Shown here: piece by piece, positions 1 through 64,000 of the stretch
Layout: each line of letters opens with the position of its first letter
Position numbering within the stretch: the first letter of the stretch is position 1
Translations under genes and position numbers: made by a program
Assembly (NCBI GenBank): GCA_016432485.1
Contig: CP066691.1
Span: 11,348-75,347, forward strand
Length of the DNA stretch: 64,000 nt
From: Candidatus Niyogibacteria bacterium
Lineage (GTDB): Bacteria > Patescibacteriota > Minisyncoccia > HO2-45-28
Direction: 5' to 3'
Notes under the pieces: model-generated
Database searches by the model: none
The model's input: the letters and a program-made list of their open reading frames with translations, nothing else
What the model was told of the DNA's origin: nothing

Positions 1-1039
1 GGCGGAGTTTAAGGGCAAAGATATTTTGGTGACCGGAGGAACCGGTTCCATTGGTTCTGAAATTGTCAGGCAGCTTATTTCTTTTGGGCCGAGAAAAATA
101 AGGGTTTTTGCCAGAAGCGAGTATGCCCACCATAAATTCAGGCGGGAAATGGGGCCCGAGCAGGACCACTCGGTACGTTTCATTATCGGCGACATCAGGG
201 ATAAGGACCGGCTTAAGCTTGCTATGGAGAATGTGGATATTGTTTTTCACGCGGCAGCCATGAAGCACGTTGATATTTGCGATAACGACCCCTTTGAGGC
301 GGTTGCCACCAATATCATAGGCACCCAAAATGTAATCAACGCGTCCAGGGAACTCAATGTCGGCAAGGTTATCGCCATCTCCACCGATAAAGCCGTTAAT
401 CCCGAAGGTGTTCTGGGTGTTTCCAAATTGATGGCCGAAAAGTTAATTCTAAATTCTTATTATTATCGCGGCCACAAAAAAACCCAATATACCTGCGTGC
501 GTTTCGGAAATGTTCTGGGTTCTTCCGGAAGCATCTTGCCGACATTTAAAAATCAAATTATAAAAAACGGCTATATTACTGTTACCGACCCGAAGATGAC
601 TCGTTTCGTGATGACTATTCCGCAAGCGGTTAAACTGGTTTTGCGCGCGGCCGTTTTAACAAAGGGGCAGGAGATTTTTGTTTTAAAAATGCCCGCGGTA
701 AAACTCGGGGATTTAGCTGATTGCGCGATTAGGCACTATTCCGATGTTTTTGGCAAAAACCCCGCCGATATTAAAAGAAAGATTATAGGGTTGCGCGCTG
801 GAGAGAAAAAACACGAACAACTTCTGGCAAATCATGAGATAGATAAAGTTTTTGAAACCGAAGATATGTATATTTTAACTCCCCGAGAAGATGTTTGGGG
901 CTATTTTCATAAAAGCGGTTATCTCGGCAGGCCTCAAAAAGCCACTCGCGGTTTTTCTTCCGAATTTGCCAAAAAACTTAAGCCGAAAGAAATTTTAAAA
1001 TTACTTAAAGAAACAGACAGCGATTTGAATATCGTTTAA
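1..1039 (+). CDS. Polysaccharide biosynthesis protein, CapD/PseB/FnlA-like UDP-GlcNAc 4,6-dehydratase (Polysacc_synt_2 family); 5' end truncated by window edge
   Basis: Reading frame is open from position 2 (AEFKGKDILVTGGTGSIGSE...), with the Rossmann GGTGSIG motif. It is paralogous to the pseB-like gene at 8849..9835 (shared blocks IGDIRD, VFHAAA, NIIGTQNV, ISTDKA, GNVLGS, TDPKMTRF). Confidence 0.8.
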   Translation, partial: AEFKGKDILVTGGTGSIGSEIVRQLISFGPRKIRVFARSEYAHHKFRREMGPEQDHSVRFIIGDIRDKDRLKLAMENVDIVFHAAAMKHVDICDNDPFEAVATNIIGTQNVINASRELNVGKVIAISTDKAVNPEGVLGVSKLMAEKLILNSYYYRGHKKTQYTCVRFGNVLGSSGSILPTFKNQIIKNGYITVTDPKMTRFVMTIPQAVKLVLRAAVLTKGQEIFVLKMPAVKLGDLADCAIRHYSDVFGKNPADIKRKIIGLRAGEKKHEQLLANHEIDKVFETEDMYILTPREDVWGYFHKSGYLGRPQKATRGFSSEFAKKLKPKEILKLLKETDSDLNIV

Positions 1040-1056
1040 GTCGGAACAAAAGAAAA

Positions 1057-1092
1057 AAGACGATCCCCTCGGATCGCCTTTTTGATTTTTTG
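1057..1092. terminator. Bidirectional rho-independent terminator-like hairpin (gacgatccc ctc ggatcgcc) followed by T-tract
   Basis: GC hairpin then ctttttgatttttt, sitting between convergent genes ending at 1039(+) and 1103(-). Confidence 0.4.
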
Positions 1093-1102
1093 GGAATAAT
1101 TT

Positions 1103-2071
1103 TTATCCGCCAAAAGACAAAGCAATGGTTATTGCTCCGATTACCGCCAACAGAACCAGAATTTTTTCTATTCCCCGATATTGTTTATATTCGTCAAACA
1201 TAAAGAGTCCCAAAATCATCCTTCCGAGCATCTGGGAAACAAAAAAGATCGGCTTTACTACGGTAAGGGGCGCGAGCTGCAGCGCCCAGTATGAAAGAAA
1301 AATAGAGGAAAAAATAGATCCGCCTGCGACGGCAGTCATCCATAAAGTGGTTCTGATTGGAAGCGGACTTAGTTCTCTATTCATTTCATCGTTTTTCTTT
1401 TCATTGTCCTTGTTTTCGTTATCCTTTTTTGGGAAAATACTTTTTATCTTGGTTATGCAAAAGATTGCCAGCGCCATCAGGAATGCTCCGCCATACCATC
1501 CGAAAACAAATTTACCGACGGAAATATCGCTAAGAGCAAAATACCGCATAGAGAAAGTGGCAAATCCCCAGATAACCGTATAAACGGCGACATAGATGAA
1601 AAGCTTTGGGGCGACATGCTCTTCTCCGATCTTTTGCTTGCGGTAGTTGCTGAATCCAAGCCCTATAATTGTAACCACGCAAAGAAAAAGACCCGCGCCC
1701 ATCCCGAAATTTAGGTATTTGCTCTCGTTTAGGACGATGTAGCCCAAAGTTATGGCAATGACATCATCCATGAATAAAGTTATGGACACAAAACTAAGGG
1801 AATGCTGGTCTGCCTTCCATTGGCAGTAAGCGGCGTAGCCGTTCGCGGCGCCTATGGACGTTATGAACAAGAGTGTTTTATCAAAGACTAATTGTCCAAG
1901 GAATAACGCGGCGACGGAACCGAAAGCCGCGGCAAAAAAGTAATGCAGGGTAAAGCGGTTGTTAAAACTGATTTTGTCGGTATGTATAAGTTTTGCTTTT
2001 CCGAACCAGGGGTAAAATATGTTGCCGATTAGAATTCTTATAATTACCGGCACAAGCCACATTCCGGCCAT
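1103..2071 (-). CDS. DMT/EamA-family-like integral membrane transporter (about 10 TM) with a Lys/Asn/Glu-rich internal loop
   Basis: Polytopic hydrophobic protein with two repeated halves and an EamA-like C terminus (TVVKPIFFVSQMLGRMILGLFMFDE). The low-complexity loop reads KKDNENKDNEKKNDE. Confidence 0.5.
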   Translation of the reverse strand: MAGMWLVPVIIRILIGNIFYPWFGKAKLIHTDKISFNNRFTLHYFFAAAFGSVAALFLGQLVFDKTLLFITSIGAANGYAAYCQWKADQHSLSFVSITLFMDDVIAITLGYIVLNESKYLNFGMGAGLFLCVVTIIGLGFSNYRKQKIGEEHVAPKLFIYVAVYTVIWGFATFSMRYFALSDISVGKFVFGWYGGAFLMALAIFCITKIKSIFPKKDNENKDNEKKNDEMNRELSPLPIRTTLWMTAVAGGSIFSSIFLSYWALQLAPLTVVKPIFFVSQMLGRMILGLFMFDEYKQYRGIEKILVLLAVIGAITIALSFGG

Positions 2072-2198
2072 TTCCGCTTGCCCCTCTGTTTATCTTGTTG
2101 ATTTCAAACAACTTTCAAACTCAATTAATGTTTAGCAGAATTTTACCAAAAAGTCAAGCAGGGTTGTTAAATTGTGATATATTTTTTATGTTTAGAAT

Positions 2199-4376
2199 GT
2201 GTCTAAAAACGTGAAAATTATAGCTACTCTGGGCCCCGCAACCAGAAAAGAAGGCGATGTGCTTAAAATGCGCGGCCGTGTTGATTTTATCAGGGTAAAT
2301 ATGTCCCACTCTTCGCTTGAGGACTTGGATTATTTTGTTAAAATTTCAAAAAAAGTCGGCATCCCTTTTATTCTTGATACCGAGGGGTCGCAGATAAGGA
2401 GCGGAAGGTTTGAAAAACCGCCCGTTTATTTTAATAAAAACGATATGGTGGAGCTTTTGGGCGAGAGCGGAATTAAATCTGTAGGAGATAAAAATAAGAT
2501 TTATCTTCGTCCAAAAGAAATAATCCCGCAGCTTGAAGAAGGAGATATTCTTTATATGGATTTTGACACGTTGGCTTTGCGTGTTACCGATAACACTTTG
2601 CGTGACAAGGGGCGCGTTGGGACTAGCGTTATTACGGGAGGTTTTTTGGGCAACAATAAAGGTGTCGTGGTTGATTCGGCTTTTACTAAATCATATAGTT
2701 TGCCCACTCTTTCGCCAAAAGACACAGAAGCCATAAAAATCGGACTTGCTGAAAACCTCGGCTATATCGCCGCCTCGTTTATGCGTTCGGGGGAGGCCGT
2801 TGATGAGGTAAGAGAGGAAACGGATGGCAAGATGAAAATTATTTCAAAGATAGAATGCCAAGACGGCCTGAATAATTTAGATGACATTATTGCCAAGTCC
2901 GACTTTTTGCTTATTGACAGGGGCGACTTAAGTAAAGAAGTCCCTTTGGAAGACATCCCGTTTCTGCAAAAGGAAATAATTTCAAAAGCAAAAAGCGCAG
3001 GCAAAGGCACGTATGTCGCCACAAATCTTTTAGAAACAATGGTTGAGAAGAAAAAATCGACAAGGGCTGAAGTATGCGACGTGGTCAATATAATCCGCGA
3101 CGGAGCTTATGGGCTGACGTTGGCGTCAGAGACCGCCATAGGAAAATATTCCATGGAATGTATAAATATGCTAAATACCTTAATCTCGCGCGCCGGGTTG
3201 GGAAAAGGCAGCGACGCTTTAATTGCCCCTCACGGCGGAAAGCTTATCCATAGAATGATAAACACCCCGCCCGATAGTTCTTACTTAAACTCGCTTAAAA
3301 AATTGGAAATATCAGATGATATAGCGATGGACACGGAGCAGATAGCAACCGGCGTTTTCAGCCCACTGGAAGGTTTTATGGGGCGGGCAGATTTTCAAAG
3401 CGTTTTAGACAGCGCCCGTCTTGCAAACGGTCTGGTCTGGCCGCTTCCGATTGTTCTGGACGCCAGGCAAAATGACGCTGACGGATTTAATGCCGGAGAA
3501 GATATCGCGCTTACGCATAAGGGAGAGACACTTGCCATTTTACACTTGGATGAAAAATTTAATTTTGACAAAAAAGAAACAGCCCGAAAGATTTACGGAA
3601 CTCTAAACGAAGAACATACCGGCGTGCGGGGGGTTTTCGCGATGAATCCGGTTTTACTTGCCGGAAAAATTTCTCTTTTAAAAAGGAGAAATGCCGAACA
3701 CTTGGCTTACGCTCTGACTCCGAAGCAAGTGAGGCGGATTTTTAAAGAAAGGCACTGGTCGCGCGTGGTCGGGTTTCATACAAGAAATGTGATTCATAGA
3801 AGTCATGAGCATATACAGCTTGCCGCAATGAAGCAGGAAAACTGCGACGGGCTGTTTGTGCATCCGGTGGTCGGTAAGAAAAAGCCTGGCGATTACAACG
3901 CACGCTACATAATCAAGAGTTATGAAAGGATGCTCGGCGGCTTATATCCTGAAAATAAAGTTGTACTCGCAGCTTTCAATACCTATTCAAGATATGCCGG
4001 GCCAAGAGAGGCGTTATTTACCGCCATTTGCCGCCAGAATTTCGGCTGCAGTCATTTTGTGGTCGGACGAGACCATACCGGAGTCGGAAATTTTTATCCT
4101 CCGACGGCCTCGCACGACATATTTGACAAGTTTCCCGACCTGGGCATTAAAGCCGTGAAATTTGACGAAGTGTTTTATTCCAAAAAACTGGGTGCTTATG
4201 TGCGCGGCGAGGACAGCCCGAATCATGCTCCCGAGGACAAACTTTCCATCAGCGGCACCCAGGCGCGAAAAATGTTTGAGCGCGGTGTGGCGCCTCCGGA
4301 GTGGTTTATGCGCCCGGAAGTGTCCGGAATAATTATTGACGCCTTAAAACGCGGCGAAAAAGTGTTTGTGGAATAA
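2199..4376 (+). CDS. sat: Fusion protein: N-terminal pyruvate-kinase-like barrel domain (about aa 1-335) + C-terminal sulfate adenylyltransferase (ATP sulfurylase, Sat)
   Basis: The N-terminal part shows PK signatures in order: KIIATLGPAT, RVNMSHSS, LDTEGSQIR, ISKIECQDGLNN, LIDRGDLSKEVP, ATNLLETM, STRAEVCDV. The C-terminal part shows ATP sulfurylase signatures: APHGGKLI, GFHTRNVIHRSHEHIQ, VHPVVGKKKPGDY, VVGRDHTGVG. GTG start. Confidence 0.8.
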   Translation: MSKNVKIIATLGPATRKEGDVLKMRGRVDFIRVNMSHSSLEDLDYFVKISKKVGIPFILDTEGSQIRSGRFEKPPVYFNKNDMVELLGESGIKSVGDKNKIYLRPKEIIPQLEEGDILYMDFDTLALRVTDNTLRDKGRVGTSVITGGFLGNNKGVVVDSAFTKSYSLPTLSPKDTEAIKIGLAENLGYIAASFMRSGEAVDEVREETDGKMKIISKIECQDGLNNLDDIIAKSDFLLIDRGDLSKEVPLEDIPFLQKEIISKAKSAGKGTYVATNLLETMVEKKKSTRAEVCDVVNIIRDGAYGLTLASETAIGKYSMECINMLNTLISRAGLGKGSDALIAPHGGKLIHRMINTPPDSSYLNSLKKLEISDDIAMDTEQIATGVFSPLEGFMGRADFQSVLDSARLANGLVWPLPIVLDARQNDADGFNAGEDIALTHKGETLAILHLDEKFNFDKKETARKIYGTLNEEHTGVRGVFAMNPVLLAGKISLLKRRNAEHLAYALTPKQVRRIFKERHWSRVVGFHTRNVIHRSHEHIQLAAMKQENCDGLFVHPVVGKKKPGDYNARYIIKSYERMLGGLYPENKVVLAAFNTYSRYAGPREALFTAICRQNFGCSHFVVGRDHTGVGNFYPPTASHDIFDKFPDLGIKAVKFDEVFYSKKLGAYVRGEDSPNHAPEDKLSISGTQARKMFERGVAPPEWFMRPEVSGIIIDALKRGEKVFVE

Positions 4377-4392
4377 ATAAGGATGAACAAAT

Positions 4393-5364
4393 CTAACCGC
4401 GTCTAAATAATTCGCGCATTAAAGCCCCGCCCATACTCTTCATTCTTTTTATTTCCCTGATAATCTCCGTTCTCGCTTTTCTTTTTAAATGCCCTTCCGG
4501 GAGAAGGGTAATATGTTTATAACTTTTGTAGACCTCGTCCAGTTTTAAAGGAGAAAAACGTTTTAGCGCCTGTAGCCGTTCTATATCTGCAAAAATGGTT
4601 TCTTTTGGAATTTTTGCTGTCGGGTTATTATAGTACGCGTCAAAAATCGGAAGTAATTCGTCCCAAAATGGATGCGGAGCGAGAGTTACTTCCGTATCCT
4701 CGTTTCCGCGCGGACCGTAATGGGCGCTAACAAAGTGTCCGTCGCGCCATTTTTGCGCTCTCTTTGGATGTGAATCAGGAAAAGTTACTTTCCACCACTC
4801 GTTTAAATGCGGTCTCATAGCCAGATTGAGAAATGAAGACAGAGCTTCAATTGTGTCGTTATTTCTGCTAATGATGTCTTCCATTCGCGCGCGCAGCACT
4901 TTGTCCAGCAGGAAGCTTTTAATGAAGAAAGTCGTATAATCAATGGCGGCGCAAACCACGTTATTATCGGTAAAATATTGTGTTATAGTGCTGTTTTTGG
5001 CCAACCAGGTTCTTATGTCGCGGATTGTAAAAATTACAGGGTGGGGATTAAGAATGTCCATGGGGCAAGCGTTCATTTCGAATTCCGGCGCGTCAGAGCC
5101 CACGACCTTAAAAGGATATCCTTTTTCGGCTAAAAATTTTTGCAAGCGTATAAAAAAATCCTCCGGTATTGCTCCGTAGGAAAAAAGATTTCTGGCATCA
5201 GGGTAAGAAGAAATAAATCGCCCTCCGTATTTATCAAGCGAGTGTCTGCCGATTCTTGTTTCATACAGAATAAAAACATCCGGGTGGGCATTAAGCATTT
5301 GCACGATGACCGAGGTGCCGGTTTTGGCCGCGCCCACGACAAAAATAATGTTTTTATTCTCCAT
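4393..5364 (-). CDS. Sulfotransferase family protein (PAPS-dependent type)
   Basis: An N-terminal 5'-PSB-like P-loop (IFVVGAAKTGTSVI) and an RD-x-R..S region (TIRDIRTWLAKNS) are present. The gene is convergent with the sat fusion gene. Confidence 0.6.
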   Translation of the reverse strand: MENKNIIFVVGAAKTGTSVIVQMLNAHPDVFILYETRIGRHSLDKYGGRFISSYPDARNLFSYGAIPEDFFIRLQKFLAEKGYPFKVVGSDAPEFEMNACPMDILNPHPVIFTIRDIRTWLAKNSTITQYFTDNNVVCAAIDYTTFFIKSFLLDKVLRARMEDIISRNNDTIEALSSFLNLAMRPHLNEWWKVTFPDSHPKRAQKWRDGHFVSAHYGPRGNEDTEVTLAPHPFWDELLPIFDAYYNNPTAKIPKETIFADIERLQALKRFSPLKLDEVYKSYKHITLLPEGHLKRKARTEIIREIKRMKSMGGALMRELFRRG

Positions 5365-5456
5365 TTGGACAGTCTAATATAAAATGATGCTGAAAATCAA
5401 ATACGCTTTCTTTGTCTAGATTTTTTGCGGGTTTTGTTGTATTGTAGATTTTAAAT

Positions 5457-7238
5457 ATGACTATGGGAGTGAACAAAATTGTTCGGATAATTACGCTCGC
5501 GAAATCAGCTTTCGGGCAATATAAATGGCAAATTGCTCTTTTAGCGGGGCTTAGTTTTTTGAGCGGCGTTCTGGATGTGGTGGGAATCAACGCTATTATT
5601 CCCATTTTTTCCGTGATTCAGGGCGGGGGCGCGACCGACATTATTTCAAAAACGACAAAAAGTTTTTTCTTATTTTTCGGCGTTCCTTTCACGGTCAGAT
5701 ATCTTATGATTTTTATGGCCTTGATGTTTTCGGCAAAGGCCGCGTTTCTTTTCGCGTCCAAATATATAAATTTGAAGATAGCCGCGGACTACGAAAAAAA
5801 CACCAGAAATGAATTGTTTAGGGCAATGGTTGAAAGCAACTGGCCCCATCTCGCGAGGCAAAAGGCCGGACACCTTAGTCAGGTTTTGATTATGAATGTA
5901 GAGAGAGGCTCGTCTCTTCTTATTCATCTCGGGGGATCCGCTCTCATTGTCACGAATTTTTTGGTCTACGGTTTTCTGGCGCTAAATGTGTCTTTTCTTA
6001 TAGCAATGCTCGCTTTTGCTTTCGGAGGAATAATCCTTCTGGTTTTTAAACCGCTTTATTACAGAACTAAGATGGCCTCTGAAGAGATGGTCCGAAAATA
6101 CAAAGATTTGGCCCATTACACCGATGAAACCGTTTTGGGAATGAAAGCCGTAAAGTCGGCTCGGGTCGAAGAACCGGTTTTAAAATTGTCCTCTAAATAT
6201 TTTAGCGCGATGAGAAAGCTTTATTTGCGCATCGGATTTCTTAGAAGCATTACGGATGTTCTTCTCCAGCCAATTGCCGCTTTTTTCATTTTGGGAATTC
6301 TTGCCGTTTTTTACAAAACAGGAACATTGCATTTTGTTTCTTTTGCCGTAATTATTTACGCGATTAACCGGGTTTTTTCCAATGTTCAGGCGGCTCAAAC
6401 CGAAATACATGTTTTGAATTCAGACGCGCCGCATGTTTTGAGCATTTTGGCGTTTAAGGAAGAGGCGAAACTTAATAAGGAAAAAGAAACGGGAACAAAA
6501 TCGTTTCAATTCGGCAAATCAATTGAATTTCGAAATGTCGGTTTTTCTTACGATGGCGATAGCCGGACTCTGTCGGACATAAATTTTTCCGTCGCCAAAG
6601 GCGAAATGCTGGGAATTATCGGTCCGTCGGGCGCTGGAAAATCAACTCTCGTGGATTTGTTTTTGCGGCTTCAAATTCCTCAAAAAGGCGCCATTTTGGC
6701 CGACGGAGAAAACATAAAAGACATTAAGCTCGGGGATTGGAGGGCAAACATCGCTTATGTTTCCCAGGAGGCGTTTTTAATGAATGACACTATTTATGAA
6801 AATATCAGATTTTACAATGAAGGACTGAACAAGGAAGACATAATTGACGCGGCAAAACTCGCGAACATTTACGATTTTATTCAGGCATTGCCTGACGGAT
6901 TTGAAACGGTGGTCGGTGAACGCGGTATGCGGCTTTCCGGCGGAGAACGTCAGCGCGTAGTTCTTGCCCGGGCGCTTGTCAGGAAGCCGCAAATTTTGAT
7001 TTTGGATGAAGCAACGAGTTCGCTTGACAACGAATCAGAGCTCTTAATTCAAAGAGCGGTTGAAAAGCTGAGGGGCAAAATGACCATTATCGTCATAGCG
7101 CATCGTTTGAGTACCGTTGAAAATTCCGATAAACTGGTTGTGCTTGAAAATGGCAGGGTCTCCGAGGCCGGAGCTCCAACCGAACTTTTAAGAGATAAAC
7201 ATTCCTATTTTTTTAAAGTTTATAATTTAAGAAAATAA
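5457..7238 (+). CDS. ABC exporter, fused permease/ATPase (MsbA/lipid-flippase-like)
   Basis: Six-TM N-terminal half, Walker A GPSGAGKST, ABC signature LSGGERQR, Walker B ILILDEATSSLD, H-loop AHRL. Confidence 0.85.
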   Translation: MTMGVNKIVRIITLAKSAFGQYKWQIALLAGLSFLSGVLDVVGINAIIPIFSVIQGGGATDIISKTTKSFFLFFGVPFTVRYLMIFMALMFSAKAAFLFASKYINLKIAADYEKNTRNELFRAMVESNWPHLARQKAGHLSQVLIMNVERGSSLLIHLGGSALIVTNFLVYGFLALNVSFLIAMLAFAFGGIILLVFKPLYYRTKMASEEMVRKYKDLAHYTDETVLGMKAVKSARVEEPVLKLSSKYFSAMRKLYLRIGFLRSITDVLLQPIAAFFILGILAVFYKTGTLHFVSFAVIIYAINRVFSNVQAAQTEIHVLNSDAPHVLSILAFKEEAKLNKEKETGTKSFQFGKSIEFRNVGFSYDGDSRTLSDINFSVAKGEMLGIIGPSGAGKSTLVDLFLRLQIPQKGAILADGENIKDIKLGDWRANIAYVSQEAFLMNDTIYENIRFYNEGLNKEDIIDAAKLANIYDFIQALPDGFETVVGERGMRLSGGERQRVVLARALVRKPQILILDEATSSLDNESELLIQRAVEKLRGKMTIIVIAHRLSTVENSDKLVVLENGRVSEAGAPTELLRDKHSYFFKVYNLRK

Positions 7239-7240
7239 AC

Positions 7241-7522
7241 ATGCCCAGTACAATTACACCGATTGTGTTCTTCTACACTTATGTTCTGCGTAGCGATAAA
7301 GATGGCGATAATTACATAGGTTACAGCCACGATCTAAAAAAGAGATCAGAAGAACACAAAAAAGGCCTTGTTCCTGCCACTAAACACAGAAGGCCATTGA
7401 AGTTAATATATTATGAAGCATGTTTAAACAAAGAGGACGCTCAACAAAGAGAAAGATATTTAAAAACCACAAGGGGTCGAAGGTGGTTTGGCATGAGATT
7501 GCGAAATTATAAATCGGTGTAA
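7241..7522 (+). CDS. GIY-YIG nuclease family protein (YhbQ/UPF0213-like, 93 aa)
   Basis: GIY-YIG core (FYTYVLRSDKDGDNYIGYSHDLKKRSEEH) with C-terminal RERYLK...GRRW. The ORF is bounded by 18-bp perfect inverted repeats. Confidence 0.8.
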   Translation: MPSTITPIVFFYTYVLRSDKDGDNYIGYSHDLKKRSEEHKKGLVPATKHRRPLKLIYYEACLNKEDAQQRERYLKTTRGRRWFGMRLRNYKSV

Positions 7523-7530
7523 TTGTACTG
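7244..7530 (+). mobile_element. Small putative mobile unit: GIY-YIG ORF flanked by perfect terminal inverted repeats cagtacaattacaccgat / atcggtgtaattgtactg
   Basis: The sequence at 7246-7263 is the exact reverse complement of 7513-7530. The unit is inserted precisely between the ABC gene stop (7238) and the next gene. Its termini (CCCAGTACAATTA) are shared with the 140-bp element at 9836-9974. Confidence 0.6.
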
Positions 7531-8845
7531 CAAAACCTGTTTGCCCGGAATTATTTTTCACGAGCACTATGATGCCTGGGACGGCAAGCCCGCGCCGGCT
7601 TTGGCTTCGGCCGAATTTGAGCCGCCGTCTTACGAACTTATCAGTAAGTTCCATAAGACGGAGTCATTAGTCTTAACAATGATGAATAAACGTTTTGACT
7701 GGATGGGGACGGATGAACGAAGACATCTTTACTACACAATGCTTTCATACTGGAACGGAGTGGTTAAAAAATTTAATCCGGATGCCGTGATTTTCAGTAC
7801 TGCTCCGCACACCGTGTATGATTATATTCTTTACGAAATCGCGCGCTCGGAAAACATTAAAACAGTTATGTTTTGGAATATGTCTCCGATAGACGGCCGG
7901 CTGTTTTTCTATGAAGATTTTCGCGAGGGGAGCGGGCTTTTAAGTAAAATTACGCGAAAAAACATGAGTTACAATTTTTCGGTTTCTGATTTAAGCGAGG
8001 AAACGAGGAAATTTTATGAAACCGGAACATTAATCGGCGTTGACGCCCTCCCGCTCTATTTAAAAGAAGACCATGAACGCTTCGCTTTTTTAAACAGGAT
8101 GATTCTAAAGACGAAAGCGATTTTAGCGACTATTAAGCGGGGAGAATTTGTTGAACAGACGGCGCGGCGCGCGGCCAATTTTTTTAAAGAAAATATCCGG
8201 GACGAACACATTCGGGCGCAGTTTATTCCCGATTACTCCCAAAAATTCGTTTATGTCCCTCTGCATTATCAGCCCGAATGCACAACTTCCCCCTTGGGAG
8301 ACATATTTGTTGACCAAATTCTGATGATTAAAATTCTTTCAGCGTCTCTTCCCGTCGGATGGAAAATTTACGCAAAAGAACATCCTTTTCAATGGTATCA
8401 GCGCGGGCTAAATTTCGCGGGCTCGCGTTACCGCGGCTACTACGATAAAATATCCGGCATTAAAAATGTTCGTCTGGTGCCCCTGGAAACTGACAATTAT
8501 GAACTGATAAATCGCGCTCAAGCCGTGGCAACCGTCGGCGGCACCGCCGGCATTGAGGCGCTTTTACGCCAAAAACCCGTTATAGTTTTTGGTTATCCCT
8601 GGTATCGCTCTTGTCCCCATGTTTTCAAAGCGGACGGCGTGGAATCTTGCAGCAAGGCTCTTCAAAAAATCGCGGACGGATTTTCCGTGAATAATCAATC
8701 GATAATAAATTTTTTAAAAAACCTTGACGAAAGCACGATTCGCGGGTATGTTGACGAATATGGTCAGAGGTTTGTAAGGTTGAGCGCGGAAGAAAACTCG
8801 GCAAACATATCGCGCGCGATTTTGGAAATAATAACGGAAAAATAA
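7523..8845 (+). CDS. Capsule_synth family protein (KpsS/KpsC-like beta-Kdo-transferase family; candidate CMP-ulosonic-acid transferase)
   Basis: Blocks align with E. coli KpsS: VYVPLHYQPE, EHPFQWYQRG, LVPLETDNYELINRAQAVATVGGTAGIEALLRQKPVIVFG. The true start is probably the ATG at 7679 (MMNKRF...), because 7523-7678 contains the IR terminus and a strong hairpin and uses a TTG start. Confidence 0.6.
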   Translation: MYCKTCLPGIIFHEHYDAWDGKPAPALASAEFEPPSYELISKFHKTESLVLTMMNKRFDWMGTDERRHLYYTMLSYWNGVVKKFNPDAVIFSTAPHTVYDYILYEIARSENIKTVMFWNMSPIDGRLFFYEDFREGSGLLSKITRKNMSYNFSVSDLSEETRKFYETGTLIGVDALPLYLKEDHERFAFLNRMILKTKAILATIKRGEFVEQTARRAANFFKENIRDEHIRAQFIPDYSQKFVYVPLHYQPECTTSPLGDIFVDQILMIKILSASLPVGWKIYAKEHPFQWYQRGLNFAGSRYRGYYDKISGIKNVRLVPLETDNYELINRAQAVATVGGTAGIEALLRQKPVIVFGYPWYRSCPHVFKADGVESCSKALQKIADGFSVNNQSIINFLKNLDESTIRGYVDEYGQRFVRLSAEENSANISRAILEIITEK

Positions 8846-8848
8846 TCT

Positions 8849-9835
8849 ATGTCGTTTGAATGCTTAAAAGATAAAGCTATTTTAATAACCGGAGGCACCG
8901 GTTCTTTCGGCCGGAGTTTTGTCCGTCATTTGCTGGGCTCTAAAGCAAAAAAGATTGTTGTTTTTTCAAGGGACGAGCTGAAGCAATCCGAGATGCAGAG
9001 CGAAATGAAAGACGAGCGTCTGCGGTTTTTTATAGGCGATATTCGCGATTTGTCCCGCCTTCAAAGGGCTTTTCGGGATGTTGATGTCGTGGTGCATGCC
9101 GCGGCTCTTAAACAGGTGCCGGCAATGGAATACAATCCGTTTGAGGCGGTGCAAACCAATATAATCGGAAGCCAAAATGTTATTGAAGCCGCGATTGACC
9201 AAGGTGTCCGAAAAGTTTTACTTATATCAACCGACAAAGCCGCGGAGCCGATAAATCTTTACGGCGCCACTAAGCTCTGCGCGGAAAAATTGTTTATAAG
9301 CGGAAATTCTTACGCTCCGGGGAAAACCATTCTTAGCGCGGTGAGATACGGGAATGTTATCGGCAGTCGCGGGAGCGTTATTGACGTTCTTAAAAGAAGT
9401 CGGGATGTCAAGCGCGTTTACATCACGGATCCGGCTATGACTCGTTTTTGGATTACCTTAAATCAAAGTTTTAAACTTGTGGATTTCGCGCTTGAAAATA
9501 TGACCGGAGGAGAAATTTTTATACCGAAACTTTCAAGCATGAAACTTTCGGACTTGTTTGATGTTTTGGCGCCGGGAGCCGAGCGGGAAATAATCGGTCC
9601 TCGCGCCGGAGAAAAAATTCATGAAGTACTGCTTACCAGCGAAGAGTCCTATAGGGCGTTGGAAATGGAAGATATGTATGTGGTGCTCCCTCTGTTTCCT
9701 TATGAGGCGGATATTCATTCCAAATATCATGAATCTGGACGGAAACCCGAGTCGGGATTTCGCTTCGCCAGCCACACGAATAAAAATTGGCTTACTAAAG
9801 AGGATTTTAAAAAAATACTTAACGACGAATTATGA
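8849..9835 (+). CDS. pseB: UDP-N-acetylglucosamine 4,6-dehydratase (inverting), PseB/FlaA1-like
   Basis: ILITGGTGSFGRSFV start, then IGDIRD, VVHAAALKQVP, ISTDKAAEPINLYGATK, TDPAMTRFWITL. The protein is a short (328 aa) CapD-type enzyme. Confidence 0.85.
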   Translation: MSFECLKDKAILITGGTGSFGRSFVRHLLGSKAKKIVVFSRDELKQSEMQSEMKDERLRFFIGDIRDLSRLQRAFRDVDVVVHAAALKQVPAMEYNPFEAVQTNIIGSQNVIEAAIDQGVRKVLLISTDKAAEPINLYGATKLCAEKLFISGNSYAPGKTILSAVRYGNVIGSRGSVIDVLKRSRDVKRVYITDPAMTRFWITLNQSFKLVDFALENMTGGEIFIPKLSSMKLSDLFDVLAPGAEREIIGPRAGEKIHEVLLTSEESYRALEMEDMYVVLPLFPYEADIHSKYHESGRKPESGFRFASHTNKNWLTKEDFKKILNDEL

Positions 9836-9974
9836 CCCAGTACAATTAAATCGAATGCTAAATTTAGTTTCTTGGGTGGTATAAATATGTATTATTATAA
9901 AATTATATTTAAGCAAATTAGTCGGGAGTTTGCTTGCGAATTTAGCAAGAAACTTTCGATTTAATTGTACTGGG
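9836..9974. mobile_element. MITE-like ORF-less element with 20-bp perfect terminal inverted repeats (cccagtacaattaaatcgaa ... ttcgatttaattgtactggg)
   Basis: The sequence at 9836-9855 is the exact reverse complement of 9955-9974. Its termini match those of the GIY-YIG unit at 7244-7530. It fills the entire pseB-pseC spacer, and its right end supplies GGG just before the pseC ATG. Confidence 0.6.
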
Positions 9975-11111
9975 ATGATTCCTTATAGCCGTCAGTCTGT
10001 TGACGCGAACGATATCAAAGCGGTTGTCGGGGTCTTGTCGTCTGATTTTATTACGCAAGGGCCGACGGTGTCTAAATTTGAAAAATCGCTCGCGCTTTAT
10101 TGCGGTGTTGAGTACGCAGTCGCAGTTTCAAACGGAACGGCTGCTTTGCATCTGGCGTATCTCGCCGCCGGATTAAAGAAGGGGGACGAGGCAATTACGA
10201 CCCCGAACACTTTTGCCGCGACCTCAAATATGCTTCTTGTCGTCGGCGCGAGGCCCGTTTTTGCCGATATCCGTCTTGATACGCGTAATCTTGACGAGAC
10301 AAAAATTGAAAAGCTGATTACCCCGAAAACAAAAGTGATTGTGCCCGTGCATTTCGCGGGATTGCCTTGCGATATGAAAACAATTTCATCAATCGCCAAA
10401 AAACGCCGTTTATTGGTTATTGAAGACGCTTGCCATGCTTTAGGCGCCAGGTATCGCGATTCCAAAATAGGCGATTGTAAGTACTCGGACATGGCCGTAT
10501 TCAGCTTTCATCCGGTAAAAACGATAACAACCGGCGAAGGCGGAGCGGTATTAACCAATAAAAAATCATATTACGATAAACTCTTGCGTTTGAGAAGTCA
10601 CGGCATTCACAAAGACAAAATCGGAAAAAATGTCATGACGGCTCTCGGATACAACTACAGGATGACCGATATTCAGGCCGCTTTGGGCTTGTCCCAACTT
10701 TCTAAAGTTGATTCTTTTGTCAGGCGGCGCAATCAAGTCGCGAGATATTATGAGGAGGAATTAAAAAATTCCAAAGATGTTTTGTTGCCCGTAAGCTTTC
10801 CCGGATATTATTCAGCGGGGCATATTTATGTAATAAGGGTTTCCAACCGGAAGAATCGCGATGAGCTCGCGTCTTTTTTAAAAAAGAACGGCATCGGCGC
10901 GAACTTCCATTATCCGGCCGTTTATTCCCACCCGTATTACAGGCGCAACGGTTATAAAAATATCCGCCTTGCTCAAACGGAAAAATACCATAATTCTTGC
11001 ATCACTCTTCCGTGTTACCCCGGTCTTTCCAAATCAATTGTTCGTGAAATCGCGGGGCTTATTAATAAATTTTTCATAAAAAATGAAAATACACGCGTTG
11101 ACTCCGTCTGA
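9975..11111 (+). CDS. pseC: DegT/DnrJ/EryC1/StrS-family PLP aminotransferase, PseC-like (UDP-4-amino-4,6-dideoxy-N-acetyl-beta-L-altrosamine transaminase)
   Basis: MIPYSRQSVD...DFITQGP start; SNGTAALHLA; PLP-lysine region SFHPVKTITTGEGG; C-terminal YPGL. The ATG at 9975 is preferred over the upstream TTG. Confidence 0.85.
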   Translation: MIPYSRQSVDANDIKAVVGVLSSDFITQGPTVSKFEKSLALYCGVEYAVAVSNGTAALHLAYLAAGLKKGDEAITTPNTFAATSNMLLVVGARPVFADIRLDTRNLDETKIEKLITPKTKVIVPVHFAGLPCDMKTISSIAKKRRLLVIEDACHALGARYRDSKIGDCKYSDMAVFSFHPVKTITTGEGGAVLTNKKSYYDKLLRLRSHGIHKDKIGKNVMTALGYNYRMTDIQAALGLSQLSKVDSFVRRRNQVARYYEEELKNSKDVLLPVSFPGYYSAGHIYVIRVSNRKNRDELASFLKKNGIGANFHYPAVYSHPYYRRNGYKNIRLAQTEKYHNSCITLPCYPGLSKSIVREIAGLINKFFIKNENTRVDSV

Positions 11112-12183
11112 TTGCGGCCGGTGGGATGATTTTTGTCTGGAGTCAGACGATGCGTGGTTTTGGCACACTTTCGGATGGCTCAAATACACTCTTGATTATA
11201 AACCGGAATATAAACCGCGTTCGCTTTCTTTTTTTATGGAAGAGGGAGGTCGGATTATTGCGATCTCGCCTTTGATTCTCGAAGAACGCGGGAGCGTAAA
11301 AGAATTTTCTTACGGCGGAGGCTGGGGTCCAATACCGGCGTTAGCCAATGATTTAACCAAAAACGAACGGGAAAAAATTACCAAAGCTGTTTTTGAAGAA
11401 ATCGACAGGAAAGCTAAAGAAGAAGGGGTCAAATTGGCAAAATTTCGTTTCTCAACGCTTAATAAATCATTTATTGAAACGGGGGAGCAGAAATTCAATC
11501 ACTTAATGAAGTTCGGATATTTCGGCGAAATGCTCAACACCCAAGTTATTGATCTCTCGCGCTCTTTGGATGTTCTGCGCGGCGCTTTGCGTCACGGCCA
11601 TGATTCCGATATTTCCCGCGCCGAAAAATCACTAAAGGCCGAAGTGTATGATTCCGAAACCATAACGGGGCCGGTATTTGAAGAATATGTAAAATTGCAT
11701 CACAAGGCCTCGGGGCGTTCTACTCGTCCGCGTTCAACTTTTGATATGATGCATAAATGGATCGAGAACAAAAACGCATTTCTGGTCGGGGTAAAAAAAG
11801 ACGGCAAATTCGCCGGTTTCTCTTATTTTTTCAGTTTTAAAAACAATGTTTATTACGGTTCGTCCTGCAATGACCCGGATGTCGAAAAAATGCCCATAGG
11901 GCATCTAATTCAGTGGACGGCTATTCGCTGGATGCGCGAAAAAAATTTTGGATTTTACGAAATAGGCTGGCAGCAGTACGGAAACACTCTTTTTGATTTT
12001 CCTTCCGAAAAAGAAATAGATATCGCGCGGTTCAAGCGCGGTTTTGGCGGAGAAACTTACCCGCTTTTTATAGGCGAAAAGTATTATGATAAGGATTATT
12101 TCCTGACGATTTATAAGCAAAGGATTGGCGATTACTCCGGATTTTTAGCGAAAACACACCATGAAGAACAACCGATTCAATGA
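11083..12183 (+). CDS. FemAB/Acetyltransf_6 (GNAT-fold) family protein; candidate aminoacyl/acyl transferase acting on an amino sugar
   Basis: About 360 aa with FemAB-like architecture and a C-terminal GNAT-like region (FLVGVKKDGKFAGFSYFF...YYGSS). It lies inside the pse cluster. Confidence 0.5.
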   Translation: MKIHALTPSDCGRWDDFCLESDDAWFWHTFGWLKYTLDYKPEYKPRSLSFFMEEGGRIIAISPLILEERGSVKEFSYGGGWGPIPALANDLTKNEREKITKAVFEEIDRKAKEEGVKLAKFRFSTLNKSFIETGEQKFNHLMKFGYFGEMLNTQVIDLSRSLDVLRGALRHGHDSDISRAEKSLKAEVYDSETITGPVFEEYVKLHHKASGRSTRPRSTFDMMHKWIENKNAFLVGVKKDGKFAGFSYFFSFKNNVYYGSSCNDPDVEKMPIGHLIQWTAIRWMREKNFGFYEIGWQQYGNTLFDFPSEKEIDIARFKRGFGGETYPLFIGEKYYDKDYFLTIYKQRIGDYSGFLAKTHHEEQPIQ

Positions 12184-13174
12184 ACAAAATATAAAACCGG
12201 AAAGCAAAGATTTTCAGGAAGCCCTCGCGTCTGATATCGCGGTTTTGGCCGCCTCCAAAAGTAAATTTATAAAAGTATCGTGTCCCGCTTGCGGAAAAGA
12301 CGATGCCGGATCCGCCTTTGAAAAATACGGTTTCAATTTTGATGTTTGTCGTAAATGCGGCACGGCATATATGAATCCCAGGGCTACGCCCAAAATTTTG
12401 CGGGATTTTTATGAACACTCGCTGGTTTATGAGTGTTGGAATAAATTTATTTTTCCCGCGTCCGAAAAAATGCGCAGAGAAAACATTGTTAAACCGCGGG
12501 TGCGGCGAATTTTGGAAATATGCGACAAATTTGACGTTCCGACTGATTGTTTGGTTGAAGTTGGGGCTGGTTTCGGCACGTTTTGTAAAGAAGCAAAAGC
12601 CACAGGCAGATTTTCTAAAATTATCGCGATTGAGCCAATGCCTGCGCTTGCGCAATCATGCCGCAAGCGGGGCATAGAGACCATCAACGATTTTATTGAA
12701 AACATTAAGTTTCTCAATACGCCTCCGGACATAATCGTTTCTTTTGAGGTGATTGAGCATCTTTTTTCGGCCGAGGAATTTTTAAAAACTTGCAGAGGCC
12801 TTATGAATCCGGGGTCTATTATTGCGGTAACCTGCCCTAATTTTAAGGGGTTTGACATTTCTACGCTCGGGATTATGTCGGAAAGCATTGACCATGAGCA
12901 TATCAATCTTTTTAACCCGGATTCGCTTAAAATTCTTTTTAAGCGCGCCGGTTTTGAGGCGCTGGAATGCTTCACGCCTGGAGAATTGGATGCCGAAATT
13001 GTCAGAAATAAGGTTCTTGCCGGAAAGTTCAGTGTGTCTGACCGACTTTTTTTGAAGACGATACTGATTGATAGATGGAATGAATTGGGCGCCGGATTCC
13101 AGAAATTTCTGAAAGAGAATAACCTCTCGTCCCATACATGGTTCGTAGCGAGAAAGCCTTATGATCGGAAATAA
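12161..13174 (+). CDS. Class I SAM-dependent methyltransferase with N-terminal Cys4 zinc ribbon
   Basis: CPACG...CRKCG ribbon; SAM motif I LVEVGAGFGTF; motif post-I IIAIEP; IIVSFEVIEHL. Confidence 0.75.
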   Translation: MKNNRFNEQNIKPESKDFQEALASDIAVLAASKSKFIKVSCPACGKDDAGSAFEKYGFNFDVCRKCGTAYMNPRATPKILRDFYEHSLVYECWNKFIFPASEKMRRENIVKPRVRRILEICDKFDVPTDCLVEVGAGFGTFCKEAKATGRFSKIIAIEPMPALAQSCRKRGIETINDFIENIKFLNTPPDIIVSFEVIEHLFSAEEFLKTCRGLMNPGSIIAVTCPNFKGFDISTLGIMSESIDHEHINLFNPDSLKILFKRAGFEALECFTPGELDAEIVRNKVLAGKFSVSDRLFLKTILIDRWNELGAGFQKFLKENNLSSHTWFVARKPYDRK

Positions 13175-13787
13175 AAAAGTCTGCATACTTGACTACGGTT
13201 CCGGAAATGTCGGCTCTGTCTTTAATATGTTTCAGACCTTGATTGACACGGCTGTTATCTCAAATAAATCGGAGGATATTGTCGGCGCCACTCATATCGT
13301 GCTTCCGGGAGTTGGCGCGTTCGGCGCTTCAATGGACAAAATTAAAAAAACAATTACGCTGGATGTCTTGAAGCGCGAGATTTTTGAAAACAAAAAACCA
13401 TTTTTAGGCATTTGTGTGGGCATGCAAGTTTTGGCCGATAAGGGTTTTGAATTCGGAGAATATGACGGTCTCGGTTGGATTCCGGGGGAGGTGAGAAAAA
13501 TAAATTCGGGCAAACTCCCTCTGCCGCATATCGGCTGGAACAGCGTTGTTGCGCTGAAAAAAAATCCGCTTTTGGACGGGTTAAGTGAAAGTCAAGATTT
13601 TTATTTTGTTCACAGCTTCGTTTTTGATGAAAAAGACGCGGAAAGTGTTGCCGCTAAAACAGAATACGGAGAGAAGTTTAATTCCATAATAGCCAAAGGC
13701 AATATTTTTGGAGTCCAATTTCATCCTGAAAAGAGCCAGAAAGCCGGCTCAATTTTATTAAAAAATTTTCTCTCTATAACACAATGA
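13161..13787 (+). CDS. hisH: Imidazole glycerol phosphate synthase HisH-like glutamine amidotransferase (WbuY-type, LPS/glycan-associated)
   Basis: Class-I GATase: ILDYGSGNVGSV; catalytic Cys in GICVGMQVL; GVQFHPEKS. It is paired with a HisF homolog and a PP-loop amidotransferase. Confidence 0.8.
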   Translation: MIGNKKVCILDYGSGNVGSVFNMFQTLIDTAVISNKSEDIVGATHIVLPGVGAFGASMDKIKKTITLDVLKREIFENKKPFLGICVGMQVLADKGFEFGEYDGLGWIPGEVRKINSGKLPLPHIGWNSVVALKKNPLLDGLSESQDFYFVHSFVFDEKDAESVAAKTEYGEKFNSIIAKGNIFGVQFHPEKSQKAGSILLKNFLSITQ

Positions 13788-14590
13788 AGAAGCGGCGTCT
13801 GATTCCGGTTTTACTCCTTAAAAACGGATGGCTTGTTCAGAGCAAGGGCTTCCAATTTTATCAAAATCTCGGAAATCCCGTAACTTCCGCAAAGCGTCTT
13901 TCGGAATGGGCGTCCGATGAGCTTATTTATCTTGATATTTCGCGTGATGAAGTGTATGATTTAAGGCGGGACGATTTGGGGCATGAAAACCGCCGCTCTT
14001 TTCTGGAAATAATTCAGGATGTTTCAAAGGTGACCTTTATGCCAATGACCGTGGGGGGGCGGATAAGGACGCTTGCCGACATTGAGCGCCGCCTTTCTTT
14101 GGGGGCTGATAAGATATCCATAAATACGGCCGCACTTCTGAATCAAAATTTTATAACCGAGGCGGCGCGTGAATTTGGCTCTCAATCTGTGGTTGTGTCG
14201 GTTGACTTTAAAAAAATAGGCGATAAGTTTGTTGTTATGTCCGAAGGAGGAACAAAGGAAACGGATTATTCTCCGCTAGAGTGGGCGAAGATCGCACAAA
14301 GCGCGGGCGCGGGGGAAATACTTTTAAATTCAATTGACCGAGACGGCGCGCGCACGGGATATGAAATTGATGTCATCGCCGAAGTTTCAGAAAATGTGAA
14401 AATACCCGTTATTGCCTGCGGCGGCGCGGGCGAATGGGCGCATTTTGCCGAAATTCTTGAAAAAACCAAGGCAGACGCGGTGGCAGCCGCAAATATTTTC
14501 CAATATACCGACCAGAGCGTTTATCAAGCGAAAAAATATCTATATGAACGCGGTTATAATGTCAGACCCCCTGATTTATTAACCGTATAA
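13784..14590 (+). CDS. hisF: HisF-like cyclase subunit homolog (WbuZ-type)
   Basis: (beta/alpha)8 HisF signatures: LIPVLLLKNG, DELIYLDIS, TVGGGIRT, SVDFKK, IPVIACGGAG. Confidence 0.8.
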   Translation: MKKRRLIPVLLLKNGWLVQSKGFQFYQNLGNPVTSAKRLSEWASDELIYLDISRDEVYDLRRDDLGHENRRSFLEIIQDVSKVTFMPMTVGGRIRTLADIERRLSLGADKISINTAALLNQNFITEAAREFGSQSVVVSVDFKKIGDKFVVMSEGGTKETDYSPLEWAKIAQSAGAGEILLNSIDRDGARTGYEIDVIAEVSENVKIPVIACGGAGEWAHFAEILEKTKADAVAAANIFQYTDQSVYQAKKYLYERGYNVRPPDLLTV

Positions 14591-14602
14591 ATTTTAATCA
14601 AG

Positions 14603-15823
14603 ATGAATTATTGTAAACGTTGCGTATATCCGCAAATTGCGGTCAATTTGGAAATAAATAACGACGGCATCTGTTCAAGCTGCGGAGTTTTTGAAAAATT
14701 CAAAAAATTAACGCCGGAGTTTTGGGCGCAAAGAAAAAAGAAATTTGAGGAGTTAATCAAAGAAATTTCAAAAAACAATACGTCCGATTACGACTGTGTT
14801 ATTCCGGTCTCCGGCGGCAAGGACAGTTATTATCAGACGCATATGATGGTTTCCGTTTACGGCTTAAAACCGCTTTTAGTGACATATCACGGCAATAACT
14901 ATTTGCCGGAAGGCGATTATAACCGCGATAGAATGCGCCATGTCTTTAATGCCGACCATCTTGTTTTCGGGCCGTCAGTCGAGGTTTTAAAAAAGCTGAA
15001 TCGTCTTTGTTTTCGTAAAATGGGCGATATGAATTGGCACGCGCACTGCGGCATAATGACTTATCCGATTCAGGTAGCGGTGAAATTTAACATTCCTTTA
15101 GTCATCTGGGGGGAAACGAGCTGGGACATATCGGGGATGTATGAGCCGGAGGATTTTGTGGAATTCAGCGCGCGCGCGAGACACGAACATAGTTTGCGCG
15201 GTTTTGAGTGGCACGATATGCTTAACGACGAAAAGGAGAAATTAAGCGAAAAGGATTTGCTCTGGACGAAATATCCTACGGACGACGAGATTTTAAAAGT
15301 CGGCGTCAGGGGTTTGTACATCGGTAATTTTTTTAGATGGGACCCGAATAAGCATTCTAAAATGGTGCAGGAAAAATATGGTTGGAAGCCGAGAGAAGTT
15401 CCGTTTGAAAGGACTTATCGCAAGTTTTCAAATTTGGATGACAGGTATGAAAATGGAGCGCATGATTTGTTAAAGTTCATAAAGTTCGGCTACGGCCGGG
15501 CTTCGGACCACGCGTCCAAAGACATACGCGACGGCTATATGACGCGCGAAGAAGGGATTGAAAAAGTAAGAAAGCATGACCATGTTGTTTCAAGCGATTT
15601 GAACTACTGGCTTGATTATGTCGGGATGTCCGAGGAAGAATTTTGGCGAGTAGCGGACACCTTTCGCGACCCGCGTGTCTGGAGAATTGAAAATGGAGCA
15701 TGGGTTAAGGATAATGTTTGGGGAACTTCCTCTGCTTACGGCCCCGTTTATCTTTCCGAGGAACAAAGCAAGGAATTTAATAAAAGGCAGAAAAATTTGG
15801 GCCTAAAAAATAATGGCAAATAA
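14603..15823 (+). CDS. N-acetyl sugar amidotransferase (PP-loop ATP pyrophosphatase, WbuX/TIGR03573-like)
   Basis: N-terminal CxxC...CxxC, PP-loop SGGKDS, and co-occurrence with HisH/HisF homologs. This is the characteristic trio for N-acetimidoyl (acetamidino) sugar formation. Confidence 0.7.
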   Translation: MNYCKRCVYPQIAVNLEINNDGICSSCGVFEKFKKLTPEFWAQRKKKFEELIKEISKNNTSDYDCVIPVSGGKDSYYQTHMMVSVYGLKPLLVTYHGNNYLPEGDYNRDRMRHVFNADHLVFGPSVEVLKKLNRLCFRKMGDMNWHAHCGIMTYPIQVAVKFNIPLVIWGETSWDISGMYEPEDFVEFSARARHEHSLRGFEWHDMLNDEKEKLSEKDLLWTKYPTDDEILKVGVRGLYIGNFFRWDPNKHSKMVQEKYGWKPREVPFERTYRKFSNLDDRYENGAHDLLKFIKFGYGRASDHASKDIRDGYMTREEGIEKVRKHDHVVSSDLNYWLDYVGMSEEEFWRVADTFRDPRVWRIENGAWVKDNVWGTSSAYGPVYLSEEQSKEFNKRQKNLGLKNNGK

Positions 15824-16697
15824 ACTTTGTTTGGGAACTGTTCAACTGGGGCTGGATTACGGCATGAATAACAAGCGAGGGAAGCCTTCGCGCGAGGAGT
15901 CCTTGGCGATTTTGGACCGCGCATATGAGGGCGGCATAGAGGTGTTTGACACGGCTTACGCTTACGGCGACGCCGAAGATATTTTGGGCGAGTGGTTGGA
16001 AGGCCGCGGATTGAACAACAAAATTTCTGTAATTTCAAAATTAAAACCGCATACAACGGAAGTTGAAGAAGAAGTTAAAAAATCGCTTGCGCGTTTGAAG
16101 CGCGATTATTTGGACGGTTATTTACTGCATACGCCCGAATATATTTATAACGACGCCGTTTGGTCAGCCCTTAAATCCGTAAAGAAGAAAGGATTGGTAA
16201 AAAATATCGGCGTCTCAATTTACGAGGAAAAAGACGCGATGTACGCTGTCCAAGAACGTAAGGTTGATTATGTCCAGATTCCATACAGCGTTTTTGACCA
16301 GCGTTTGCATAAAACAGATTTTTTTGAAACCGCGCGAAAAAACGGCGTAAAAGTTTTTGCCCGCAGCGCATTTTTGCAAGGTCTTGTTTTTATGGATGAA
16401 GGGGCAATACCGGATTATTTATCTGACGCAAAAGAATATCTGCGCGAATTTAATAACATTATAAAGAAACATGGTTTTACGCGGGCCGAAGCGGCGCTTT
16501 TATTTTCACATAAAAATCCAGCTATTGACTATGTTGTTTTTGGAGTGGATAATATAGAGCAACTGGAAGAAAATTTGCGCATTATCCGGGACTCAAAAAA
16601 TTTTGACGCTTGCGCGAAAGAACTGCGCGATAAATTTACCGATATTAAAAAAAGCATTATTTTCCCAAGCTTATGGAAAAGTCGTCAAAAAAAATAA
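15813..16697 (+). CDS. Aldo/keto reductase family oxidoreductase
   Basis: LGTVQLGLDYG, FDTAYAYGDAE, LHTPE and other AKR blocks. Confidence 0.8.
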   Translation: MANKLCLGTVQLGLDYGMNNKRGKPSREESLAILDRAYEGGIEVFDTAYAYGDAEDILGEWLEGRGLNNKISVISKLKPHTTEVEEEVKKSLARLKRDYLDGYLLHTPEYIYNDAVWSALKSVKKKGLVKNIGVSIYEEKDAMYAVQERKVDYVQIPYSVFDQRLHKTDFFETARKNGVKVFARSAFLQGLVFMDEGAIPDYLSDAKEYLREFNNIIKKHGFTRAEAALLFSHKNPAIDYVVFGVDNIEQLEENLRIIRDSKNFDACAKELRDKFTDIKKSIIFPSLWKSRQKK

Positions 16698-18010
16698 TCC
16701 CTAAAGGGGTAAGATTATGGAACCGTGCGAAAAATCTGATTCCCGGAGGAACCCAGCTTTTGTCCAAGAGAGCGGAGATGTTTCTGCCCGATGGTTGGCC
16801 GTCTTATTACAAAAAAGCCAAGGGGGTTGAGGTCTGGGATTTAAGCGGCAGAAAATTTATAGATATGTCTTATATGTCTTTGGGCGCGGCTACGCTTGGT
16901 TATTCCGATCCTGACGTAAATAAAGCCGTAAGCAAGGTGTTAAATAACGGCGTGGTCTCCACTTTAAATACTCCTTTTGACGTGGAATTGGCGGAGCTTT
17001 TGTGTAAACTGCATCCGTGGGCCGGACAAGTGAAATTCGCAAGGACGGGCGGCGAGGCAATGACAGTTGCCGTCAGGATTGCAAGAGCATATACCGACCG
17101 CGACAAAATAGTTTTTTGCGGATACCATGGTTGGCATGATTGGTATTTGGCCGCCAACCTGGCTCATAAAAAAAATCTTGACGGGCATCTTCTCCCCGGA
17201 CTTTTTCCGAGAGGCGTTCCCCGCGCGTTAAAGGGCACCGCTTTCACTTTTCATTATAATAAGTTTTCGGAGCTTGAAAGAATTGCCGCAAGACATAAAA
17301 AAACCATTGCGGCCGTTGTCATTGAACCGATGCGTCACCACGAACCCGAAGACGATTTCTTAAAAAAAGTTCGGAATCTTGTTTCAAAAATCGGCGCCGT
17401 TTTAATTTTTGACGAAATCACCATAGGTTTCCGAAAAAATATAGGCGGAGTCCATCTTTTATATAAAGTAAATCCCGACATAGCCGTTTTTGCCAAAGGA
17501 ATTTCAAACGGACATCCTATGGCGGCGATTATCGGCAAAAAACGCGTTATGGACGCGGCAGAAACATCGTTTATATCCTCAACTTATTGGACTGAAGCGG
17601 TGGGTCCCGCCGCGGTAATCGCGACCATAAAAAAGATGCAGCGGCTTAATGTTCCCGCCCATCTTAAAAAAATAGGTGAAAAAATAAGCGAGGGGTGGAA
17701 AATCCGCGCCGCGAATTACGGCTTGAAAATAAACATTTTAGGTCCCGAGCCGTTAATCACTTTTTCTTTTGATTACGGTTCAAAAAATCAGATTCTCAAG
17801 ACCATCTTTACGCAGGAAATGCTTAAACGCGGATTTTTAGCGGGGCCCAGTGTTTATGTTTCCTACGCGCATAAAGATTCGCATGTGAAAAAATATCTTA
17901 AAGCGATTGATGAAGTGTTTGCTATTGTAAAAAAATCCGTTGACAGCAAAAACCCTAAAAAATTTCTTAAGGGTCCCGTGGCGCGTTCAGGATTCAAACG
18001 CTTAACATGA
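16673..18010 (+). CDS. Class-III PLP aminotransferase, glutamate-1-semialdehyde 2,1-aminomutase-like (HemL-like) of glycan clusters
   Basis: LIPGGTQ, DLSGRKFIDMS, FARTGGEAMTVAVRIARAYT, FDEITIGFR, AKGISNGHPMAAI (PLP lysine). Confidence 0.75.
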   Translation: MEKSSKKIIPKGVRLWNRAKNLIPGGTQLLSKRAEMFLPDGWPSYYKKAKGVEVWDLSGRKFIDMSYMSLGAATLGYSDPDVNKAVSKVLNNGVVSTLNTPFDVELAELLCKLHPWAGQVKFARTGGEAMTVAVRIARAYTDRDKIVFCGYHGWHDWYLAANLAHKKNLDGHLLPGLFPRGVPRALKGTAFTFHYNKFSELERIAARHKKTIAAVVIEPMRHHEPEDDFLKKVRNLVSKIGAVLIFDEITIGFRKNIGGVHLLYKVNPDIAVFAKGISNGHPMAAIIGKKRVMDAAETSFISSTYWTEAVGPAAVIATIKKMQRLNVPAHLKKIGEKISEGWKIRAANYGLKINILGPEPLITFSFDYGSKNQILKTIFTQEMLKRGFLAGPSVYVSYAHKDSHVKKYLKAIDEVFAIVKKSVDSKNPKKFLKGPVARSGFKRLT

Positions 18011-18765
18011 TTGCGGCGATTATACAGGCGCGTTTGGGTTCAAGCCGCCTTCCGGGCAAGGTGTTAAAAAACATTTGCGGCAAGCCGATGCTCGAGCATT
18101 TGCTGGAGAGAGTTAAACGCGCGAAAAGTTTGGATAAAATCATTGTTGCCACAACTGAAAAACCGGAAGATGGGGCAGTAGCCGAGCTTGCCAAAAATTA
18201 CGGAGTAGAATTTTTTCGCGGTTCCGAGAAAGATGTTTTAGACCGATATTATCAAACCGCCAAAAAATTTTCAGTAACTCATATTGTTCGTTTGACGGGC
18301 GACTGTCCTTTGATGGATCCGGAAATCATTAATGAAGTCGTTAATTTTTATGTTCAGAATTTGGATAAATATGATTACGTTTCTAATGTCCATCCGCCGA
18401 CATATCCTGACGGAATGGATGTCGAAGCATTTTCAATTGACGTTTTGGAAAAATCTCGGCAAGAAGCCGAATTGCCGTCCGAGCGCGAGCACGTGACGGC
18501 CTATATCGGAAATCATCCGGAGATTTTTCGCGCCTGCAATGTCAAATATAAAACTGATGTCTCCGGCATTCGTTTGACCGTTGACAATCGGGAGGATTTC
18601 GCCGTTATGAGTTCCGTTTTCCGCGAGCTTTACGCGAAAAACGAAAATTTTAATTTAGACGATATTTTAAATCTTTATAAAGAAAATCCGGAAATATTTT
18701 CAGCAAACAGCCGTATTAAAAGAAACGAAGGGTATGCCAAGTCCGTTAGAGAAGATGAGTTTTAA
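18007..18765 (+). CDS. pseF: CMP-nonulosonate (pseudaminic/N-acylneuraminate) cytidylyltransferase, PseF/SpsF-like
   Basis: MIAAIIQARLGSSRLPGKVL, RLTGDCPL. CTP-transferase fold adjacent to the pse genes. Confidence 0.7.
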   Translation: MIAAIIQARLGSSRLPGKVLKNICGKPMLEHLLERVKRAKSLDKIIVATTEKPEDGAVAELAKNYGVEFFRGSEKDVLDRYYQTAKKFSVTHIVRLTGDCPLMDPEIINEVVNFYVQNLDKYDYVSNVHPPTYPDGMDVEAFSIDVLEKSRQEAELPSEREHVTAYIGNHPEIFRACNVKYKTDVSGIRLTVDNREDFAVMSSVFRELYAKNENFNLDDILNLYKENPEIFSANSRIKRNEGYAKSVREDEF

Positions 18766-20084
18766 TGAAAAAGTCGTGGATATTTTTTGATTTGGACGGA
18801 GTATTGGTTGACAGCGTTCCCTTGCTTAAGAGGACCTTTTTTGACTTCGGAAGGAAATTTTCCGTTAAATTAAGTCCGGCTGATTTTGACAAGTGCAACG
18901 GCTTAAATGTCAAAGAAATAGCGGCTTACTTAAAAAGGAAGGGCGGCTTGAGTTATTCCGTGAAGGATTTGAAAAAAAAGTATGAGGAGGTGCTCAAAAA
19001 AGTTCGGAGCGGCATTCGCGTTAAAAAGGAAGTTTTAGACGCATTGAAAAAACTTAAAAAAAGAGGGTGGAATTTGGCATTGGTGACAAGCGCGCCGTCC
19101 GGGTATTTACGGGCCATTATAAAAAAAGGAGGGGCGGAAAAACTTTTTGATTTTACCGTAAGCGGCGAAGATTTTAAAAAAGCCAAACCTCATCCGGAAA
19201 TTTATTTGAAAGCCGTCAAAAAAGCGGGGAGAGGTTTTTACGTGGCCGTGGAGGATTCGGAAAACGGGCTTGCCGCCGCTCGCAAGGCCGGCTGTTTCGC
19301 GCTTAAATACGACAGGAATCTTAAAAAAGATTCATTTTTTTCTTTTAGAAATTTCAACGACCTGCGCAAAAAATTGATTATCGCGGGGGAAAATTCCTTT
19401 TTAGCCGCAAAAATTACCGCAAAAAATAAAATATCTTTTCGTGAAGACAAAAAAATTCATCTCAACTTTTTTTCAAGAGCCGAGATTAACGATTTTTGGC
19501 GCAAGTCCAGGAAAAAAAATTCACGCCTTTTTGACGGCAAGATTTTTGCTCTGGGTTATGAAGCCGCGCCGTTTGATTTTCACGGCAAGTTTACCGACTA
19601 CGCGGGCGCTTTTTACTCGGCTGAAAAAGGAAGGCCCGCGGGTCCGATTTATTGCGGCGTTACGGGTATCGCGCGTTTTAACGGCGGCTATCTGCTTGCC
19701 CGCAGAAGCAATGACACAACGCGCGGCGGATTATACGAATTTGCGCCGGCGGGCGCCATTGATGCTTCGGCTCAAAGGGGCGGGAGGGCTCAACCTCTTG
19801 TACAGCTGAAAAAGGAACTAAAAGAGGAAATGGGATTCGACAGTCGTTGTATCTCCTCCATAACGCCCGTCTTTTTGGCGCTTGAGATTAGCACGGGCGT
19901 TATGGATGTTTTTTTCAAAATTCAACTATCCGGATTATCCGATGTTCATTCGTTTTTTAACGCGAGCTCCGAGCACGAAGATTTCAAGTTTTTTTCAAGA
20001 CGCGGGCTTAAAAAAGCTCTGCGGCAAAAACCGGAAATGTTTTTGGAGAATGTCGGACTCGTGCAGCAGCTGGATTTTTTGTAG
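18765..20084 (+). CDS. HAD-superfamily phosphatase (N-terminal) fused to a C-terminal domain with a degenerate Nudix-like signature
   Basis: HAD motif I FFDLDGVLVDS; motif II LVTSAP; motif III/IV KKAKPHPEIY...AVEDSENG. The C-terminal 200 aa ends with ...LVQLKKELKEEMGF (Nudix-box-like but non-canonical). Confidence 0.55.
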   Translation: MKKSWIFFDLDGVLVDSVPLLKRTFFDFGRKFSVKLSPADFDKCNGLNVKEIAAYLKRKGGLSYSVKDLKKKYEEVLKKVRSGIRVKKEVLDALKKLKKRGWNLALVTSAPSGYLRAIIKKGGAEKLFDFTVSGEDFKKAKPHPEIYLKAVKKAGRGFYVAVEDSENGLAAARKAGCFALKYDRNLKKDSFFSFRNFNDLRKKLIIAGENSFLAAKITAKNKISFREDKKIHLNFFSRAEINDFWRKSRKKNSRLFDGKIFALGYEAAPFDFHGKFTDYAGAFYSAEKGRPAGPIYCGVTGIARFNGGYLLARRSNDTTRGGLYEFAPAGAIDASAQRGGRAQPLVQLKKELKEEMGFDSRCISSITPVFLALEISTGVMDVFFKIQLSGLSDVHSFFNASSEHEDFKFFSRRGLKKALRQKPEMFLENVGLVQQLDFL

Positions 20085-20130
20085 CAGGTATGTTATTTTT
20101 CTGAAAGACGTTCGCGACGGGGGAAAACCA

Positions 20131-20583
20131 ATGAAGTTAATGGACTTGAAGCCCGCGGAAATACGCTCTTATTTGGAGATGTTGCTTAAATGGAGGAATG
20201 ACCCGGATACGAGGCGGCAATCCAGAAGAACTCAGGTTTTTAAAAAAGGGGATTACGAAAGAGAGCTTTTGGGAAGAGTTGCCCAAAATGGGATTATTTA
20301 TCTCGCTTTGGAAAATAAAAAACCGGTTGGGGTTTTGATGGTTGATAAATTTTCTGAAGGCGAAGGTCTTGAGTTTTCGTGGACCGTCGCGCCCCAAGAA
20401 CGCGGAAAGGGATTCGGCAAAAAAATGCTCGCTCTGGCCGTTAAAGACCCAAGGTTCGCGGGTGAAAGACTGGTGGCGGTAATAAAAAACAGGAACTATG
20501 CTTCAATAAAAATGGTGCATGGCCTCGGTTTTGTAAAATTTTCGAAAAAAGGAGGAATGTCTTTTTGGGAAAGAAATAATTGA
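20131..20583 (+). CDS. pseH: GNAT family N-acetyltransferase, candidate PseH
   Basis: 150 aa. Acetyl-CoA motif A QERGKGFGKKML. Position between pseF and pseI. The ORF-track start at 19882 overlaps the upstream gene, so the ATG at 20131 is preferred. Confidence 0.55.
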   Translation: MKLMDLKPAEIRSYLEMLLKWRNDPDTRRQSRRTQVFKKGDYERELLGRVAQNGIIYLALENKKPVGVLMVDKFSEGEGLEFSWTVAPQERGKGFGKKMLALAVKDPRFAGERLVAVIKNRNYASIKMVHGLGFVKFSKKGGMSFWERNN

Positions 20584-20612
20584 GCCCCGCCTCGGCGCGG
20601 GCCTTTCTTTTC
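20584..20612 (+). terminator. Terminator-like imperfect GC hairpin (gccccgcctcggcgcgggc) followed by T-rich tract
   Basis: Lies immediately after the pseH stop. It is followed by cctttcttttcc. Confidence 0.4.
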
Positions 20613-20615
20613 CTA

Positions 20616-20656
20616 TCCGAATCCGAACTCGGTTCGGACCGAACTCGGTTCGGATT
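20616..20656. repeat. Intergenic copy of the CCGAACTCGGTTCGG palindromic repeat family (two tandem half-units)
   Basis: Reads tccgaactcggttcgga ccgaactcggttcgga. The same half-unit forms the perfect palindromes at 23030-23070 and 23210-23250. Confidence 0.6.
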
Positions 20657-20774
20657 TGTGCGGGAAAACAATTGCCCCGAGTTTTTGCTGCGGAGTGTCC
20701 GGAATGCGCGCTTCTTAACCATCATTTGACACAATGTATTTTTAAGCGTAGTTTGATGGTTATTCAACGTAAAT

Positions 20775-21890
20775 ATGTCGGAAATTTTTAAAATTGGCAA
20801 TAAGTCGGTTGGAGGCGGACAGCCGGTTTTTTTGGTGGCCGAAATTTCCGCGAACCACCATCAAAAATATGAAGAAGCGGTTAAGCTGGTGAGGGCGGCG
20901 CGCGAGGCCGGGGCTGACGCCGTAAAACTTCAGACCTACACTCCCGACACCATAACTTTGAATTCCGACAAAGAGTGGTTTAGGGTGGGCGGGGAAAATA
21001 ACCCCGATGATTGGCAGAAAAAGACCCTTTACCAGCTTTACCAGGCCGCCTATACCCCCTGGGAATGGCAGCCAAAGCTGAAAAAACTCGCGGATGACCT
21101 GGACATTATTCTTTTTTCAACGCCTTTTGATGAAAGCGCGGTTGATTTTCTGGAGTCTATTGAAGTTCCTTGCTATAAAATTGCTTCGTATGAAGTTAAC
21201 GATTTTTTGCTTTTGCGCCGCGTTGCCCGCACCGGAAAGCCGGTTATAATTTCCTTGGGTTATGCTTCAGCAAAGGACGCCGACTTCGCTATAAAAACTT
21301 TGCGCGAAAACGGAGCCAAGGACATAGCCGCGCTTCATTGCGTAACGCAATACGAAACAGAGCCGGATTTTTCCGGCATGAATTTGGCGACGATTAAAAA
21401 TATTGCCGAACGGTTTGACGTTGTGTCCGGATTTTCCGATAATAACGCGGGTATTGAAGCGCCGTTGATTGCGGCCGCCGCGGGCGCCAAGATTATTGAA
21501 AAGCATGTTATTTTGGATAGAAAAAGCGGAGGTTCGGATGCCGGATTTTCTCTGGAACCGCAGGAATTTAAATTGATGGCTGAAAAAATAAGGGCAGGCG
21601 ACAGTATTGCCGATGGTGAAAAAACAAAAATCGCTTTGGGCGGCGTTCATTACGGACCGGCCAGCGCCGCCGAAGAACACAATAAACGTTTCCGCCGTTC
21701 GCTCTTCGTTTGCAAAAACATTAAAAGAGGCGAGAAATTTAGTCCCGAAAATATTCGTTCTGTTCGTCCGGCATTCGGCTTGCCCACCAAGCATTTTGAC
21801 GAAATAATCGGCAGAGCCGCGACCGCGGATATTGAATTCGGCACGCCTCTGAAAAAAGAACACATAAAGGGCCGCCTTGATTTAAATTGA
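20775..21890 (+). CDS. pseI: Pseudaminic acid synthase / N-acetylneuraminate synthase family (NeuB/PseI) with C-terminal SAF domain
   Basis: KIGNKSVGGGQPVFLVAEISANHHQKYEEA, KLQTY, IISLGYAS, EKHVILDR, C-terminal SAF (NIRSVRP). Confidence 0.85.
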   Translation: MSEIFKIGNKSVGGGQPVFLVAEISANHHQKYEEAVKLVRAAREAGADAVKLQTYTPDTITLNSDKEWFRVGGENNPDDWQKKTLYQLYQAAYTPWEWQPKLKKLADDLDIILFSTPFDESAVDFLESIEVPCYKIASYEVNDFLLLRRVARTGKPVIISLGYASAKDADFAIKTLRENGAKDIAALHCVTQYETEPDFSGMNLATIKNIAERFDVVSGFSDNNAGIEAPLIAAAAGAKIIEKHVILDRKSGGSDAGFSLEPQEFKLMAEKIRAGDSIADGEKTKIALGGVHYGPASAAEEHNKRFRRSLFVCKNIKRGEKFSPENIRSVRPAFGLPTKHFDEIIGRAATADIEFGTPLKKEHIKGRLDLN

Positions 21891-21913
21891 TATAGCCTGC
21901 TATATTAAAATTT

Positions 21914-24154
21914 ATGAACTTAATCAAATATCTGGGTTGGGCGATAATCGTCGGTCTTTTCGCGATTGTCCTCATAACCCCCTTCTTCGTTTCGGAATCA
22001 ATGTTTTTTCCGTTTATTACGGGCAAAAATTTTTTATTCCGTATAATCGTTGAAATAATTTTCGCTCTCTGGATTATATTGGCTATGGCCGACAGCCGGT
22101 ATCGGCCAAAGGCCTCGCCCATATTGTGGGCAGCGTGCTCTGTTGTCGGGGTTTTAATCCTTTCCACGATTTTTGGCGTAAACCCTTATCGCAGTTTTTG
22201 GTCTAACTTCGAAAGAATGGAGGGCTTAATATCGCATCTGCATCTACTCGCCTATTTTTTGGTTTTGATAAGCATGTTTAAGTCGTCCATTCAGTGGCGC
22301 AGATTTTTTTATGCTATCTCGGCTTCCGGAGCGGCTATGGCTTTATACGGATATTTTCAGGCGCTCGGTATTTTGACAATCTCCGTTCAAAGCGGTCCGC
22401 GCGCGGACGGCTCGTTCGGCAACGCGAGTTATATGGCCATTTTCATCCTTTTAAACGTCTTTTTCGCTTCTTACTTGTTTTTTACCGAAGAGCGCAAGTG
22501 GCTGAAAAACATATTCGCGGGATTAGTCGTTTTTGAAATTCCCGTTGTGTTTTTGACGGCAACTCGAGGCGCGATTCTGGGGCTTATCGGCGGTTTTTTT
22601 CTTCTCGCCCTGCTTCTCGCCTTTTTTTCAAAAGACAAGCGCTTTCGCTGGGCTTCGATCGGCGTGATAGGAGGCGTTATTCTTTTGGTTCTGATTTTTC
22701 TTTCGGTAAAAAATACCGATTTTGTCAGGAATAACTATGTTTTCCAGCGTTTCGGCGACCTTAGTTTTGCGGAGCGAACGATCCAGTCGCGTTTTATTAT
22801 TTGGAAAATGTCATTTGAGGGGTTTAAGGAAAGGCCAATTTTTGGATGGGGAATTGAAAATTTCGGTCAGGTTTTTAACAAATATTATGAGCCTGCTTTA
22901 TGGCTCCAGGAGCCGTGGTTTGACCGGGCGCATAATGTTATTTTTGACTGGCTTGTGAGTTCCGGCATCATCGGACTTTTGGCATACTTATCGCTTTTTG
23001 GTTCGGCCATATATATTATTTGGAAAAAATCCGAACTCGGTTCGGAATTGGATTCCGAACCGAGTTCGGAATCGGAATCTGCAAAATTGATAACGGCAGT
23101 AGTTTTTACCTCGCTTCTTGCCGCTTACTTTTTTAACAACTTTTTTATTTTTGACAACCTAACATCTTATATTCTATTTTTTTCCGTTCTAGCCTTTATC
23201 CACTTTTATACGAACTCGGTTCGGAATCCAATTCCGAACCGAGTTCGGACTTGGACATCGGGGCCACTTCATTCGTTTCTTGTGGCATTTATTATTTTGG
23301 GGCTTATTTTTTCACTCTATTTCTTAAATATAAAACCGATATTGGCCAATACTTGGCTTTTGCAGGCGCTAAAGGACACTAATTTTCAAGGACAAAATAT
23401 TGATTTGGTCTTATCCGATTTTGAAAATGTCTTTAATTTACGGACATTTGGAACAGGGGAGGCGAGAGAGCAGTTAAGCACCTATGCTAATGCTGTTTTC
23501 GGTTCCGTTTTGCCCCAAAAGTTAAAGGACAAAGTCACACAAGTGTCTATTAATGAGCTTGAACGTCAGACTAGGGATAATCCTGAAGATCCTCGCGGTT
23601 ATCTTTTTCTGTCCTCTATGTATACCAATGCCGGACGCCACGAGGACGCCCTGCGCGCGGTTGAGCGTGCCCTTGAGCTTTCTCCAAATAAACAGCAAAT
23701 TCTTTTCCTTTTAGCGGAAACTCACCTTAATCTGGGCGGCGTTAAAAGGGCCTATGATTTGGTAAAAATTGCTTATGAATCGGCCCCGGAATATCAAAAA
23801 GCAGTCCAAAATTTTGCCACTATGTCCATTATTAATGGTTTGTCCGATGAAGCTGAAAAGGCTCTGATAAAATTTTTTGGGACTGCTCTGGTGGCAGATC
23901 AGCAGTTGGTTAATGCCTACGCGCGGGTTGGAAATTACGAACGGGTACGCGATATTTGGTTGGAATTCATTAGGAAGGACCCGCAAAACGTCCAATATCA
24001 TATTAATCTTGCTGCCACCTATATGGAGCTTGGCGAGCGTCGGGAGGCCATAAATGAAATTGAAAAAGCCATTGAACTAAATCCTCAATTTAAAGATCAG
24101 GGCAGAGCGCTGATAAATGAGATAAATGCCGGCAGGAATCCTGTGAGCAGGTAA
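21914..24154 (+). CDS. Membrane protein with O-antigen ligase/Wzy_C-like polytopic domain fused to C-terminal TPR repeats; candidate glycan ligase/oligosaccharyltransferase
   Basis: About 12 TM segments with a Wzy_C-like region (TATRGAILGLIGGFFLL). The C-terminal 250 aa consists of TPR repeats. It contains two in-frame palindromic insertions. Confidence 0.6.
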   Translation: MNLIKYLGWAIIVGLFAIVLITPFFVSESMFFPFITGKNFLFRIIVEIIFALWIILAMADSRYRPKASPILWAACSVVGVLILSTIFGVNPYRSFWSNFERMEGLISHLHLLAYFLVLISMFKSSIQWRRFFYAISASGAAMALYGYFQALGILTISVQSGPRADGSFGNASYMAIFILLNVFFASYLFFTEERKWLKNIFAGLVVFEIPVVFLTATRGAILGLIGGFFLLALLLAFFSKDKRFRWASIGVIGGVILLVLIFLSVKNTDFVRNNYVFQRFGDLSFAERTIQSRFIIWKMSFEGFKERPIFGWGIENFGQVFNKYYEPALWLQEPWFDRAHNVIFDWLVSSGIIGLLAYLSLFGSAIYIIWKKSELGSELDSEPSSESESAKLITAVVFTSLLAAYFFNNFFIFDNLTSYILFFSVLAFIHFYTNSVRNPIPNRVRTWTSGPLHSFLVAFIILGLIFSLYFLNIKPILANTWLLQALKDTNFQGQNIDLVLSDFENVFNLRTFGTGEAREQLSTYANAVFGSVLPQKLKDKVTQVSINELERQTRDNPEDPRGYLFLSSMYTNAGRHEDALRAVERALELSPNKQQILFLLAETHLNLGGVKRAYDLVKIAYESAPEYQKAVQNFATMSIINGLSDEAEKALIKFFGTALVADQQLVNAYARVGNYERVRDIWLEFIRKDPQNVQYHINLAATYMELGERREAINEIEKAIELNPQFKDQGRALINEINAGRNPVSR
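23030..23070. repeat. 41-bp perfect palindromic element inserted in frame in CDS (encodes SELGSELDSEPSSE)
   Basis: Reads tccgaactcggttcggaat tgg attccgaaccgagttcgga. Two 19-bp arms are exact reverse complements, with a 3-nt spacer. Confidence 0.7.
23210..23250. repeat. Second copy of the palindromic element, opposite orientation (spacer cca), in frame (encodes TNSVRNPIPNRVRT)
   Basis: Reads acgaactcggttcggaat cca attccgaaccgagttcggac. It is read in a different frame and orientation from copy 1, which argues for DNA-level insertion. Confidence 0.7.
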
Positions 24155-24328
24155 AAAAATTTTACCTCGGATACTTATCCACAGGTCGCCTACTTGCGGC
24201 CTTTTTTCTTTAATAAGATACTAAATACAAGGGCATTTTATATGTCCTGAAATGGTCTGAATTTTAATAATTTTTTATTATTAATTATTAAATAGTTTAA
24301 TTACTAATTAATCTAAAAGCATAAAAAT

Positions 24329-25816
24329 ATGCGTAATGTCTTAAGTTTTTTTGATACTCGTCGAATCAGCGGCATAATTGCCGCGACAGTTTTGTCGCTT
24401 TTAATGGTGGCCCTCATTACATACGGTGCGACCACAATAAGCACGAATATAGATACTGCAGGAACATTGAATGTTAGCGGCGCAACTACGCTTAACGGCG
24501 CGGCTACTTTGGGCGATGCGATTGGTGACAATGTTACAATAACCGGCAATGCCACCACATCGAATTCATTGTATGTGACCGGCGGATTTGTTGTTGATGG
24601 TTATGCGACTACAACAGCGAACAACGGAAATTTCGAGACTGCGGGCACGCTTACCGTAACCGGCGCCTCAAACTTGAACGGCGCGGTAACTTTGGGTGAT
24701 GCGATTGGTGACAATGTTACAATAACCGGCAATGCCACCACATCGAATTCATTGTATGTGACCGGCGGATTTGTTGTTGATGGTTATGCGACTACAACAG
24801 CGGGCAGTGGAAATTTCGCGACCGAAGGCTCGCTTTTGGTTACCGATCTTTCTACTTTGACCGGCGGTTTTATTTCCTCCGCTTCCTCTACGGTAAATTC
24901 TCGCTTGAATGTGCAAGGTCCGCTTTCAGCTTCCAGCTCATTGATAGTGGCCGGCACGGCAACTTTTGATGGTAATGTTACGGTAACAGGCACTTTCTCG
25001 CCTTCGCAGACGTCAGCAACTAACTTTACTGTTAACGCTTCCACCTCCTTAAACAGAGTACAGGTAGCAGGAAATTTTTCAGCTTCTTCCACAGCTGACA
25101 TATTGGGGGAGGCAAATTTTCAGGGCGGATTTATTGGTAACTCTTCCTCCTCTGTAAATAGGTTGCAGGTTGCCGGGTACCTTTCAGCTTCCAGCTCATT
25201 ATTGGTGGCCGGAGCAACTACGCTTGATGGCGCGGTTACTTTGGGAAATGCCGAGGCAGACAACATTGCGGTCTCAGGCACAATCACCGGATTTTTCTCT
25301 AACGCTTCTTCATCCGTTCATTCCAACTTTAACGTAAATGGCCCGCTTTCCGCTTCCAGCTCATTGATAGTGGCCGGAGCAAGTACGCTTGATGGTAATG
25401 TCACTTTGGGCAATGCCGCGGCGGACGTCATTACAATTACTGGCAACGCCTCCACGACCAACTCATTGACGGTTGGGGCCACGGCAAGCACGACTAAATT
25501 AATTGTCGGTGGCAATGATATAAACGGCACATTTGCCGGAATGGTCTTTGGGACCTGCAACTTGACATCCGCAGCTCTTGCTGCCTCAACGACCAAGAAC
25601 TTTGCCTGCACGAGCGCCACAGGAGTGCGCTCTAGCGATACACTATTCGTTAACGCGACTTCCAGTTTGGTTTCCGGCCGTTTTGACGATCAAATCTTCA
25701 TTCGCGCAGCGTCTTCGTCAATTCTCAACCAGATAAATGTGGATATTACCAATACAGGAATAACCTCGGGTTCTCAAACAATATCAGGCACTTTGCAATT
25801 CTGGGCAGTGCGATAA
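24329..25816 (+). CDS. Thr/Gly/Asn/Ser-rich tandem-repeat surface protein with N-terminal membrane anchor; candidate glycosylated filament/adhesin
   Basis: N-terminal hydrophobic anchor, then 61-aa repeats (GDAIGDNVTITGNATTSNSLYVTGGFVVDGYATTTA). A 105-bp DNA block is exactly duplicated at 24515-24619 and 24698-24802. The protein is 35-40% Ser+Thr+Gly+Asn+Ala. Confidence 0.6.
   Translation: MRNVLSFFDTRRISGIIAATVLSLLMVALITYGATTISTNIDTAGTLNVSGATTLNGAATLGDAIGDNVTITGNATTSNSLYVTGGFVVDGYATTTANNGNFETAGTLTVTGASNLNGAVTLGDAIGDNVTITGNATTSNSLYVTGGFVVDGYATTTAGSGNFATEGSLLVTDLSTLTGGFISSASSTVNSRLNVQGPLSASSSLIVAGTATFDGNVTVTGTFSPSQTSATNFTVNASTSLNRVQVAGNFSASSTADILGEANFQGGFIGNSSSSVNRLQVAGYLSASSSLLVAGATTLDGAVTLGNAEADNIAVSGTITGFFSNASSSVHSNFNVNGPLSASSSLIVAGASTLDGNVTLGNAAADVITITGNASTTNSLTVGATASTTKLIVGGNDINGTFAGMVFGTCNLTSAALAASTTKNFACTSATGVRSSDTLFVNATSSLVSGRFDDQIFIRAASSSILNQINVDITNTGITSGSQTISGTLQFWAVR
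24474..24802. repeat. Intragenic tandem repeat (183-bp period, 105-bp identical core)
   Basis: The core gatgcgattggtgacaatgttacaataaccggcaatgccaccacatcgaattcattgtatgtgaccggcggatttgttgttgatggttatgcgactacaacagcg occurs twice. Confidence 0.8.
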
Positions 25817-25849
25817 TTTAGAAGTTAATTAAAAACTAAATTATCGCCC

Positions 25850-27244
25850 ATGAAAAAAATCTACATAACGATTTTAACTTCTCTCCTGATTCCTACGGCT
25901 TCATTTGCCGCTCTGGGCGATTTCACTTTTGATTCCAATGTTGACCTAACTCTTAACGGCGTAACCATAGATGTTTCTGGCTCTGGTTTTACGGCTGATA
26001 GAATTGAGGTCAGCGCCAATAGTTTTGACATTGGTATTTCTGCGGGCGGCGGATTTGAGGTTACTTCTTCTGATCGCAGGAAAATAACCGCAACTGTGGT
26101 TGGGTCATTGGAAACAGGATTTTCTTGCACCAGCAGTAATTCCAAAATGACCGTTTCTAACCCCGGTAACGCTCCTTTCGCAACCACTACTCTGTCCGTT
26201 TCTTCTGATACTTGCGCTACGGAAGGAGGCAGTAGCAGCAGTGGCGGTGGTGGCGGCGGCGGCGGAGGTTCTGCGCCGAGCGTTCCCGCGCAAACTCAAG
26301 TCGCAACACCCGCGGTTCCGGCTGTTCCGACCGTAAGTCCGGCAGTGCCGGCAGTTCCTTCGGCCGCGGCTCAGCCGTCAGCGGTGGCAGTTGCGGTGAG
26401 TCCGGCGTTTAATCGCTCATTGACTATTGGTTCAAAGGGTGAAGACGTTAAGCGCCTTCAACAGCTGTTAAACTCCGATTCTGACACCGTAATTGCGGCG
26501 TCAGGTGTTGGTTCTCCCGGAAACGAATCGGAATATTTCGGCTCGCTTTCTGAAAAAGCCGTACAAAAATTCCAGGCTAAATATGGCCTAGCCAAGGCAG
26601 GCGATGCCGGATATGGATATGTTGGACCGAAAACAAGGGCGAAACTGGCTGAAGTGTTTGTAAAAAGCGCAGCTGCGGCTCCAGAATTGCCGGTAGTGCC
26701 GGCTGTTCCTTCGCCGGTCGCGGCCGCAGTGAGCCCTGTCTTTAACCGCGCTCTCACGATTGGTTCTAAAGGAGAGGATGTTAAGCGTATCCAGCAATTG
26801 CTTAACTCCGACCCTGACACTATGATTGCTTCATCAGGCGTCGGTTCTGCGGGAAATGAAACAGAATATTTCGGCTCGCTTTCTGAAAAAGCCGTACAAA
26901 AATTCCAAGTTAAATATGATGTAGCCAAAGCAGGCGATGCCGGATATGGATTTGTTGGGCCGAAAACAAGGGCGAAACTGGCTGAAGTGTTCGGAGAGTC
27001 CGCGGCGGTTCCAGCCGCTCCAGCGGCGCCAGCCGTAACGCCAGAAGTAACACCAGCGCCCGCCGTAACTCCCGCTCCAACCCCGGCTCCAGCCGCTCCG
27101 GCGCCAGTCCCATTCTGGCTGCAACTGACTCCCGCTACACCCGGTTCGGCTAATGTTTACACTCCTCCGCCGGCTCCGGAGCCAACAGCGCCTCAATCCG
27201 GAGATGTTCTGCCCTGGATGCAAGGAATGGTGCCCGCCAATTAG
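25850..27244 (+). CDS. Secreted protein with two peptidoglycan-binding (PG_binding_1-like) domains separated by Pro/Ala/Val-rich linkers; Gly/Ser run
   Basis: Signal peptide (MKKIYITILTSLLIPTASFA), then a GGGGGGGGG run. The domain LTIGSKGEDVKR(L/I)QQLLNSD...YFGSLSEKAVQKFQ..KY..AKAGDAGYG(Y/F)VGPKTRAKLAEVF occurs twice (333-bp DNA repeat period). The tail is Pro-rich. Confidence 0.65.
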   Translation: MKKIYITILTSLLIPTASFAALGDFTFDSNVDLTLNGVTIDVSGSGFTADRIEVSANSFDIGISAGGGFEVTSSDRRKITATVVGSLETGFSCTSSNSKMTVSNPGNAPFATTTLSVSSDTCATEGGSSSSGGGGGGGGGSAPSVPAQTQVATPAVPAVPTVSPAVPAVPSAAAQPSAVAVAVSPAFNRSLTIGSKGEDVKRLQQLLNSDSDTVIAASGVGSPGNESEYFGSLSEKAVQKFQAKYGLAKAGDAGYGYVGPKTRAKLAEVFVKSAAAAPELPVVPAVPSPVAAAVSPVFNRALTIGSKGEDVKRIQQLLNSDPDTMIASSGVGSAGNETEYFGSLSEKAVQKFQVKYDVAKAGDAGYGFVGPKTRAKLAEVFGESAAVPAAPAAPAVTPEVTPAPAVTPAPTPAPAAPAPVPFWLQLTPATPGSANVYTPPPAPEPTAPQSGDVLPWMQGMVPAN

Positions 27245-27262
27245 GCGCTGAGTATTCTGACG

Positions 27263-27300
27263 AAAAAACCGCCCCGCAGCTGCGGGGCGGTTTGGTTTTT
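27263..27300. terminator. Bidirectional rho-independent terminator (ccgccccgcagctgcggggcgg + T-tract)
   Basis: Perfect 9-bp GC stem with A-tract upstream and T-tract downstream, between convergent genes. Confidence 0.7.
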
Positions 27301-28349
27301 TAGCCATTTTTACCGGAGCCGTATTTTTGTATGGTTTCGGCCATAATTTTCACAGCTCGTCCTTTTTCCTGAGGCGCGGGATAGATTTCTTTCTGCCGCT
27401 CAATCATAGCCGTAAAATCTTGGCCAAAGGCCAAGGAGAGTTCGTCGGGGCTGTAGACAGGGAGGATAACGCCGGATTCGCACGGTCTCCACGATCTTTT
27501 AGTGGTTGATTCTTCTAAGCTGTCTAACGCTTCTTTTGAACAGTAACATATGACGGGCACTCGCAGGCAGGCCGCGTTAATGCCGATGGAACTGCCGGGC
27601 GTATCCACCACATAATCCGCGCCGGGGATAATATCCATTGTGGGCATTTTGTCTTTTGGGACAAACAAAGCCCGAAAGATTGGCGAAAGAATTTTTGCGT
27701 AAATCCGCGGGTCGTTTCTGTAGTTTTGATCTCCCGGATGAATACCAATGATAATTGTCCGCAAAGAATAGTTATTTTTTCCGGCGGCAAGAGCGCCATT
27801 CAGGTTTTTTAGCATTGCCAAATTTGGTTCAAGCGCGGTGCCAAGAGAGCATAGAATGACTTTCTCCCCCGTTTGAATCTTGAATAGCGAACGAACCTCA
27901 TATTTTGAAAATCGCGGGGAGAAAAAATATTCCCATGTCGGGTTGCCCGAGGCCACGATTTCGGCGTCGGGGAAAAGTTTTTGCGCCTCTACTTTCTCTT
28001 CTTCTCCGACCGTAAACAGAAACGAAGTTCTTTTTCTCAGAAATTCAGGAATCCATGGCCTGCGGAAAGCATCATAGGTGTCGGCGTAAAAACCGAAAGG
28101 AACATCTTGTTTCAGCGCTTTTTCTGCAATTTCCAGCTCTGTTTGGGCAAGTTTTTCTGGCCCGGACATGCCAATAAGAATCACATCTGCTAGATAAACT
28201 AAGTCGCGGACAGCGTTAGAGGATAAATCTATTTCTTTTCCGCATCCAAGTAGCGAAATAGTTTGAATGCCGCGGGCGGCCAAATGCCGGTTAAGCATAG
28301 CAAACGCGACTGACGGAGCCATTATATTGCCGGCAAGCGTTACATGCAT
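27300..28349 (-). CDS. Hypothetical protein, GT-B/UDP-GlcNAc-2-epimerase-like fold (possible PseG/NeuC-like UDP-sugar hydrolase or glycosyltransferase)
   Basis: The N terminus (MHVTLAGNIMAPSVAFAML) resembles the epimerase/MurG-type G-rich start. The C-terminal VVDTPGSSIGINAACLRVPVICY resembles the GT-B nucleotide-binding half. Assignment is weak. Confidence 0.3.
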   Translation of the reverse strand: MHVTLAGNIMAPSVAFAMLNRHLAARGIQTISLLGCGKEIDLSSNAVRDLVYLADVILIGMSGPEKLAQTELEIAEKALKQDVPFGFYADTYDAFRRPWIPEFLRKRTSFLFTVGEEEKVEAQKLFPDAEIVASGNPTWEYFFSPRFSKYEVRSLFKIQTGEKVILCSLGTALEPNLAMLKNLNGALAAGKNNYSLRTIIIGIHPGDQNYRNDPRIYAKILSPIFRALFVPKDKMPTMDIIPGADYVVDTPGSSIGINAACLRVPVICYCSKEALDSLEESTTKRSWRPCESGVILPVYSPDELSLAFGQDFTAMIERQKEIYPAPQEKGRAVKIMAETIQKYGSGKNG

Positions 28350-28470
28350 CTGTTTGCCTCCTTAAGGATTGAGGGTTATTTCAACGATTAATTCCTAGAG
28401 CATTTTAAATTAAAAAAATGTTTATGTCAATAAATTTTATAAATTCAATTATTTCTGTTATCATATCCAA

Positions 28471-29667
28471 ATGACCGACGCAGTTTTATACAGAAAATAT
28501 CGTCCGAAAGTTTTTGACGAGGTTATAGGGCAGCCGCATGTGGTTAAAATTCTGAAAAACGCTCTGAAACTTAACCGTATAGCCCACGCTTATCTTTTTT
28601 CAGGACCCAGAGGCACCGGCAAAACCAGCGTTGCCCGTATTCTTGCCCGTGCCGTCAACTGTGCCAATTTAGCCAAAATTTCTGGAGGAAATTTTGATGC
28701 TAAATTGAGCATCCGCCGAAGCCTTGCTGCGCCCTCCTCCGTAGCCTCTGGCGAAGGATGGGGCGAAGGCGGACCACTCGCGCCCTGCAACTCTTGCCAA
28801 ACTTGCGGAGATTTTATGACCGGTAGGACGCTTGATTTGGTTGAGCTAGATGCCGCCTCTAACCGCGGAATTGATGAAATTCGGGCAATTTGCGATGCCG
28901 CGAACTTTTTGCCCGTTTCGGCCAAGCGCAAGGTTTATATAATTGATGAGGTTCATATGCTTACCCCGCCGGCTTTTAACGCCCTTTTAAAAACGTTGGA
29001 AGAGCCGCCTTCTCATGTGGTTTTTATTCTTGCTACAACCGAGCCCGAAAAAGTTCCCGACACCATAAGTTCCCGATGCCAGCATTTGAGATTCGGGCGG
29101 ATGACGGACGAGGTTTTGGCCGGAGCAATTTTAGGCATCGGCGAGAAAGAGGGTTTTGAAGTTGAACCGGAAGCCACTGAAACTCTCGCGCTTTTTGCGG
29201 ACGGTTCGCTAAGAGACGCGCTAAATCTTCTGGGGCAGGTTTCTATATTGGCCGGCATCTTAGAAACCAGACCTTTTGCGGGCGGGCCCGAACGCAAGAG
29301 GGCCGGTTTTAAGCCAAAAATAATCGCCAAAGACGTGCGGGAATTTTTTGGCGCGCCCGCGCAAAGCGTTATGAACGAACTGGTTTCGGCAATTTCGGCA
29401 AAAGACCATGAGCGCGCTTTTAAATGTTTGCGTTTGTCCTTAAATAACGGTTCTGACCCCAAGGTTTTTATAAAAATTCTTACTCACGATTTCAGAAACA
29501 GATTTTTAAATGTTTTAGGCGGAGGAATTGACGACCGTAATTTTTCGGCAGATCGTCTTGAGAAAATCCTTTTAACGCTTCTGGATACCGCAAGCACCCG
29601 TTTTTTCTCTCCTCACCGCGAACTGCCGCTTGAACTTGCCATATCCAGAATAATAAGGGAAGTGTAG
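28471..29667 (+). CDS. dnaX: DNA polymerase III subunit gamma/tau (short form) with a 35-aa insertion in the zinc-module region
   Basis: YRPKVFDEVIGQ, Walker A GPRGTGKTS, LDLVELDAAS, Walker B YIIDEVHML, sensor-1 ILATTEP. Confidence 0.85.
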   Translation: MTDAVLYRKYRPKVFDEVIGQPHVVKILKNALKLNRIAHAYLFSGPRGTGKTSVARILARAVNCANLAKISGGNFDAKLSIRRSLAAPSSVASGEGWGEGGPLAPCNSCQTCGDFMTGRTLDLVELDAASNRGIDEIRAICDAANFLPVSAKRKVYIIDEVHMLTPPAFNALLKTLEEPPSHVVFILATTEPEKVPDTISSRCQHLRFGRMTDEVLAGAILGIGEKEGFEVEPEATETLALFADGSLRDALNLLGQVSILAGILETRPFAGGPERKRAGFKPKIIAKDVREFFGAPAQSVMNELVSAISAKDHERAFKCLRLSLNNGSDPKVFIKILTHDFRNRFLNVLGGGIDDRNFSADRLEKILLTLLDTASTRFFSPHRELPLELAISRIIREV

Positions 29668-31184
29668 TGAGCAAGGATTTTTTTGTTTTTTTATGCGTCG
29701 TGCTGCTGCTTGCGGTTGTTTTGCATTTTGGCGCGGATAAATTTCCAGATCCGGATGTTTTTTATCATTTTCGCCACGCGGATTTATATTGGGAAAACAG
29801 CATCGCAATGTCCGGCTTCCCGTGGGTTTCTTTTTCGGTCATAAATGATTTTTCCTCCGATATTTGGTACGGCTTTCATTTTCTTTTGATTCCCTTTACA
29901 TGGTTTCAAAATGAAATTTTGGGACTGAATCTCGCGGGCGTTTTCGTAACGGCAGCCGCTCTTTTGATTTTTTACTTTGCCGTTAAAAAGGCGGGAATTT
30001 TTTGGCATTACTTCTGGCCGTTTTTCCTGCTTTTTTCATCACCTCTTGTTTTATATCGTTTCACAATGCTCCGCCCGCATCTTTTATCTCTCGCGTTGTC
30101 GGCATTATTTTTTGTTTTCGCCGTCCAGGGGTCTATTTGGGGTGTTTTTTGGGCGGGTTTTTTAATCGCCTTTTTTCATCTGGGTCTTTTCTGGGCGCCA
30201 GTTTTAATTTTTGGAATTGTCGCTCTTGTCAAATTTTTTTCAGAAAAAATAATAATATGGCGTTCCGGCGCGGCGCTTGCTCTAGGGCTTTTGCTTGGCT
30301 GGGTCTTACGTCCGAATCCTTTGGGCGCTTTGAAAATAGCAAAAACACAGATTTTTGACCTTCTTATTGCGCGTAAAGATGCCATTCCTCTTAATTTCGG
30401 AATGGAGCTTTCCCCTATGACTGTTTCCGGTCTCGCTGCCTTTTCAATTTTTACGATTTTTTGGCTTTCGGTGATGTTTATATTTTTTTGCGCGGTATTC
30501 AAAAAAAACCAAGTCGTGTCAAAGCGCCAATTCCTATTTTTATGGGCGGGACTTGTGCTTTCTTTAATTTTCTTTTTGCTAACCTTGTTTGTTGCTCAGC
30601 GCTCGTTTGATTTTTGGGTTATGTTCGGAGTTCTATTTATTGCCTTTGTTTTTACTTATTTTTTGAGAAAGGATTATTGGTACAAATACGCGCTCGCGGC
30701 CATTTTTTTGATCATGGTCATATATAGTTTTTACGGCTATCAGAAAAACATATCTCAATTCGGCTGGGATGCCGAAAGATTCAGGTCCGCTTCCGAATGG
30801 CTCAAAGAAAATTCTAAAGAAGGCGAAATTGTTTTTAACGTAGCGTGGGAATATTTTCCGGAACTCTTTTTTTGGAATACGCATAACCGATATATCAGCG
30901 GAATGGACCCGATTTTTCAGTATATTTATGACCCCGAGCTTTACTGGAAGGCGTATTATCTTGGAACCGGGCGTACGACCGGCTTCACTTGTGCTTCAAC
31001 ATTTTGCGAAGAAAAGGACTTTGAGGATACATACGCGGTTCTAAAAAACGATTTTGGCGCGTCTTTCGTTTTTCTTTCGCGCGCGTATGACGATAATTTA
31101 TACAATTATTTTTCAAACGATCAGCACTACTCGCTTGGATACGAAAATGCCGACTCCGCGGTTTTTAAAATAATAAAAAAATAA
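29667..31184 (+). CDS. Polytopic membrane protein, GT-C-like (ArnT/PMT_2-type) putative glycosyltransferase
   Basis: More than 11 TM segments. A first periplasmic loop with D-x-D (PDPDVFYHF) is followed by a large C-terminal soluble domain. GTG start. Confidence 0.4.
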   Translation: MSKDFFVFLCVVLLLAVVLHFGADKFPDPDVFYHFRHADLYWENSIAMSGFPWVSFSVINDFSSDIWYGFHFLLIPFTWFQNEILGLNLAGVFVTAAALLIFYFAVKKAGIFWHYFWPFFLLFSSPLVLYRFTMLRPHLLSLALSALFFVFAVQGSIWGVFWAGFLIAFFHLGLFWAPVLIFGIVALVKFFSEKIIIWRSGAALALGLLLGWVLRPNPLGALKIAKTQIFDLLIARKDAIPLNFGMELSPMTVSGLAAFSIFTIFWLSVMFIFFCAVFKKNQVVSKRQFLFLWAGLVLSLIFFLLTLFVAQRSFDFWVMFGVLFIAFVFTYFLRKDYWYKYALAAIFLIMVIYSFYGYQKNISQFGWDAERFRSASEWLKENSKEGEIVFNVAWEYFPELFFWNTHNRYISGMDPIFQYIYDPELYWKAYYLGTGRTTGFTCASTFCEEKDFEDTYAVLKNDFGASFVFLSRAYDDNLYNYFSNDQHYSLGYENADSAVFKIIKK

Positions 31185-31241
31185 CGAAGAAATAGAATGC
31201 GCGCCTTTAAAAATTCTTGAATTAATAATAAGATGATAGAT

Positions 31242-31270
31242 TGTCAAATCGGCAAAAATAATTTATAATA
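31242..31270 (+). promoter_or_regulatory. Sigma70-type promoter TTGTCA-17-TATAAT for tRNA-Gln
   Basis: -35 at 31242-31247 and -10 at 31265-31270, with a 17-nt spacer. The tRNA begins 10 nt downstream. Confidence 0.55.
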
Positions 31271-31279
31271 AGTAATTAT

Positions 31280-31350
31280 TGCCGGGTCGTCTAACGGTAG
31301 GACATCGCCCTTTGGAGGCGAGTATCTTGGTTCGAATCCAAGCCCGGCAG
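31280..31350 (+). tRNA. tRNA-Gln (anticodon UUG)
   Basis: Cloverleaf folds by hand: acceptor TGCCGGG/CCCGGCA (U1-A72, as in bacterial tRNA-Gln), anticodon stem TCGCC/GGCGA, loop CTTTGGA, T-arm CTTGG-TTCGAAT-CCAAG. No encoded CCA. Confidence 0.85.
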
Positions 31351-31422
31351 CAGCGAAAAGCGGCTATATTGCCTCGCGGCAGGCCGATTTAAGCAATCCC
31401 CAATTATTATTAGAATAAACAT

Positions 31423-32517
31423 ATGCAAAAACCACAATTTTTTAATAAAAAAGAAGAATTGCCGGCGGACGCGGAATTAATAGACGCGTTTGAAAGATCG
31501 TTAAAAGAGCTTTTTTTTGTCAGAAATCCGCGTTTTAAGAAAGGAATGCCGGGGGTAGACGAGGCGCTGGCAAAATTTATGCGCGATGACGCCAAAGCTG
31601 TAAACGGGGTGTATGTTTATTATCCGTGGCTCAAAAAGGCGATTTATTTGCCTGAAGAAAAAATTTATTTTGAACTTCGCACCGCGAGGAACAAAAACGT
31701 AATTCACGTCGATGAACAGGAAAAGTACCGCGACATAAAAATCGGAATTGCCGGAATGTCGGTCGGTTCAAATGTTGCTTCCACTCTCGCTTTGACCGGC
31801 GGGCCGAAAAATATGCGTCTGACCGATTTTGATGAAATTGAGGCGACCAATTTAAACCGAATCCGCGCCGGACTGCCGTCAATCGGCCAGAATAAAGCGA
31901 TATTTTTCGCCCAAAATATTTATGAACTTGACCCGTGGGCCGAATTGGATGTTTACGATAAAGGCGTCAATAAAGATAATCTGGAGGAATTCATAAGAGG
32001 GCTGGATATTTTTATTGACGAGATGGATTCCATTGAACTTAAAGTCCGCGCGCGCTTTATTGCCAAAAAAATCGGCATACCGGTTTTAATGGCGACCGAT
32101 AACGGCGACGGCGTTATCTTTGACGTTGAGCGCTACGACGAAAATCCCGATCAGGCGATTTTTAACGGCCGCGTTGAGATAACCGAAGAAGAACTGGCCA
32201 ATCTCAAAACTTTTCAGGATTGGATTAAAATCGCTTCAAAAATAGTTGGGGCGGAAGCTCATACGCCAAGAATGCTGGAATCGCTCTTGGAGCTCGGCAA
32301 GACAATTGCCGGCGTGCCGCAAATAGGTAGCGGCGCCTCAATGGCCGGGGCCGTCATAAGCTACGCTGTTCGCAAAATTGCCATCGGAGACCCAATGCCG
32401 TCCGGCCGTTATATAATAAGTTTGGATGAAAAAATAACTTTTGGTTATAATACCCCCGAAGGCCTAAAAAGCAGGGAAGAAGCGATCAAGGATTTTCTGT
32501 CAAAATTTGGGAAATAA
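31423..32517 (+). CDS. ThiF/MoeB/E1-like adenylyltransferase family protein with a 110-aa N-terminal extension
   Basis: Rossmann motif IKIGIAGMSVGSNVASTLALTG followed by DFDEIEATNLNR (the D-x-D-x-E...SNLNRQ-like E1 motif). Confidence 0.6.
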   Translation: MQKPQFFNKKEELPADAELIDAFERSLKELFFVRNPRFKKGMPGVDEALAKFMRDDAKAVNGVYVYYPWLKKAIYLPEEKIYFELRTARNKNVIHVDEQEKYRDIKIGIAGMSVGSNVASTLALTGGPKNMRLTDFDEIEATNLNRIRAGLPSIGQNKAIFFAQNIYELDPWAELDVYDKGVNKDNLEEFIRGLDIFIDEMDSIELKVRARFIAKKIGIPVLMATDNGDGVIFDVERYDENPDQAIFNGRVEITEEELANLKTFQDWIKIASKIVGAEAHTPRMLESLLELGKTIAGVPQIGSGASMAGAVISYAVRKIAIGDPMPSGRYIISLDEKITFGYNTPEGLKSREEAIKDFLSKFGK

Positions 32518-32700
32518 CAAGCAATATATAAAATAGTATATATAAAAGAAAACAGTAATATATAATAGTATATATAAAAGTAATGATGTTTAAAGTAAGT
32601 TTAAAATATTAAATGTATGTCTAAAGCATGTTTAAAGTATTAATGTTTATAAATACCACGATCGTGTCATTTATAAACATACGCGTCATTTCTAAACTCT
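32518..32700. repeat. AT-rich intergenic region with direct repeats (AATAGTATATATAAAAG x2; ATGTTTAAAGTA x2) and nested palindrome TTTATAAAT-ACCACGATCGTGTC-ATTTATAAA
   Basis: Read directly from the sequence. It lies between convergent ThiF-like and PaaX-like genes. Confidence 0.6.
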
Positions 32701-32709
32701 AAACATAGA

Positions 32710-33306
32710 TTATTTGTCGCCAAAAAAATATTCTTTTAATTCGTTTTCTCGGTCCAGATTTTCCAATATACCAATGCGAACAAAAGGCAAAAGCGCTGGA
32801 TCAACGATTTCTTTCCAGAAGTCTTCCGGGATCGGCAGGGGATGGATCCAGACGCTTTTTTGAATAGGGTAAAAATTAAGGGTTTTTAATTCTGTTCTTA
32901 AAAAGTCGCGATATTTCCTTAGACGTTCCGGAATGTCAAAAATTATTATTCTCCACTTGCCGTCCCAGTCGTATTTTGACGGTCCTATAAAAAAATCGGC
33001 AAACTCAAGTATGGTGCGAAAAATTTTGCTTTTTTTCTTGCCTTCGCGAGTAAGGATAAAATTTTGTTCCCCATCTTTTTTGTAATGTTTGACCAGACCC
33101 TTTTTGCGCAGTTGGTAAAGGCCTTGATAGACGGACCTTTTTCCGGCTTTTATGTTTCCGTGTTCGCAGAAAGTGTGATAATAGGGATGCGGCCAAAATG
33201 CCTTTGCGGTTCCCGTGGTTATATCTCCCAGTATAGCCAGCAGTGTTTTTATGAGAGTAATAGCGGGGAAGCGTCTTTTCGAGAAGGTTTTTTTGTGTTT
33301 ATTCAT
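32710..33306 (-). CDS. PaaX-family transcriptional regulator (short, 198 aa)
   Basis: The N-terminal wHTH resembles PaaX (LLAILGD...SVYQGLYQLRKKGLV...ILTREG). The C-terminal block WDGKWRIIIFDIPERLRKYRDFLRTELKTLNFYPIQKSVWIHP matches the PaaX_C signature (WDGRW...SIPE...LR..L...GF..LQ.GLWISP). Confidence 0.65.
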   Translation of the reverse strand: MNKHKKTFSKRRFPAITLIKTLLAILGDITTGTAKAFWPHPYYHTFCEHGNIKAGKRSVYQGLYQLRKKGLVKHYKKDGEQNFILTREGKKKSKIFRTILEFADFFIGPSKYDWDGKWRIIIFDIPERLRKYRDFLRTELKTLNFYPIQKSVWIHPLPIPEDFWKEIVDPALLPFVRIGILENLDRENELKEYFFGDK

Positions 33307-33441
33307 ATGTTTAATTTTACTACGATCGTGAAAAAATCAAACACTTGACAAAGTATGAGAATAAGAGTACGATAAAGATTGAATAAATAAGGCTCTTTCA
33401 ACTTTCACAGCACTTTCAATTTTCACAAGGGAGGAAACAAG

Positions 33442-33930
33442 ATGACGCGCTTGGCGTGGTTCGCGATTTTGTTTGTCGGTTTTATAGTGGGTTGGGCTGC
33501 TTCAAATGTGTTTCCTCTGCCGTTTCCGGACCGAGGGCACCGTCTTTTCGGGGTTCGCGATGAAAAAGCGGCAGAGGCGGTGATAGCGGTACTCGAAGAG
33601 AACGGGCTTAGGAAGAAATGGGCCTTTGACGCCGAGCCGACGCACCAGGTTGTGATGAGTGACAACATGACTGTCATTGCCTGGTTTGACGAAGCGGCTT
33701 CTAAGCTGCCCAAGAACGCCATCTCGGTGGCGGTAGATAATCCGCGTAGCAGCGCTGCCCGCGCTGTGGCGATCTTGCGGATGAAAAGATACGAGGCATC
33801 TTTCAGCCAGCCCATGAAAGACCTGCCGGATAACACGTTGTATCTGGTCAAGACCGATGCCATGCCTTACAGCGGGCTGGTTTTCCGAAAGCCTTTTTGG
33901 AAGATGCCATCGCCTAGAATCAGGAAATAG
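33442..33930 (+). CDS. Hypothetical membrane-anchored protein (GC-rich gene, about 57% GC)
   Basis: N-terminal TM (LAWFAILFVGFIVGWAA). GGAGG RBS 7 nt upstream. The overlapping antisense ORF 33502..33978 was judged spurious. Confidence 0.45.
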   Translation: MTRLAWFAILFVGFIVGWAASNVFPLPFPDRGHRLFGVRDEKAAEAVIAVLEENGLRKKWAFDAEPTHQVVMSDNMTVIAWFDEAASKLPKNAISVAVDNPRSSAARAVAILRMKRYEASFSQPMKDLPDNTLYLVKTDAMPYSGLVFRKPFWKMPSPRIRK

Positions 33931-34013
33931 GTGATGGCGAATCAAAAGCTGGGTACGCGAGTATCCAGCTTTTTTCATTTTTCTGTTATAATTAGTTTAT
34001 TAAAATCAGACAG

Positions 34014-35072
34014 ATGGTTGATAGAGAAACAATAACCAAAATAATAGAATACGGCTCTTACGCGCCTTCGGGGGATAATTCCCAGCCGTGGAGGTTTGAG
34101 ATTGAAGGAAATAAAATCAATATTTTTAATATCCCGGGCAAAGATAACCCTATTTTAAATGTGCGAAACAGCGGTTCGTATGTTGCTCACGGGGCCCTGA
34201 TTGAAAATATGCTGATTGCCGCTTCACAAATGGGCTTTACGGCCGATTTAAAAATTTTCCCGCAAGGCATTTCCGATTTGGTTTCAAGTATTACACTTTC
34301 GCCCTCTAGCGCCAAAAGCGAGCCGCTTTTTCCGTTTATCAAAGAGCGCGCCACGAACCGCAAGCCGTATAAAAAAATTCCGCTTTCCGAAGCCGAAAAA
34401 GAAGTTTTGCTTTCGGCCGGCTCCGCGATTCCCGGCTGCGAGCTCAAATTGGTTGAAGAGCGGGAAATGATAAGAACCGTAGCCGAAGCCATGAGCGTTA
34501 CCGAAAGAGTGGCTCTGGAAACTATGGCCCTGCACAACCTTTTTTTCAAAAGCATTTTTTGGGATGAGACAAAAAATAAAAGAGGAGAGTCGGGCCTTTA
34601 CATAAAAACACTGGAAGTTCCGCCGCCGGTTCGGGTCATTTTTAAAATGATAAAGAAATGGCCGGTTATGCGTTTTTTTAACGCGTTTGGTTTCAATAAA
34701 TTGGCGGCTAAAGGCAATGCCGCGCTTTACGCTCAATCCGCCGCCCATGGCGCGATAATTATTGAAGATGAAAGTCAAAACTTTGTCGCCGCCGGCCGCG
34801 TCTTTCAAAGGGCGTGGCTTGAAGCAACCCGGCTCGGATTATCTCTACAGCCGGTTACCGGAACGCTTTTTTTGGCCAGGCGCGTTGAGGGCCGTGAAGA
34901 TAATCCTTTCAGCGAAAAAAACTCCGACCTTATACGCAAGGCGTCTCAAAAAATATCTTTTATTTTCGGCATAAACGGCTCTAGGGTCGCGGCCATGCTT
35001 TTTAGAATCGGCAGAGCCGATTCTCCCAGCGCCAGATCCGGACGCAAGATACCGGAGGTAATTTTCAAATAA
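34014..35072 (+). CDS. Nitroreductase-family flavoprotein (two-domain form)
   Basis: YAPSGDNSQPWRF nitroreductase motif, with a second NfnB-like half (AQSAAHGAIIIEDE...). Confidence 0.7.
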   Translation: MVDRETITKIIEYGSYAPSGDNSQPWRFEIEGNKINIFNIPGKDNPILNVRNSGSYVAHGALIENMLIAASQMGFTADLKIFPQGISDLVSSITLSPSSAKSEPLFPFIKERATNRKPYKKIPLSEAEKEVLLSAGSAIPGCELKLVEEREMIRTVAEAMSVTERVALETMALHNLFFKSIFWDETKNKRGESGLYIKTLEVPPPVRVIFKMIKKWPVMRFFNAFGFNKLAAKGNAALYAQSAAHGAIIIEDESQNFVAAGRVFQRAWLEATRLGLSLQPVTGTLFLARRVEGREDNPFSEKNSDLIRKASQKISFIFGINGSRVAAMLFRIGRADSPSARSGRKIPEVIFK

Positions 35073-36697
35073 TGAGTTTTAATTTTTTTCAAAATCTGGA
35101 CCTTTTGTCGGTGGGCGTGGCCGTGGCCGCCATCGGCATTTTGGGTTTTGTCGTATATTTGAATAACCGCCGCAGCATAACCAGCCGGACTTTTTTGTTT
35201 TTTTCCGTCATCACTATTTTTTGGAGCATCGCCAATTATTTGCAATACAACATCGCGAATCCGGCGGTCTCTTTTTGGATGCTGAAATTGGTGGTTTTTT
35301 TCGCGGTGTGGCACGCTTTTTTAATTTTCCGGCTTTTTTATGTTTTTCCCGAGGATGCCGTTATTTTTCCAAAAAGTTATAAGACCGCTCTTTTGCCCCT
35401 AGTTATCGCGACTTCCGTCATCGTTTTGACTCCTTTGGTTTTTGAAAGTATCGCCGAGGTTTCAGCGGATGGCGCCATAGCCAGAGTCAACAACGGTCCG
35501 GCCATAGCTTTATTTTCGGCCATTGTCGTAAGTTTGATTTTCGCCGCGGTTTTTTTGCTGGTTAAAAAAACTTTTTTGGCTAAAAAAGGCAAAAAAAGCC
35601 AATTCGTATGGGTGCTAACCGGAACATTTTTGACTTTCACGCTTCTTTTGATTTTTAATTTTGTTTTGCCGGCATTTTTTAACCGTCCCGATTTTATTCC
35701 TTTAGGCCCGGTTTTTTTGCTGCCGTTCGCGATCTTTACTTTTTACGCCATATTGAAGCATAAACTTCTGGATATAAAAGTCATTTCCACCGAAGTAGTC
35801 GCTTTTTTTCTGGTGATCGCCGCTTTTTCGCAGATTCTTCTTTCAAAATCGGCGGGGGAGACCATTTTTCAGGTTTCGGTTTTCATATTACTTTTGATCT
35901 TCAGCATTCTCTTGATAAGAAGCGTGATGCGCGAAGTCCGTCAGCGCGAGGAGCTTCAGGAATTGACCAAAAAACTTGAATCGGCTAACGCCGAATTGAG
36001 AAAATTAGACCAACTGAAATCCGACTTTTTGTCTTTCGCCACTCATCAGCTTCGTTCCCCCCTGTCCATAACCAAGGGCTACATATCAATGATTATTGAG
36101 GGTTCTTTCGGCCAAGCAAGCGATATGATTATTGAAAGATTGAAAAGGGTTTACGAGTCCAATGAACGGCTTATTAAACTTGTTGACGATTTTTTAAACC
36201 TTTCGCGCATAGAACAAGGCAGGATGAGCTACGATTTCAGCCGCGCTTCGCTTGACGAGATCGCGGAAGAGGTGGTTGGAGAATTAACGGAAGCGGCCAA
36301 GAAAAAAGGGCTTGAGCTTCTGTGGCAAAAACCCATTCCGCCGCTGCCGCAAACAGTTCTGGACAGTTCAAAAATACACGAAGTTATTTATAATTTGGTT
36401 GATAATGCCATTAAATACACTCAAAGGGGAAAAGTGGCGCTTAAGGCCGAAAAATCGGGAATTTTTTTGCGCTTGTCAGTGAGCGACACCGGCATCGGAC
36501 TCAACGAAGAGGATAGGGGGCGTCTTTTTGAGCGTTTCAGTCGGACTGAACGCGGCTATCGAGCCAACGCGCAAGGGCACGGCATAGGGCTTTATGTCGC
36601 GCGCTATATTATTGAAGCCCACGGAGGAAAAATTTGGGCCGAATCACCCGGGTTGGGACAAGGCAGCGTTTTTCGCGTTGAATTGCCGATTAAATGA
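35072..36697 (+). CDS. Sensor histidine kinase (polytopic N-terminal sensor domain; no adjacent response regulator)
   Basis: About 8 TM segments, coiled-coil, H-box ATHQLRSPLSITKGY, N-box DNAIKYT, G-boxes DTGIGL and GHGIGLYVARYII. Confidence 0.85.
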   Translation: MSFNFFQNLDLLSVGVAVAAIGILGFVVYLNNRRSITSRTFLFFSVITIFWSIANYLQYNIANPAVSFWMLKLVVFFAVWHAFLIFRLFYVFPEDAVIFPKSYKTALLPLVIATSVIVLTPLVFESIAEVSADGAIARVNNGPAIALFSAIVVSLIFAAVFLLVKKTFLAKKGKKSQFVWVLTGTFLTFTLLLIFNFVLPAFFNRPDFIPLGPVFLLPFAIFTFYAILKHKLLDIKVISTEVVAFFLVIAAFSQILLSKSAGETIFQVSVFILLLIFSILLIRSVMREVRQREELQELTKKLESANAELRKLDQLKSDFLSFATHQLRSPLSITKGYISMIIEGSFGQASDMIIERLKRVYESNERLIKLVDDFLNLSRIEQGRMSYDFSRASLDEIAEEVVGELTEAAKKKGLELLWQKPIPPLPQTVLDSSKIHEVIYNLVDNAIKYTQRGKVALKAEKSGIFLRLSVSDTGIGLNEEDRGRLFERFSRTERGYRANAQGHGIGLYVARYIIEAHGGKIWAESPGLGQGSVFRVELPIK

Positions 36698-36864
36698 GTA
36701 ATTTCTAATTGATCTTAAAAAATTAACCTAATTACTCTAATTTACCTAATTAATCTAAAAAATATCCAAGCACTAAATCCTAAAAATTGGACATTAGGGT
36801 TTGGGATTTGTTTAGAATAATTAGAGCAATTAGAAATTAGAAATTTCGATGTTATACTGATTTT

Positions 36865-38292
36865 ATGTCAGAAAGGACACTAACCAAGGATATTCCAAAT
36901 AAAGTTGGTGAGATCGTAAAATTAATGGGCTGGGTTGATGTCAGACGCGACCATGGCAAGCTGATTTTTATTGATTTACGCGACCGCTGGGGCAAGGTTC
37001 AGATTGTTTTTAACCCTAAAGACGCCGAACTGCTGAAACTGGCCGACAAACTCCGCTCGGAGTGGGTGGTGGCTATTGAAGGCGAAGTTAAGGAAAGGCC
37101 TAAAGGAATGGAAAATCCCGAACTGCCAACGGGCAAAGTTGAAATTGAAGCAAAACGGCTTGAAATATTGTCTGAAGCCAAAACTCCGCCTTTTGACATT
37201 TCGGGCGCCGGTTTTGATGTCGGCGAAGATAATCGGCTGAAATATCGCTATCTGGATTTGCGAAGAGCGCGCTTGCAAAAAAATCTTTCTTTGAGGGCCG
37301 ATACAATTTCATTCATGCGCGAATATTTGCGCGGCTTTGATTTTACGGAAGTTGAAACGCCTATTTTAACCAAGTCCACTCCGGAAGGCGCGAGAGATTA
37401 TGTCGTGCCTTCGCGGCTGCAGCCAGGAAATTTTTACGCTCTTCCGCAGTCGCCCCAGCAGTATAAACAGCTTTTAATGGTCGCGGGGCTTGAAAGATAT
37501 TTTCAGATTGCCAGGGCTTTTCGCGATGAAGACACAAGAGGCGACAGACAGCCGGAATTTTCACAGCTTGATTTGGAAATGAGCTTTGTTTCCCCGGAAG
37601 ACGTGATGGGCGTTATAGAAGGTCTTTTTGTCAAACTTGTAGAAAAACTTTTTCCGGATAAAAGAATATCCAAAAAGCCATTCCCTTTAATCTCTTATAA
37701 AACGGCGAAAGAAATTTATAGAAGCGATAGGCCGGATTTGAGGGAAAATAAAGACGACCAAAACGAGCTTGCGTTTGCTTTTGTCGTTGATTTTCCTATG
37801 TTTGAAAAAGGGGAGGGCGGCGGCTGGGGAGCGACACATCATCCGTTTACTAAAATTCGCCGCGGCGAAAGTGGAGACGAAGGAGTTTTATCGGCGCTTA
37901 AGGGTCCGCTTGAAAACATTTTCTCGGAACAATACGATATTGTGTTAAACGGCAACGAAATTGGCGGGGGATCAATCAGAGAACATAAGCCAGAAATATT
38001 GGAGGCGGTTTTTATCGCTTTGGGGCATAAAAAAGCGGAGGTCAGAGAAAAATTCGGGCATCTGCTTGAGGCCTTTGAATACGGTGTTCCGCCTCACGGG
38101 GGGATAGCCATCGGTCTTGAACGGCTGATAATGATTTTGGCCGGCGAACCCAATATCCGAGAAGTAATCGCTTTCCCTAAAACAGGCGACGGCCGGGATT
38201 TGATGATGTCAGCACCGTCGGAATTGGATAAAAAACAGCTGGACGAGCTCGGGTTGAATATAAAAAGAAAGAAAAACAAGCGAAGCGTATAA
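36865..38292 (+). CDS. aspS: Aspartate--tRNA ligase (compact form lacking the bacterial GAD insertion)
   Basis: OB-fold N-terminal, class-II motif 2 FRDEDTRGDRQPEFSQLD, motif 3 GGIAIGLERLIMIL. Confidence 0.85.
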   Translation: MSERTLTKDIPNKVGEIVKLMGWVDVRRDHGKLIFIDLRDRWGKVQIVFNPKDAELLKLADKLRSEWVVAIEGEVKERPKGMENPELPTGKVEIEAKRLEILSEAKTPPFDISGAGFDVGEDNRLKYRYLDLRRARLQKNLSLRADTISFMREYLRGFDFTEVETPILTKSTPEGARDYVVPSRLQPGNFYALPQSPQQYKQLLMVAGLERYFQIARAFRDEDTRGDRQPEFSQLDLEMSFVSPEDVMGVIEGLFVKLVEKLFPDKRISKKPFPLISYKTAKEIYRSDRPDLRENKDDQNELAFAFVVDFPMFEKGEGGGWGATHHPFTKIRRGESGDEGVLSALKGPLENIFSEQYDIVLNGNEIGGGSIREHKPEILEAVFIALGHKKAEVREKFGHLLEAFEYGVPPHGGIAIGLERLIMILAGEPNIREVIAFPKTGDGRDLMMSAPSELDKKQLDELGLNIKRKKNKRSV

Positions 38293-38395
38293 AATTGGCG
38301 ACCTTGCGCGAGCGCAGTCCCGCACTGAACCGCAAGGTTCTAGTACGGGAGAAAAAATAGTTCCGTAGCTTTAGCGAAGGAGGATAAGAAGTGTC

Positions 38396-38746
38396 ATGGA
38401 GCGTAAGAACATGAAAACATTAAAATTTAGACACAATTTAGTTCAGAAAGTGTTGGATGGCAGTAAAACTGTTACATGGCGGCTTTTCGATGATAAGAAT
38501 ATACAAGTAGGAGATCAAATTGAGCTTATTGATTGGGAATCAGGAGGAAAGTTTGCCGAGGCGAAAATTACAGGAGTGCGAGAAAAAAAGCTGGGCGAGA
38601 TAGAGGAAAAAGATTTTGAAGGGCATGAAAAATATCAGAGCAATGAGGAAATGCTGGAGCATTACAAGAAATACTATGAGGAAAAGGTTGATATGAACAC
38701 AGAAGTTAAAATAATTGATTTTAAACTCCTGCGCGATAGTCAATAA
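38396..38746 (+). CDS. ASCH domain protein
   Basis: ASCH/PUA-like signature LVQKVLDGSKTVTWRL. Confidence 0.6.
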   Translation: MERKNMKTLKFRHNLVQKVLDGSKTVTWRLFDDKNIQVGDQIELIDWESGGKFAEAKITGVREKKLGEIEEKDFEGHEKYQSNEEMLEHYKKYYEEKVDMNTEVKIIDFKLLRDSQ

Positions 38747-38829
38747 GTAACAGAAGTGCCATGGGAGATGAGACAAGAAAAAAGGAGCCCCATCGAGCAG
38801 GGCTCCACGGGGCGAAGCTGAGATTACAA

Positions 38830-39111
38830 CTAGGCAACTAGAAGATCATTCACGACCTTGTCATAGAAAGACCGTGCCAGCTTCTGATCGTGAGCTATGG
38901 AGGAGTAATTGACTCCCGAGGCGTGAACTGAGACGAAAATCGTCCCACGATACTCCCTCATACCGACATAATGCTGGGAGTCAGGGGGCGCAACGATTTG
39001 AAATCCGTCGTTCGTCAACAGGGGTCGAGTGATTGCCTCGAGAATTTCGTCGTCCCACGGCTCGATCATAGACAGCGCAGACTCGTAAATGAAACGAACG
39101 ATTTTCTTCAC
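38830..39111 (-). CDS. Hypothetical protein (93 aa), part of GC-rich islet
   Basis: Clean ORF co-directional with 39156..39392. Composition differs from the flanking genes. Confidence 0.4.
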   Translation of the reverse strand: MKKIVRFIYESALSMIEPWDDEILEAITRPLLTNDGFQIVAPPDSQHYVGMREYRGTIFVSVHASGVNYSSIAHDQKLARSFYDKVVNDLLVA

Positions 39112-39155
39112 GCGACACCTCCTTTTAAAAGATTGGTTGAATCGATTAGAGATGC

Positions 39156-39392
39156 TCAGTTCTCGAAGCGTCGAACGAGTCCCTGGAGTTCCCCAGACGC
39201 CATGTGTACGAGCATCACAGCGCGAGACTTTTCATAACCCTGACTCATCAAGTCTTGAGCTGTCTGCATATGTGCTTTGGCGTCATGTGGCTTCCAGCCG
39301 GCATCCTGTAACATCAGGACCACGAGTTGGAACTCGTCCTCGTCGACTCGCAAGCTCGACACATCCCACTCCAATCTGATTTCTTTCGCCAT
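39156..39392 (-). CDS. Hypothetical protein (78 aa), first gene downstream of repeat-operator copy 1
   Basis: ORF start is 90 nt downstream (on the minus strand) of the 60-bp repeat carrying the 12-bp palindrome. Confidence 0.4.
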   Translation of the reverse strand: MAKEIRLEWDVSSLRVDEDEFQLVVLMLQDAGWKPHDAKAHMQTAQDLMSQGYEKSRAVMLVHMASGELQGLVRRFEN

Positions 39393-39486
39393 TGTTCACC
39401 CCCTGTCAGGTTTGATTTTACGGAATTTTAGTCTAGCGAAATGATAGCATATCTTGTATCAAAAGTCAAATTTTTGTACTGGAAGG

Positions 39487-39541
39487 GTACATTCAACTTT
39501 GAAGCGCAACATTTCTTGCAAAGGCGACGCCTTTGCAAGTC
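39487..39541. repeat. Copy 1 of a 55-60-bp direct repeat containing the perfect palindrome CTTGCAAAGGCG-A-CGCCTTTGCAAG (operator-like)
   Basis: GGTACATTCAACTTTGAAGCGCAACATTTCTTGCAAAGGCGACGCCTTTGCAAGT recurs at 40749-40803 with one mismatch. Both copies sit just upstream of minus-strand gene starts. Confidence 0.65.
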
Positions 39542-39638
39542 AAAAATATAAAAAGTGTCATGGGGCGCAGGGATGTACGAAAATGAAAAGTACCCACGCA
39601 TGGCGGGTACTACGGATTTTGGTGGCTTCCGAGACGGT

Positions 39639-39851
39639 TTAGTCGAAGAGGTAATCGAGTTCCGGGTGCGGTTCTCGAATACCGTTCATAACCATCTCAG
39701 TTTTGCCACACGAGAGACACCGCCAGAGGGCTTCGCTGTGCTCCCATGGAAATTGGTCACCGGGTGGATACTTCATCGAGCTCTCCAGCTCTTGGCATCC
39801 ACCACAGTGATGGCAATCCATGTGGTTTGCACCTTCATGTGGACGCGGCAT
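39639..39851 (-). CDS. Small Cys/His-rich zinc-ribbon protein (about 70 aa)
   Basis: CHHCGGC ... CLSCG. Strong RBS AGGAGG 6 nt upstream of the ATG at 39851 (the ORF track's 39857 is a GTG two codons upstream). Confidence 0.5.
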   Translation of the reverse strand: MPRPHEGANHMDCHHCGGCQELESSMKYPPGDQFPWEHSEALWRCLSCGKTEMVMNGIREPHPELDYLFD

Positions 39852-40129
39852 GGTCACCTCCTGTTAAGTTGTTAAGTTGGACTACTGCCTAAAGTATAGC
39901 ATGAAAGTATACGATTTGTCAAGTTTTTGCCCGCATGACATTTTCTATAAACCGACCGATTTGATAAGTTCGAAAATGGAAAAACGGCTTAAAATAAGCA
40001 AAATCCCCGCCTACGCCAAGGCTTCGGCGGGCAGGCCTGCGGTTGGTTATTAAAAAAGCAGAAGTGCTGTGCCCTTCCGTAGCTCGAAAAGCGGAGGAGG
40101 GTCATGGTGCGTAGAAAAAAGGCCAGCAA

Positions 40130-40633
40130 TTAAGATTGCCGGACCGAAGATTGAAGCTTTTTGAATTCCTCAATAGAGTAGGTGTCGTGTGTTTGAGGAT
40201 CATCTGGCGTGAAGAGAGTATTAGCAAGAACAATCAGTCCGCTGTCAGGTTGTAGGACTTCGTAAGTATGCAGAATATACGGGGGCATCCAGAGGCCATC
40301 CCCAATGTTAAGAGTATCTTCTCTAATGCTTCCGTGGACATCTTCGCATTTCCATAAAATCTGTCCGTTAAGACAAAAAACGATTTCTTCACGAATATGG
40401 TGAAATTCGGTTCCGCCTATTCTTCCGCAAGGCAAATTCATAACAGTGTATGAACGAAATCCTCGGATGTCACTTGGCACATGCGCAAGCTCGCTTGCGT
40501 CATAACGAAAGAACTGCTGAATGACTTTATTATACGGAAGAGCTAATAGTACCGTGAGTTTACCACCCGACTTGGTATCCCATGGTCCTCGAGGTGAAAA
40601 ACTCATCACATCACGGACTTTGCGATATGCCAT
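40130..40633 (-). CDS. Cupin-fold protein, FdtA/WxcM-like sugar 3,4-ketoisomerase domain
   Basis: GTEFHHIREEIVFCLNGQI...GLWMPPYILH...LIVLANTLFTPDDPQTHDTYSIEEF aligns with the FdtA blocks G.HAH...EQVLICLNGS...LYIPP.IWH...LLVLAS.YYDE.DY..DYDEF. Confidence 0.55.
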   Translation of the reverse strand: MAYRKVRDVMSFSPRGPWDTKSGGKLTVLLALPYNKVIQQFFRYDASELAHVPSDIRGFRSYTVMNLPCGRIGGTEFHHIREEIVFCLNGQILWKCEDVHGSIREDTLNIGDGLWMPPYILHTYEVLQPDSGLIVLANTLFTPDDPQTHDTYSIEEFKKLQSSVRQS

Positions 40634-40748
40634 ACTTAACTTACTCCCTGTAGTGTCTGGAATTCTGTAAAGTATTTTACATTATTGCCCACCGGTCGTC
40701 AAGGAATTAGGGTAATGTGCGCACACTTTTGGCGATTTTTCCTGACTG

Positions 40749-40803
40749 GTACATTCAACTTTGAAGCGCAACATTTCTTGCAAAAGCGACGCCTTTGCAA
40801 GTT
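40749..40803. repeat. Copy 2 of the operator-like direct repeat (palindrome variant CTTGCAAAAGCGACGCCTTTGCAAG)
   Basis: See copy 1. It lies upstream of the cupin gene start (40633, minus strand) and downstream of the terminator of the 40897..41379 gene. Confidence 0.65.
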
Positions 40804-40831
40804 ACAAGTCACCCACTACATAACCTTGGCA

Positions 40832-40880
40832 ATAAAAAAATCGCCACGGACCCGATGAATGTGGGGCCCGTGGCGGCGCT
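40832..40880 (-). terminator. Rho-independent terminator on the minus strand (cgccacgggcccc...gggtccgtggcg + TTTTTTT)
   Basis: The reverse complement reads gccgccacgggccccacattcatcgggtccgtggcgattttttta, directly after the stop of 40897..41379. Confidence 0.55.
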
Positions 40881-40896
40881 CGGATTTTTTGGTCTA

Positions 40897-41379
40897 TTAT
40901 TGATTCGTTGAACGTTGCAGGTGTTTGATATAGTTTTTGGTTTCAAACAGTCCTTCATATAACCCATATAAAAGTTCATATGCGGCTGTCAGGGCTAATT
41001 GGAATAAAATCATAACCGTATAATTGTTATAGTTAAAAGGGTTAGATATCAAGACGGGTATTGCAAATTCTAGATGCCACAGAAGTATCGCCAATAATCC
41101 TCCGAGTATCAAAGCAGATCCAATGCCGCCGGAAAAAGACATAAAGTAAATGTTGGAAGTTTTCATTCTGCTGTCGGGTTTTATCGCGACTTCGCCTATA
41201 TAGCCCGTAAATAGACCGGAGAAGATGCAAAGCCTTGTCTTTAAAATTTTCACATTGCATAGCCGCGCCGCAATCCAGTGCGCGCTTTCATGCAGTATAG
41301 TGGAAATAATGTGCCAAAACAAAAGACCGGAAACCATAAATAATATAGGAAAAAGTACTTCAACTATCAGCGGTCGCAT
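40897..41379 (-). CDS. Small polytopic membrane protein with HExxH motif (putative membrane-embedded zinc metallopeptidase, DUF3267/M50-like)
   Basis: Four to five TM helices. HESAHW lies within or adjacent to the first helix. Confidence 0.45.
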   Translation of the reverse strand: MRPLIVEVLFPILFMVSGLLFWHIISTILHESAHWIAARLCNVKILKTRLCIFSGLFTGYIGEVAIKPDSRMKTSNIYFMSFSGGIGSALILGGLLAILLWHLEFAIPVLISNPFNYNNYTVMILFQLALTAAYELLYGLYEGLFETKNYIKHLQRSTNQ

Positions 41380-41499
41380 ACTTTTTCTCCTTTTAAAGGT
41401 GCTCGGTTATTTCAGAATGCCGTTATAAATAATAGCATATCCGTTTTATCATGTCAAATTTTCCTTTTCTCGCGTATAAAAATATGATAAAGTTTTTTA

Positions 41500-42204
41500 A
41501 TGGCGTACAAAGTAAAAACTGAGAAATTTGAAGGACCGTTTGACGCGCTTTTAGACCTGATTGAAGAAAAGAAACTTTCAATCAGTGAAATTTCTTTGGC
41601 TCAAGTATGTGAGGACTATTTGAAGCATTTTAAAACCTTGGGTGATATTTCGCGCTCGGAAGCCGCCTCTTTTTTGGCCGTTGGAGCAACCCTGATGCTT
41701 ATAAAATCGCGGACACTCCTACCGGCTCTGGAACTTACGCCCGAGGAGGAAGAATCCATTGAGGAACTGGAAAATCGCCTGAAATTATTAAGAAAGTTCA
41801 GGTCCCTTGCCAGGAATATTCACGAATACGGCGCGAGAAACACTCCGCTTTTTTCGCGGGAGGCTTTCAGTGGCCATGAATTCGGTTTTTTGCCCCCTGA
41901 AAAAGTGACGATTTCGCTCCTTCAAAAGTTGGCCGGAAGAATAATTGATACCCTGCCTAAAACGGATTTGCTTCTTGAGCGCACATTGGTTAAAGTTATC
42001 ACTATTGAAGAAAAAACCCGCGAATTGATGGGGCGCATACAAAACCGTCTCTCCGGATCTCTTGAAAAGATTATTTCGGCCAAAGATAAAATTGAGCTGA
42101 TTGTCGGATTTCTGGCGCTTTTGGAATTAATCAAGCAGGGAATTTTCGAAATTGAGCAGAAAAGCCCTTTTGGCGAAGTGGAATTAAAAAAAGCACCCGT
42201 TTAA
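41500..42204 (+). CDS. scpA: Segregation and condensation protein A
   Basis: N terminus FEGPFDALLDLIEEKKLSISEISLAQV, typical of ScpA/kleisin. Confidence 0.8.
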   Translation: MAYKVKTEKFEGPFDALLDLIEEKKLSISEISLAQVCEDYLKHFKTLGDISRSEAASFLAVGATLMLIKSRTLLPALELTPEEEESIEELENRLKLLRKFRSLARNIHEYGARNTPLFSREAFSGHEFGFLPPEKVTISLLQKLAGRIIDTLPKTDLLLERTLVKVITIEEKTRELMGRIQNRLSGSLEKIISAKDKIELIVGFLALLELIKQGIFEIEQKSPFGEVELKKAPV

Positions 42205-42205
42205 A

Positions 42206-42748
42206 ATGAACAGTTTAACTAAAAGGATAGAAGCCATACTTTTTATTCACGGAGAACCCGTGGCGCTTGAAAGATTGGTTAAGATTTTGGGTATAGACAT
42301 CACCGAAATTCGTAAAGCCGCCGAAGAACTGGACCAGCGGCTGATTGATACGGCTTTGACTTTAGTCTGGAAAGGAAATGACCTTCAATTAGTTACGCGC
42401 CCCGCCTTATCAAAGGACGTTGAGGTTTTGGTTAAAGAGGAAATGTCCAAGGAAATAAGCCGCGCTTCGTCCGAGACGCTCGCGATTGCAGCCTATCGCG
42501 GCCCTTTGACCAGAGCTGAAATAGACTATATCCGCGGCGTTAATTCTTCCTACACCTTAAGAAATCTTTTGATCCGCGGACTGATAGAAAGAAAAACAAA
42601 CCCAAAAGACGCGCGGACGTATATATATCAGGTTTCAATTGATTTTCTTAAATTTCTTGGTCTTGCCAAATTAGAAGAATTGCCGGAATACGCCGGGTTT
42701 TCGGATAAGCTCGGACAATTTTTATCCGACAAGCCCAAAGAAAAATGA
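42206..42748 (+). CDS. scpB: Segregation and condensation protein B
   Basis: IEAILFIHGEPVALERL wHTH tandem. Position directly after scpA. Confidence 0.8.
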   Translation: MNSLTKRIEAILFIHGEPVALERLVKILGIDITEIRKAAEELDQRLIDTALTLVWKGNDLQLVTRPALSKDVEVLVKEEMSKEISRASSETLAIAAYRGPLTRAEIDYIRGVNSSYTLRNLLIRGLIERKTNPKDARTYIYQVSIDFLKFLGLAKLEELPEYAGFSDKLGQFLSDKPKEK

Positions 42749-43719
42749 TGCGATACGCGCTTTTTTTGCTTATATTGGTTTTGTTTGCCGGAGTCGGCGT
42801 CTCGCGGCCCGATATTAAAATCGCGCGGCCTGATGCGTATTTTTTTACCGCAAGTCCGTCCGCCGAAAAATATCCTCCGGAAATTGTTGATCCGTTTAAG
42901 GATTTAACCATTGAAGCCGAGTCAGCCGTTCTTTTGGATTTATCCGGCGATAAAATAATTTTCAAAAAAAATTCCGATTTTGAGCGGCCTTTGGCCAGTT
43001 TGACCAAGTTGGTTACGGCGGCTGTTTTTTATGATTTGGTTGAGGACATTTTATCTGCCGAAAACGCCGGTTTGCCGATCGGGCAGGAATCAGCCTCTAT
43101 TGTTATCCCCATAACTTCGGAAGCCGTAAAGCAGGAAGGCGATGATGGATTTTTGGTAAACGAATCTTTTCGGGCCGAGGATTTAGTGTCGGCGATGCTG
43201 GTCAGGTCTTCAAATGACGCGGCTTACGCTTTGTCTTCCTGGCTGCAGAAAAAATCCAATAAACCCGACTCCTTATGGTTTGTAAATGAAATGAATGTTT
43301 TTGTAAGCGGCATCGGTTTGCACCAAACTTATTTTTTAAATCCCACGGGGTTAGATGTTGACGATTATCTTGCGGGGGCCTATGGTACTGCCGAGGAAAT
43401 GGCCCGTCTTTTTTCGTGGCTGATAAAAAACAAGTTTGACATTATTTCCGCGACATCCGGGCCGCAGATCACCGTTTATTCCGTTCAAGGAAAGAAACAT
43501 ATTTTTGAATCAATCGCCGTCCCCGTAATGCCCATTCCCGAACTTATATCGGCCAAAACAGGCTATACTGAACTTGCGGGAGGAAACCTTGTTTTTGCTT
43601 TTGGCCTTGGAGTCGGGCGTCAGTTTATCGCAGTCGTTTTAGGGTCGTCTTATGAAGGAAGGTTTGAGGACGCCATGAAACTTTACGCGGCTGCCTCCCG
43701 ATACGTTAAAAATTTATGA
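42745..43719 (+). CDS. D-alanyl-D-alanine carboxypeptidase (S11 serine peptidase, DacA/PBP5-like)
   Basis: Signal anchor, SxxK (PLASLTKL), SxN (RSSNDAA), KTG (AKTGYT). Confidence 0.75.
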   Translation: MMRYALFLLILVLFAGVGVSRPDIKIARPDAYFFTASPSAEKYPPEIVDPFKDLTIEAESAVLLDLSGDKIIFKKNSDFERPLASLTKLVTAAVFYDLVEDILSAENAGLPIGQESASIVIPITSEAVKQEGDDGFLVNESFRAEDLVSAMLVRSSNDAAYALSSWLQKKSNKPDSLWFVNEMNVFVSGIGLHQTYFLNPTGLDVDDYLAGAYGTAEEMARLFSWLIKNKFDIISATSGPQITVYSVQGKKHIFESIAVPVMPIPELISAKTGYTELAGGNLVFAFGLGVGRQFIAVVLGSSYEGRFEDAMKLYAAASRYVKNL

Positions 43720-44774
43720 TTCTCAACGTTTTTAAAGTTTTCGGCCTTTCAATTATTGCTTTTTTTGTCGGCATTCTTCTTACGCCTATTTTTACCCGCT
43801 ATCTTTATAAATATAAAATGTGGCGTAAGGACGCGCGGCAGTTTGCCCCCGATGGTTCTCCGACGCCTATTTTCAGCGAATTGCATAAGGGGCGCGAAAC
43901 AAGCGTGCCGCGGCTTGGCGGAGTTTTAATTTGGTTTGTCCCCTTGGTGATAATTGCCGTAATTGGTTTCCTGTCTTCTTTTTTTCCGTCAAATTTTGTT
44001 TTGCACAAATTAAATTTTTTAAGCCGGGACCAGACTTGGCTGCCTCTTTTTACTTTAATCGCCGCGGCTCTAGTCGGGCTGGCTGACGATCTTCTGCAAA
44101 TTTTCGGAAGGGGAAAATATATAGCCGGCGGCATGCGTTTTTCAAGAAGGCTTGCCATGATAATTCTCATTGCCGCGGCAGGAGCCTGGTGGTTTTATTC
44201 TAAATTGGGAGTTGATTCGGTTTTTATTCCTTTTTTCGGAGATTTTTCTTTAGGACTTTTGTTCCCCTTATTTTTTGTTTTGGTTATGGTCGCCACTTTT
44301 TCGGGCGGAGTGATTGACGGGCTGGATGGATTAGCCGGCGGGGTGCTGGCCGCGGCGTTCTCGGCTTATGCCGGCATTGCTTTTTTCCAGAATCAAATTG
44401 ACCTTGCCGCATTTTCGGGGGTGATAATCGGCTCGCTCCTTGCCTTTTTGTGGTATAACATTCCGCCCGCCAGATTTTATATGGGTGAGTCGGGCATAAT
44501 GGGGCTTACTACGACTTTGACGGTGCTCGCATTTCTGACCGATTCGGTCTTGGTTTTGCCGATTATCGCTTTGCCGCTTGTTTTGGCATCAGCTTCCAGT
44601 TTGATCCAGCTTTTATCCAAAAAGTTTTTTGGGCGGAAAATTTTTAAAGTGGCGCCTTTGCATCATCATTTAGAAGCCATAGGCTGGCCGGCTTACAAAG
44701 TAACCATGCGTTTTTGGGTGGTGGCCGTGGTTTTTTCGGTGATAGGAATGGTTTTAACTTTGATTGGGCGTTAA
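43716..44774 (+). CDS. mraY: Phospho-N-acetylmuramoyl-pentapeptide transferase
   Basis: Ten TM segments, LADDLLQI (DDxxD), GLDGLAGG, APLHHHLE. Confidence 0.85.
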   Translation: MILNVFKVFGLSIIAFFVGILLTPIFTRYLYKYKMWRKDARQFAPDGSPTPIFSELHKGRETSVPRLGGVLIWFVPLVIIAVIGFLSSFFPSNFVLHKLNFLSRDQTWLPLFTLIAAALVGLADDLLQIFGRGKYIAGGMRFSRRLAMIILIAAAGAWWFYSKLGVDSVFIPFFGDFSLGLLFPLFFVLVMVATFSGGVIDGLDGLAGGVLAAAFSAYAGIAFFQNQIDLAAFSGVIIGSLLAFLWYNIPPARFYMGESGIMGLTTTLTVLAFLTDSVLVLPIIALPLVLASASSLIQLLSKKFFGRKIFKVAPLHHHLEAIGWPAYKVTMRFWVVAVVFSVIGMVLTLIGR

Positions 44775-44794
44775 GCTTTTAGGGGGAAACGTTT

Positions 44795-46480
44795 ATGTTT
44801 TGGAATAAGTATAAAAATTTTGTCCGTAAAGATATTGAACCGGATGAAATTTTTATGGACTCCGCGAATTTGCCGGGATTTGAACGCGGTCTTTTTGAGG
44901 GCCGTATTGAAGCCCCGCTTTCAAACAGGGTGCCTTATTCCGTTTTCGCCGTTTTTTTATTTGTGGCATTCGCGGCATTGGCGCTTTTGATTCGTCTTCA
45001 GGTAATTAATCATGACGCGTATTTAGCCAGAGCCGAGAATAACACTCTTACGCGCGTAAGACTTTCAGCCGAACGGGGGCTTATTTATGATCGGAATATG
45101 AATGAACTTGCCTGGAATTCTTCCGACGGCAGGGCTTACTGGAAAGATTCCGGGTTGGCGCATATTTTGGGCTATCTGGGATATCCGGATAAGATTTTGG
45201 CAGGTATTGATCCAAAATCCAGGGTAGGCAGAGGCGGCATTGAAGCGGTTTACGAAGAACTTTTGCGCGGAAAAGATGGCTCCAGGCTTATTGAAGAAAG
45301 CGCTGACGGCGATATTTTATCCCAGAGTGTTGAATTGGAACCGGTAAACGGAAAGAGCGTTGTTTTGACTATTGATGCCGAGATGCAGTCCAAATTTTTT
45401 TCCATCGTGGAGGAGGTGGTTAAAACCCGCGGTTTTCGCGCCGGAGCCGGCGCGGTTATAGACGTTCAAACCGGAGAGATTTTGGCGGCGGTAAGTTTTC
45501 CGGAATTTAGTTCCGAGGTTTTGTCGCAGAGTTCTTCCGAGGAAGAAATTATTTCTTATTTGAAAAGCGGCAGCCAGCCCTTTTTTTTCCGGGCGTTTGA
45601 AGGCCTTTACGCTCCCGGCTCTATTTTTAAAACCGTCGTCGCGTTGGCCGCGCTTAGTGAAAAAATTATAGATCCCGCGAAACAAATTTTTAGCGCCGGA
45701 AGCATATCCATACCCAACCCTTATTTTCCGGACCAATCCAGCACTTTTTATGATTGGAAGGCCCACGGTTGGGTTGATATGCGTCGGGCTCTGGCCGTTT
45801 CGTCAAACATTTATTTTTATACGGTTGGCGGCGGGTTCGGAAATCAGAATGGTCTGGGAGTAAAAAAAATAACGGACTACGCCTTAAGGATGGGGCTTGG
45901 GAAAAAGGTCGGCGTGGAACTTGCGGAGTCTGAAGGGTTTTTGCCGAGTCCTGAATGGAAAGAAAAAAACGACCCTTTGGATCCGGTCTGGCGCATAGGC
46001 GATACTTACAATTTAAGCATCGGCCAGGGGATGGTACAGGTTACGCCTCTGCAAATGGCCTCTGTTGTCGCGACCATATCCCGAGGCGGCGTAAGTTCGG
46101 ATATTCATCTGGTCAAAGGAACGATGCTGCGGGATAAATTTGATCCGATTAATTTGCAGCCGGATAAAAAAGCGGATATACCCGATGATGCATTTGAGAT
46201 TGTAAAAGAGGGGATGAAGCAGGCCGCTGAATATGGTACTGCCTCGGCCCTTTCCGGCTTGGGGGTGAAAGTCGGCGGCAAGACGGGGACAGCCGAGATA
46301 GGTTCGGAAAAAAAGAAAGTAAATTCATGGCTCCTCGGATTTATGCCGTATGATAATCCAAGAATGGCTGTGTCCATTGTCTTGGAAGCGGGAAACTCTC
46401 AAAATTTAGTTGGCGCTACGTACGCGGCCAGAGAGTTGATTTTATGGCTTGTGGAAAACAGGCCTGAATATTTGCGCTGA
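44795..46480 (+). CDS. Penicillin-binding protein 2/FtsI-family peptidoglycan D,D-transpeptidase
   Basis: N-terminal anchor, RGLIYDRNMNELA, SxxK SIFKTV, SxN SSNIYF, KTG KTGTAE. Confidence 0.8.
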   Translation: MFWNKYKNFVRKDIEPDEIFMDSANLPGFERGLFEGRIEAPLSNRVPYSVFAVFLFVAFAALALLIRLQVINHDAYLARAENNTLTRVRLSAERGLIYDRNMNELAWNSSDGRAYWKDSGLAHILGYLGYPDKILAGIDPKSRVGRGGIEAVYEELLRGKDGSRLIEESADGDILSQSVELEPVNGKSVVLTIDAEMQSKFFSIVEEVVKTRGFRAGAGAVIDVQTGEILAAVSFPEFSSEVLSQSSSEEEIISYLKSGSQPFFFRAFEGLYAPGSIFKTVVALAALSEKIIDPAKQIFSAGSISIPNPYFPDQSSTFYDWKAHGWVDMRRALAVSSNIYFYTVGGGFGNQNGLGVKKITDYALRMGLGKKVGVELAESEGFLPSPEWKEKNDPLDPVWRIGDTYNLSIGQGMVQVTPLQMASVVATISRGGVSSDIHLVKGTMLRDKFDPINLQPDKKADIPDDAFEIVKEGMKQAAEYGTASALSGLGVKVGGKTGTAEIGSEKKKVNSWLLGFMPYDNPRMAVSIVLEAGNSQNLVGATYAARELILWLVENRPEYLR

Positions 46481-46567
46481 TTATGTTATGCTTTTGGGGT
46501 TGACTTTCTTTTTAAAAAAGACTATACTTCTTTGATTGTTTAAGTCGCGATATAAAAATTTATTAAA

Positions 46568-47044
46568 ATGAATAATTTTCAAGACGCTGAATATTTGAGT
46601 CAGGAAGGTTTTGACCGCCTGAAAGCCGAATTAAAGAGCCTGAAGAATGAAAAAAGAAAGGAAATAGCGAGCCGTCTGGAATATGCCAAGGGACTCGGCG
46701 ATCTTTCCGAGAACTCCGAATACCACGAGGCCAAGGAGGCCCAGCTGGAAAATGAAGGCCGGATTGTTGAGTTGGAAGATGTGCTGGCGCGTTCGGTGAT
46801 TATGTCTAAAGCCCCCGCCAAAAATAACGTGGCCATAGGGTCAACCGTGGTTGTGGCTCGCGCCGGTTCTTCCGATTCTTTTACCTATATTCTTGTGGGG
46901 TCTGAAGAATCCAATCCCATTAAATCAAAAATATCTTACGGATCCCCTCTGGGGCGGGCTCTTTTGGGGCGTAAAAAAGGCGAGGAAGTTAAAGTTGTTG
47001 CTCCCAGGGGAGAGATAAAATATAAAATTCTTGATATAATGTAA
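46568..47044 (+). CDS. greA: Transcription elongation factor GreA
   Basis: YLSQEGFDRLKAEL...GDLSENSEYHEAKE coiled-coil plus C-terminal FKBP-like domain. Confidence 0.85.
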   Translation: MNNFQDAEYLSQEGFDRLKAELKSLKNEKRKEIASRLEYAKGLGDLSENSEYHEAKEAQLENEGRIVELEDVLARSVIMSKAPAKNNVAIGSTVVVARAGSSDSFTYILVGSEESNPIKSKISYGSPLGRALLGRKKGEEVKVVAPRGEIKYKILDIM

Positions 47045-47046
47045 AG

Positions 47047-48504
47047 ATGAGTCTTGATGAAATCAGGTCGGATAGACTGAATAAACTAGCAAAAATTAAA
47101 GCCGCCGGAATTGAGCCATATCCCGTCATAAGCTCGGGATTATTTGATTTAAGCAAGGTAAGGTCAGAATTTAACTCGCTCAAAAAGAAAAAATCGCTGA
47201 TTTTAAGCGGAAGAATTGTAGCTATGCGCGTCCACGGCGGGTCTATTTTTTGCGACATCTTTGACGGCCGCGATAAGTTTCAGGTTTATCTGAAAGAGGA
47301 CGATTTGGGTCGTAACTTCTCGCTTTTTTCGGAATTGGCCGACTCAGGAGATTTTTTTGAGTTCAAAGGCAGGCTTTTTTTAACCAAGAAAAAAGAAAAA
47401 ACCCTTTTGGTTTCCGGCTGGCGGATTTTAGCCAAAAGTTTAAGGCCGCTTCCCGAAAAATGGCATGGCCTGCAAGATGTTGAAGAAAGATACCGCCGGC
47501 GCTATCTGGATTTATTGTCAAATCCGGAAGTGCGCGAGCGTTTTGACAAGCGCACAAAGATTGTTACGGAAATCAGAAAATTTCTGGACAAGTTGGGGTT
47601 TCAGGAAGTTGAAACGCCGCTTTTGCACGCGCTTGCCGGAGGGGCCGCGGCCAAGCCCTTTAAAACCCACCATAACGCGCTGGACTACGAATTTTATCTG
47701 CGCATAGCTCCGGAACTTTATTTAAAAAGGCTGCTTATCGGCGGAATGGAAAAGCTTTATGAAATCGGGCGAAATTTCAGGAACGAAGGCGTTGACGTTT
47801 CTCATAATCCGGAATTCACGATGCTTGAACTTTACGAATCGTTTTCAGACGCGGAAAATCATCGGGATTTTGTTGAGAAACTTTTAAAACATTTGGTTAA
47901 AACCATAAATAAGTCCTTGATTGTCAAGTATCAGGGGAGTGAAATGAATTTCGGAAAAAAATTTGTCTCCATCACTTTTGAAGACGCTTTGAGCCGGTTT
48001 GCCCTGGTAAATAATTATAAAAAAATATCGGAAGAAGAATTAAAACTTAAAGCCAAACAGTTCGGCATAGAGCTGGAGCACGGAGATTTTAAGGCAAAAA
48101 TTGCCGATAAAATTTTTAAAAAGATTTGCCGTCCTAAAATAATACAGCCGACTTTTGTTTTGTATTATCCTTTGGAAATTTTGCCTTTGGCTAAAGAATC
48201 AGGCGAGTATCCGGGGATGGCAGATATGTATCAGTTAGTCATAGGCGGTTTGGAATTAGTTAAGGGTTTTTCGGAATTGAACAATCCTTCCGAACAGCGC
48301 CTGCGTTTTGAAGCGCAGGAAGAAATGCGTAAAGCAGGCGACCAGGAAGCAAGCCGAATGGACGAAGAATATCTTGAAGCAATGGAATACGGCATGCCTC
48401 CGGCGGCAGGTTTGGGCATGGGCATTGACCGTTTAGTTATGTTTTTGACTAATACCGCCAATATCCGCGAAGTCATCCTTTTTCCCACACTGCGTCCGGA
48501 ATAA
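47047..48504 (+). CDS. lysS: Lysine--tRNA ligase (class II)
   Basis: OB-fold N-terminal, motif 2 FRNEG...HNPEFTMLE, ELNNPSEQRLRF, motif 3 GLGMGIDRLVMFLT. Confidence 0.85.
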   Translation: MSLDEIRSDRLNKLAKIKAAGIEPYPVISSGLFDLSKVRSEFNSLKKKKSLILSGRIVAMRVHGGSIFCDIFDGRDKFQVYLKEDDLGRNFSLFSELADSGDFFEFKGRLFLTKKKEKTLLVSGWRILAKSLRPLPEKWHGLQDVEERYRRRYLDLLSNPEVRERFDKRTKIVTEIRKFLDKLGFQEVETPLLHALAGGAAAKPFKTHHNALDYEFYLRIAPELYLKRLLIGGMEKLYEIGRNFRNEGVDVSHNPEFTMLELYESFSDAENHRDFVEKLLKHLVKTINKSLIVKYQGSEMNFGKKFVSITFEDALSRFALVNNYKKISEEELKLKAKQFGIELEHGDFKAKIADKIFKKICRPKIIQPTFVLYYPLEILPLAKESGEYPGMADMYQLVIGGLELVKGFSELNNPSEQRLRFEAQEEMRKAGDQEASRMDEEYLEAMEYGMPPAAGLGMGIDRLVMFLTNTANIREVILFPTLRPE

Positions 48505-48535
48505 GTAAAATATTTAGGAAATTAAAATTAAAGAC

Positions 48536-48562
48536 GGGCTCCGACGATATTTGTCGGAGCCC
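48536..48562 (+). terminator. Terminator-like hairpin gggctccgac-gatatttg-tcggagccc after lysS (weak T-tract)
   Basis: Perfect 10-bp stem 30 nt after the lysS stop. Confidence 0.4.
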
Positions 48563-48731
48563 GTTCGGGTCTCTCGGTTCTCTCCTCTGTTATTTTGTTT
48601 ATCTCAGAAGATGTAGTCCGCCTCCAGCGGGTAGTCCTCCTGGGTGTTCTTGAGTCTCGCTGTGGGCGGGGCGAGCGTCGGAAACCGAGGGTGTCCGAGA
48701 CCGAGGGTCGGAACAATTTTGCCTCGGATAG

Positions 48732-48887
48732 TTATCCACAATAGAGGATTTGATTGTTTTTTAGAGTAAAGTGGTATAAAATTATATATAAGTGGTGAAT
48801 TGTGGATAAATCTGTGGATAGTGTGGATAAATACCGATATTGCCTACGAACGGAGTGAGTAGACGCAATATCGAGCGTTTATCCACC
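48732..48887. promoter_or_regulatory. Cluster of five DnaA boxes plus AT-rich tract (oriC-like or DnaA-regulated region) upstream of mraZ
   Basis: TTATCCACA at 48732-40. TGTGGATAA at 48801-09 and 48823-31. TGTGGATAG at 48814-22. TTATCCACC at 48879-87. AT-rich run aaagtggtataaaattatatataag at 48770-48795. Confidence 0.6.
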
Positions 48888-49032
48888 CTCACACCCAAAA
48901 ATCACGTATTATGTTCAATTTTTATGAATCATATTCAAGGAGAGAATTAAAAGCGACGCCCCCCAAGTTGTTTTTGGGTGTGAGGGTGCGCAATTTTACA
49001 ACCAAAATTTCTTCGCCTAACGGCTCGAAATT

Positions 49033-49482
49033 TTGGGAAAAATTGGCATGTTAATAGGCGAATTTCAGCACATATTGGACTCCAAAAAACGGGTGGCATT
49101 ACCTGCCAAATTAAGGCGTGAACTTGGTAAAAACGCCGTAATTACGCGCGGATTGGATAAATGCCTTTTTGTTTATCCTCTTAAAGAATGGGAAAAAGTC
49201 GCCGAAAAACTTTCAAATCTTCCGGTGGGGCAAGCCGCCAACAGAAGTTTCGTGCGTTTGTTTTTGGCCGGAGCGGCTTATGTTGAAACAGACCAACTCG
49301 GGCGCGTTTTGGTTCCGGACTATTTGAAAGAATACGCCGGCCTTTCGGAAAGAGTGGTAATAGCCGGCGTTTACAAGCGTTTGGAAATTTGGGACGCGAC
49401 CAGATGGGATAGTTATAAGCGGGAAATAGAAAAGCAGGCGGATGTTTTGGCGGAAAAACTCGGCGAGATCGGGGCCTACTAG
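49033..49482 (+). CDS. mraZ: Transcriptional regulator MraZ
   Basis: Tandem MraZ domains: GEFQHILDSKKRVALP and DQLGRVLVPDYL. Confidence 0.85.
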   Translation: MGKIGMLIGEFQHILDSKKRVALPAKLRRELGKNAVITRGLDKCLFVYPLKEWEKVAEKLSNLPVGQAANRSFVRLFLAGAAYVETDQLGRVLVPDYLKEYAGLSERVVIAGVYKRLEIWDATRWDSYKREIEKQADVLAEKLGEIGAY

Positions 49483-49485
49483 GGT

Positions 49486-50376
49486 ATGGTCCACATTCCT
49501 GTTCTTTTAAACGAAGCCATAAAATTTTTACAGCCGGAAAAAGGAGGGGCTTTTATTGACGCGACAGCCGACGGCGGAGGTCACACGAAAGAAATTTTAA
49601 AAAGAATGGCCCCAAATGCCATTCTGGTAGCCGTAGACAGAGACGCGAAAGCCATAAAAAATTTGCAAGAAAAATTCGCGCTCAAACGCCGTCTCAAAAC
49701 GGTTGCCGGAAATTTCAGAAATCTGAAAAAACTCGTCTCAAAATTTTCCAAGTCCTATGACGGCATACTTTTTGACCTGGGGATGAGTTCAAACCAGCTG
49801 GAAGCGTCGGGCAGGGGATTTTCATTTCAAAAAGACGAACCGCTTATTATGACCTTTGAATCAAGCCCTGAACCCGGCCAATTGACGGCGGCCGAGATTA
49901 TAAATACTTGGCCCGAAGAGAAGCTGGCTGAAATTTTTTGGAAATACGGCCAAGAACGCGATTCAAGGCGAATAGCCCGAATGATTGTTCAGGAAAGGAA
50001 GCGCTCAAGAATTTTAAGCTCCGCCCAATTGGCCGGACTGATAGGCGATTTTCGGAAAGCCAAATACTCCGGGATAAATCCCGCCACCAAAGTTTTTCAG
50101 GCCTTGAGAATCGCGGTTAACGACGAATTGCCGGCCCTTGAAGAAGGTTTGTCCGAGGCCTGGGATCTTTTGATTGAGGGCGGACGGATCGCGGTCATAT
50201 CTTTCCATTCTTTGGAAGACAGGATAGTGAAAAATTTTTTCAGAAACAAAAAAAATGAAGGCGTTGCCGAAATTTTAACCAAAAAACCTCTGCGCCCGGC
50301 GATTGAAGAAATAAAGCAAAACCCGCGTTCGCGTTCAGCTAAATTGCGCTCGGCTACTAAATTAAAAAATGAGTAA
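49486..50376 (+). CDS. rsmH: 16S rRNA (cytosine1402-N4)-methyltransferase RsmH (MraW)
   Basis: HIPVLLNE, DATADGGGHT, DLGMSSNQLE. Confidence 0.85.
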   Translation: MVHIPVLLNEAIKFLQPEKGGAFIDATADGGGHTKEILKRMAPNAILVAVDRDAKAIKNLQEKFALKRRLKTVAGNFRNLKKLVSKFSKSYDGILFDLGMSSNQLEASGRGFSFQKDEPLIMTFESSPEPGQLTAAEIINTWPEEKLAEIFWKYGQERDSRRIARMIVQERKRSRILSSAQLAGLIGDFRKAKYSGINPATKVFQALRIAVNDELPALEEGLSEAWDLLIEGGRIAVISFHSLEDRIVKNFFRNKKNEGVAEILTKKPLRPAIEEIKQNPRSRSAKLRSATKLKNE

Positions 50377-50701
50377 TTTTAAAAAAACAATTTTATATCC
50401 GTCATATTCAAGAACCGATGCCTTAAACTTCAGGGTCTTTTGGATTTCGGCCTTCTTTCTGGCGGCGTTTCTGCTGGTTTATATTTATTCCGTTTATCTG
50501 ACAATTGATTTATCATACGGAATAGAAAAAGAACTGCGGCTAATTAAAAGCGAAAGTATTGCTTATCAGCAAATTGAGGAACAGTATATCAATAAACTGG
50601 AAAGTCTTCAGGACGCGGGCCGCCAGACGCTTGGTTTGGCAGCGCCTAAGAAGCAATCTTTTGTAGAACGTTACAGCGCCGTGGCTCGGGCCGGATTATA
50701 A
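50369..50701 (+). CDS. ftsL: FtsL-like cell-division protein (single TM + coiled coil)
   Basis: Position between rsmH and ftsI. One TM (FWISAFFLAAFLLVYIYSVY) followed by a heptad-rich region. Confidence 0.5.
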   Translation: MSNFKKTILYPSYSRTDALNFRVFWISAFFLAAFLLVYIYSVYLTIDLSYGIEKELRLIKSESIAYQQIEEQYINKLESLQDAGRQTLGLAAPKKQSFVERYSAVARAGL

Positions 50702-50718
50702 ATTAAATTTCTAACGGG

Positions 50719-52431
50719 ATGAAATCGCAACTTGACGGCAGGATGCTTGCTGTTACATGTATCTTGAGCGTTTTCGGCTTGATTATCGTCAGCCGATTAT
50801 TTTTTCTGCAGGTCGTATCTCGCTCGTACTACCAAACTTTGGCCGAACGTCAGCATATATCTTCTAAGGACGCGAGCGTCCGGCGGGGCAATATTTACTT
50901 TCGTGAAAAAGACGGGGGCCTTTTTTCCGTAGCCACCGTCAAAAGCGGATATTTGGTTTACGTTGACCCCAGAAAAATAAAAGATGCGGAACTCGTTTAT
51001 GAAGCCTTGTTAAAATTTTTCCCGGAAATAGATCGGGAGGATTTTTTGAACCGCGCCTCTAAAAAAAATGACCCCTTTGAAATCGTAGCCAGGCGCGCGT
51101 CTTCCGAATTAGCTCAAAGCGTTTTAGAACTGGAACTTGCGGGCGTTGGCGTTTCGCCGGAGGAATGGCGGTTTTATCCGGCCAAGGAACTGGCTTCGTC
51201 AGTTGTCGGATTCGCGGGATATAAAGACGACGAAATTGTCGGCCGGTACGGCATTGAGTATTCTCAGGAAGATTTGCTGAAGGGCAGCGAAAATTATTTG
51301 CAGGGGCGCCGGACCCTTGCCGGAACTTTTCTTGATTGGGGGAAAAAAATTTTTCCGGGAGTAAAATCTTCGGGTAGCGTGGTTTTGACCATAGAACCGC
51401 AGGCGCAGTTTTTTTTGGAAAAGGTTTTGGACGACGCGTATAAGAAATGGAAAGTCCAGCGCGCGGGCGCGATTGTGATGGATCCGGCAACCGGCCGCAT
51501 TTTGGCCATGGCCGTTCGCCCGGCGTTTGACCCGAACCATTACGGTGAAGTTGAGTCTCTCGGCGTTTTCATTAATCCGATAACCGAACATATTTATGAG
51601 CTGGGCTCGGTTTTTAAACCCCTAACCATGGCCGCGGGTATTGATTTGGGAAAAATTTCTTCAAAGACTACTTATTTTGACCAAGGTTTTCTGGTTATTG
51701 ACGGTAAGCGCATAGAAAATTATGACGGCAAAGGACGCGGAACAGCTGATATGCAGCGGGTGTTGAGTGAATCTTTGAATACGGGCGCGGTTTTCGTTAT
51801 GCGTCAAATCGGGTCCGCGGCTTTGAAAGATTATTTCGGCCGCTTCGGCTTTGGGGGAAAAACCGGCATTGAACTTCCGGGCGAAGTTTCGGGAAGTTTG
51901 GCCAATTTTGAATCGGGCCGGGAAATAGAATCGGCGACGGCCGCTTTCGGGCAGGGAATCGCGGTTACGCCCATTGAATTTTTAAGAGCTATAAGTGTTC
52001 TGGCCAACGGGGGCAAGCTGGTCAGGCCTTTTATTGTTGACAGCATTTTATTTGACGGCGCCCCTGATGAAAAAACAGAACCTCAAATTATAGATGGCAT
52101 TATCAAGCCCGAAACTGCCGAAGAAATAACCAGAATGCTGGTCAAAGTGGTGGATGAAGCTTTGGTCGGCGGCGTTTTAAAAAACGCGCATTATTCCATT
52201 GCGGCCAAAACCGGAACGGCTCAGATGCCCAATGAGTCCGGCAGAGGATATTCCAACGATTATCTTCATGCTTTTTTCGGATACGGTCCGGCTTACAGCG
52301 CTCGTTTTGCCATAGTTATGTTTTTGGTCCGGCCTCAAGGGGCGCGCTACGCCTCCGAAACTTTGTCAGTGCCTTTTATTGAAACAATGAAATTTTTGCT
52401 AAACTATTATAATGTTCCTCCGGACAGATAA
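50719..52431 (+). CDS. ftsI: Peptidoglycan D,D-transpeptidase FtsI (PBP3-like)
   Basis: dcw-cluster position, SxxK SVFKPL, SxN SESLN, KTG KTGTAQ. Confidence 0.8.
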   Translation: MKSQLDGRMLAVTCILSVFGLIIVSRLFFLQVVSRSYYQTLAERQHISSKDASVRRGNIYFREKDGGLFSVATVKSGYLVYVDPRKIKDAELVYEALLKFFPEIDREDFLNRASKKNDPFEIVARRASSELAQSVLELELAGVGVSPEEWRFYPAKELASSVVGFAGYKDDEIVGRYGIEYSQEDLLKGSENYLQGRRTLAGTFLDWGKKIFPGVKSSGSVVLTIEPQAQFFLEKVLDDAYKKWKVQRAGAIVMDPATGRILAMAVRPAFDPNHYGEVESLGVFINPITEHIYELGSVFKPLTMAAGIDLGKISSKTTYFDQGFLVIDGKRIENYDGKGRGTADMQRVLSESLNTGAVFVMRQIGSAALKDYFGRFGFGGKTGIELPGEVSGSLANFESGREIESATAAFGQGIAVTPIEFLRAISVLANGGKLVRPFIVDSILFDGAPDEKTEPQIIDGIIKPETAEEITRMLVKVVDEALVGGVLKNAHYSIAAKTGTAQMPNESGRGYSNDYLHAFFGYGPAYSARFAIVMFLVRPQGARYASETLSVPFIETMKFLLNYYNVPPDR

Positions 52432-52464
52432 AATACCAAACACTAAATATTAAAGTTAAATTAG

Positions 52465-53763
52465 ATGAAACCATTTTTTAAATATATTATTATCGGTATT
52501 TTGGGACTGGAAGCACGGCTGATTATTAAAAAATATAAGCCCGAAATTATCGCTATTACCGGCAGTGTCGGCAAAACCTCGGCTAAGGAGGCGATATACG
52601 CTGTTTTATCCCAAAAATTTTCCGTAAGAAAAAGCGAGAAGAGCTACAATAGCGAGTTAGGCGTGCCTCTGACTTTGATAGGCGAATTAAACCCCTGGTA
52701 CTCCGCGTCCGGCTGGATGAAAGTCATTTTTAAAGGACTGGGGCTGATTTTTAAGAACGACCGTCTTTATCCGAAAAAAATAATAATTGAATTTGGCGCT
52801 GATAGGCCGGGTGATATCGCAAATCTGGCCGGTTTTTTAAAACCATCAATCGGAGTGGTTACGGCCATAGGCGAAATTCCGGTGCATGTTGAATTTTTTT
52901 CGGGGCCCGAAGAATTGGCTAAAGAAAAGGCAAAATTAATTGAGGGGCTTATGAGTTCCGGATGGGCGGTTTTAAACGGCGATGATTATGTTGTTTTGGA
53001 TATGGCTTCAAAAACCCGCGCGAATATTTTAACTTACGGTTTGGGCGCGGATTTAAAATTAAGGGCTTCGGAATACGTTTTGATGTATCGCGACGGCCTT
53101 AATATTCCCGAAGGTATTACCTTCAAGATGGATTATGAAGGGTCAAGCGTGCCGGTCAGAATCTTTAACACTTTTGGAAAACACAATGTTTATAGCGCTC
53201 TTGGCGGCGCGGCTTGCGGAATTATAAACGGAATGAATTTGGTGGAAATTGCCGAAGCGCTGGGCAAATATCAAAGTCCGCCGGGACGCCTTAAACTTAT
53301 TGAGGGCGAAAAGGGGACTTGGATTTTGGATGACACTTATAACGCCGCCCCCCAAGCTATGCACGCGGCCATAGACACCTTGCGGGATTTGCCCGCTAAA
53401 AGAAAAATAGCCGTCATTGGTGATATGCTGGAAATAGGAAAATTTACGATTCAATCGCATCAAAAAGTTGGGGACCAGCTTAAAGGTGTTGCTGATTTCC
53501 TCATTACAGTCGGGCCTCGGGCTAAATTTATAGCTCGGGAACTTTTAGACCACGGATTTGGCGAGAAAAATGTGATAAGCGTTTCCGATTCGTACGAAGC
53601 CGGCAAAGAATTGGAGAGTATCATTGAACCCGAAGACCTTATTTTGGTTAAAGGTTCTCAAGCTATGAGGATGGAGCGGGTGGTTGAAGAAATTATGGCT
53701 CATCCCGAAAAGAAATCCGAGCTGCTTGTCAGACAAGAGCCGGAGTGGTTAAATAAAACTTGA
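52465..53763 (+). CDS. murF: UDP-N-acetylmuramoyl-tripeptide--D-alanyl-D-alanine ligase
   Basis: Mur-ligase P-loop ITGSVGKTSAKE, YNSELGVPLTL, central and C-terminal Mur domains. Confidence 0.75.
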   Translation: MKPFFKYIIIGILGLEARLIIKKYKPEIIAITGSVGKTSAKEAIYAVLSQKFSVRKSEKSYNSELGVPLTLIGELNPWYSASGWMKVIFKGLGLIFKNDRLYPKKIIIEFGADRPGDIANLAGFLKPSIGVVTAIGEIPVHVEFFSGPEELAKEKAKLIEGLMSSGWAVLNGDDYVVLDMASKTRANILTYGLGADLKLRASEYVLMYRDGLNIPEGITFKMDYEGSSVPVRIFNTFGKHNVYSALGGAACGIINGMNLVEIAEALGKYQSPPGRLKLIEGEKGTWILDDTYNAAPQAMHAAIDTLRDLPAKRKIAVIGDMLEIGKFTIQSHQKVGDQLKGVADFLITVGPRAKFIARELLDHGFGEKNVISVSDSYEAGKELESIIEPEDLILVKGSQAMRMERVVEEIMAHPEKKSELLVRQEPEWLNKT

Positions 53764-53797
53764 AAGTTTAAAGGTTTAAAAGTTTCAGGGTTAAAAA

Positions 53798-53870
53798 GCC
53801 CCTATCGTCTAGTGGCCTAGGACGTCAGGTTCTCATCCTGGAAACCGGGGTTCGATTCCCCGTGGGGGCG
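53798..53870 (+). tRNA. tRNA-Glu (anticodon CUC)
   Basis: Acceptor GCCCCTA/TGGGGGC, D-arm TCTAGTGGCCTAGGA typical of tRNA-Glu, anticodon stem TCAGG/CCTGG with loop TTCTCAT, T-arm CGGGG-TTCGATT-CCCCG. Confidence 0.8.
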
Positions 53871-53889
53871 CGAGTAAGACGAAAAAGTA

Positions 53890-54909
53890 TTATAACTCCA
53901 TCAGAGCCAGAACTCCCTGGTCAAGGATGTATATTTTATTATTCAAAACGGTGAATTGCGGATTTTTGCCTTTGTAAATCGGCTGGATGTTGCGTGAGCC
54001 GCGGCCGTCAATTTCAGAGGCAAAAATTCCGTTCGCAAACGCGATTACAGCCAGGTCGCTTCTTTTTGGGAAAAAAGACGCTCCGCGGATCTGCGATTTC
54101 GTTTCAAAGACCAATTCGTCGGAAGAAGACAAAAAGTAAGGCAGGGGAGTTGCGAGCCAGTTAACCCAGACATTTTTATTGTCGTAGCGCATTTCCGCTT
54201 TTTGGCGGTAATCCAAAGCAGAGGCAGAATCCGGCTCTGCCAGCGCATCGTCTAATTTAGCGGATATTTTTTTGGCAGAGACCGATCTTTTTGAAAAATC
54301 AAAAGTCAAAGAAAGCGTTTTATTGTCAAAAAAAACTTCAGCCGAACCTTTTTTCCAGGAAACAATTTTTAAGGGACTTTCGCTTGTAAGCAATTTTTTG
54401 GAAACCGAAGTAGCCGGGCTTAAGAATTCATTTTCGGCCGGCAAATAAAAAGTCAGAGTATAAGCGTCGCCCTTTTTTTCTTCCAATAAAAGCAAAGAAT
54501 TATCGTTTGACGCCAAGAGCGATTCAAAGGGGCCGTTTAAGAGCATTTTGCCGTTTATATTTTGAGGAAGCATAAACGCCTTGGCTTCGGCTACCGCGCT
54601 TTCGGTCACAATAAGTTTTTTGGTCCACGGCCAGAATCCGTCTTTTGAAACCGCGACCGAATAAGTCCCCGGAGTCAGGTCTTGTATAAAAACCCCGCTT
54701 TGAAGAAAATTGGTGTTCTTAACAAATTTTCCGTTTAAATATACTTCGGCTCCGGCTTCTGGCACGGCGATAAAAAGTCCGCCGATTCTTTTTATTGTAA
54801 GGTCGGAAGTAAGCCGCCAGCCGGTGGTATAAAAAACTATGGGCGGAGCGATGATTAAAAAAACCAGCGTTGAAAGCCAGAATAATTTTCTGCGATTTTT
54901 AAGAGTCAT
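53890..54909 (-). CDS. PEGA-domain membrane-anchored protein
   Basis: N-terminal TM, then PEGA-like beta domain (VPEAGAEVYLNGKFV...TPGTYSVAVSKDGFWPW). Confidence 0.55.
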   Translation of the reverse strand: MTLKNRRKLFWLSTLVFLIIAPPIVFYTTGWRLTSDLTIKRIGGLFIAVPEAGAEVYLNGKFVKNTNFLQSGVFIQDLTPGTYSVAVSKDGFWPWTKKLIVTESAVAEAKAFMLPQNINGKMLLNGPFESLLASNDNSLLLLEEKKGDAYTLTFYLPAENEFLSPATSVSKKLLTSESPLKIVSWKKGSAEVFFDNKTLSLTFDFSKRSVSAKKISAKLDDALAEPDSASALDYRQKAEMRYDNKNVWVNWLATPLPYFLSSSDELVFETKSQIRGASFFPKRSDLAVIAFANGIFASEIDGRGSRNIQPIYKGKNPQFTVLNNKIYILDQGVLALMEL

Positions 54910-54932
54910 AATGTTATTGTATTATCGTAGTT

Positions 54933-55538
54933 ATGGCGCATAAAAGCAAGCTGATTATGGGAGTGGATGAAGCGGGACGCGGGCCGCTGGCCGGACCCGT
55001 GACGCTCGCGGCAATACTCTGTTCCCGTAAATCCGCGGCGATTTTTAAGGGAATTAAAGATTCTAAACACTTAAGCCCGAAAGCTCGAGAAAAATGGCTG
55101 AAAAAAATTAAAAATCATCCAGGAATTTTTTATGCCGCGACTTCGGTCGGTCCGTCAATCATAGACCGTTTTGGCATATCAAAAGCGATTAGAATCGCAA
55201 TCGCGCGGCTTTTGCGAAAATCGTTTGGCGGCGCGGCCGTAAAGAATGGGAGGTTTGGGGAGCAAACCCAGATTCTTCTTGACGGCAGTTTGAAGGCGCC
55301 CGCGATTTACACTCAAAAGACAATCATCAAAGGTGATGAGAAAATTCCGGTAATAGCCGCGGCCTCCGTGGTTGCTAAAGTTTCCAGAGACCGCAAAATG
55401 GTTCGTCTTGCCGGTTTATTCCCTCAATACGCTTTTGATATCCATAAAGGCTACGGCACGCGCCTGCATTATAAAATGCTTAAAAAACACGGCCCTTGTG
55501 AAATTCACAGAATTTCGTTTTTAAGCAATTTTTTATAA
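54933..55538 (+). CDS. rnhB: Ribonuclease HII
   Basis: GVDEAGRGPLAGPV active-site motif. Confidence 0.85.
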   Translation: MAHKSKLIMGVDEAGRGPLAGPVTLAAILCSRKSAAIFKGIKDSKHLSPKAREKWLKKIKNHPGIFYAATSVGPSIIDRFGISKAIRIAIARLLRKSFGGAAVKNGRFGEQTQILLDGSLKAPAIYTQKTIIKGDEKIPVIAAASVVAKVSRDRKMVRLAGLFPQYAFDIHKGYGTRLHYKMLKKHGPCEIHRISFLSNFL

Positions 55539-55539
55539 A

Positions 55540-55567
55540 AGTGTCCTGACTACGTATCATTTGACAA
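55540..55567 (+). promoter_or_regulatory. Sigma70-type promoter TTGACA-16-TATACT
   Basis: -35 at 55540-45 and -10 at 55562-67. It precedes a 95-nt leader and an AGGAGG RBS. Confidence 0.5.
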
Positions 55568-55668
55568 AAAAGTCATATCTGTTATACTCCGAATGGAATG
55601 GAGTTTTGGTTTGTCCGGAGCAAAGGCTTCGGGCGTTTGATAAAGTGAAATAACGAAGGAGGATGGAA

Positions 55669-56097
55669 ATGTCCTACGTCGCCTTAGCAGCTTTGTTTGC
55701 TGTTCTTAGCGTCATTTTTTATCTATTACCCGTATTTTCTAAAGACTCTTCATCGCGTCTTATTTCATTTTTTGTCGGTACAATATTTTTCGCGATGGCT
55801 TTAGCCGTTGCTCGTTTCATTGGTTTTGGCCATATAGGCGACATTCATTTACTTTATCAAGATGCCATATATAAAGTTGTGGGCACAGCGACAGACATTA
55901 CTGATTCGATGAAAGTCATTTTTGTGCGCGACCGAAAAGATCCCTCAAAACTTCTTGTTATACGCAGTGAAAAAAGTTTTCCAATCGGAGCTTTTGTGGA
56001 AGTTGTCGGGGTTCCCGGCTGTAAAAGCCAGAATAAGGGAGTGCTCTGCAAAGAACTTCGGCAGGCATTTCCGGCTCCTGCCGCAAAAAAGGAATAG
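55669..56097 (+). CDS. Hypothetical small membrane protein
   Basis: Two N-terminal TM helices plus a soluble C-terminal domain. The RBS AGGAGG sits 6 nt before the ATG at 55669. The ATG at 55663 is immediately adjacent to the RBS and unlikely to be the start. Confidence 0.45.
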
Positions 56098-56109
56098 AAA
56101 TTTGTTTAA

Positions 56110-56143
56110 GGGCGCGATCTGAATATCGCGCCCTGATTCTTTT
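56110..56143 (+). terminator. Rho-independent terminator (gggcgcgat-ctgaat-atcgcgccc + T-tract)
   Basis: Perfect 9-bp GC stem followed by tgattctttt. Confidence 0.65.
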
Positions 56144-56170
56144 GACAGCGTTTTATCAATTATATATAAT
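56142..56170 (+). promoter_or_regulatory. Consensus sigma70 promoter TTGACA-17-TATAAT upstream of rpmF
   Basis: Exact consensus hexamers with a 17-nt spacer. Confidence 0.6.
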
Positions 56171-56177
56171 AAACTCA

Positions 56178-56459
56178 ATGGTTGTCAGAATGCGTCATAC
56201 AAAGGGCCATACGGGCCGCAGGCGTTCGCATCACGCCCTGTCCGCTAGCGCGACTGTTTTATGCCCGAAATGCGGAGAATTAAAACTGCCGCAGAGGGTT
56301 TGTTCGAATTGCGGAACCTATAAAGGCCGCGAGGTTATTGATGTTTTAAAAAAATTAAGCAAAAAAGAAAAGAAAAGGAAAGAAAAAGAGCTCGCGAAAC
56401 AAGAAACCGAGCGAGCCGAGTCCAAGACGCTTGACGCAGCCGAGTTATCGCGGAAATAA
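56178..56459 (+). CDS. rpmF: 50S ribosomal protein L32 with Lys/Glu-rich C-terminal extension
   Basis: [16 protein letters not shown]...[25 protein letters not shown] matches the L32 zinc-ribbon pattern. Confidence 0.75.
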
Positions 56460-56504
56460 AATAACGAATTAGCAGTTGATAATCGCAAATTGAAAATTTT
56501 TTAA

Positions 56505-57395
56505 ATGGCCAATCGTCACCTTTCCCGCAGCATAGTTTTGCAGACCCTCTTTGAATGGGATTTTAACGGTTTTGTTTCAAAGAGCGCGGATGCCGGGCTT
56601 GAGCGCAATTTAAGCGAATTCGCTCCCGGACTTGAAGACGGCGGTTTTTCCAAAAAATTGATTAAGGGCATTGTTAAAAAGCGAAAGGAGCTGGATAAAA
56701 TCATTGAAAAAGCGGCGCCCGAATGGCCTTTGGCGCAAATCGCGATGATTGATCGCAATGTTCTGCGCATCGGACTTTACGAGCTTATTTTCGGCGACCG
56801 AAAAGAGGTGCCTCCGAAAGTTGCCATCAACGAAGCGATAGAACTGGCCAAGACTTTCGGCGGCGATTCATCCGGCAGGTTCGTCAACGGGGTTCTGGGC
56901 ACGGTTTACCGCGAAATGGGCGAGCCGGGCAAAGACGACGACAGTCAAAAAAAGAAAAAAATAGCCGACCCGTCAAAACTTCCCCGAGAAGAATTGGGCG
57001 GGGGTGTTGTGTATCGGCGCGAAAATGGAAAATTAAGTTTCGCTTTGGTGCATGATGTTTTCGGATACTGGACGCTTTCCAAGGGACATCTTGAGGAGGA
57101 TGAGGATGCCCGTCAAGGAACTAGCCGCGAACTTGCCGAAGAGCTGGGACTTAAAAATCTGGAACTGCTTGAAGAAATAGGAGTTAATGAATACATCGCT
57201 TCAGACCCCAAAAAAGGTCCGGTCAGGCGGCGCGTATCCTATTTTTTAGTTGAAGCAAAAGATAAAGATTTGCGGCTTGGGCCATCTGGCGGATTGGATG
57301 ACGCCCGATGGTTCAGCATTGAAGAAATGGAAGATTTAAAAATATATGACGATATCCGTCCGCTTATTCAAAAAGCGCTTTTGAAATTAAAATGA
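56505..57395 (+). CDS. nusB: Fusion: transcription antitermination factor NusB (N-terminal) + Nudix hydrolase (C-terminal)
   Basis: The NusB fold covers about aa 1-140 (SRSIVLQTLFEWDF...). A canonical Nudix box GHLEEDEDARQGTSRELAEELGL (G-x5-E-x7-REUxEExGU) lies in the C-terminal half. Confidence 0.75.
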   Translation: MANRHLSRSIVLQTLFEWDFNGFVSKSADAGLERNLSEFAPGLEDGGFSKKLIKGIVKKRKELDKIIEKAAPEWPLAQIAMIDRNVLRIGLYELIFGDRKEVPPKVAINEAIELAKTFGGDSSGRFVNGVLGTVYREMGEPGKDDDSQKKKKIADPSKLPREELGGGVVYRRENGKLSFALVHDVFGYWTLSKGHLEEDEDARQGTSRELAEELGLKNLELLEEIGVNEYIASDPKKGPVRRRVSYFLVEAKDKDLRLGPSGGLDDARWFSIEEMEDLKIYDDIRPLIQKALLKLK

Positions 57396-58084
57396 GAGAA
57401 TTTTCAAACTTTGAGCAGGAAATAGGCTATTCTTTTCAAAGTAAGGATTTGCTTACCGAAGCTTTTACCCACCGTTCTTATTTGAATGAGAATCCGTCCT
57501 GGCCTGGCGCCCATAACGAGCGTCTGGAATTTTTAGGAGACGCTGTTTTGGAATTGATAATCACCGAATATCTTTTTTACCGATTTCCCGAAAAGCCGGA
57601 AGGCGAATTAACCAGTCTTCGGGCGGCTCTTGTTAATGCCGGCATGCTTTCAAGCGTCGCTTCGGACATGGAAATGAATAATTTTTTGCTTTTGTCGCGC
57701 GGAGAAGCCAAGGATGTCGGGCGGGCCAGAGGTTATATTTTGGCTAACGCGGTGGAGGCGTTGATAGGCGCTTTGTATCTTGACGGCGGGCAGAGCGCCG
57801 CCAAAAATTTTATTGATAAATATATCGCGGTTAAAACCGATCTGGTTTTGGAAAAGCATTTATACCGCGACGCCAAAAGTCTTTTTCAGGAGAAAGCGCA
57901 GGATATTATCGGTATTACTCCCAATTATAAAGTTCTTGAAGAATGGGGGCCTGACCACGATAAACATTTTGTTATAGGGGTCTTTATCGGAGATGAACTT
58001 GCGGCTTCAGGCGAAGGTCCCTCAAAGCAAACTGCCGAACAGAATGCCGCCGAGGATGCGCTGAAAGTTAAGGGCTGGCAGTGA
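57392..58084 (+). CDS. rnc: Ribonuclease III
   Basis: ERLEFLGDAVLELIITEYL catalytic signature plus C-terminal dsRBD. Confidence 0.85.
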   Translation: MREFSNFEQEIGYSFQSKDLLTEAFTHRSYLNENPSWPGAHNERLEFLGDAVLELIITEYLFYRFPEKPEGELTSLRAALVNAGMLSSVASDMEMNNFLLLSRGEAKDVGRARGYILANAVEALIGALYLDGGQSAAKNFIDKYIAVKTDLVLEKHLYRDAKSLFQEKAQDIIGITPNYKVLEEWGPDHDKHFVIGVFIGDELAASGEGPSKQTAEQNAAEDALKVKGWQ

Positions 58085-58089
58085 GCTCT

Positions 58090-60294
58090 ATGGCTTTTCG
58101 GCTCAAAAAACTGGAGCTTTCCGGGTTTAAGTCTTTTGCCAAGGCGACTCATTTTGATTTTCCCCAGCCGATAACGGCGATTGTGGGTCCTAATGGCGCC
58201 GGCAAATCTAATGTTGTGGAATCTATTCGCTGGGTTTTGGGCGAGCAGTCGCTGAAAAGCTTAAGAGGCAAAAAAGGCGAAGACCTTATTTTCAGCGGGT
58301 CGCAATCTGCGCCCCGGCTTTCAAAAGCGTCAGTCGCTCTTTATTTTGATAATTCTCTGCACCAGTTTCCGATTGAGTTTGATGAGGTGGTGATCGGCCG
58401 AAGAGTGTATCGCGACGGCCAAAGCGAGTATCTTCTGAACGGTTCTGAAGTGCGGCTTAAGGATATTATTGAGCTTTTGGGCAGTGTCGGGTTGGGAGTT
58501 TCACAGCATCATATAATCGGCCAGGGCGAAGCCGACCGGATTCTTTACGCGTCATCCAAAGAAAAGCAGTCGGCGTTTGAAGACGCGCTCGGCCTCAAGG
58601 TATACCAGTTTAAAAGGATAGAAGCGGAAAGAAAATTATCCAAAACCGAAGAAAATATGCGGCAAGCTCAGGCTCTGCAAAAAGAGATTAAACCGCATCT
58701 GAAACATCTTGAGCGCTTGGTTGAAAGATATAAACAGGCGGAAGACATCAAAGCCGGCCTTGAGAAAGTGTTAAAAGAATATCTGGCCCGGCTGAAAGCA
58801 ACGCTTGAGAGCGCTAAGTCAGGCCTGTCTTCAAAAAAAGAAAAGCCGGTTTCCGAACTTCGCGTCGCTGAAAAAAAGATAGAAGAACTCAAAAATAAAC
58901 TAGCCGGCCTTGAAAAATTTGAAGAAGAGCCGAAAGGATTGAAGGAATTTGACGCTGAATTGAGCCGAATCCGCGAAAGCAAGGCTAAAATTGAACGCGA
59001 TTTGGGGCGTCTCGAAGGAATGATTGAGGTTTCTTCTTCCGAATCGTCAATAGAAGGTGAAAAGATTCCCAGGGAAGACGTGGAGGACTTACTTACGAGC
59101 CTTGACGATTCATTGTCTTCGGCCATGGATACTGACGTAATTGAAGAAATATACGCCATAATTCAGGAAGTTATTTCAAAAATAACCTCTTTTTTGGGCG
59201 GTTTTGTTTCGGGCACAGAAGCCAAGTCCGGACACGAAAATTTGTTTAAGAAGAAAAAAGAGATTGAAGCGGTTCTTTTACGCTTGTCGGATGAAGAAAA
59301 GGCGGCGATCAAAAAACGGGACGCGCTGAACTCGGTTTTTTATGAATATAATCGTGATCGTCGGATGGCTGAAAAAGATATTTTTGTCCTTGAATCAGAA
59401 ACGAACAATCTGCGAAACGCTCTTGGCGTTTTAGATTTGGAACAGGAAAAAATAAAGATGAAAGAAGAGGAGTTTATCCGCGAACTGGAAGAAGCCAGGA
59501 GATTTTTCGGCGAAAGCAAAATAGAATTGGCTGATGCCGAAATTTTTAATGAAAATGAGCGCGAAAAAATGAGGAAAGAACTCGACCGGATTAAATTCCG
59601 TCTGGAAGAGGCCGGAGGCGTGGACCAGGCTATAATCGGCGAATACGAAGAAATAAAAGGGCGCGACGAATTTTTTGCCAAAGAGCTGGAAGATTTGGGC
59701 AAGGCGGCCAAGAGTTTGCGCCAAATTTCAAGGGAACTGGGCGATAAAATAGAGCACGATTTCAATCAGGGGATAGAAAAAATAAATAAAGAATTCCAGA
59801 ATTTTTTTGAAACGATGTTCGGCGGAGGAAAAGCCAGGTTGGTTGTCATTCATCCGGAAAAAAGAACTAAGAAAGAAGGAGAAGAAGATTTAATTAATAC
59901 GGAAGAAGAAGGTTTGCCTGCCGAGGCTTTGATAAAAGAAGGCGGGGTTGAAATTGATGTCAGTTTGCCGAGGAAAAAAGTGAAAGGATTGGATATGCTT
60001 TCGGGAGGTGAACGAGCTTTGACTTCCATAGCACTTTTGTTCGCGATGTCAAAGGTGAATCCGCCGCCGTTCTTGGTTTTAGACGAAACCGACGCCGCTC
60101 TGGACGAATCCAATTCCAGAAGATATAGCGCGATGCTCAAAAATCTTTCCGCGACCACTCAAGTTATCACCATCACTCATAACCGCGAAACAATGCGTCA
60201 GGCCGGCGTTCTTTACGGAGTCACCATTGGTTCTGACGGCGTTTCGCGCATTTTGTCTCTTCGTCTCTCCGAAGCTGAAGAAATAGCGAAGTAG
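58090..60294 (+). CDS. smc: SMC-family chromosome segregation ATPase, unusually short (about 735 aa)
   Basis: N-terminal Walker A GPNGAGKSN. C-terminal LSGGERALTSIALLFA signature and FLVLDETDAALD Walker B. Long coiled-coil middle region. ScpA and ScpB are encoded upstream. Confidence 0.7.
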   Translation: MAFRLKKLELSGFKSFAKATHFDFPQPITAIVGPNGAGKSNVVESIRWVLGEQSLKSLRGKKGEDLIFSGSQSAPRLSKASVALYFDNSLHQFPIEFDEVVIGRRVYRDGQSEYLLNGSEVRLKDIIELLGSVGLGVSQHHIIGQGEADRILYASSKEKQSAFEDALGLKVYQFKRIEAERKLSKTEENMRQAQALQKEIKPHLKHLERLVERYKQAEDIKAGLEKVLKEYLARLKATLESAKSGLSSKKEKPVSELRVAEKKIEELKNKLAGLEKFEEEPKGLKEFDAELSRIRESKAKIERDLGRLEGMIEVSSSESSIEGEKIPREDVEDLLTSLDDSLSSAMDTDVIEEIYAIIQEVISKITSFLGGFVSGTEAKSGHENLFKKKKEIEAVLLRLSDEEKAAIKKRDALNSVFYEYNRDRRMAEKDIFVLESETNNLRNALGVLDLEQEKIKMKEEEFIRELEEARRFFGESKIELADAEIFNENEREKMRKELDRIKFRLEEAGGVDQAIIGEYEEIKGRDEFFAKELEDLGKAAKSLRQISRELGDKIEHDFNQGIEKINKEFQNFFETMFGGGKARLVVIHPEKRTKKEGEEDLINTEEEGLPAEALIKEGGVEIDVSLPRKKVKGLDMLSGGERALTSIALLFAMSKVNPPPFLVLDETDAALDESNSRRYSAMLKNLSATTQVITITHNRETMRQAGVLYGVTIGSDGVSRILSLRLSEAEEIAK

Positions 60295-60347
60295 ACCATT
60301 TTTTGATATAGTATTTTTAGGAGTTCTTCTGAAAAAAGGGAGGGGAC

Positions 60348-60821
60348 ATGGTCTACAGCGATAAAGTCGTTGATCATTTCAATAACCCCCGCAATATCGG
60401 AAGTTTGGATAAGAATGATCCAAAAGTCGGAACGGGGATTGCCGGAGCGCCCGAGTGCGGAGACGTGATGAAATTGCAGATTAAAGTGGTCCGTGAACAT
60501 TTATGTCAGGATTGCCAGAATTCTTGGCTGGCCGAATCGCAAGAGGCGACCTGTCCGCGCTGTAACGGCAATAAAATCAATATTCGGGATGTCATAGTTG
60601 ACGCCAAGTTTAAGACCTTCGGCTGCGGCAGCGCCATTGCCAGCTCCAGTTTAGCCACCGAGTGGTTAAAAGGAAAAACTCCCGATGAAGCTCTGGAAAT
60701 CAAAAATACTCAAATAGTCAATGAACTGAGTTTGCCGCCGGTAAAAATCCACTGCTCGGTTCTGGCCGAAGACGCCATTCGAGCTGCAGTTAAAGATTTC
60801 AAAAAGAAACAGAGTGAATAA
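60348..60821 (+). CDS. iscU: IscU/NifU-like Fe-S cluster scaffold with a 30-aa CxxC...CxxC insertion
   Basis: Near-identity to IscU blocks (YSDKVVDHFNNPRN, GAPECGDVMKLQIKV, KFKTFGCGSAIASSS, LPPVKIHCSVLAEDAI). It is interrupted by VREHLCQDCQNSWLAESQEATCPRCNGNKINIRD. Confidence 0.75.
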   Translation: MVYSDKVVDHFNNPRNIGSLDKNDPKVGTGIAGAPECGDVMKLQIKVVREHLCQDCQNSWLAESQEATCPRCNGNKINIRDVIVDAKFKTFGCGSAIASSSLATEWLKGKTPDEALEIKNTQIVNELSLPPVKIHCSVLAEDAIRAAVKDFKKKQSE

Positions 60822-60831
60822 ACCGTTTTCA

Positions 60832-60885
60832 ACGGCCGTTAAAATACGGCCGTTTGACTTTTGCGGTTTTATTTTATAAACTCTT
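60832..60885 (+). terminator. Rho-independent terminator (aacggccgt-taaaatac-ggccgtt + T-rich)
   Basis: Hairpin 12 nt after the iscU stop, followed by tgacttttgcggttttatttt. Confidence 0.6.
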
Positions 60886-60888
60886 TTT

Positions 60889-61227
60889 ATGTTGGTAATA
60901 CGATTACAGCGCGTAGGACGCAAAAACGACCCTCATTTCAGGGTCGTAATTATGGATAAAAGGAGCGCGGCTAAGGCCGGCAAAGCCATTGAATTTTTGG
61001 GTTCGTACGATTCTCGCCAGAAAGCAATAAATCTCAAAGAAGACCGGATTAAATACTGGCTTTCGGTGGGCGCTAAACCATCTGATACGGTTCATAATCT
61101 TTTGATTTCCAAAAATATCATTCAGGGCGTAAAAATAGACGTTTCGGCCAAATCCAAAAAGATTGAAGCTCCGGCCGAAGTTGCGGCGGAAAAAACGGAA
61201 GAAAAAGTTGAAGAAAAATCCGAATAA
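60889..61227 (+). CDS. rpsP: 30S ribosomal protein S16 with C-terminal extension
   Basis: MLVIRLQRVGRKNDPHFRVVIMD matches the S16 N terminus. Confidence 0.85.
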   Translation: MLVIRLQRVGRKNDPHFRVVIMDKRSAAKAGKAIEFLGSYDSRQKAINLKEDRIKYWLSVGAKPSDTVHNLLISKNIIQGVKIDVSAKSKKIEAPAEVAAEKTEEKVEEKSE

Positions 61228-61265
61228 CATTTGTAGCGATCTTTCTAACGGGGTAAAATTAACTG

Positions 61266-62342
61266 ATGATGTCTGATATCGTGATTTTTATAGTCGTGCT
61301 TGCTGTTTTGGTTTTGGCGCACGAATTCGGGCATTTTATTGCCGCAAGAAGAAAAGGAGTAAGGGTGGAAGAATTCGGTTTCGGTTTTCCGCCGCGGCTT
61401 TTCGGTTTTCAAAAAGGCGAAACTTTTTACTCTTTTAATCTTTTGCCGTTGGGGGGCTTTGTTAAGATTTCAGGCGAGAACGACGTTGACTCTTCCGACC
61501 CGCGAAATTTTGCTTCTCACGGCGTCAGAACACGCGCTTCCATACTTTCGGCCGGAGTTTTTTTCAATATTATTTTGGCTTTCATTATTTTTTCTTCGGC
61601 AGTATCAATCGGGATGCCGGTTGACGCCGGGGATCCGCTCTGGAGCGGGAGAGTTCGCGATAAAGCCGTAACCGTAGTTGAAATTTTGCCGGAATCGGCC
61701 GCCGAGACCGCGGGATTAATTATCGGCGATAAAATTCTGTCGCTTGAAGCCGATGCGGCGCGGGTCGTAACGACCGGCGTTTCGGATGTTCATGAATTCA
61801 CTGTAAATCACGCGGGCCGGCCGATAAAGATTGAAATAGATAGAAACGGCCAAAAAAATATTTTATCCGCGGTTTTAAGTGAAAATAAAATCGCTCCTTT
61901 GGGCGTTGCCACGGCCGAGATAGGAAAAATAGATGTTCCTTGGTATAAAATTCCATGGGTCGGTCTGGAGCTCACTTTTTTGACGGCGTGGCGGACGCTT
62001 GGAGGGTTTTTTCACATATTTCAGATGCTTTTTTCCGGTCAATCCGTAGCCGGTTTTATCAGCGGTCCTGTCGGAATTTTTTCCATTGTTTCGGGCAGTA
62101 TTGATATGGGACTTGCGGTCATAATGTCTTTGGTCGCGGTTCTTTCCATAAATCTGGCGATTATAAACCTCATACCCATTCCGGGGCTTGACGGCGGACA
62201 CCTGCTTTTTTTGGCTGTTGAAGCCGCGCGAGGCAGGCCGGTGGGCCGGAAAATAAGCGGCTTGGCGCATGCCGCCGGTTTTGCTATCTTGATAATGCTG
62301 ATGCTCGTTGTTACTTATTTGGATATTAAACTTAGATTATAA
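61266..62342 (+). CDS. rseP: Site-2 protease family zinc metalloprotease RseP (M50) with PDZ domain
   Basis: HEFGHF HExxH in TM1, PDZ (GDKILSL), LDGG motif near the C terminus. Confidence 0.85.
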   Translation: MMSDIVIFIVVLAVLVLAHEFGHFIAARRKGVRVEEFGFGFPPRLFGFQKGETFYSFNLLPLGGFVKISGENDVDSSDPRNFASHGVRTRASILSAGVFFNIILAFIIFSSAVSIGMPVDAGDPLWSGRVRDKAVTVVEILPESAAETAGLIIGDKILSLEADAARVVTTGVSDVHEFTVNHAGRPIKIEIDRNGQKNILSAVLSENKIAPLGVATAEIGKIDVPWYKIPWVGLELTFLTAWRTLGGFFHIFQMLFSGQSVAGFISGPVGIFSIVSGSIDMGLAVIMSLVAVLSINLAIINLIPIPGLDGGHLLFLAVEAARGRPVGRKISGLAHAAGFAILIMLMLVVTYLDIKLRL

Positions 62343-62350
62343 AAACAAGG

Positions 62351-63583
62351 ATGAAACAAAGTCAATTTTTTGTCAGAACTTTAAAGGAAAAGCCGAAAGA
62401 CGCCGAAAGCGCGGGGAATGCTTTTTTGCTTAGGGGCGGATTTATAGACAAAAATTCTTCCGGGGTTTATACTTTTTTGCCCATGGGACTGCGCGTTCTT
62501 GAAAAAATCAACAAAGTTATACGCGAAGAAATGAATGCCCTCGGCGCTTCCGAACTTTTGATGCCGGCACTCATTGCCGAAAAATACTGGAAATCCACCC
62601 GGCGCTGGGATGCCGAAGTGCTTTATAAAGTTAAGGATTCGTCTGGGCAGGATTACGGCCTTGCTTTTACCCACGAAGAAGTTTTAACTCCGCTTCTTAA
62701 AAAATTCATATCCAGCTATAGAGACCTGCCGCTGGCGCTTTATCAGATTCAGACAAAGTTTAGAGATGAGCCAAGGGCCAGAGCCGGACTTATCAGGACC
62801 AAAGAGTTTGTGATGAAAGATCTTTATAGTTTTCATTCCGATGAAAAAGATTTAGAGTCTTATTATTGGCGCGCGGCCGGCGCTTACAAGAAAATATTCA
62901 AGCGTTTAGGTCTTGAAGCTAAAATTGTTGAGGCTTCGGGTGGCGGATTCACCAAAGAATATACTCACGAATTTCAGGTTCTGACACCGGCCGGTGAAGA
63001 CGAAATTTTTTACTGCCTCGATTGTGATTTCGCGCAGAATAAAGAAATCACTAAGATCAAAGAAGGAGATAAATGTCCGAACTGCGGCAAAGACAGAATT
63101 AAAAAAGAAAACGGTATTGAGGCGGGAAACATTTTCAGACTGGGCACCCGTTTTTCCGAAGCGGCCGACCTTTCATATAAAGACAAAAGCGGCAACAAAA
63201 AATTCGTGGTTATGGGTTCTTACGGCATCGGGCCTTCAAGGATAATGGGGGCGCTTGCTGAAATAAACCGCGATGAAAAAGGTCTGATTTGGACTTCGGA
63301 GACAAGTCCGTTTAAGGCTCATTTACTTGAGTTTGAAGGCGGAGAAAAACAAGCTGCCGGCGTTTATAAAGCATTGAGCGATGCCGGAGCGGAAACGCTG
63401 TATGATGATCGTAATGGAGCTACTGCCGGCGAAAAATTAGCCGATGCCGACTTGCTGGGAATTACCTGGCGGGTTATCGCGAGCGCGCGAACACGCGCTC
63501 AAAATAAAATTGAGCTTAAAATGAGAGGTGAAAATCAAAGCCGGCAGGTCACCTTAAAACAGCTTTTAAATTATGTTAAATAA
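62351..63583 (+). CDS. proS: Proline--tRNA ligase, compact form with Cys4 zinc ribbon in place of the INS editing domain
   Basis: Motif 1/2 blocks (YTFLPMGLRVL, FRDEPRARAGLIRTKEFVMKD), CLDCD...CPNCG, anticodon-binding C-terminal. Confidence 0.75.
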   Translation: MKQSQFFVRTLKEKPKDAESAGNAFLLRGGFIDKNSSGVYTFLPMGLRVLEKINKVIREEMNALGASELLMPALIAEKYWKSTRRWDAEVLYKVKDSSGQDYGLAFTHEEVLTPLLKKFISSYRDLPLALYQIQTKFRDEPRARAGLIRTKEFVMKDLYSFHSDEKDLESYYWRAAGAYKKIFKRLGLEAKIVEASGGGFTKEYTHEFQVLTPAGEDEIFYCLDCDFAQNKEITKIKEGDKCPNCGKDRIKKENGIEAGNIFRLGTRFSEAADLSYKDKSGNKKFVVMGSYGIGPSRIMGALAEINRDEKGLIWTSETSPFKAHLLEFEGGEKQAAGVYKALSDAGAETLYDDRNGATAGEKLADADLLGITWRVIASARTRAQNKIELKMRGENQSRQVTLKQLLNYVK

Positions 63584-64000
63584 ATTTTTCAGTTTTTTTT
63601 CAAAAGACGTGGGGATTGACCTTGGGACGGCCAATGTTTTGGTTTACGCGGAGGGCCGGGGCGTTGTCATAAACGAGCCGTCGGTAATCGCTTTGAATCA
63701 AAAAACCGGACAAGTGGTGGCCATAGGCGCTGAAGCCAGGCGGATGGTCGGCCGGACGCCGAGCCATGTTTCAATAGTGCGTCCGCTGGTTGAAGGCGTC
63801 ATATCTGATTTTGAGGTCACCCAGGAAATGCTTTCTTATTTTATTAAAAAAGTTCATCAGCCCAAGTCTTCTTTTTTGGCGCGGCCGCGCGTGGTTATTG
63901 GCGTGCCTTCCGGTATAACCGAGGTTGAACGCAGAGCCGTGAGGGATGCGGCGCGCAATTCAGGAGCCCGCGAAGTTTATTTGGTTGAGGAACCGATGGC
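63573..64000 (+). CDS. mreB: Rod shape-determining protein MreB (3' end beyond window)
   Basis: GIDLGTANVLVY, PSVIA, actin-fold phosphate-1 motif. It overlaps the proS stop by 11 nt and is truncated at the window edge. Confidence 0.85.
   Translation, partial: MLNKFFSFFSKDVGIDLGTANVLVYAEGRGVVINEPSVIALNQKTGQVVAIGAEARRMVGRTPSHVSIVRPLVEGVISDFEVTQEMLSYFIKKVHQPKSSFLARPRVVIGVPSGITEVERRAVRDAARNSGAREVYLVEEPM

Follow-up and report, generated by a model that had tools for sequence, protein, structure and literature searches.

A short palindromic repeat at three sites of a surface-glycan gene cluster in Candidatus Niyogibacteria

In the metagenome-assembled genome of the uncultured Candidatus Niyogibacteria bacterium (GCA_016432485.1), two palindromes that are reverse complements of each other are located inside a single gene for an O-antigen-ligase-like membrane protein, and a related sequence lies in a spacer upstream. 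The locus raises the question of how one DNA sequence came to be read in two frames of the same gene: by copying of a short repeat, by local rearrangement, or as part of the ancestral protein; a role as hairpin or as genetic switch must also be considered. The window analyzed here is the whole 64,000-nucleotide stretch CP066691.1:11348-75347, and all positions are counted from its first letter (Table 1).

Table 1. Positions of the genes, palindromic sites and accompanying elements in the window
Feature	Position	Strand	Description
MITE-like element	9836-9974		139 bp; ATGA direct repeat on both sides
GNAT acetyltransferase gene	20131-20583	+	Upstream of site 1; 150 aa as called on Logan contigs
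Terminator-like hairpin	20586-20601		Followed by T-run; 3' of the GNAT gene, site 1 directly after
Longer imperfect hairpin	20599-20677		39-nt arms, 72% complementary; site 1 is its core
Site 1	20616-20656	.	GNAT/NeuB spacer; direct doublet of the 15-mer, one A between; TCCGAA-TCCGAACTCGGTTCGGA-CCGAACTCGGTTCGGA-TT
NeuB/PseI-like sugar synthase gene	20775-21890	+	Between site 1 and the ligase gene; NCBI name pseudaminic acid synthase, QQG46248.1
Host (ligase) gene	21914-24154	+	746 aa; Wzy_C (O-antigen-ligase-like) membrane domain and C-terminal TPR repeats
Site 2	23030-23077	+	48-nt, 16-codon block encoding SELGSELDSEPSSESE (aa 373-388)
Site 2 palindrome	23030-23070		Perfect, 19+3+19; TCCGAACTCGGTTCGGAAT-TGG-ATTCCGAACCGAGTTCGGA
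Segment between the palindromes	23071-23208	+	Two conserved transmembrane helices, short FDNL turn, invariant D414/N415
Site 3	23209-23256	+	48-nt block, other frame than site 2; encodes (Y)TNSVRNPIPNRVRTWT
Site 3 palindrome core	23211-23247		Perfect, 17+3+17; spacer CCA; then TCGGAC TTGGAC
RNase III gene	57392-58084		

Architecture of the three palindromic sites

The Wzy_C and TPR domains of the host gene product, together with the NeuB (PseI-like) and GNAT genes upstream, bear out the assignment of the gene as O-antigen-ligase/TPR in the preliminary description; read directly, its 746-codon reading frame stays open, as had also been stated. The gene is intact, and since the query is one of the 28 aligned sequences, it keeps by definition all columns that are invariant among them. 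The AlphaFold2 model of the protein (pLDDT 84.5, pTM 0.82) dips in confidence at both inserts.

The repeat is composed of the unit CCGAAC-TCG-GTTCGG, six occurrences of which were found in the 64 kb, every one paired. When up to two mismatches in the 15-mer were allowed, the window contained six matches against 0.18 expected, a number reached in 0 of 100 shuffles, and perfect palindromes with arms of at least 12 nt were almost absent from Markov-simulated 64-kb sequences. Site 2 is represented by a palindrome whose terminal hexamer is repeated in tandem (TCGGAA TCGGAA, 23066-23077). The arms of site 3 reach 19 nt only with one mismatch (23209-23249); accordingly, of the two perfect 41-bp palindromes with 19-bp arms described earlier, the one at site 2 stands, and the other is perfect over 17+3+17 only. 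Sites 2 and 3 are reverse complements over 39 nt (23030-23068 and 23212-23250, 39/39 identical) and form an inverted-repeat pair with 42-nt arms of 98% identity, 142 nt apart. Since they are offset by 179 nt, they are read in different frames, in agreement with the opposite orientation and different frames reported previously. Site 1, reported as a related tandem half-unit copy, is indeed a direct doublet of the 15-mer.

All six frames of the element are free of stop codons. Its periodicity is 6 nt, and on one side of each copy the terminal hexamer is duplicated in tandem (TCGGAA twice; TCGGAC/TTGGAC; TCGGAT twice), one site-specific base included. The flanks of the three copies have nothing in common outside the core; matching direct repeats on either side, that is, target-site duplications, were not found at the three copies, and neither GTAG/CTAC nor CGTC/GACG was found within or beside any of them.

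Stable folds were calculated for the two intragenic palindromes both as DNA (-23.8 and -21.0 kcal/mol, z = -7.2 and -6.9) and as RNA stems of 17-19 bp (-33.8 and -29.5 kcal/mol, z about -5.7), and the RNA fold of the longer hairpin around site 1 has -44.9 kcal/mol (z -5.5). Such stems might be kept for action in cis: the ligase mRNA could be cut by RNase III or its translation made to pause, antisense transcription could be terminated, or the 3' end of the upstream transcript stabilized at site 1. Consistent with this are the undecayed symmetry of the palindromes, the presence of an RNase III gene in the window, the location of site 1, with a terminator-like hairpin before it and the next gene after it, and the minus strand of site 2, where the stem is followed by TTTTTT and has the top terminator-like score in 4 kb. 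However, recency explains the perfect symmetry equally well, the T-run is found at site 2 only, and orthologues do without these sequences; no relative carries them, which leaves no covariation or conservation to examine. A role of this kind is therefore regarded as improbable. Searches with Rfam and ARAGORN gave no known RNA at the sites, and the likeness of GGTTCGGAATCC to the T-arm of a tRNA was dismissed as coincidental.

The window was compared with five short-read (Logan) assemblies of this organism, independent of one another, and all proved 100% identical to it. Site 1 is 100% conserved in all five, and their contigs pass through it, so its 31-mers are unique in these samples; all five end at position 23059, exactly where a 39-nt inverted repeat, if real, forces a k=31 graph to branch. 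Because the assemblies agree and break where the repeat predicts, an artefact of MAG assembly is unlikely. The 39-nt inverted repeat thus breaks all k=31 assemblies of the organism at one base, and elements of this kind consequently break up CPR MAGs and keep the genes around them out of sight. No record of the intact ligase was present in the protein collections searched; the same is true of the C-terminal fragment of the ligase and of two downstream proteins.

Insert loops of the ligase and the level of copying

The nearest orthologues of the host protein are only 60-66% identical to it. Loop 1, at site 2, comprises 30 aa, compared with 13-24 aa in 118 of 119 orthologues; in a codon-level comparison, a 48-nt block stands in place of two codons, and the net gain is 10 aa. 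Loop 2, at site 3, is a hypervariable loop whose 38 aa are inside the orthologue range of 31-50 aa, with no net length added; because the loop is not lengthened, site 3 is a replacement and not a simple insertion. The previously reported 14-aa peptides, SELGSELDSEPSSE (aa 373-386) and TNSVRNPIPNRVRT (aa 433-446), were confirmed. Both are absent from all available orthologues, and no intragenic palindromes were found in orthologous DNA (L105, L107). Lineage specificity, as proposed in the preliminary description, is thereby retained, but a clean in-frame insertion of 41/42 nt is not. Orthologues with the same peptides encoded by diverged DNA, which that description had named as the sign of an ancient protein sequence, did not appear among those examined.

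Both inserts fall in loops that are coil or have low pLDDT (aa 380-387 and 435-450), with two transmembrane helices between them. The loops are hydrophilic and lie between hydrophobic helices, as had been supposed, on one and the same side of the membrane; they are one helix away from the conserved R338/H340 loop. Matches of the model to the PDB in Foldseek were dominated by the TPR domain, and the sequence of the membrane domain had no match in the PDB. As no solved homologue was found, the loops were assigned to a side of the membrane by counting helices and by the positive-inside rule, which place them, as a prediction, on the cytoplasmic side, at the membrane face opposite the catalytic loop.

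The segment between the palindromes encodes conserved helices with invariant residues and is therefore native gene sequence, not part of an inserted element; for the same reason, the interpretation of the whole region 23027-23252 as an inserted MITE was rejected.

Translation of 39 identical nucleotides in two frames shows that the copying took place at the DNA level, since protein-level selection cannot maintain such identity. As judged by sequence comparison, the inserts are DNA-level, lineage-specific additions or replacements, not an ancient conserved peptide. Could they nevertheless be ancient or selected loops, that is, S/E-rich and R/N/P-rich low-complexity linkers whose DNA is palindromic by chance, or a product of misassembly? 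S/E-rich linkers are common, and loop 2 is hypervariable in all orthologues, with an ordinary length in the query. However, one 39-nt sequence specifies two unrelated peptides in two frames, neither of them found in any orthologue; a search with the concatenated six frame translations against 5.8 billion proteins returned nothing at E<=10, although its power is low for 14-mers; and an artefact is contradicted by the five assemblies that match the window and break as the inverted repeat predicts. On this sequence evidence, the frame difference and the orthologue alignment effectively refute the ancient-peptide or artefact reading, which retains hardly any probability.

Copy number and origin of the repeat

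Further copies were found neither in the rest of the window (61 kb), even with looser patterns, nor in 4.7 kb of flanks from Logan contigs (~66 kb together). Thus, three copies are present in about 69 kb of the 836,981-bp genome, all within 2.6 kb. No copies were detected in 185,579 GTDB species-representative genomes, among which the source genome was not confirmed; 15 matches to the doublet pattern in these genomes were rejected as chance, being 56-71% GC coding DNA, in several cases conserved homologous sequence, and in no case palindromic. The exact doublet pattern gave 0 matches in JGI metagenomes, and the 116 loci retrieved by a loosened pattern were set aside as unrelated families with only the pattern-specified stems in common. 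No copies were found in IMG/VR either; the 15-mer alone gave 89 single unpaired chance matches there, which are uninformative at database scale. Genes of transposase, RAYT, Y1_Tnp, invertase or serine/tyrosine recombinase were not found in the 64-kb window by Pfam scans of about 55 ORFs. A genome-wide or active family is not supported, and neither is the earlier claim of an active or recently active miniature repeat family, given the confinement of all copies to 2.6 kb, the absence of others from a further ~66 kb and from public collections, and the lack of a mobility gene in the window.

The explanation that we favor, with a probability of about one half, is that a short hairpin DNA repeat was copied at the DNA level to three positions, all inside 2.6 kb, in a gene cluster for surface glycans, as a low-copy REP/REPIN-like element tolerated in frame. 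Doublets of CCGAAC-TCG-GTTCGG would fold into a stem of ~19 bp, and two of them would have entered the Wzy_C-TPR gene, either within sequence coding for loops or in place of it. Their tolerance may be due to the lack of stop codons in any frame, to the length of the inserted blocks (48 nt, a multiple of three) and to the nature of the affected loops, which are variable, hydrophilic linkers; the encoded peptides would then be passengers with no function of their own. We infer the copying mechanism, its recency and its neutrality for the protein; most likely, the copying would have gone through a hairpin intermediate of single-stranded DNA or through gene conversion between neighboring hairpins. 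Published accounts of REPs (PMC3733652; PMC3116915) agree with the doublet architecture and with the placement of site 1, which closely follows a coding region and its terminator. Small mobile DNA exists in the same cluster, namely, the 139-bp MITE-like element and a GIY-YIG cassette, and is also counted in favor. Counted against are the few local copies, the absence of a mobility gene from the 64 kb, of target-site duplications and of a tag, and the replacement at site 3.

A purely local origin without any mobile family is unlikely, but deserves to be weighed. A hexamer-periodic self-complementary tract (TCGGAA/TTCCGA-like) could have arisen by slippage or template switching and spread by intralocus gene conversion or templated repair, in which case the three copies are the whole family. 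The 6-nt periodicity and the duplicates of the terminal hexamer with their site-specific base look like slippage, site 3 replaces loop sequence, no copy was found elsewhere in the sequence searched, and the Logan contigs cross site 1, where 31-mers are unique. However, some step of copying is still needed to give identical 39-nt sequences in two frames, and it could not be told apart from transposition over a short range; site 1, at a distance of 2.4 kb, occupies a position typical of REPs; and the copy search covered about 69 kb of the genome.

The paired repeats could also constitute an intragenic inverton, in which a site-specific recombinase flips the 142-nt segment between inverted repeats of 39-42 nt and turns the ligase off, resulting in phase variation of surface glycosylation. 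Intragenic invertons are documented (bioRxiv 10.1101/2023.03.11.532203), surface-glycan loci are the usual target of phase variation, and here repeats of 98% identity are located within one gene, their symmetric arms surrounding an asymmetric 3-nt spacer (TGG versus CCA), similar to recombinase core sites. Inversion computed for the segment introduces premature stop codons, which fits an OFF state. This reading is nevertheless very improbable: serine/tyrosine recombinases are absent from the 64 kb, a spacer of 3 nt is a poor fit to either recombinase class, each repeat is itself palindromic, which makes the pair equally direct or inverted, and a third, non-paired copy is present at 20616; the k=31 contigs, which end at the repeat (23059), are silent on orientation. 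About as improbable is a working switch in the broader sense. The ligase would be turned off and on by inversion of a 220-bp segment, mediated by hairpins or by a recombinase, or by cleavage and repair of that segment in a cruciform-dependent manner, with a conceivable link to the GIY-YIG cassette; if true, no intragenic device for phase variation would have been described before in any CPR/Patescibacteria episymbiont. It was also considered that the copies might serve as direct repeats for an in-frame deletion, but the 179-nt offset would shift the frame, and this was rejected.

Comparison with known repeat systems

MITEs, such as ERIC, the Coxiella QMITE and cyanobacterial elements, are likewise non-coding and hairpin-forming, and can form in-frame fusions with host ORFs. 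In contrast to MITEs of 70-300 bp, with terminal inverted repeats of 15-30 bp, an unrelated interior and target-site duplications, the element described here is an inverted repeat with a 3-nt spacer and no flanking duplication. The 139-bp MITE-like element of the window is of the classical type and unrelated in sequence to the palindromes; in the same cluster, 16 kb upstream, a gene of the GIY-YIG type (structure-specific nuclease) is located in a cassette bounded by inverted repeats, which is accompanied by a MITE-like derivative. A MITE-like family with a CCGAAC-N3-GTTCGG x2 core was found in metagenomes (JGI Ga0163149-54), with about 65 copies on 62 contigs, mostly intergenic and in a few cases inside long ORFs. 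It resembles the element in its 15+9+15 organization, in which two opposite small hairpins form one long stem with a TGGAT-containing centre, but it is about 100 nt or longer, has extra arms (ACATTTTTCAATTTGCTGGTCAAGGTACCG...), loops CCT/AGG and other flanks, and is found in host DNA of about 48-50% GC. The 6-bp stems common to both were imposed by the search pattern, so homology is not shown by them.

With intragenic invertons the locus shares an inverted-repeat pair in a surface-structure gene, whose inversion would truncate the product; it differs in the absence of an invertase nearby (64 kb), in the self-palindromic repeats and in the third, unpaired copy.

The RPEs of Rickettsia, to which the inserts were compared in the preliminary description, offer no more than an analogy, being palindromic, selfish-looking repeats inserted in frame into genes that stay functional, with the insert peptide away from the protein core (PMC10969869); here, the 746-codon ORF likewise stays open. 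However, RPEs are about 100-150 bp, belong to ten families, occur inside genes dozens of times per genome, are tagged with CGTC and specify a conserved peptide read in one frame, whereas the element here has 41-48 nt, three copies, two frames and unrelated peptides, and no sequence relationship is established. Intragenic REPs of 20-40 bp are the closer precedent. The view that in-frame palindromic insertions are uncommon outside Rickettsia was overstated, since several species are documented to have REPs that lie within ORFs and are translated in frame (PMC3733652; PMC3116915; PMC3337134).

Similarly to REPs and REPINs, the element has a small palindromic unit (15 nt with a 6-bp stem, compared with 15-20 nt), its units are paired, often oppositely in REPINs, into a larger hairpin of ~40 nt (here stems of 17-19 bp; site 1 is a direct doublet), and one copy, site 1, is directly downstream of a coding region and terminator. 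REP/REPIN doublets are mobilized by RAYT transposases (IS200/IS605-like Y1 HUH), the genes of which are often flanked by the repeats; no RAYT is present in the 64-kb window. REPs are recognized by a conserved tetranucleotide, GTAG or CGTC, at one of the unit's ends (PMC3733652), and this tag is absent from the element. Other differences are the three copies in about 69 kb as against tens to hundreds, the intragenic location of two of the three copies as against mostly extragenic REPs, stems that are perfect where typical REPs are bulged, and a CPR/Patescibacteria host, which is not among the phyla given for tagged REPs (PMC3733652).

As it stands, the locus is a clean, small example of a known phenomenon, by which no long-standing question is opened or closed. 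Repeats are thought to be scarce in highly reduced CPR genomes. Should the element be mobile, membrane-protein loops would be remodeled by miniature hairpin repeats even in such genomes (about 0.84 Mb), and a very small (41-48 nt), tag-less type would be added to the REP/RPE spectrum.

Structure and distribution of the repeat

The hairpin repeat is represented by three copies: site 1 in the GNAT/NeuB spacer, and sites 2 and 3 inside the gene of an O-antigen-ligase-like protein. Direct reading of the interval 20500-23400 showed that the basic unit is a 15-mer, CCGAAC-TCG-GTTCGG, which forms a hairpin with itself. Allowing up to 2 mismatches, the 64-kb window contains six occurrences of the 15-mer versus 0.18 expected, and six was reached in none of 100 shuffles; the units are paired at every site. 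The palindromes of the preliminary description were confirmed with small corrections, the perfect part of site 3 being only the shorter core listed in the Table.

Table. Coordinates of the repeat copies, the ligase gene and other features of the window
Feature	Position	Structure or product	Location
Site 1	20616-20656	Direct doublet of the 15-mer	GNAT/NeuB spacer
Site 2	23030-23070	Perfect palindrome, 19+3+19	Ligase gene
Site 3	23211-23247 (core); 23209-23249 (19-nt arms)	Perfect 17+3+17 core; one mismatch in the 19-nt arms	Ligase gene
Ligase gene	21914-24154	746 aa; Wzy_C domain (Pfam E 1.7e-23), then TPR repeats	
Element A	7244-7532 (wider span 7241-7532)	GIY-YIG nuclease ORF (Pfam PF01541, E 2e-14)	Glycan-cluster spacer
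Element B	9836-9974 (wider span 9832-9978)	139 bp, AT-rich, no ORF; perfect 20-nt terminal inverted repeats CCCAGTACAATTAAATCGAA	Between two genes of the glycan cluster
Fusion ORF	2199-4376	725 aa; pyruvate-kinase barrel, PUA_2 domain and ATP-sulfurylase	
Sulfotransferase-like gene	4393-5364		Adjoins the fusion ORF; ABC exporter nearby
495-aa protein	24329-25816	N-terminal hydrophobic segment, long internal near-repeats	After the ligase gene
Inverted repeat	48884-48988	Perfect 18-nt repeat CACCCTCACACCCAAAAA / TTTTTGGGTGTGAGGGTG around 69 nt	Immediately 5' of mraZ (49033), at the start of the dcw cluster

In Markov simulations of the same composition, perfect palindromes with arms of at least 12 nt were essentially absent. 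Folding energies of the two intragenic copies are -23.8 and -21.0 kcal/mol for single-stranded DNA (z -7.2 and -6.9), and -33.8 and -29.5 kcal/mol for RNA. The 39 nt over which sites 2 and 3 are reverse complements of each other include the asymmetric spacer (TGG vs CCA); the two sites lie in different reading frames, since the offset between them is 179 nt. This geometry fits an intragenic inverton; the computed inversion yields stop codons, but no invertase was found in the 64-kb window, and this explanation is considered very improbable.

Outside the core, the flanks of the three copies have nothing in common. The terminal hexamer is duplicated in tandem on one side of each copy, with one site-specific base (TCGGAA TCGGAA; TCGGAC TTGGAC; TCGGAT TCGGAT). 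The three copies span 2.6 kb. No further copies were found in the rest of the window (61 kb), where looser patterns revealed no degenerate copies either, or in the 3.5-kb and 1.2-kb flanks recovered from contigs of Logan, a collection of short-read assemblies with k=31. The pattern covering all three copies, searched in one genome of each of 185,579 species, gave only 15 matches, attributable to chance in high-GC DNA; matches in JGI metagenomes, IMG/VR and Rfam were absent. Among about 55 ORFs of the window scanned with Pfam, none encoded a transposase, RAYT or recombinase. Accordingly, the active or recently active repeat family proposed in the preliminary description was not shown. The clustering of the copies, the hexamer periodicity of the element and the terminal hexamer duplications are in agreement with a strictly local origin by slippage and gene conversion, which is considered rather unlikely.

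On the minus strand, the palindrome of site 2 is followed by TTTTTT (23024-23070); of all intrinsic-terminator-like sites in 20400-24400 this one is the strongest and, judging from its sequence, it could stop antisense transcription entering the ligase gene. This site, as well as the presence of an RNase III gene inside the window, is consistent with a role of the copies as cis-acting hairpins, an improbable explanation of the repeat.

Insertions in the ligase gene

The source MAG of Candidatus Niyogibacteria is a single contig of 836,981 bp, with neighbouring proteins QQG46246-QQG46271. In independent Logan assemblies of several runs the upstream region, including site 1, is 100% identical, and five of the six recovered contigs terminate at window position 23059, precisely the point at which a de Bruijn graph with k=31 has to branch if 31-mers of site 2 recur reverse-complemented at site 3. 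Therefore, the raw data of several samples contain the inverted repeat, and it was not created by the assembly of the MAG. The protein and contig collections contained neither the intact ligase gene nor the two genes following it.

The same 39-nt sequence encodes the peptide SELGSELDSEPSS at one ligase site and NSVRNPIPNRVR at the other, and neither peptide was found in any orthologue; thus, both arrived as DNA and not as conserved protein, and an ancient peptide or artefact is effectively refuted. Stop codons are absent from all six frames of the element, and both intragenic blocks, with the terminal hexamer counted, comprise 48 nt, or 16 codons; the absence of stops and a block length divisible by three suffice for a copy to survive in frame within a tolerant loop.

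Full-length homologues of the ligase are present in Patescibacteria in thousands, the best having 66% identity. Alignments of 28 and 120 homologues showed that the segment W370-L401 comprises 30 residues versus 13-24 in 118 of the 119 others (20 in the closest homologue), while the segment H430-Y469, with 38 residues, is within the usual span of 31-50. When the codons at site 2 were compared with those of the two best orthologous loci, a 48-nt block, preceding conserved S-A-K, was found to stand in place of two codons (Y-I); four codons are missing further on, and the net gain is 10 aa. Site 3 fills a hypervariable loop and adds no length. Neither an intragenic palindrome nor a copy of the unit was found in the orthologous ligase DNA.

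In the AlphaFold2 model of the ligase (pLDDT 84.5, pTM 0.82) the inserts are located at helix ends and coils, at 380-387 and 435-450, and their regions include two of the four model segments with pLDDT <50; hydropathy analysis is consistent with these positions. Lineage-specific insertion at the DNA level, in frame and in loops, is supported. Between the inserts are two transmembrane helices (388-411 and 416-434) with an invariant FDNL turn connecting them, and the inserts therefore lie on the same membrane face; one helix separates insert 1, encoded by site 2, from the large conserved loop bearing R338/H340. In characterised O-antigen ligases the large loop of this type is extracytoplasmic. 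If this applies here, both inserts would be cytoplasmic, and the flanking KK fits such a topology. PDB structure and sequence searches retrieved no solved structural homologue of the membrane domain.

The near-repeats of the 495-aa protein are of the type NGAxTLGDAIGDNVTITGNATTSNSLYVTGGFVVDGYATTTA...; its sole Pfam match is weak and bactofilin-like, and it is likely to be a repetitive protein of the surface or of a filament.

Other elements and features of the window

The glycan cluster contains two elements bounded by inverted repeats, A and B, unrelated to the ligase-region palindromes, with which no sequence link was found. Element A encodes a product of 92 aa as read here (the NCBI protein P0133 has 93 aa), and its start and stop codons are overlapped by inverted repeats, CAGTACAATTACACCGATT, that are perfect over 19 nt (7246-7264 and 7512-7530). 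A GIY-YIG gene with 77% identity, with the same repeat of 20 nt (CCCAGTACAATTACACCGAT) at both ends, is present in a Jorgensenbacteria contig (L232, 1483-1774); homologues are located mostly on very short contigs. Element A looks like a mobile cassette of roughly 290 bp, no published description of which was found in a full-text literature search.

The repeats of element B are identical to those of element A in 17 of 20 positions. It is flanked by direct ATGA on both sides; at exactly this point the upstream stop codon would, without the element, overlap the start codon of a DegT-like gene (ATG at 9975) as ATGA. This derivative is MITE-like and has an apparent target duplication of 4 bp. Logan contigs break reproducibly at 7270, inside A (two listed contigs, representing 15 samples), and one contig starts at 9934, inside B, which suggests that both elements are multi-copy in the samples. 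Elements A and B show that this genome contains miniature mobile DNA.

The fusion of pyruvate kinase and ATP-sulfurylase looks unusual; together with its gene neighbourhood it is a hint that the surface glycan of this CPR bacterium may be sulfated. The inverted repeat upstream of mraZ may represent either a regulatory hairpin or one more small element.

Comparison with known palindromic repeats

The preferred reading, with a probability of about 50%, is a very low-copy REP/REPIN-like hairpin repeat, which would have spread via a single-strand hairpin intermediate or short-range gene conversion, the encoded loop peptides being passengers. REPs are palindromes of 20-40 bp, often paired in opposite orientations, located mostly downstream of coding regions and sometimes inside ORFs (PMC3733652); REPINs are inverted doublets of REPs (PMC3116915). 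Site 1, directly after a terminator-like hairpin, is in the classical REP position, but the element is not assigned to REPs, because it lacks the defining GTAG or CGTC tag, and neither a high copy number nor a RAYT was found in the 64-kb window. The analogy with RPEs is only functional, since these are about 150 bp long, have many copies and encode one conserved peptide.

A loosened metagenome pattern, with the same 6-bp stems and any loops, retrieved 116 loci. Among them is a genuine MITE-like family of samples Ga0163149-54 (loci within L120-L231, from Ga0163149, Ga0163151, Ga0163153 and Ga0163154), whose roughly 65 copies are distributed over 62 contigs (48-50% GC) and are mostly intergenic, a few being within long open frames. 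Since the family is HIP1-poor, its host is probably not cyanobacterial. Its structure is ACATTTTTCAATTTGCTGGTCAAGGTACCG-CCGAACCCTGTTCGG-CGATGGATG-CCGAACAGGGTTCGG-CAGTACATTTCGGCACTCATCTGAAAAATG, about 100 nt or more; the 15+9+15 core is the same as in the ligase-region palindromes, but is embedded in a larger element, and nothing matches besides the stems fixed by the pattern, so that the family is an architectural parallel without demonstrated homology. Tandem arrays with a period of 18-58 nt and a CCGAAC-N3-GTTCGG hairpin in the unit (for example, repeated CCGAACTACGTTCGGCAG) were found on unrelated metagenome contigs (L118, L124, L154, L211, L130, L199 and L147, the last with four copies of 58-nt period).

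Within the known class of palindromic repeats that can be accommodated in frame inside genes, the repeat is a new member, very small and without a tag.

Follow-up and report, generated by a model that had tools for sequence, protein, structure and literature searches.

A DnaA-box array upstream of mraZ in Paceibacteria is probably a promoter-operator of the division operon and not a replication origin

Introduction

The closest described counterpart of the locus studied here is the yllB(mraZ)-ylxA-ftsL-pbpB operon of Bacillus subtilis. As related in later accounts (PMC2533591, PMC8203912, bioRxiv 10.1101/2022.02.09.479790), Goranov et al. 2005 reported that DnaA binds yllB (= mraZ)/ftsL and regulates it negatively in replication stress. 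DnaA is proposed to turn division genes down when replication is disturbed, and the same logic could apply to our locus, where DnaA boxes lie at the promoter of the corresponding operon (mraZ-rsmH-ftsL-pbp), a likeness drawn from published description. Smith & Grossman 2015 mention neither yllB, mraZ nor ftsL, and, according to a review, a major effect of DnaA on cytokinesis timing has not been shown in any species (PMC8203912). Compared with the B. subtilis operon, the boxes here are far more conspicuous, with three perfect 9-mers and a fixed triple spaced 12 and 9 bp apart; they are deeply conserved across a class of CPR bacteria and are interleaved with GTGG repeats.

In other bacteria the mraZ promoter is also a known target of MraZ. 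MraZ operators comprise three to four GTG(G/T) boxes separated by 6-nt spacers at the mraZ promoter, and in Mycoplasma genitalium the transcription start site lies inside MraZ box 1, with contacts made by K13, R15 and R86 (PMC12957436). The B. subtilis operator is GTGG[A/T]G-N4 repeated three times (bioRxiv 10.1101/2022.02.09.479790). In Escherichia coli, MraZ has been reported to bind a site that overlaps the mioC DnaA box (PMC4446571), so DnaA-like sequences can be MraZ targets and an overlap of the two regulons is not unheard of. Like the MraZ-binding repeats of E. coli, B. subtilis and Mycoplasma, our locus has direct GTGG repeats at and just after the mraZ promoter and an MraZ with conserved contact residues and, as in M. 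genitalium, four boxes run from the (here predicted) start site onward. It departs from them in its spacing of 10, 12 and 9 bp, where theirs is strictly 10 bp, in flanks that are conserved to the full DnaA-box 9-mer, and in an extra inverted box upstream.

Two further kinds of DnaA-box array invite comparison. Stable DnaA sites of B. subtilis are characterized by tight box packing (PMC2533591), and the clusters of that organism (gcp-ydiF, ywcI-vpr, ywlC-ywlB, thdF-jag and others; PMC2533591), together with E. coli datA, share with our array tight packing, gaps of a few base pairs and a place outside oriC; ours, in contrast, has only 4–5 boxes, precisely overlaps a predicted promoter and is tied to one operon. 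Arrays of the oriC type in dnaA-dnaN spacers are alike in box sequence and in the tandem 12/9 module, but our locus has no skew switch, no divergent genes and no dnaA or dnaN nearby, and has a predicted promoter in place of the unwinding element. What the comparison yields is a strikingly conserved CPR example of a DnaA-box array at mraZ and a tandem DnaA-box module that recurs across phyla.

An array of five DnaA boxes between lysS and mraZ

The array lies in a 64-kb stretch of DNA, analysed whole and referred to as the window. Pfam searches place greA (46568–47044) and then lysS (47047–48504) upstream of it, and mraZ, rsmH, an ftsL-sized ORF, a PBP gene and a Mur ligase gene downstream; the true start of mraZ is the ATG at 49048. 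A first-pass annotation had described five DnaA boxes within 160 bp, three of them perfect and two differing by one base, with three co-oriented at 9–13-bp spacing. Our motif search recovered all of these, using matches to TTATCCACA with at most one mismatch, a general consensus that may not be that of the Paceibacteria oriC. The five boxes occupy 48732–48887, or 156 bp, and the three on the minus strand are direct repeats of TGTGGATA with start-to-start spacings of 12 and 9 bp. The boxes and the gene that follows them are:

48732–48740, plus strand: box 1 (upstream), perfect TTATCCACA, in the opposite orientation to the triple, at about −58 to −50 with respect to the predicted start site
48801–48809, minus strand: box 2, perfect
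48813–48821, minus strand: box 3, CTATCCACA, one mismatch
48822–48830, minus strand: box 4, perfect
48879–48887, plus strand: box 5, TTATCCACC, one mismatch
48801–48830, minus strand: triple direct array TGTGGATAA-atc-TGTGGATAG-TGTGGATAA, a putative composite DnaA-box/GTGG operator in the leader, spanning about +12 to +41
49048–49482, plus strand: mraZ, encoding 144 aa and leading the dcw/mra operon (Pfam MraZ, E = 3.8e-34)

Such a concentration is not expected by chance: the whole window holds only 20 matches, 15 of them outside the array and four perfect, and the maximum of five boxes per 160 bp compares with at most three in 200 block shuffles, three being reached in 2 of the 200. The boxes are closely spaced matches to TTATNCACA with at most one mismatch, as in DnaA-box clusters. 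Their spacings of 12 and 9 bp match neither the strict 10-bp rule of MraZ nor any documented rule for DnaA. The array region is identical base for base across seven independent assemblies (L001–L007) and is therefore not an assembly artefact. In three of these assemblies (L003, L004 and L007, Logan contigs), breaks fall at 48730 and 48801 of the window, precisely on the edges of boxes, which suggests co-existing strains that have the conserved core in common and differ in its flanks.

Several other features of the surroundings can be recorded. Past lysS lies one further element:

48534–48564, no strand assigned: GC-rich, terminator-like hairpin with a 12-bp stem, just past the lysS stop; T-run on the minus-strand side only

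In relatives, a terminator hairpin sits directly before the upstream box. Here, the intervening segment (48565–48716) is GC-rich and contains 16-nt direct repeats (GTCGGAAACCGAGGGT / GTCCGAGACCGAGGGT). Positions 48553–48654 are 100% identical to part of one relative (L008), which has about 425 bp extra at this place. A 62-aa minus-strand ORF at 48528–48716 was rejected as a gene, being of low complexity, rich in Arg, Pro and Thr, and overlapping the hairpin. The 24-nt repeat TTTTRCCTCGGATASTTATCCACA is present in two copies (24160–24183 and 48717–48740), with none expected by chance. Its copy at 24 kb contains the only other perfect DnaA box of the window; it is flanked by a Wzy_C/TPR gene and a bactofilin-domain gene (24329–25816) and is placed just before a terminator-like hairpin; this copy might be a second DnaA-linked cell-envelope promoter or the end of a repeat element. 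Two unusual fusions were also seen in the window: a single 725-aa ORF that joins a pyruvate-kinase barrel, PUA_2 and ATP-sulfurylase (2199–4376), and a 296-aa ORF with NusB and NUDIX domains (56505–57395). Rfam at the gathering threshold found two tRNAs in the whole window and nothing else.

A conserved predicted promoter and GTGG repeats within the array

The first-pass annotation took the box array and the AT-rich run beside it together as an origin signature. The array stands, but the AT-rich run aligns in 18 related loci as TTG-17 bp-TAnAAT and, on this alignment, is a conserved sigma-70-type promoter, not an unwinding element. The call rests on the alignment; a simple promoter consensus scan did not report this promoter. 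The predicted elements, and two GTGG boxes that accompany them, are:

48754–48759, plus strand: predicted −35 element, TTGTTT; TTG conserved; in 18 of 18 aligned loci the −10 element follows after a 17-bp spacer free of gaps
48771–48774, plus strand: GTGG box, aaaGTGGt, abutting the −10 element; MraZ-type, not DnaA-like, conserved, 21 bp upstream of the next GTGG
48777–48782, plus strand: predicted −10 element, TAAAAT (TAnAAT in relatives); alignment consensus aGTGGt.TA.AaT, also found in 21 more distant loci
48792–48795, plus strand: GTGG box of the MraZ type, aaGTGGtgaatt, located where transcription is predicted to start; the next GTGG follows exactly 10 bp on

The transcription start site is thus a predicted position, placed by conservation. 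The first-pass annotation overlooked a second likeness of the direct repeats, to MraZ operator boxes, whose GTGG core and approximately 10-bp phasing they share. Five GTGG cores share one orientation (48771, 48792, 48802, 48814 and 48823; relative positions −21, 0, 10, 22 and 31). Their intervals are 21, 10, 12 and 9 bp, of which one is exactly 10, and the positions 0, 10, 22 and 31 are within 1 bp of helical phase, so that the cores of the direct repeats appear to fall roughly on one helical face, as in known MraZ operators.

The array follows mraZ across Paceibacteria

For comparison we assembled 80 mraZ loci from different species of Paceibacteria (Patescibacteria), found through MraZ, which also places the window in this group, close to Ca. 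Niyogibacteria. Within 500 bp before mraZ, boxes number 4.35 per kb, compared with 0.28 per kb in the remaining 1.1 Mb, an approximately 16-fold difference. Upstream sequence of 300 bp or more was available for 76 genomes. In 74 of them these 500 bp contain one box or more, and in 30 they contain three or more, against Poisson expectations of 0.13 and 0.0004, respectively. Outside the regions upstream of mraZ, 1.23 Mb of related loci contained 17 perfect boxes and no meaningful cluster.

Approximately 18–25 genomes share one design, in which a single box upstream of the −35 element is followed by three direct boxes (12 and 9 bp apart) past the predicted start. Eighteen of these loci, among which MraZ identity falls as low as about 65%, were aligned, and their consensus reads gtTATCCACA ... 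TTG-17 bp-TA.AaT ... aaGTGG..aattGTGGATAAa.cTGTGGAtA.tGtGGATAA. Its elements run in the order gtTATCCACA, −35, aGTGGt abutting the −10, aaGTGG..aatt, GTGGATAAa.cT, GTGGAtA.t, GtGGATAA and mraZ. This core of about 100 bp is conserved, its flanks cannot be aligned, and all nine positions are near-invariant in boxes 1, 2 and 4. The third box is degenerate in some relatives, where it reads GGGGATAA, a poor site for DnaA and MraZ alike. Box 1 is inverted in most genomes and direct in four (L014, L015, L095 and L116).

The 21 more distant Paceibacteria loci have a different array,.TGTG(G/T)ATAAc-TGTGGt....G-GTGGG....A-GTGGTATAnAAT, with exact 10-bp steps and spacers of low information; the loci L031–L084 keep a strict 10-bp GTGG period. 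Only the first box of these 10-bp arrays is DnaA-like, and this, with the low-information spacers, indicates that two classes of site, one MraZ-type and one DnaA-type, differ from each other.

The first-pass annotation had offered, as its fallback, that DnaA regulates the mraZ (dcw) operon. The comparative evidence supports this proposal: the array follows mraZ in dozens of genomes. It gains further from the B. subtilis precedent and from DnaA-box arrays beside dnaA elsewhere, described below, which have the same sequence and spacing.

A variable structured leader and the fifth box

Between the array and mraZ, the window has a leader of 217 nt (48831–49047), compared with 12–116 nt in relatives, and no relative contains a match to it; in most relatives only 12–34 nt separate the array from mraZ. 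The leader RNA fold has a z-score of −5.4, and two structures stand out:

48822–48887, plus strand: leader hairpin in which box 4 pairs with box 5 (TTATCCACC, 48879–48887); same design in L008 and L021–L023
48884–48988, plus strand: perfect 18-nt inverted repeat (48884–48901 / 48971–48988) that encloses 69 nt, inside the strain-specific leader

Box 4 (48822) forms the 5′ arm of the hairpin and box 5 (48879) its 3′ arm. The four relatives with the same design have entirely different inner stems, L009–L013 have no hairpin, and box 5 is absent from most relatives. Box 5 may therefore not be an independent binding site; a more fitting view is that it belongs to a leader that is structured and variable. 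A permissive Rfam scan of 48450–49150 gave no match, which indicates that the leader is not a known RNA family; in sequence it looks like palindromic insertions. Leaders also vary among close relatives: L008 encodes an MraZ that is 99% identical, yet its leader is unrelated and it has the additional upstream sequence noted above. In L026, a small ORF that by eye reads like a GIY-YIG nuclease (…GLYIGYTDNLERRLEQH…) lies in the mraZ leader, between the array (about −377 to −357) and mraZ.

The tandem module recurs without mraZ

A metagenome scan with the pattern GTGGATAA-N4-GTGGAYA-N2-GKGGATAA, which describes the 12/9 triple, matched at least 120 loci (L088–L207). Only 11 of these at least 120 listed loci lie upstream of mraZ: ten are of the Paceibacteria type, all with lysS upstream, and one has a divergent mraZ. 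The remaining loci, approximately 109 and without mraZ, fall into at least 44 unrelated families with a GC content of 23–67%; many are from the human gut, and further boxes are often nearby.

Two of these contexts involve dnaA itself. In L097, a five-box array lies 17 nt after a dnaA stop codon, and in L105 the module lies inside dnaA domain II, next to dnaN. In the L161 family it is inside trmE, between jag and mnmG, a location that resembles the B. subtilis thdF-jag cluster. Elsewhere the module is adjacent to murC (L111 and L153), spo0A (L187) or serS (L139 and L183). Its recurrence in dnaA and in unrelated contexts argues that the 12/9 triple is a general DnaA-box module. The divergent mraZ belongs to an organism of 64% GC, in which the triple lies between a TTGACA-type promoter and mraZ, followed by rsmH (L110:3722–4300, array orientation); a DnaA-like array at the mra promoter, Pmra, is therefore not confined to Paceibacteria.

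MraZ, titration or an origin

MraZ alone could explain the direct repeats, and we count this against a role for DnaA. The GTGG repeats would then be purely autoregulatory, the match to the DnaA box (T-GTGG-ATAA) would be a lineage-specific, AT-rich flavour of the spacers, and DnaA would have no role. Much of what such an operator should have is present, and the rules for it are published: the array is on the mraZ promoter in dozens of genomes and immediately upstream of the gene, it has the three or four direct GTG(G/T) boxes expected of such an operator, with five GTGG cores roughly in helical phase, and the translated MraZ retains all of D11, K13, R15, D82 and R86, the residues that contact DNA (roles according to PMC12957436). 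Relatives have textbook GTGG-N6 arrays, the same module accompanies a divergent mraZ at 64% GC, and E. coli MraZ reportedly has a binding site that overlaps the mioC DnaA box (PMC4446571). MraZ autoregulation at Pmra in Paceibacteria is very likely, because the contact residues are kept, the five GTGG cores are direct and relatives carry 10-bp arrays of the textbook kind.

However, sequence comparison suggests that MraZ by itself does not account for the data, in which whole 9-mers are conserved, box 1 can be inverted and the triple recurs without mraZ. MraZ contacts only GTG(G/T), and the spacers of MraZ-type boxes are unconserved in relatives whose MraZ has the same contact residues, whereas here the T and ATAA that flank the core are near-invariant. 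The upstream box, inverted in most genomes, could not be read by a head-to-tail MraZ oligomer; an asymmetric monomeric reader would tolerate either orientation, which supports DnaA. The same 12/9 triple also occurs at the approximately 109 loci without mraZ, including sites adjacent to dnaA. Moreover, perfect TTATCCACA is, to our knowledge, a high-affinity DnaA site in every system studied. We therefore regard an operator for MraZ and nothing else as unlikely, while retaining MraZ as a probable participant.

Closely packed high-affinity boxes also typify clusters that titrate or organize DnaA, such as those of B. subtilis and E. coli datA, and the array could in principle serve mainly to control initiation by buffering free DnaA, any influence on mraZ transcription being incidental. 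The many non-promoter sites of the module in other bacteria, even within the coding sequences of trmE and dnaA, are in keeping with such a function. Against it, the position of the boxes relative to the conserved −35 and −10 elements is fixed across genomes, with boxes bracketing the promoter, and 1.2 Mb of related sequence contains no second cluster; binding at +12 to +41 would in any case affect transcription. We consider this explanation improbable, and somewhat more so than MraZ alone.

The first-pass annotation had preferred an oriC displaced from dnaA, a claim that was not borne out. Its observation that dnaA is not nearby is correct: Pfam scans of all large ORFs found neither dnaA nor dnaN in the 64-kb window, nor the other origin-proximal genes rpmH, gidA and parB, and a regular-expression search for the DnaA Walker-A and domain-IV motifs had no match in the window or in the 87 loci L001–L087. 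The cumulative GC skew, which it had proposed as a check on the whole assembly, rises monotonically within the window through 48.8 kb; GC skew is positive in every 2-kb bin on both sides. Between 5 kb and 64 kb almost every gene is encoded on the plus strand, with the same direction either side of the array. Third-codon-position skew of minus-strand genes was used to separate coding bias from replication bias. Read on the plus strand, it is positive for all seven such genes, of which six precede the array and one follows it, so on either side the plus strand has the character of a leading strand. This bias looks replication-linked, without a flip at the array. In 17 relatives with the same array, the sign of the skew is likewise unchanged across it. 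Thus, although five boxes in 160 bp adjoining an AT-rich stretch, the triple in the oriC-type array that flanks dnaA in L097 and a window without dnaA would suit a chromosomal oriC, the unswitched skew here and in the 17 relatives, the co-oriented genes, the conserved predicted promoter that constitutes the AT-rich stretch, and an array that tracks mraZ at variable distance and tolerates insertions between itself and the gene make this reading highly improbable, and we reject it.

Discussion

We favour, with a probability of roughly 0.6, the reading that the array is the Pmra promoter-operator of the mra/dcw operon under DnaA control, probably overlapping MraZ autoregulation, and not an origin; which proteins bind and whether they activate or repress are inferred from sequence. 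DnaA would fill the closely packed triple (about +12 to +41) cooperatively and would possibly bridge from there to the upstream box (about −58 to −50). Bound DnaA would repress or throttle transcription of mraZ-rsmH-ftsL-pbp, so that division-gene output would follow DnaA and replication status. MraZ would autoregulate through the overlapping GTGG sites, and may compete or cooperate with DnaA.

A more ambitious extension, which we put forward tentatively and consider doubtful on present evidence, has two parts. Pmra of Paceibacteria would be a composite switch, in which DnaA and MraZ compete for overlapping sites (TGTGGATAA contains GTGG) and the initiator gates the division operon, and the 12/9 triple would be a portable DnaA landing pad used across phyla, at oriC flanks, dnaA, trmE, murC, spo0A, serS and mraZ.

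For annotation, the lesson is that a textbook origin signature, with dense perfect boxes and an AT-rich stretch, can be a promoter, and box density alone would mislead oriC predictors on CPR genomes. The coupling of replication to division in bacteria is still poorly understood. Paceibacteria, as members of the CPR, are ultra-small and have very few regulators. The DNA fragment that carries the four-box core is small, about 100 bp (48732–48830), and an array fixed on the dcw promoter across a class of CPR bacteria suggests a simple, testable form of replication-division coupling.
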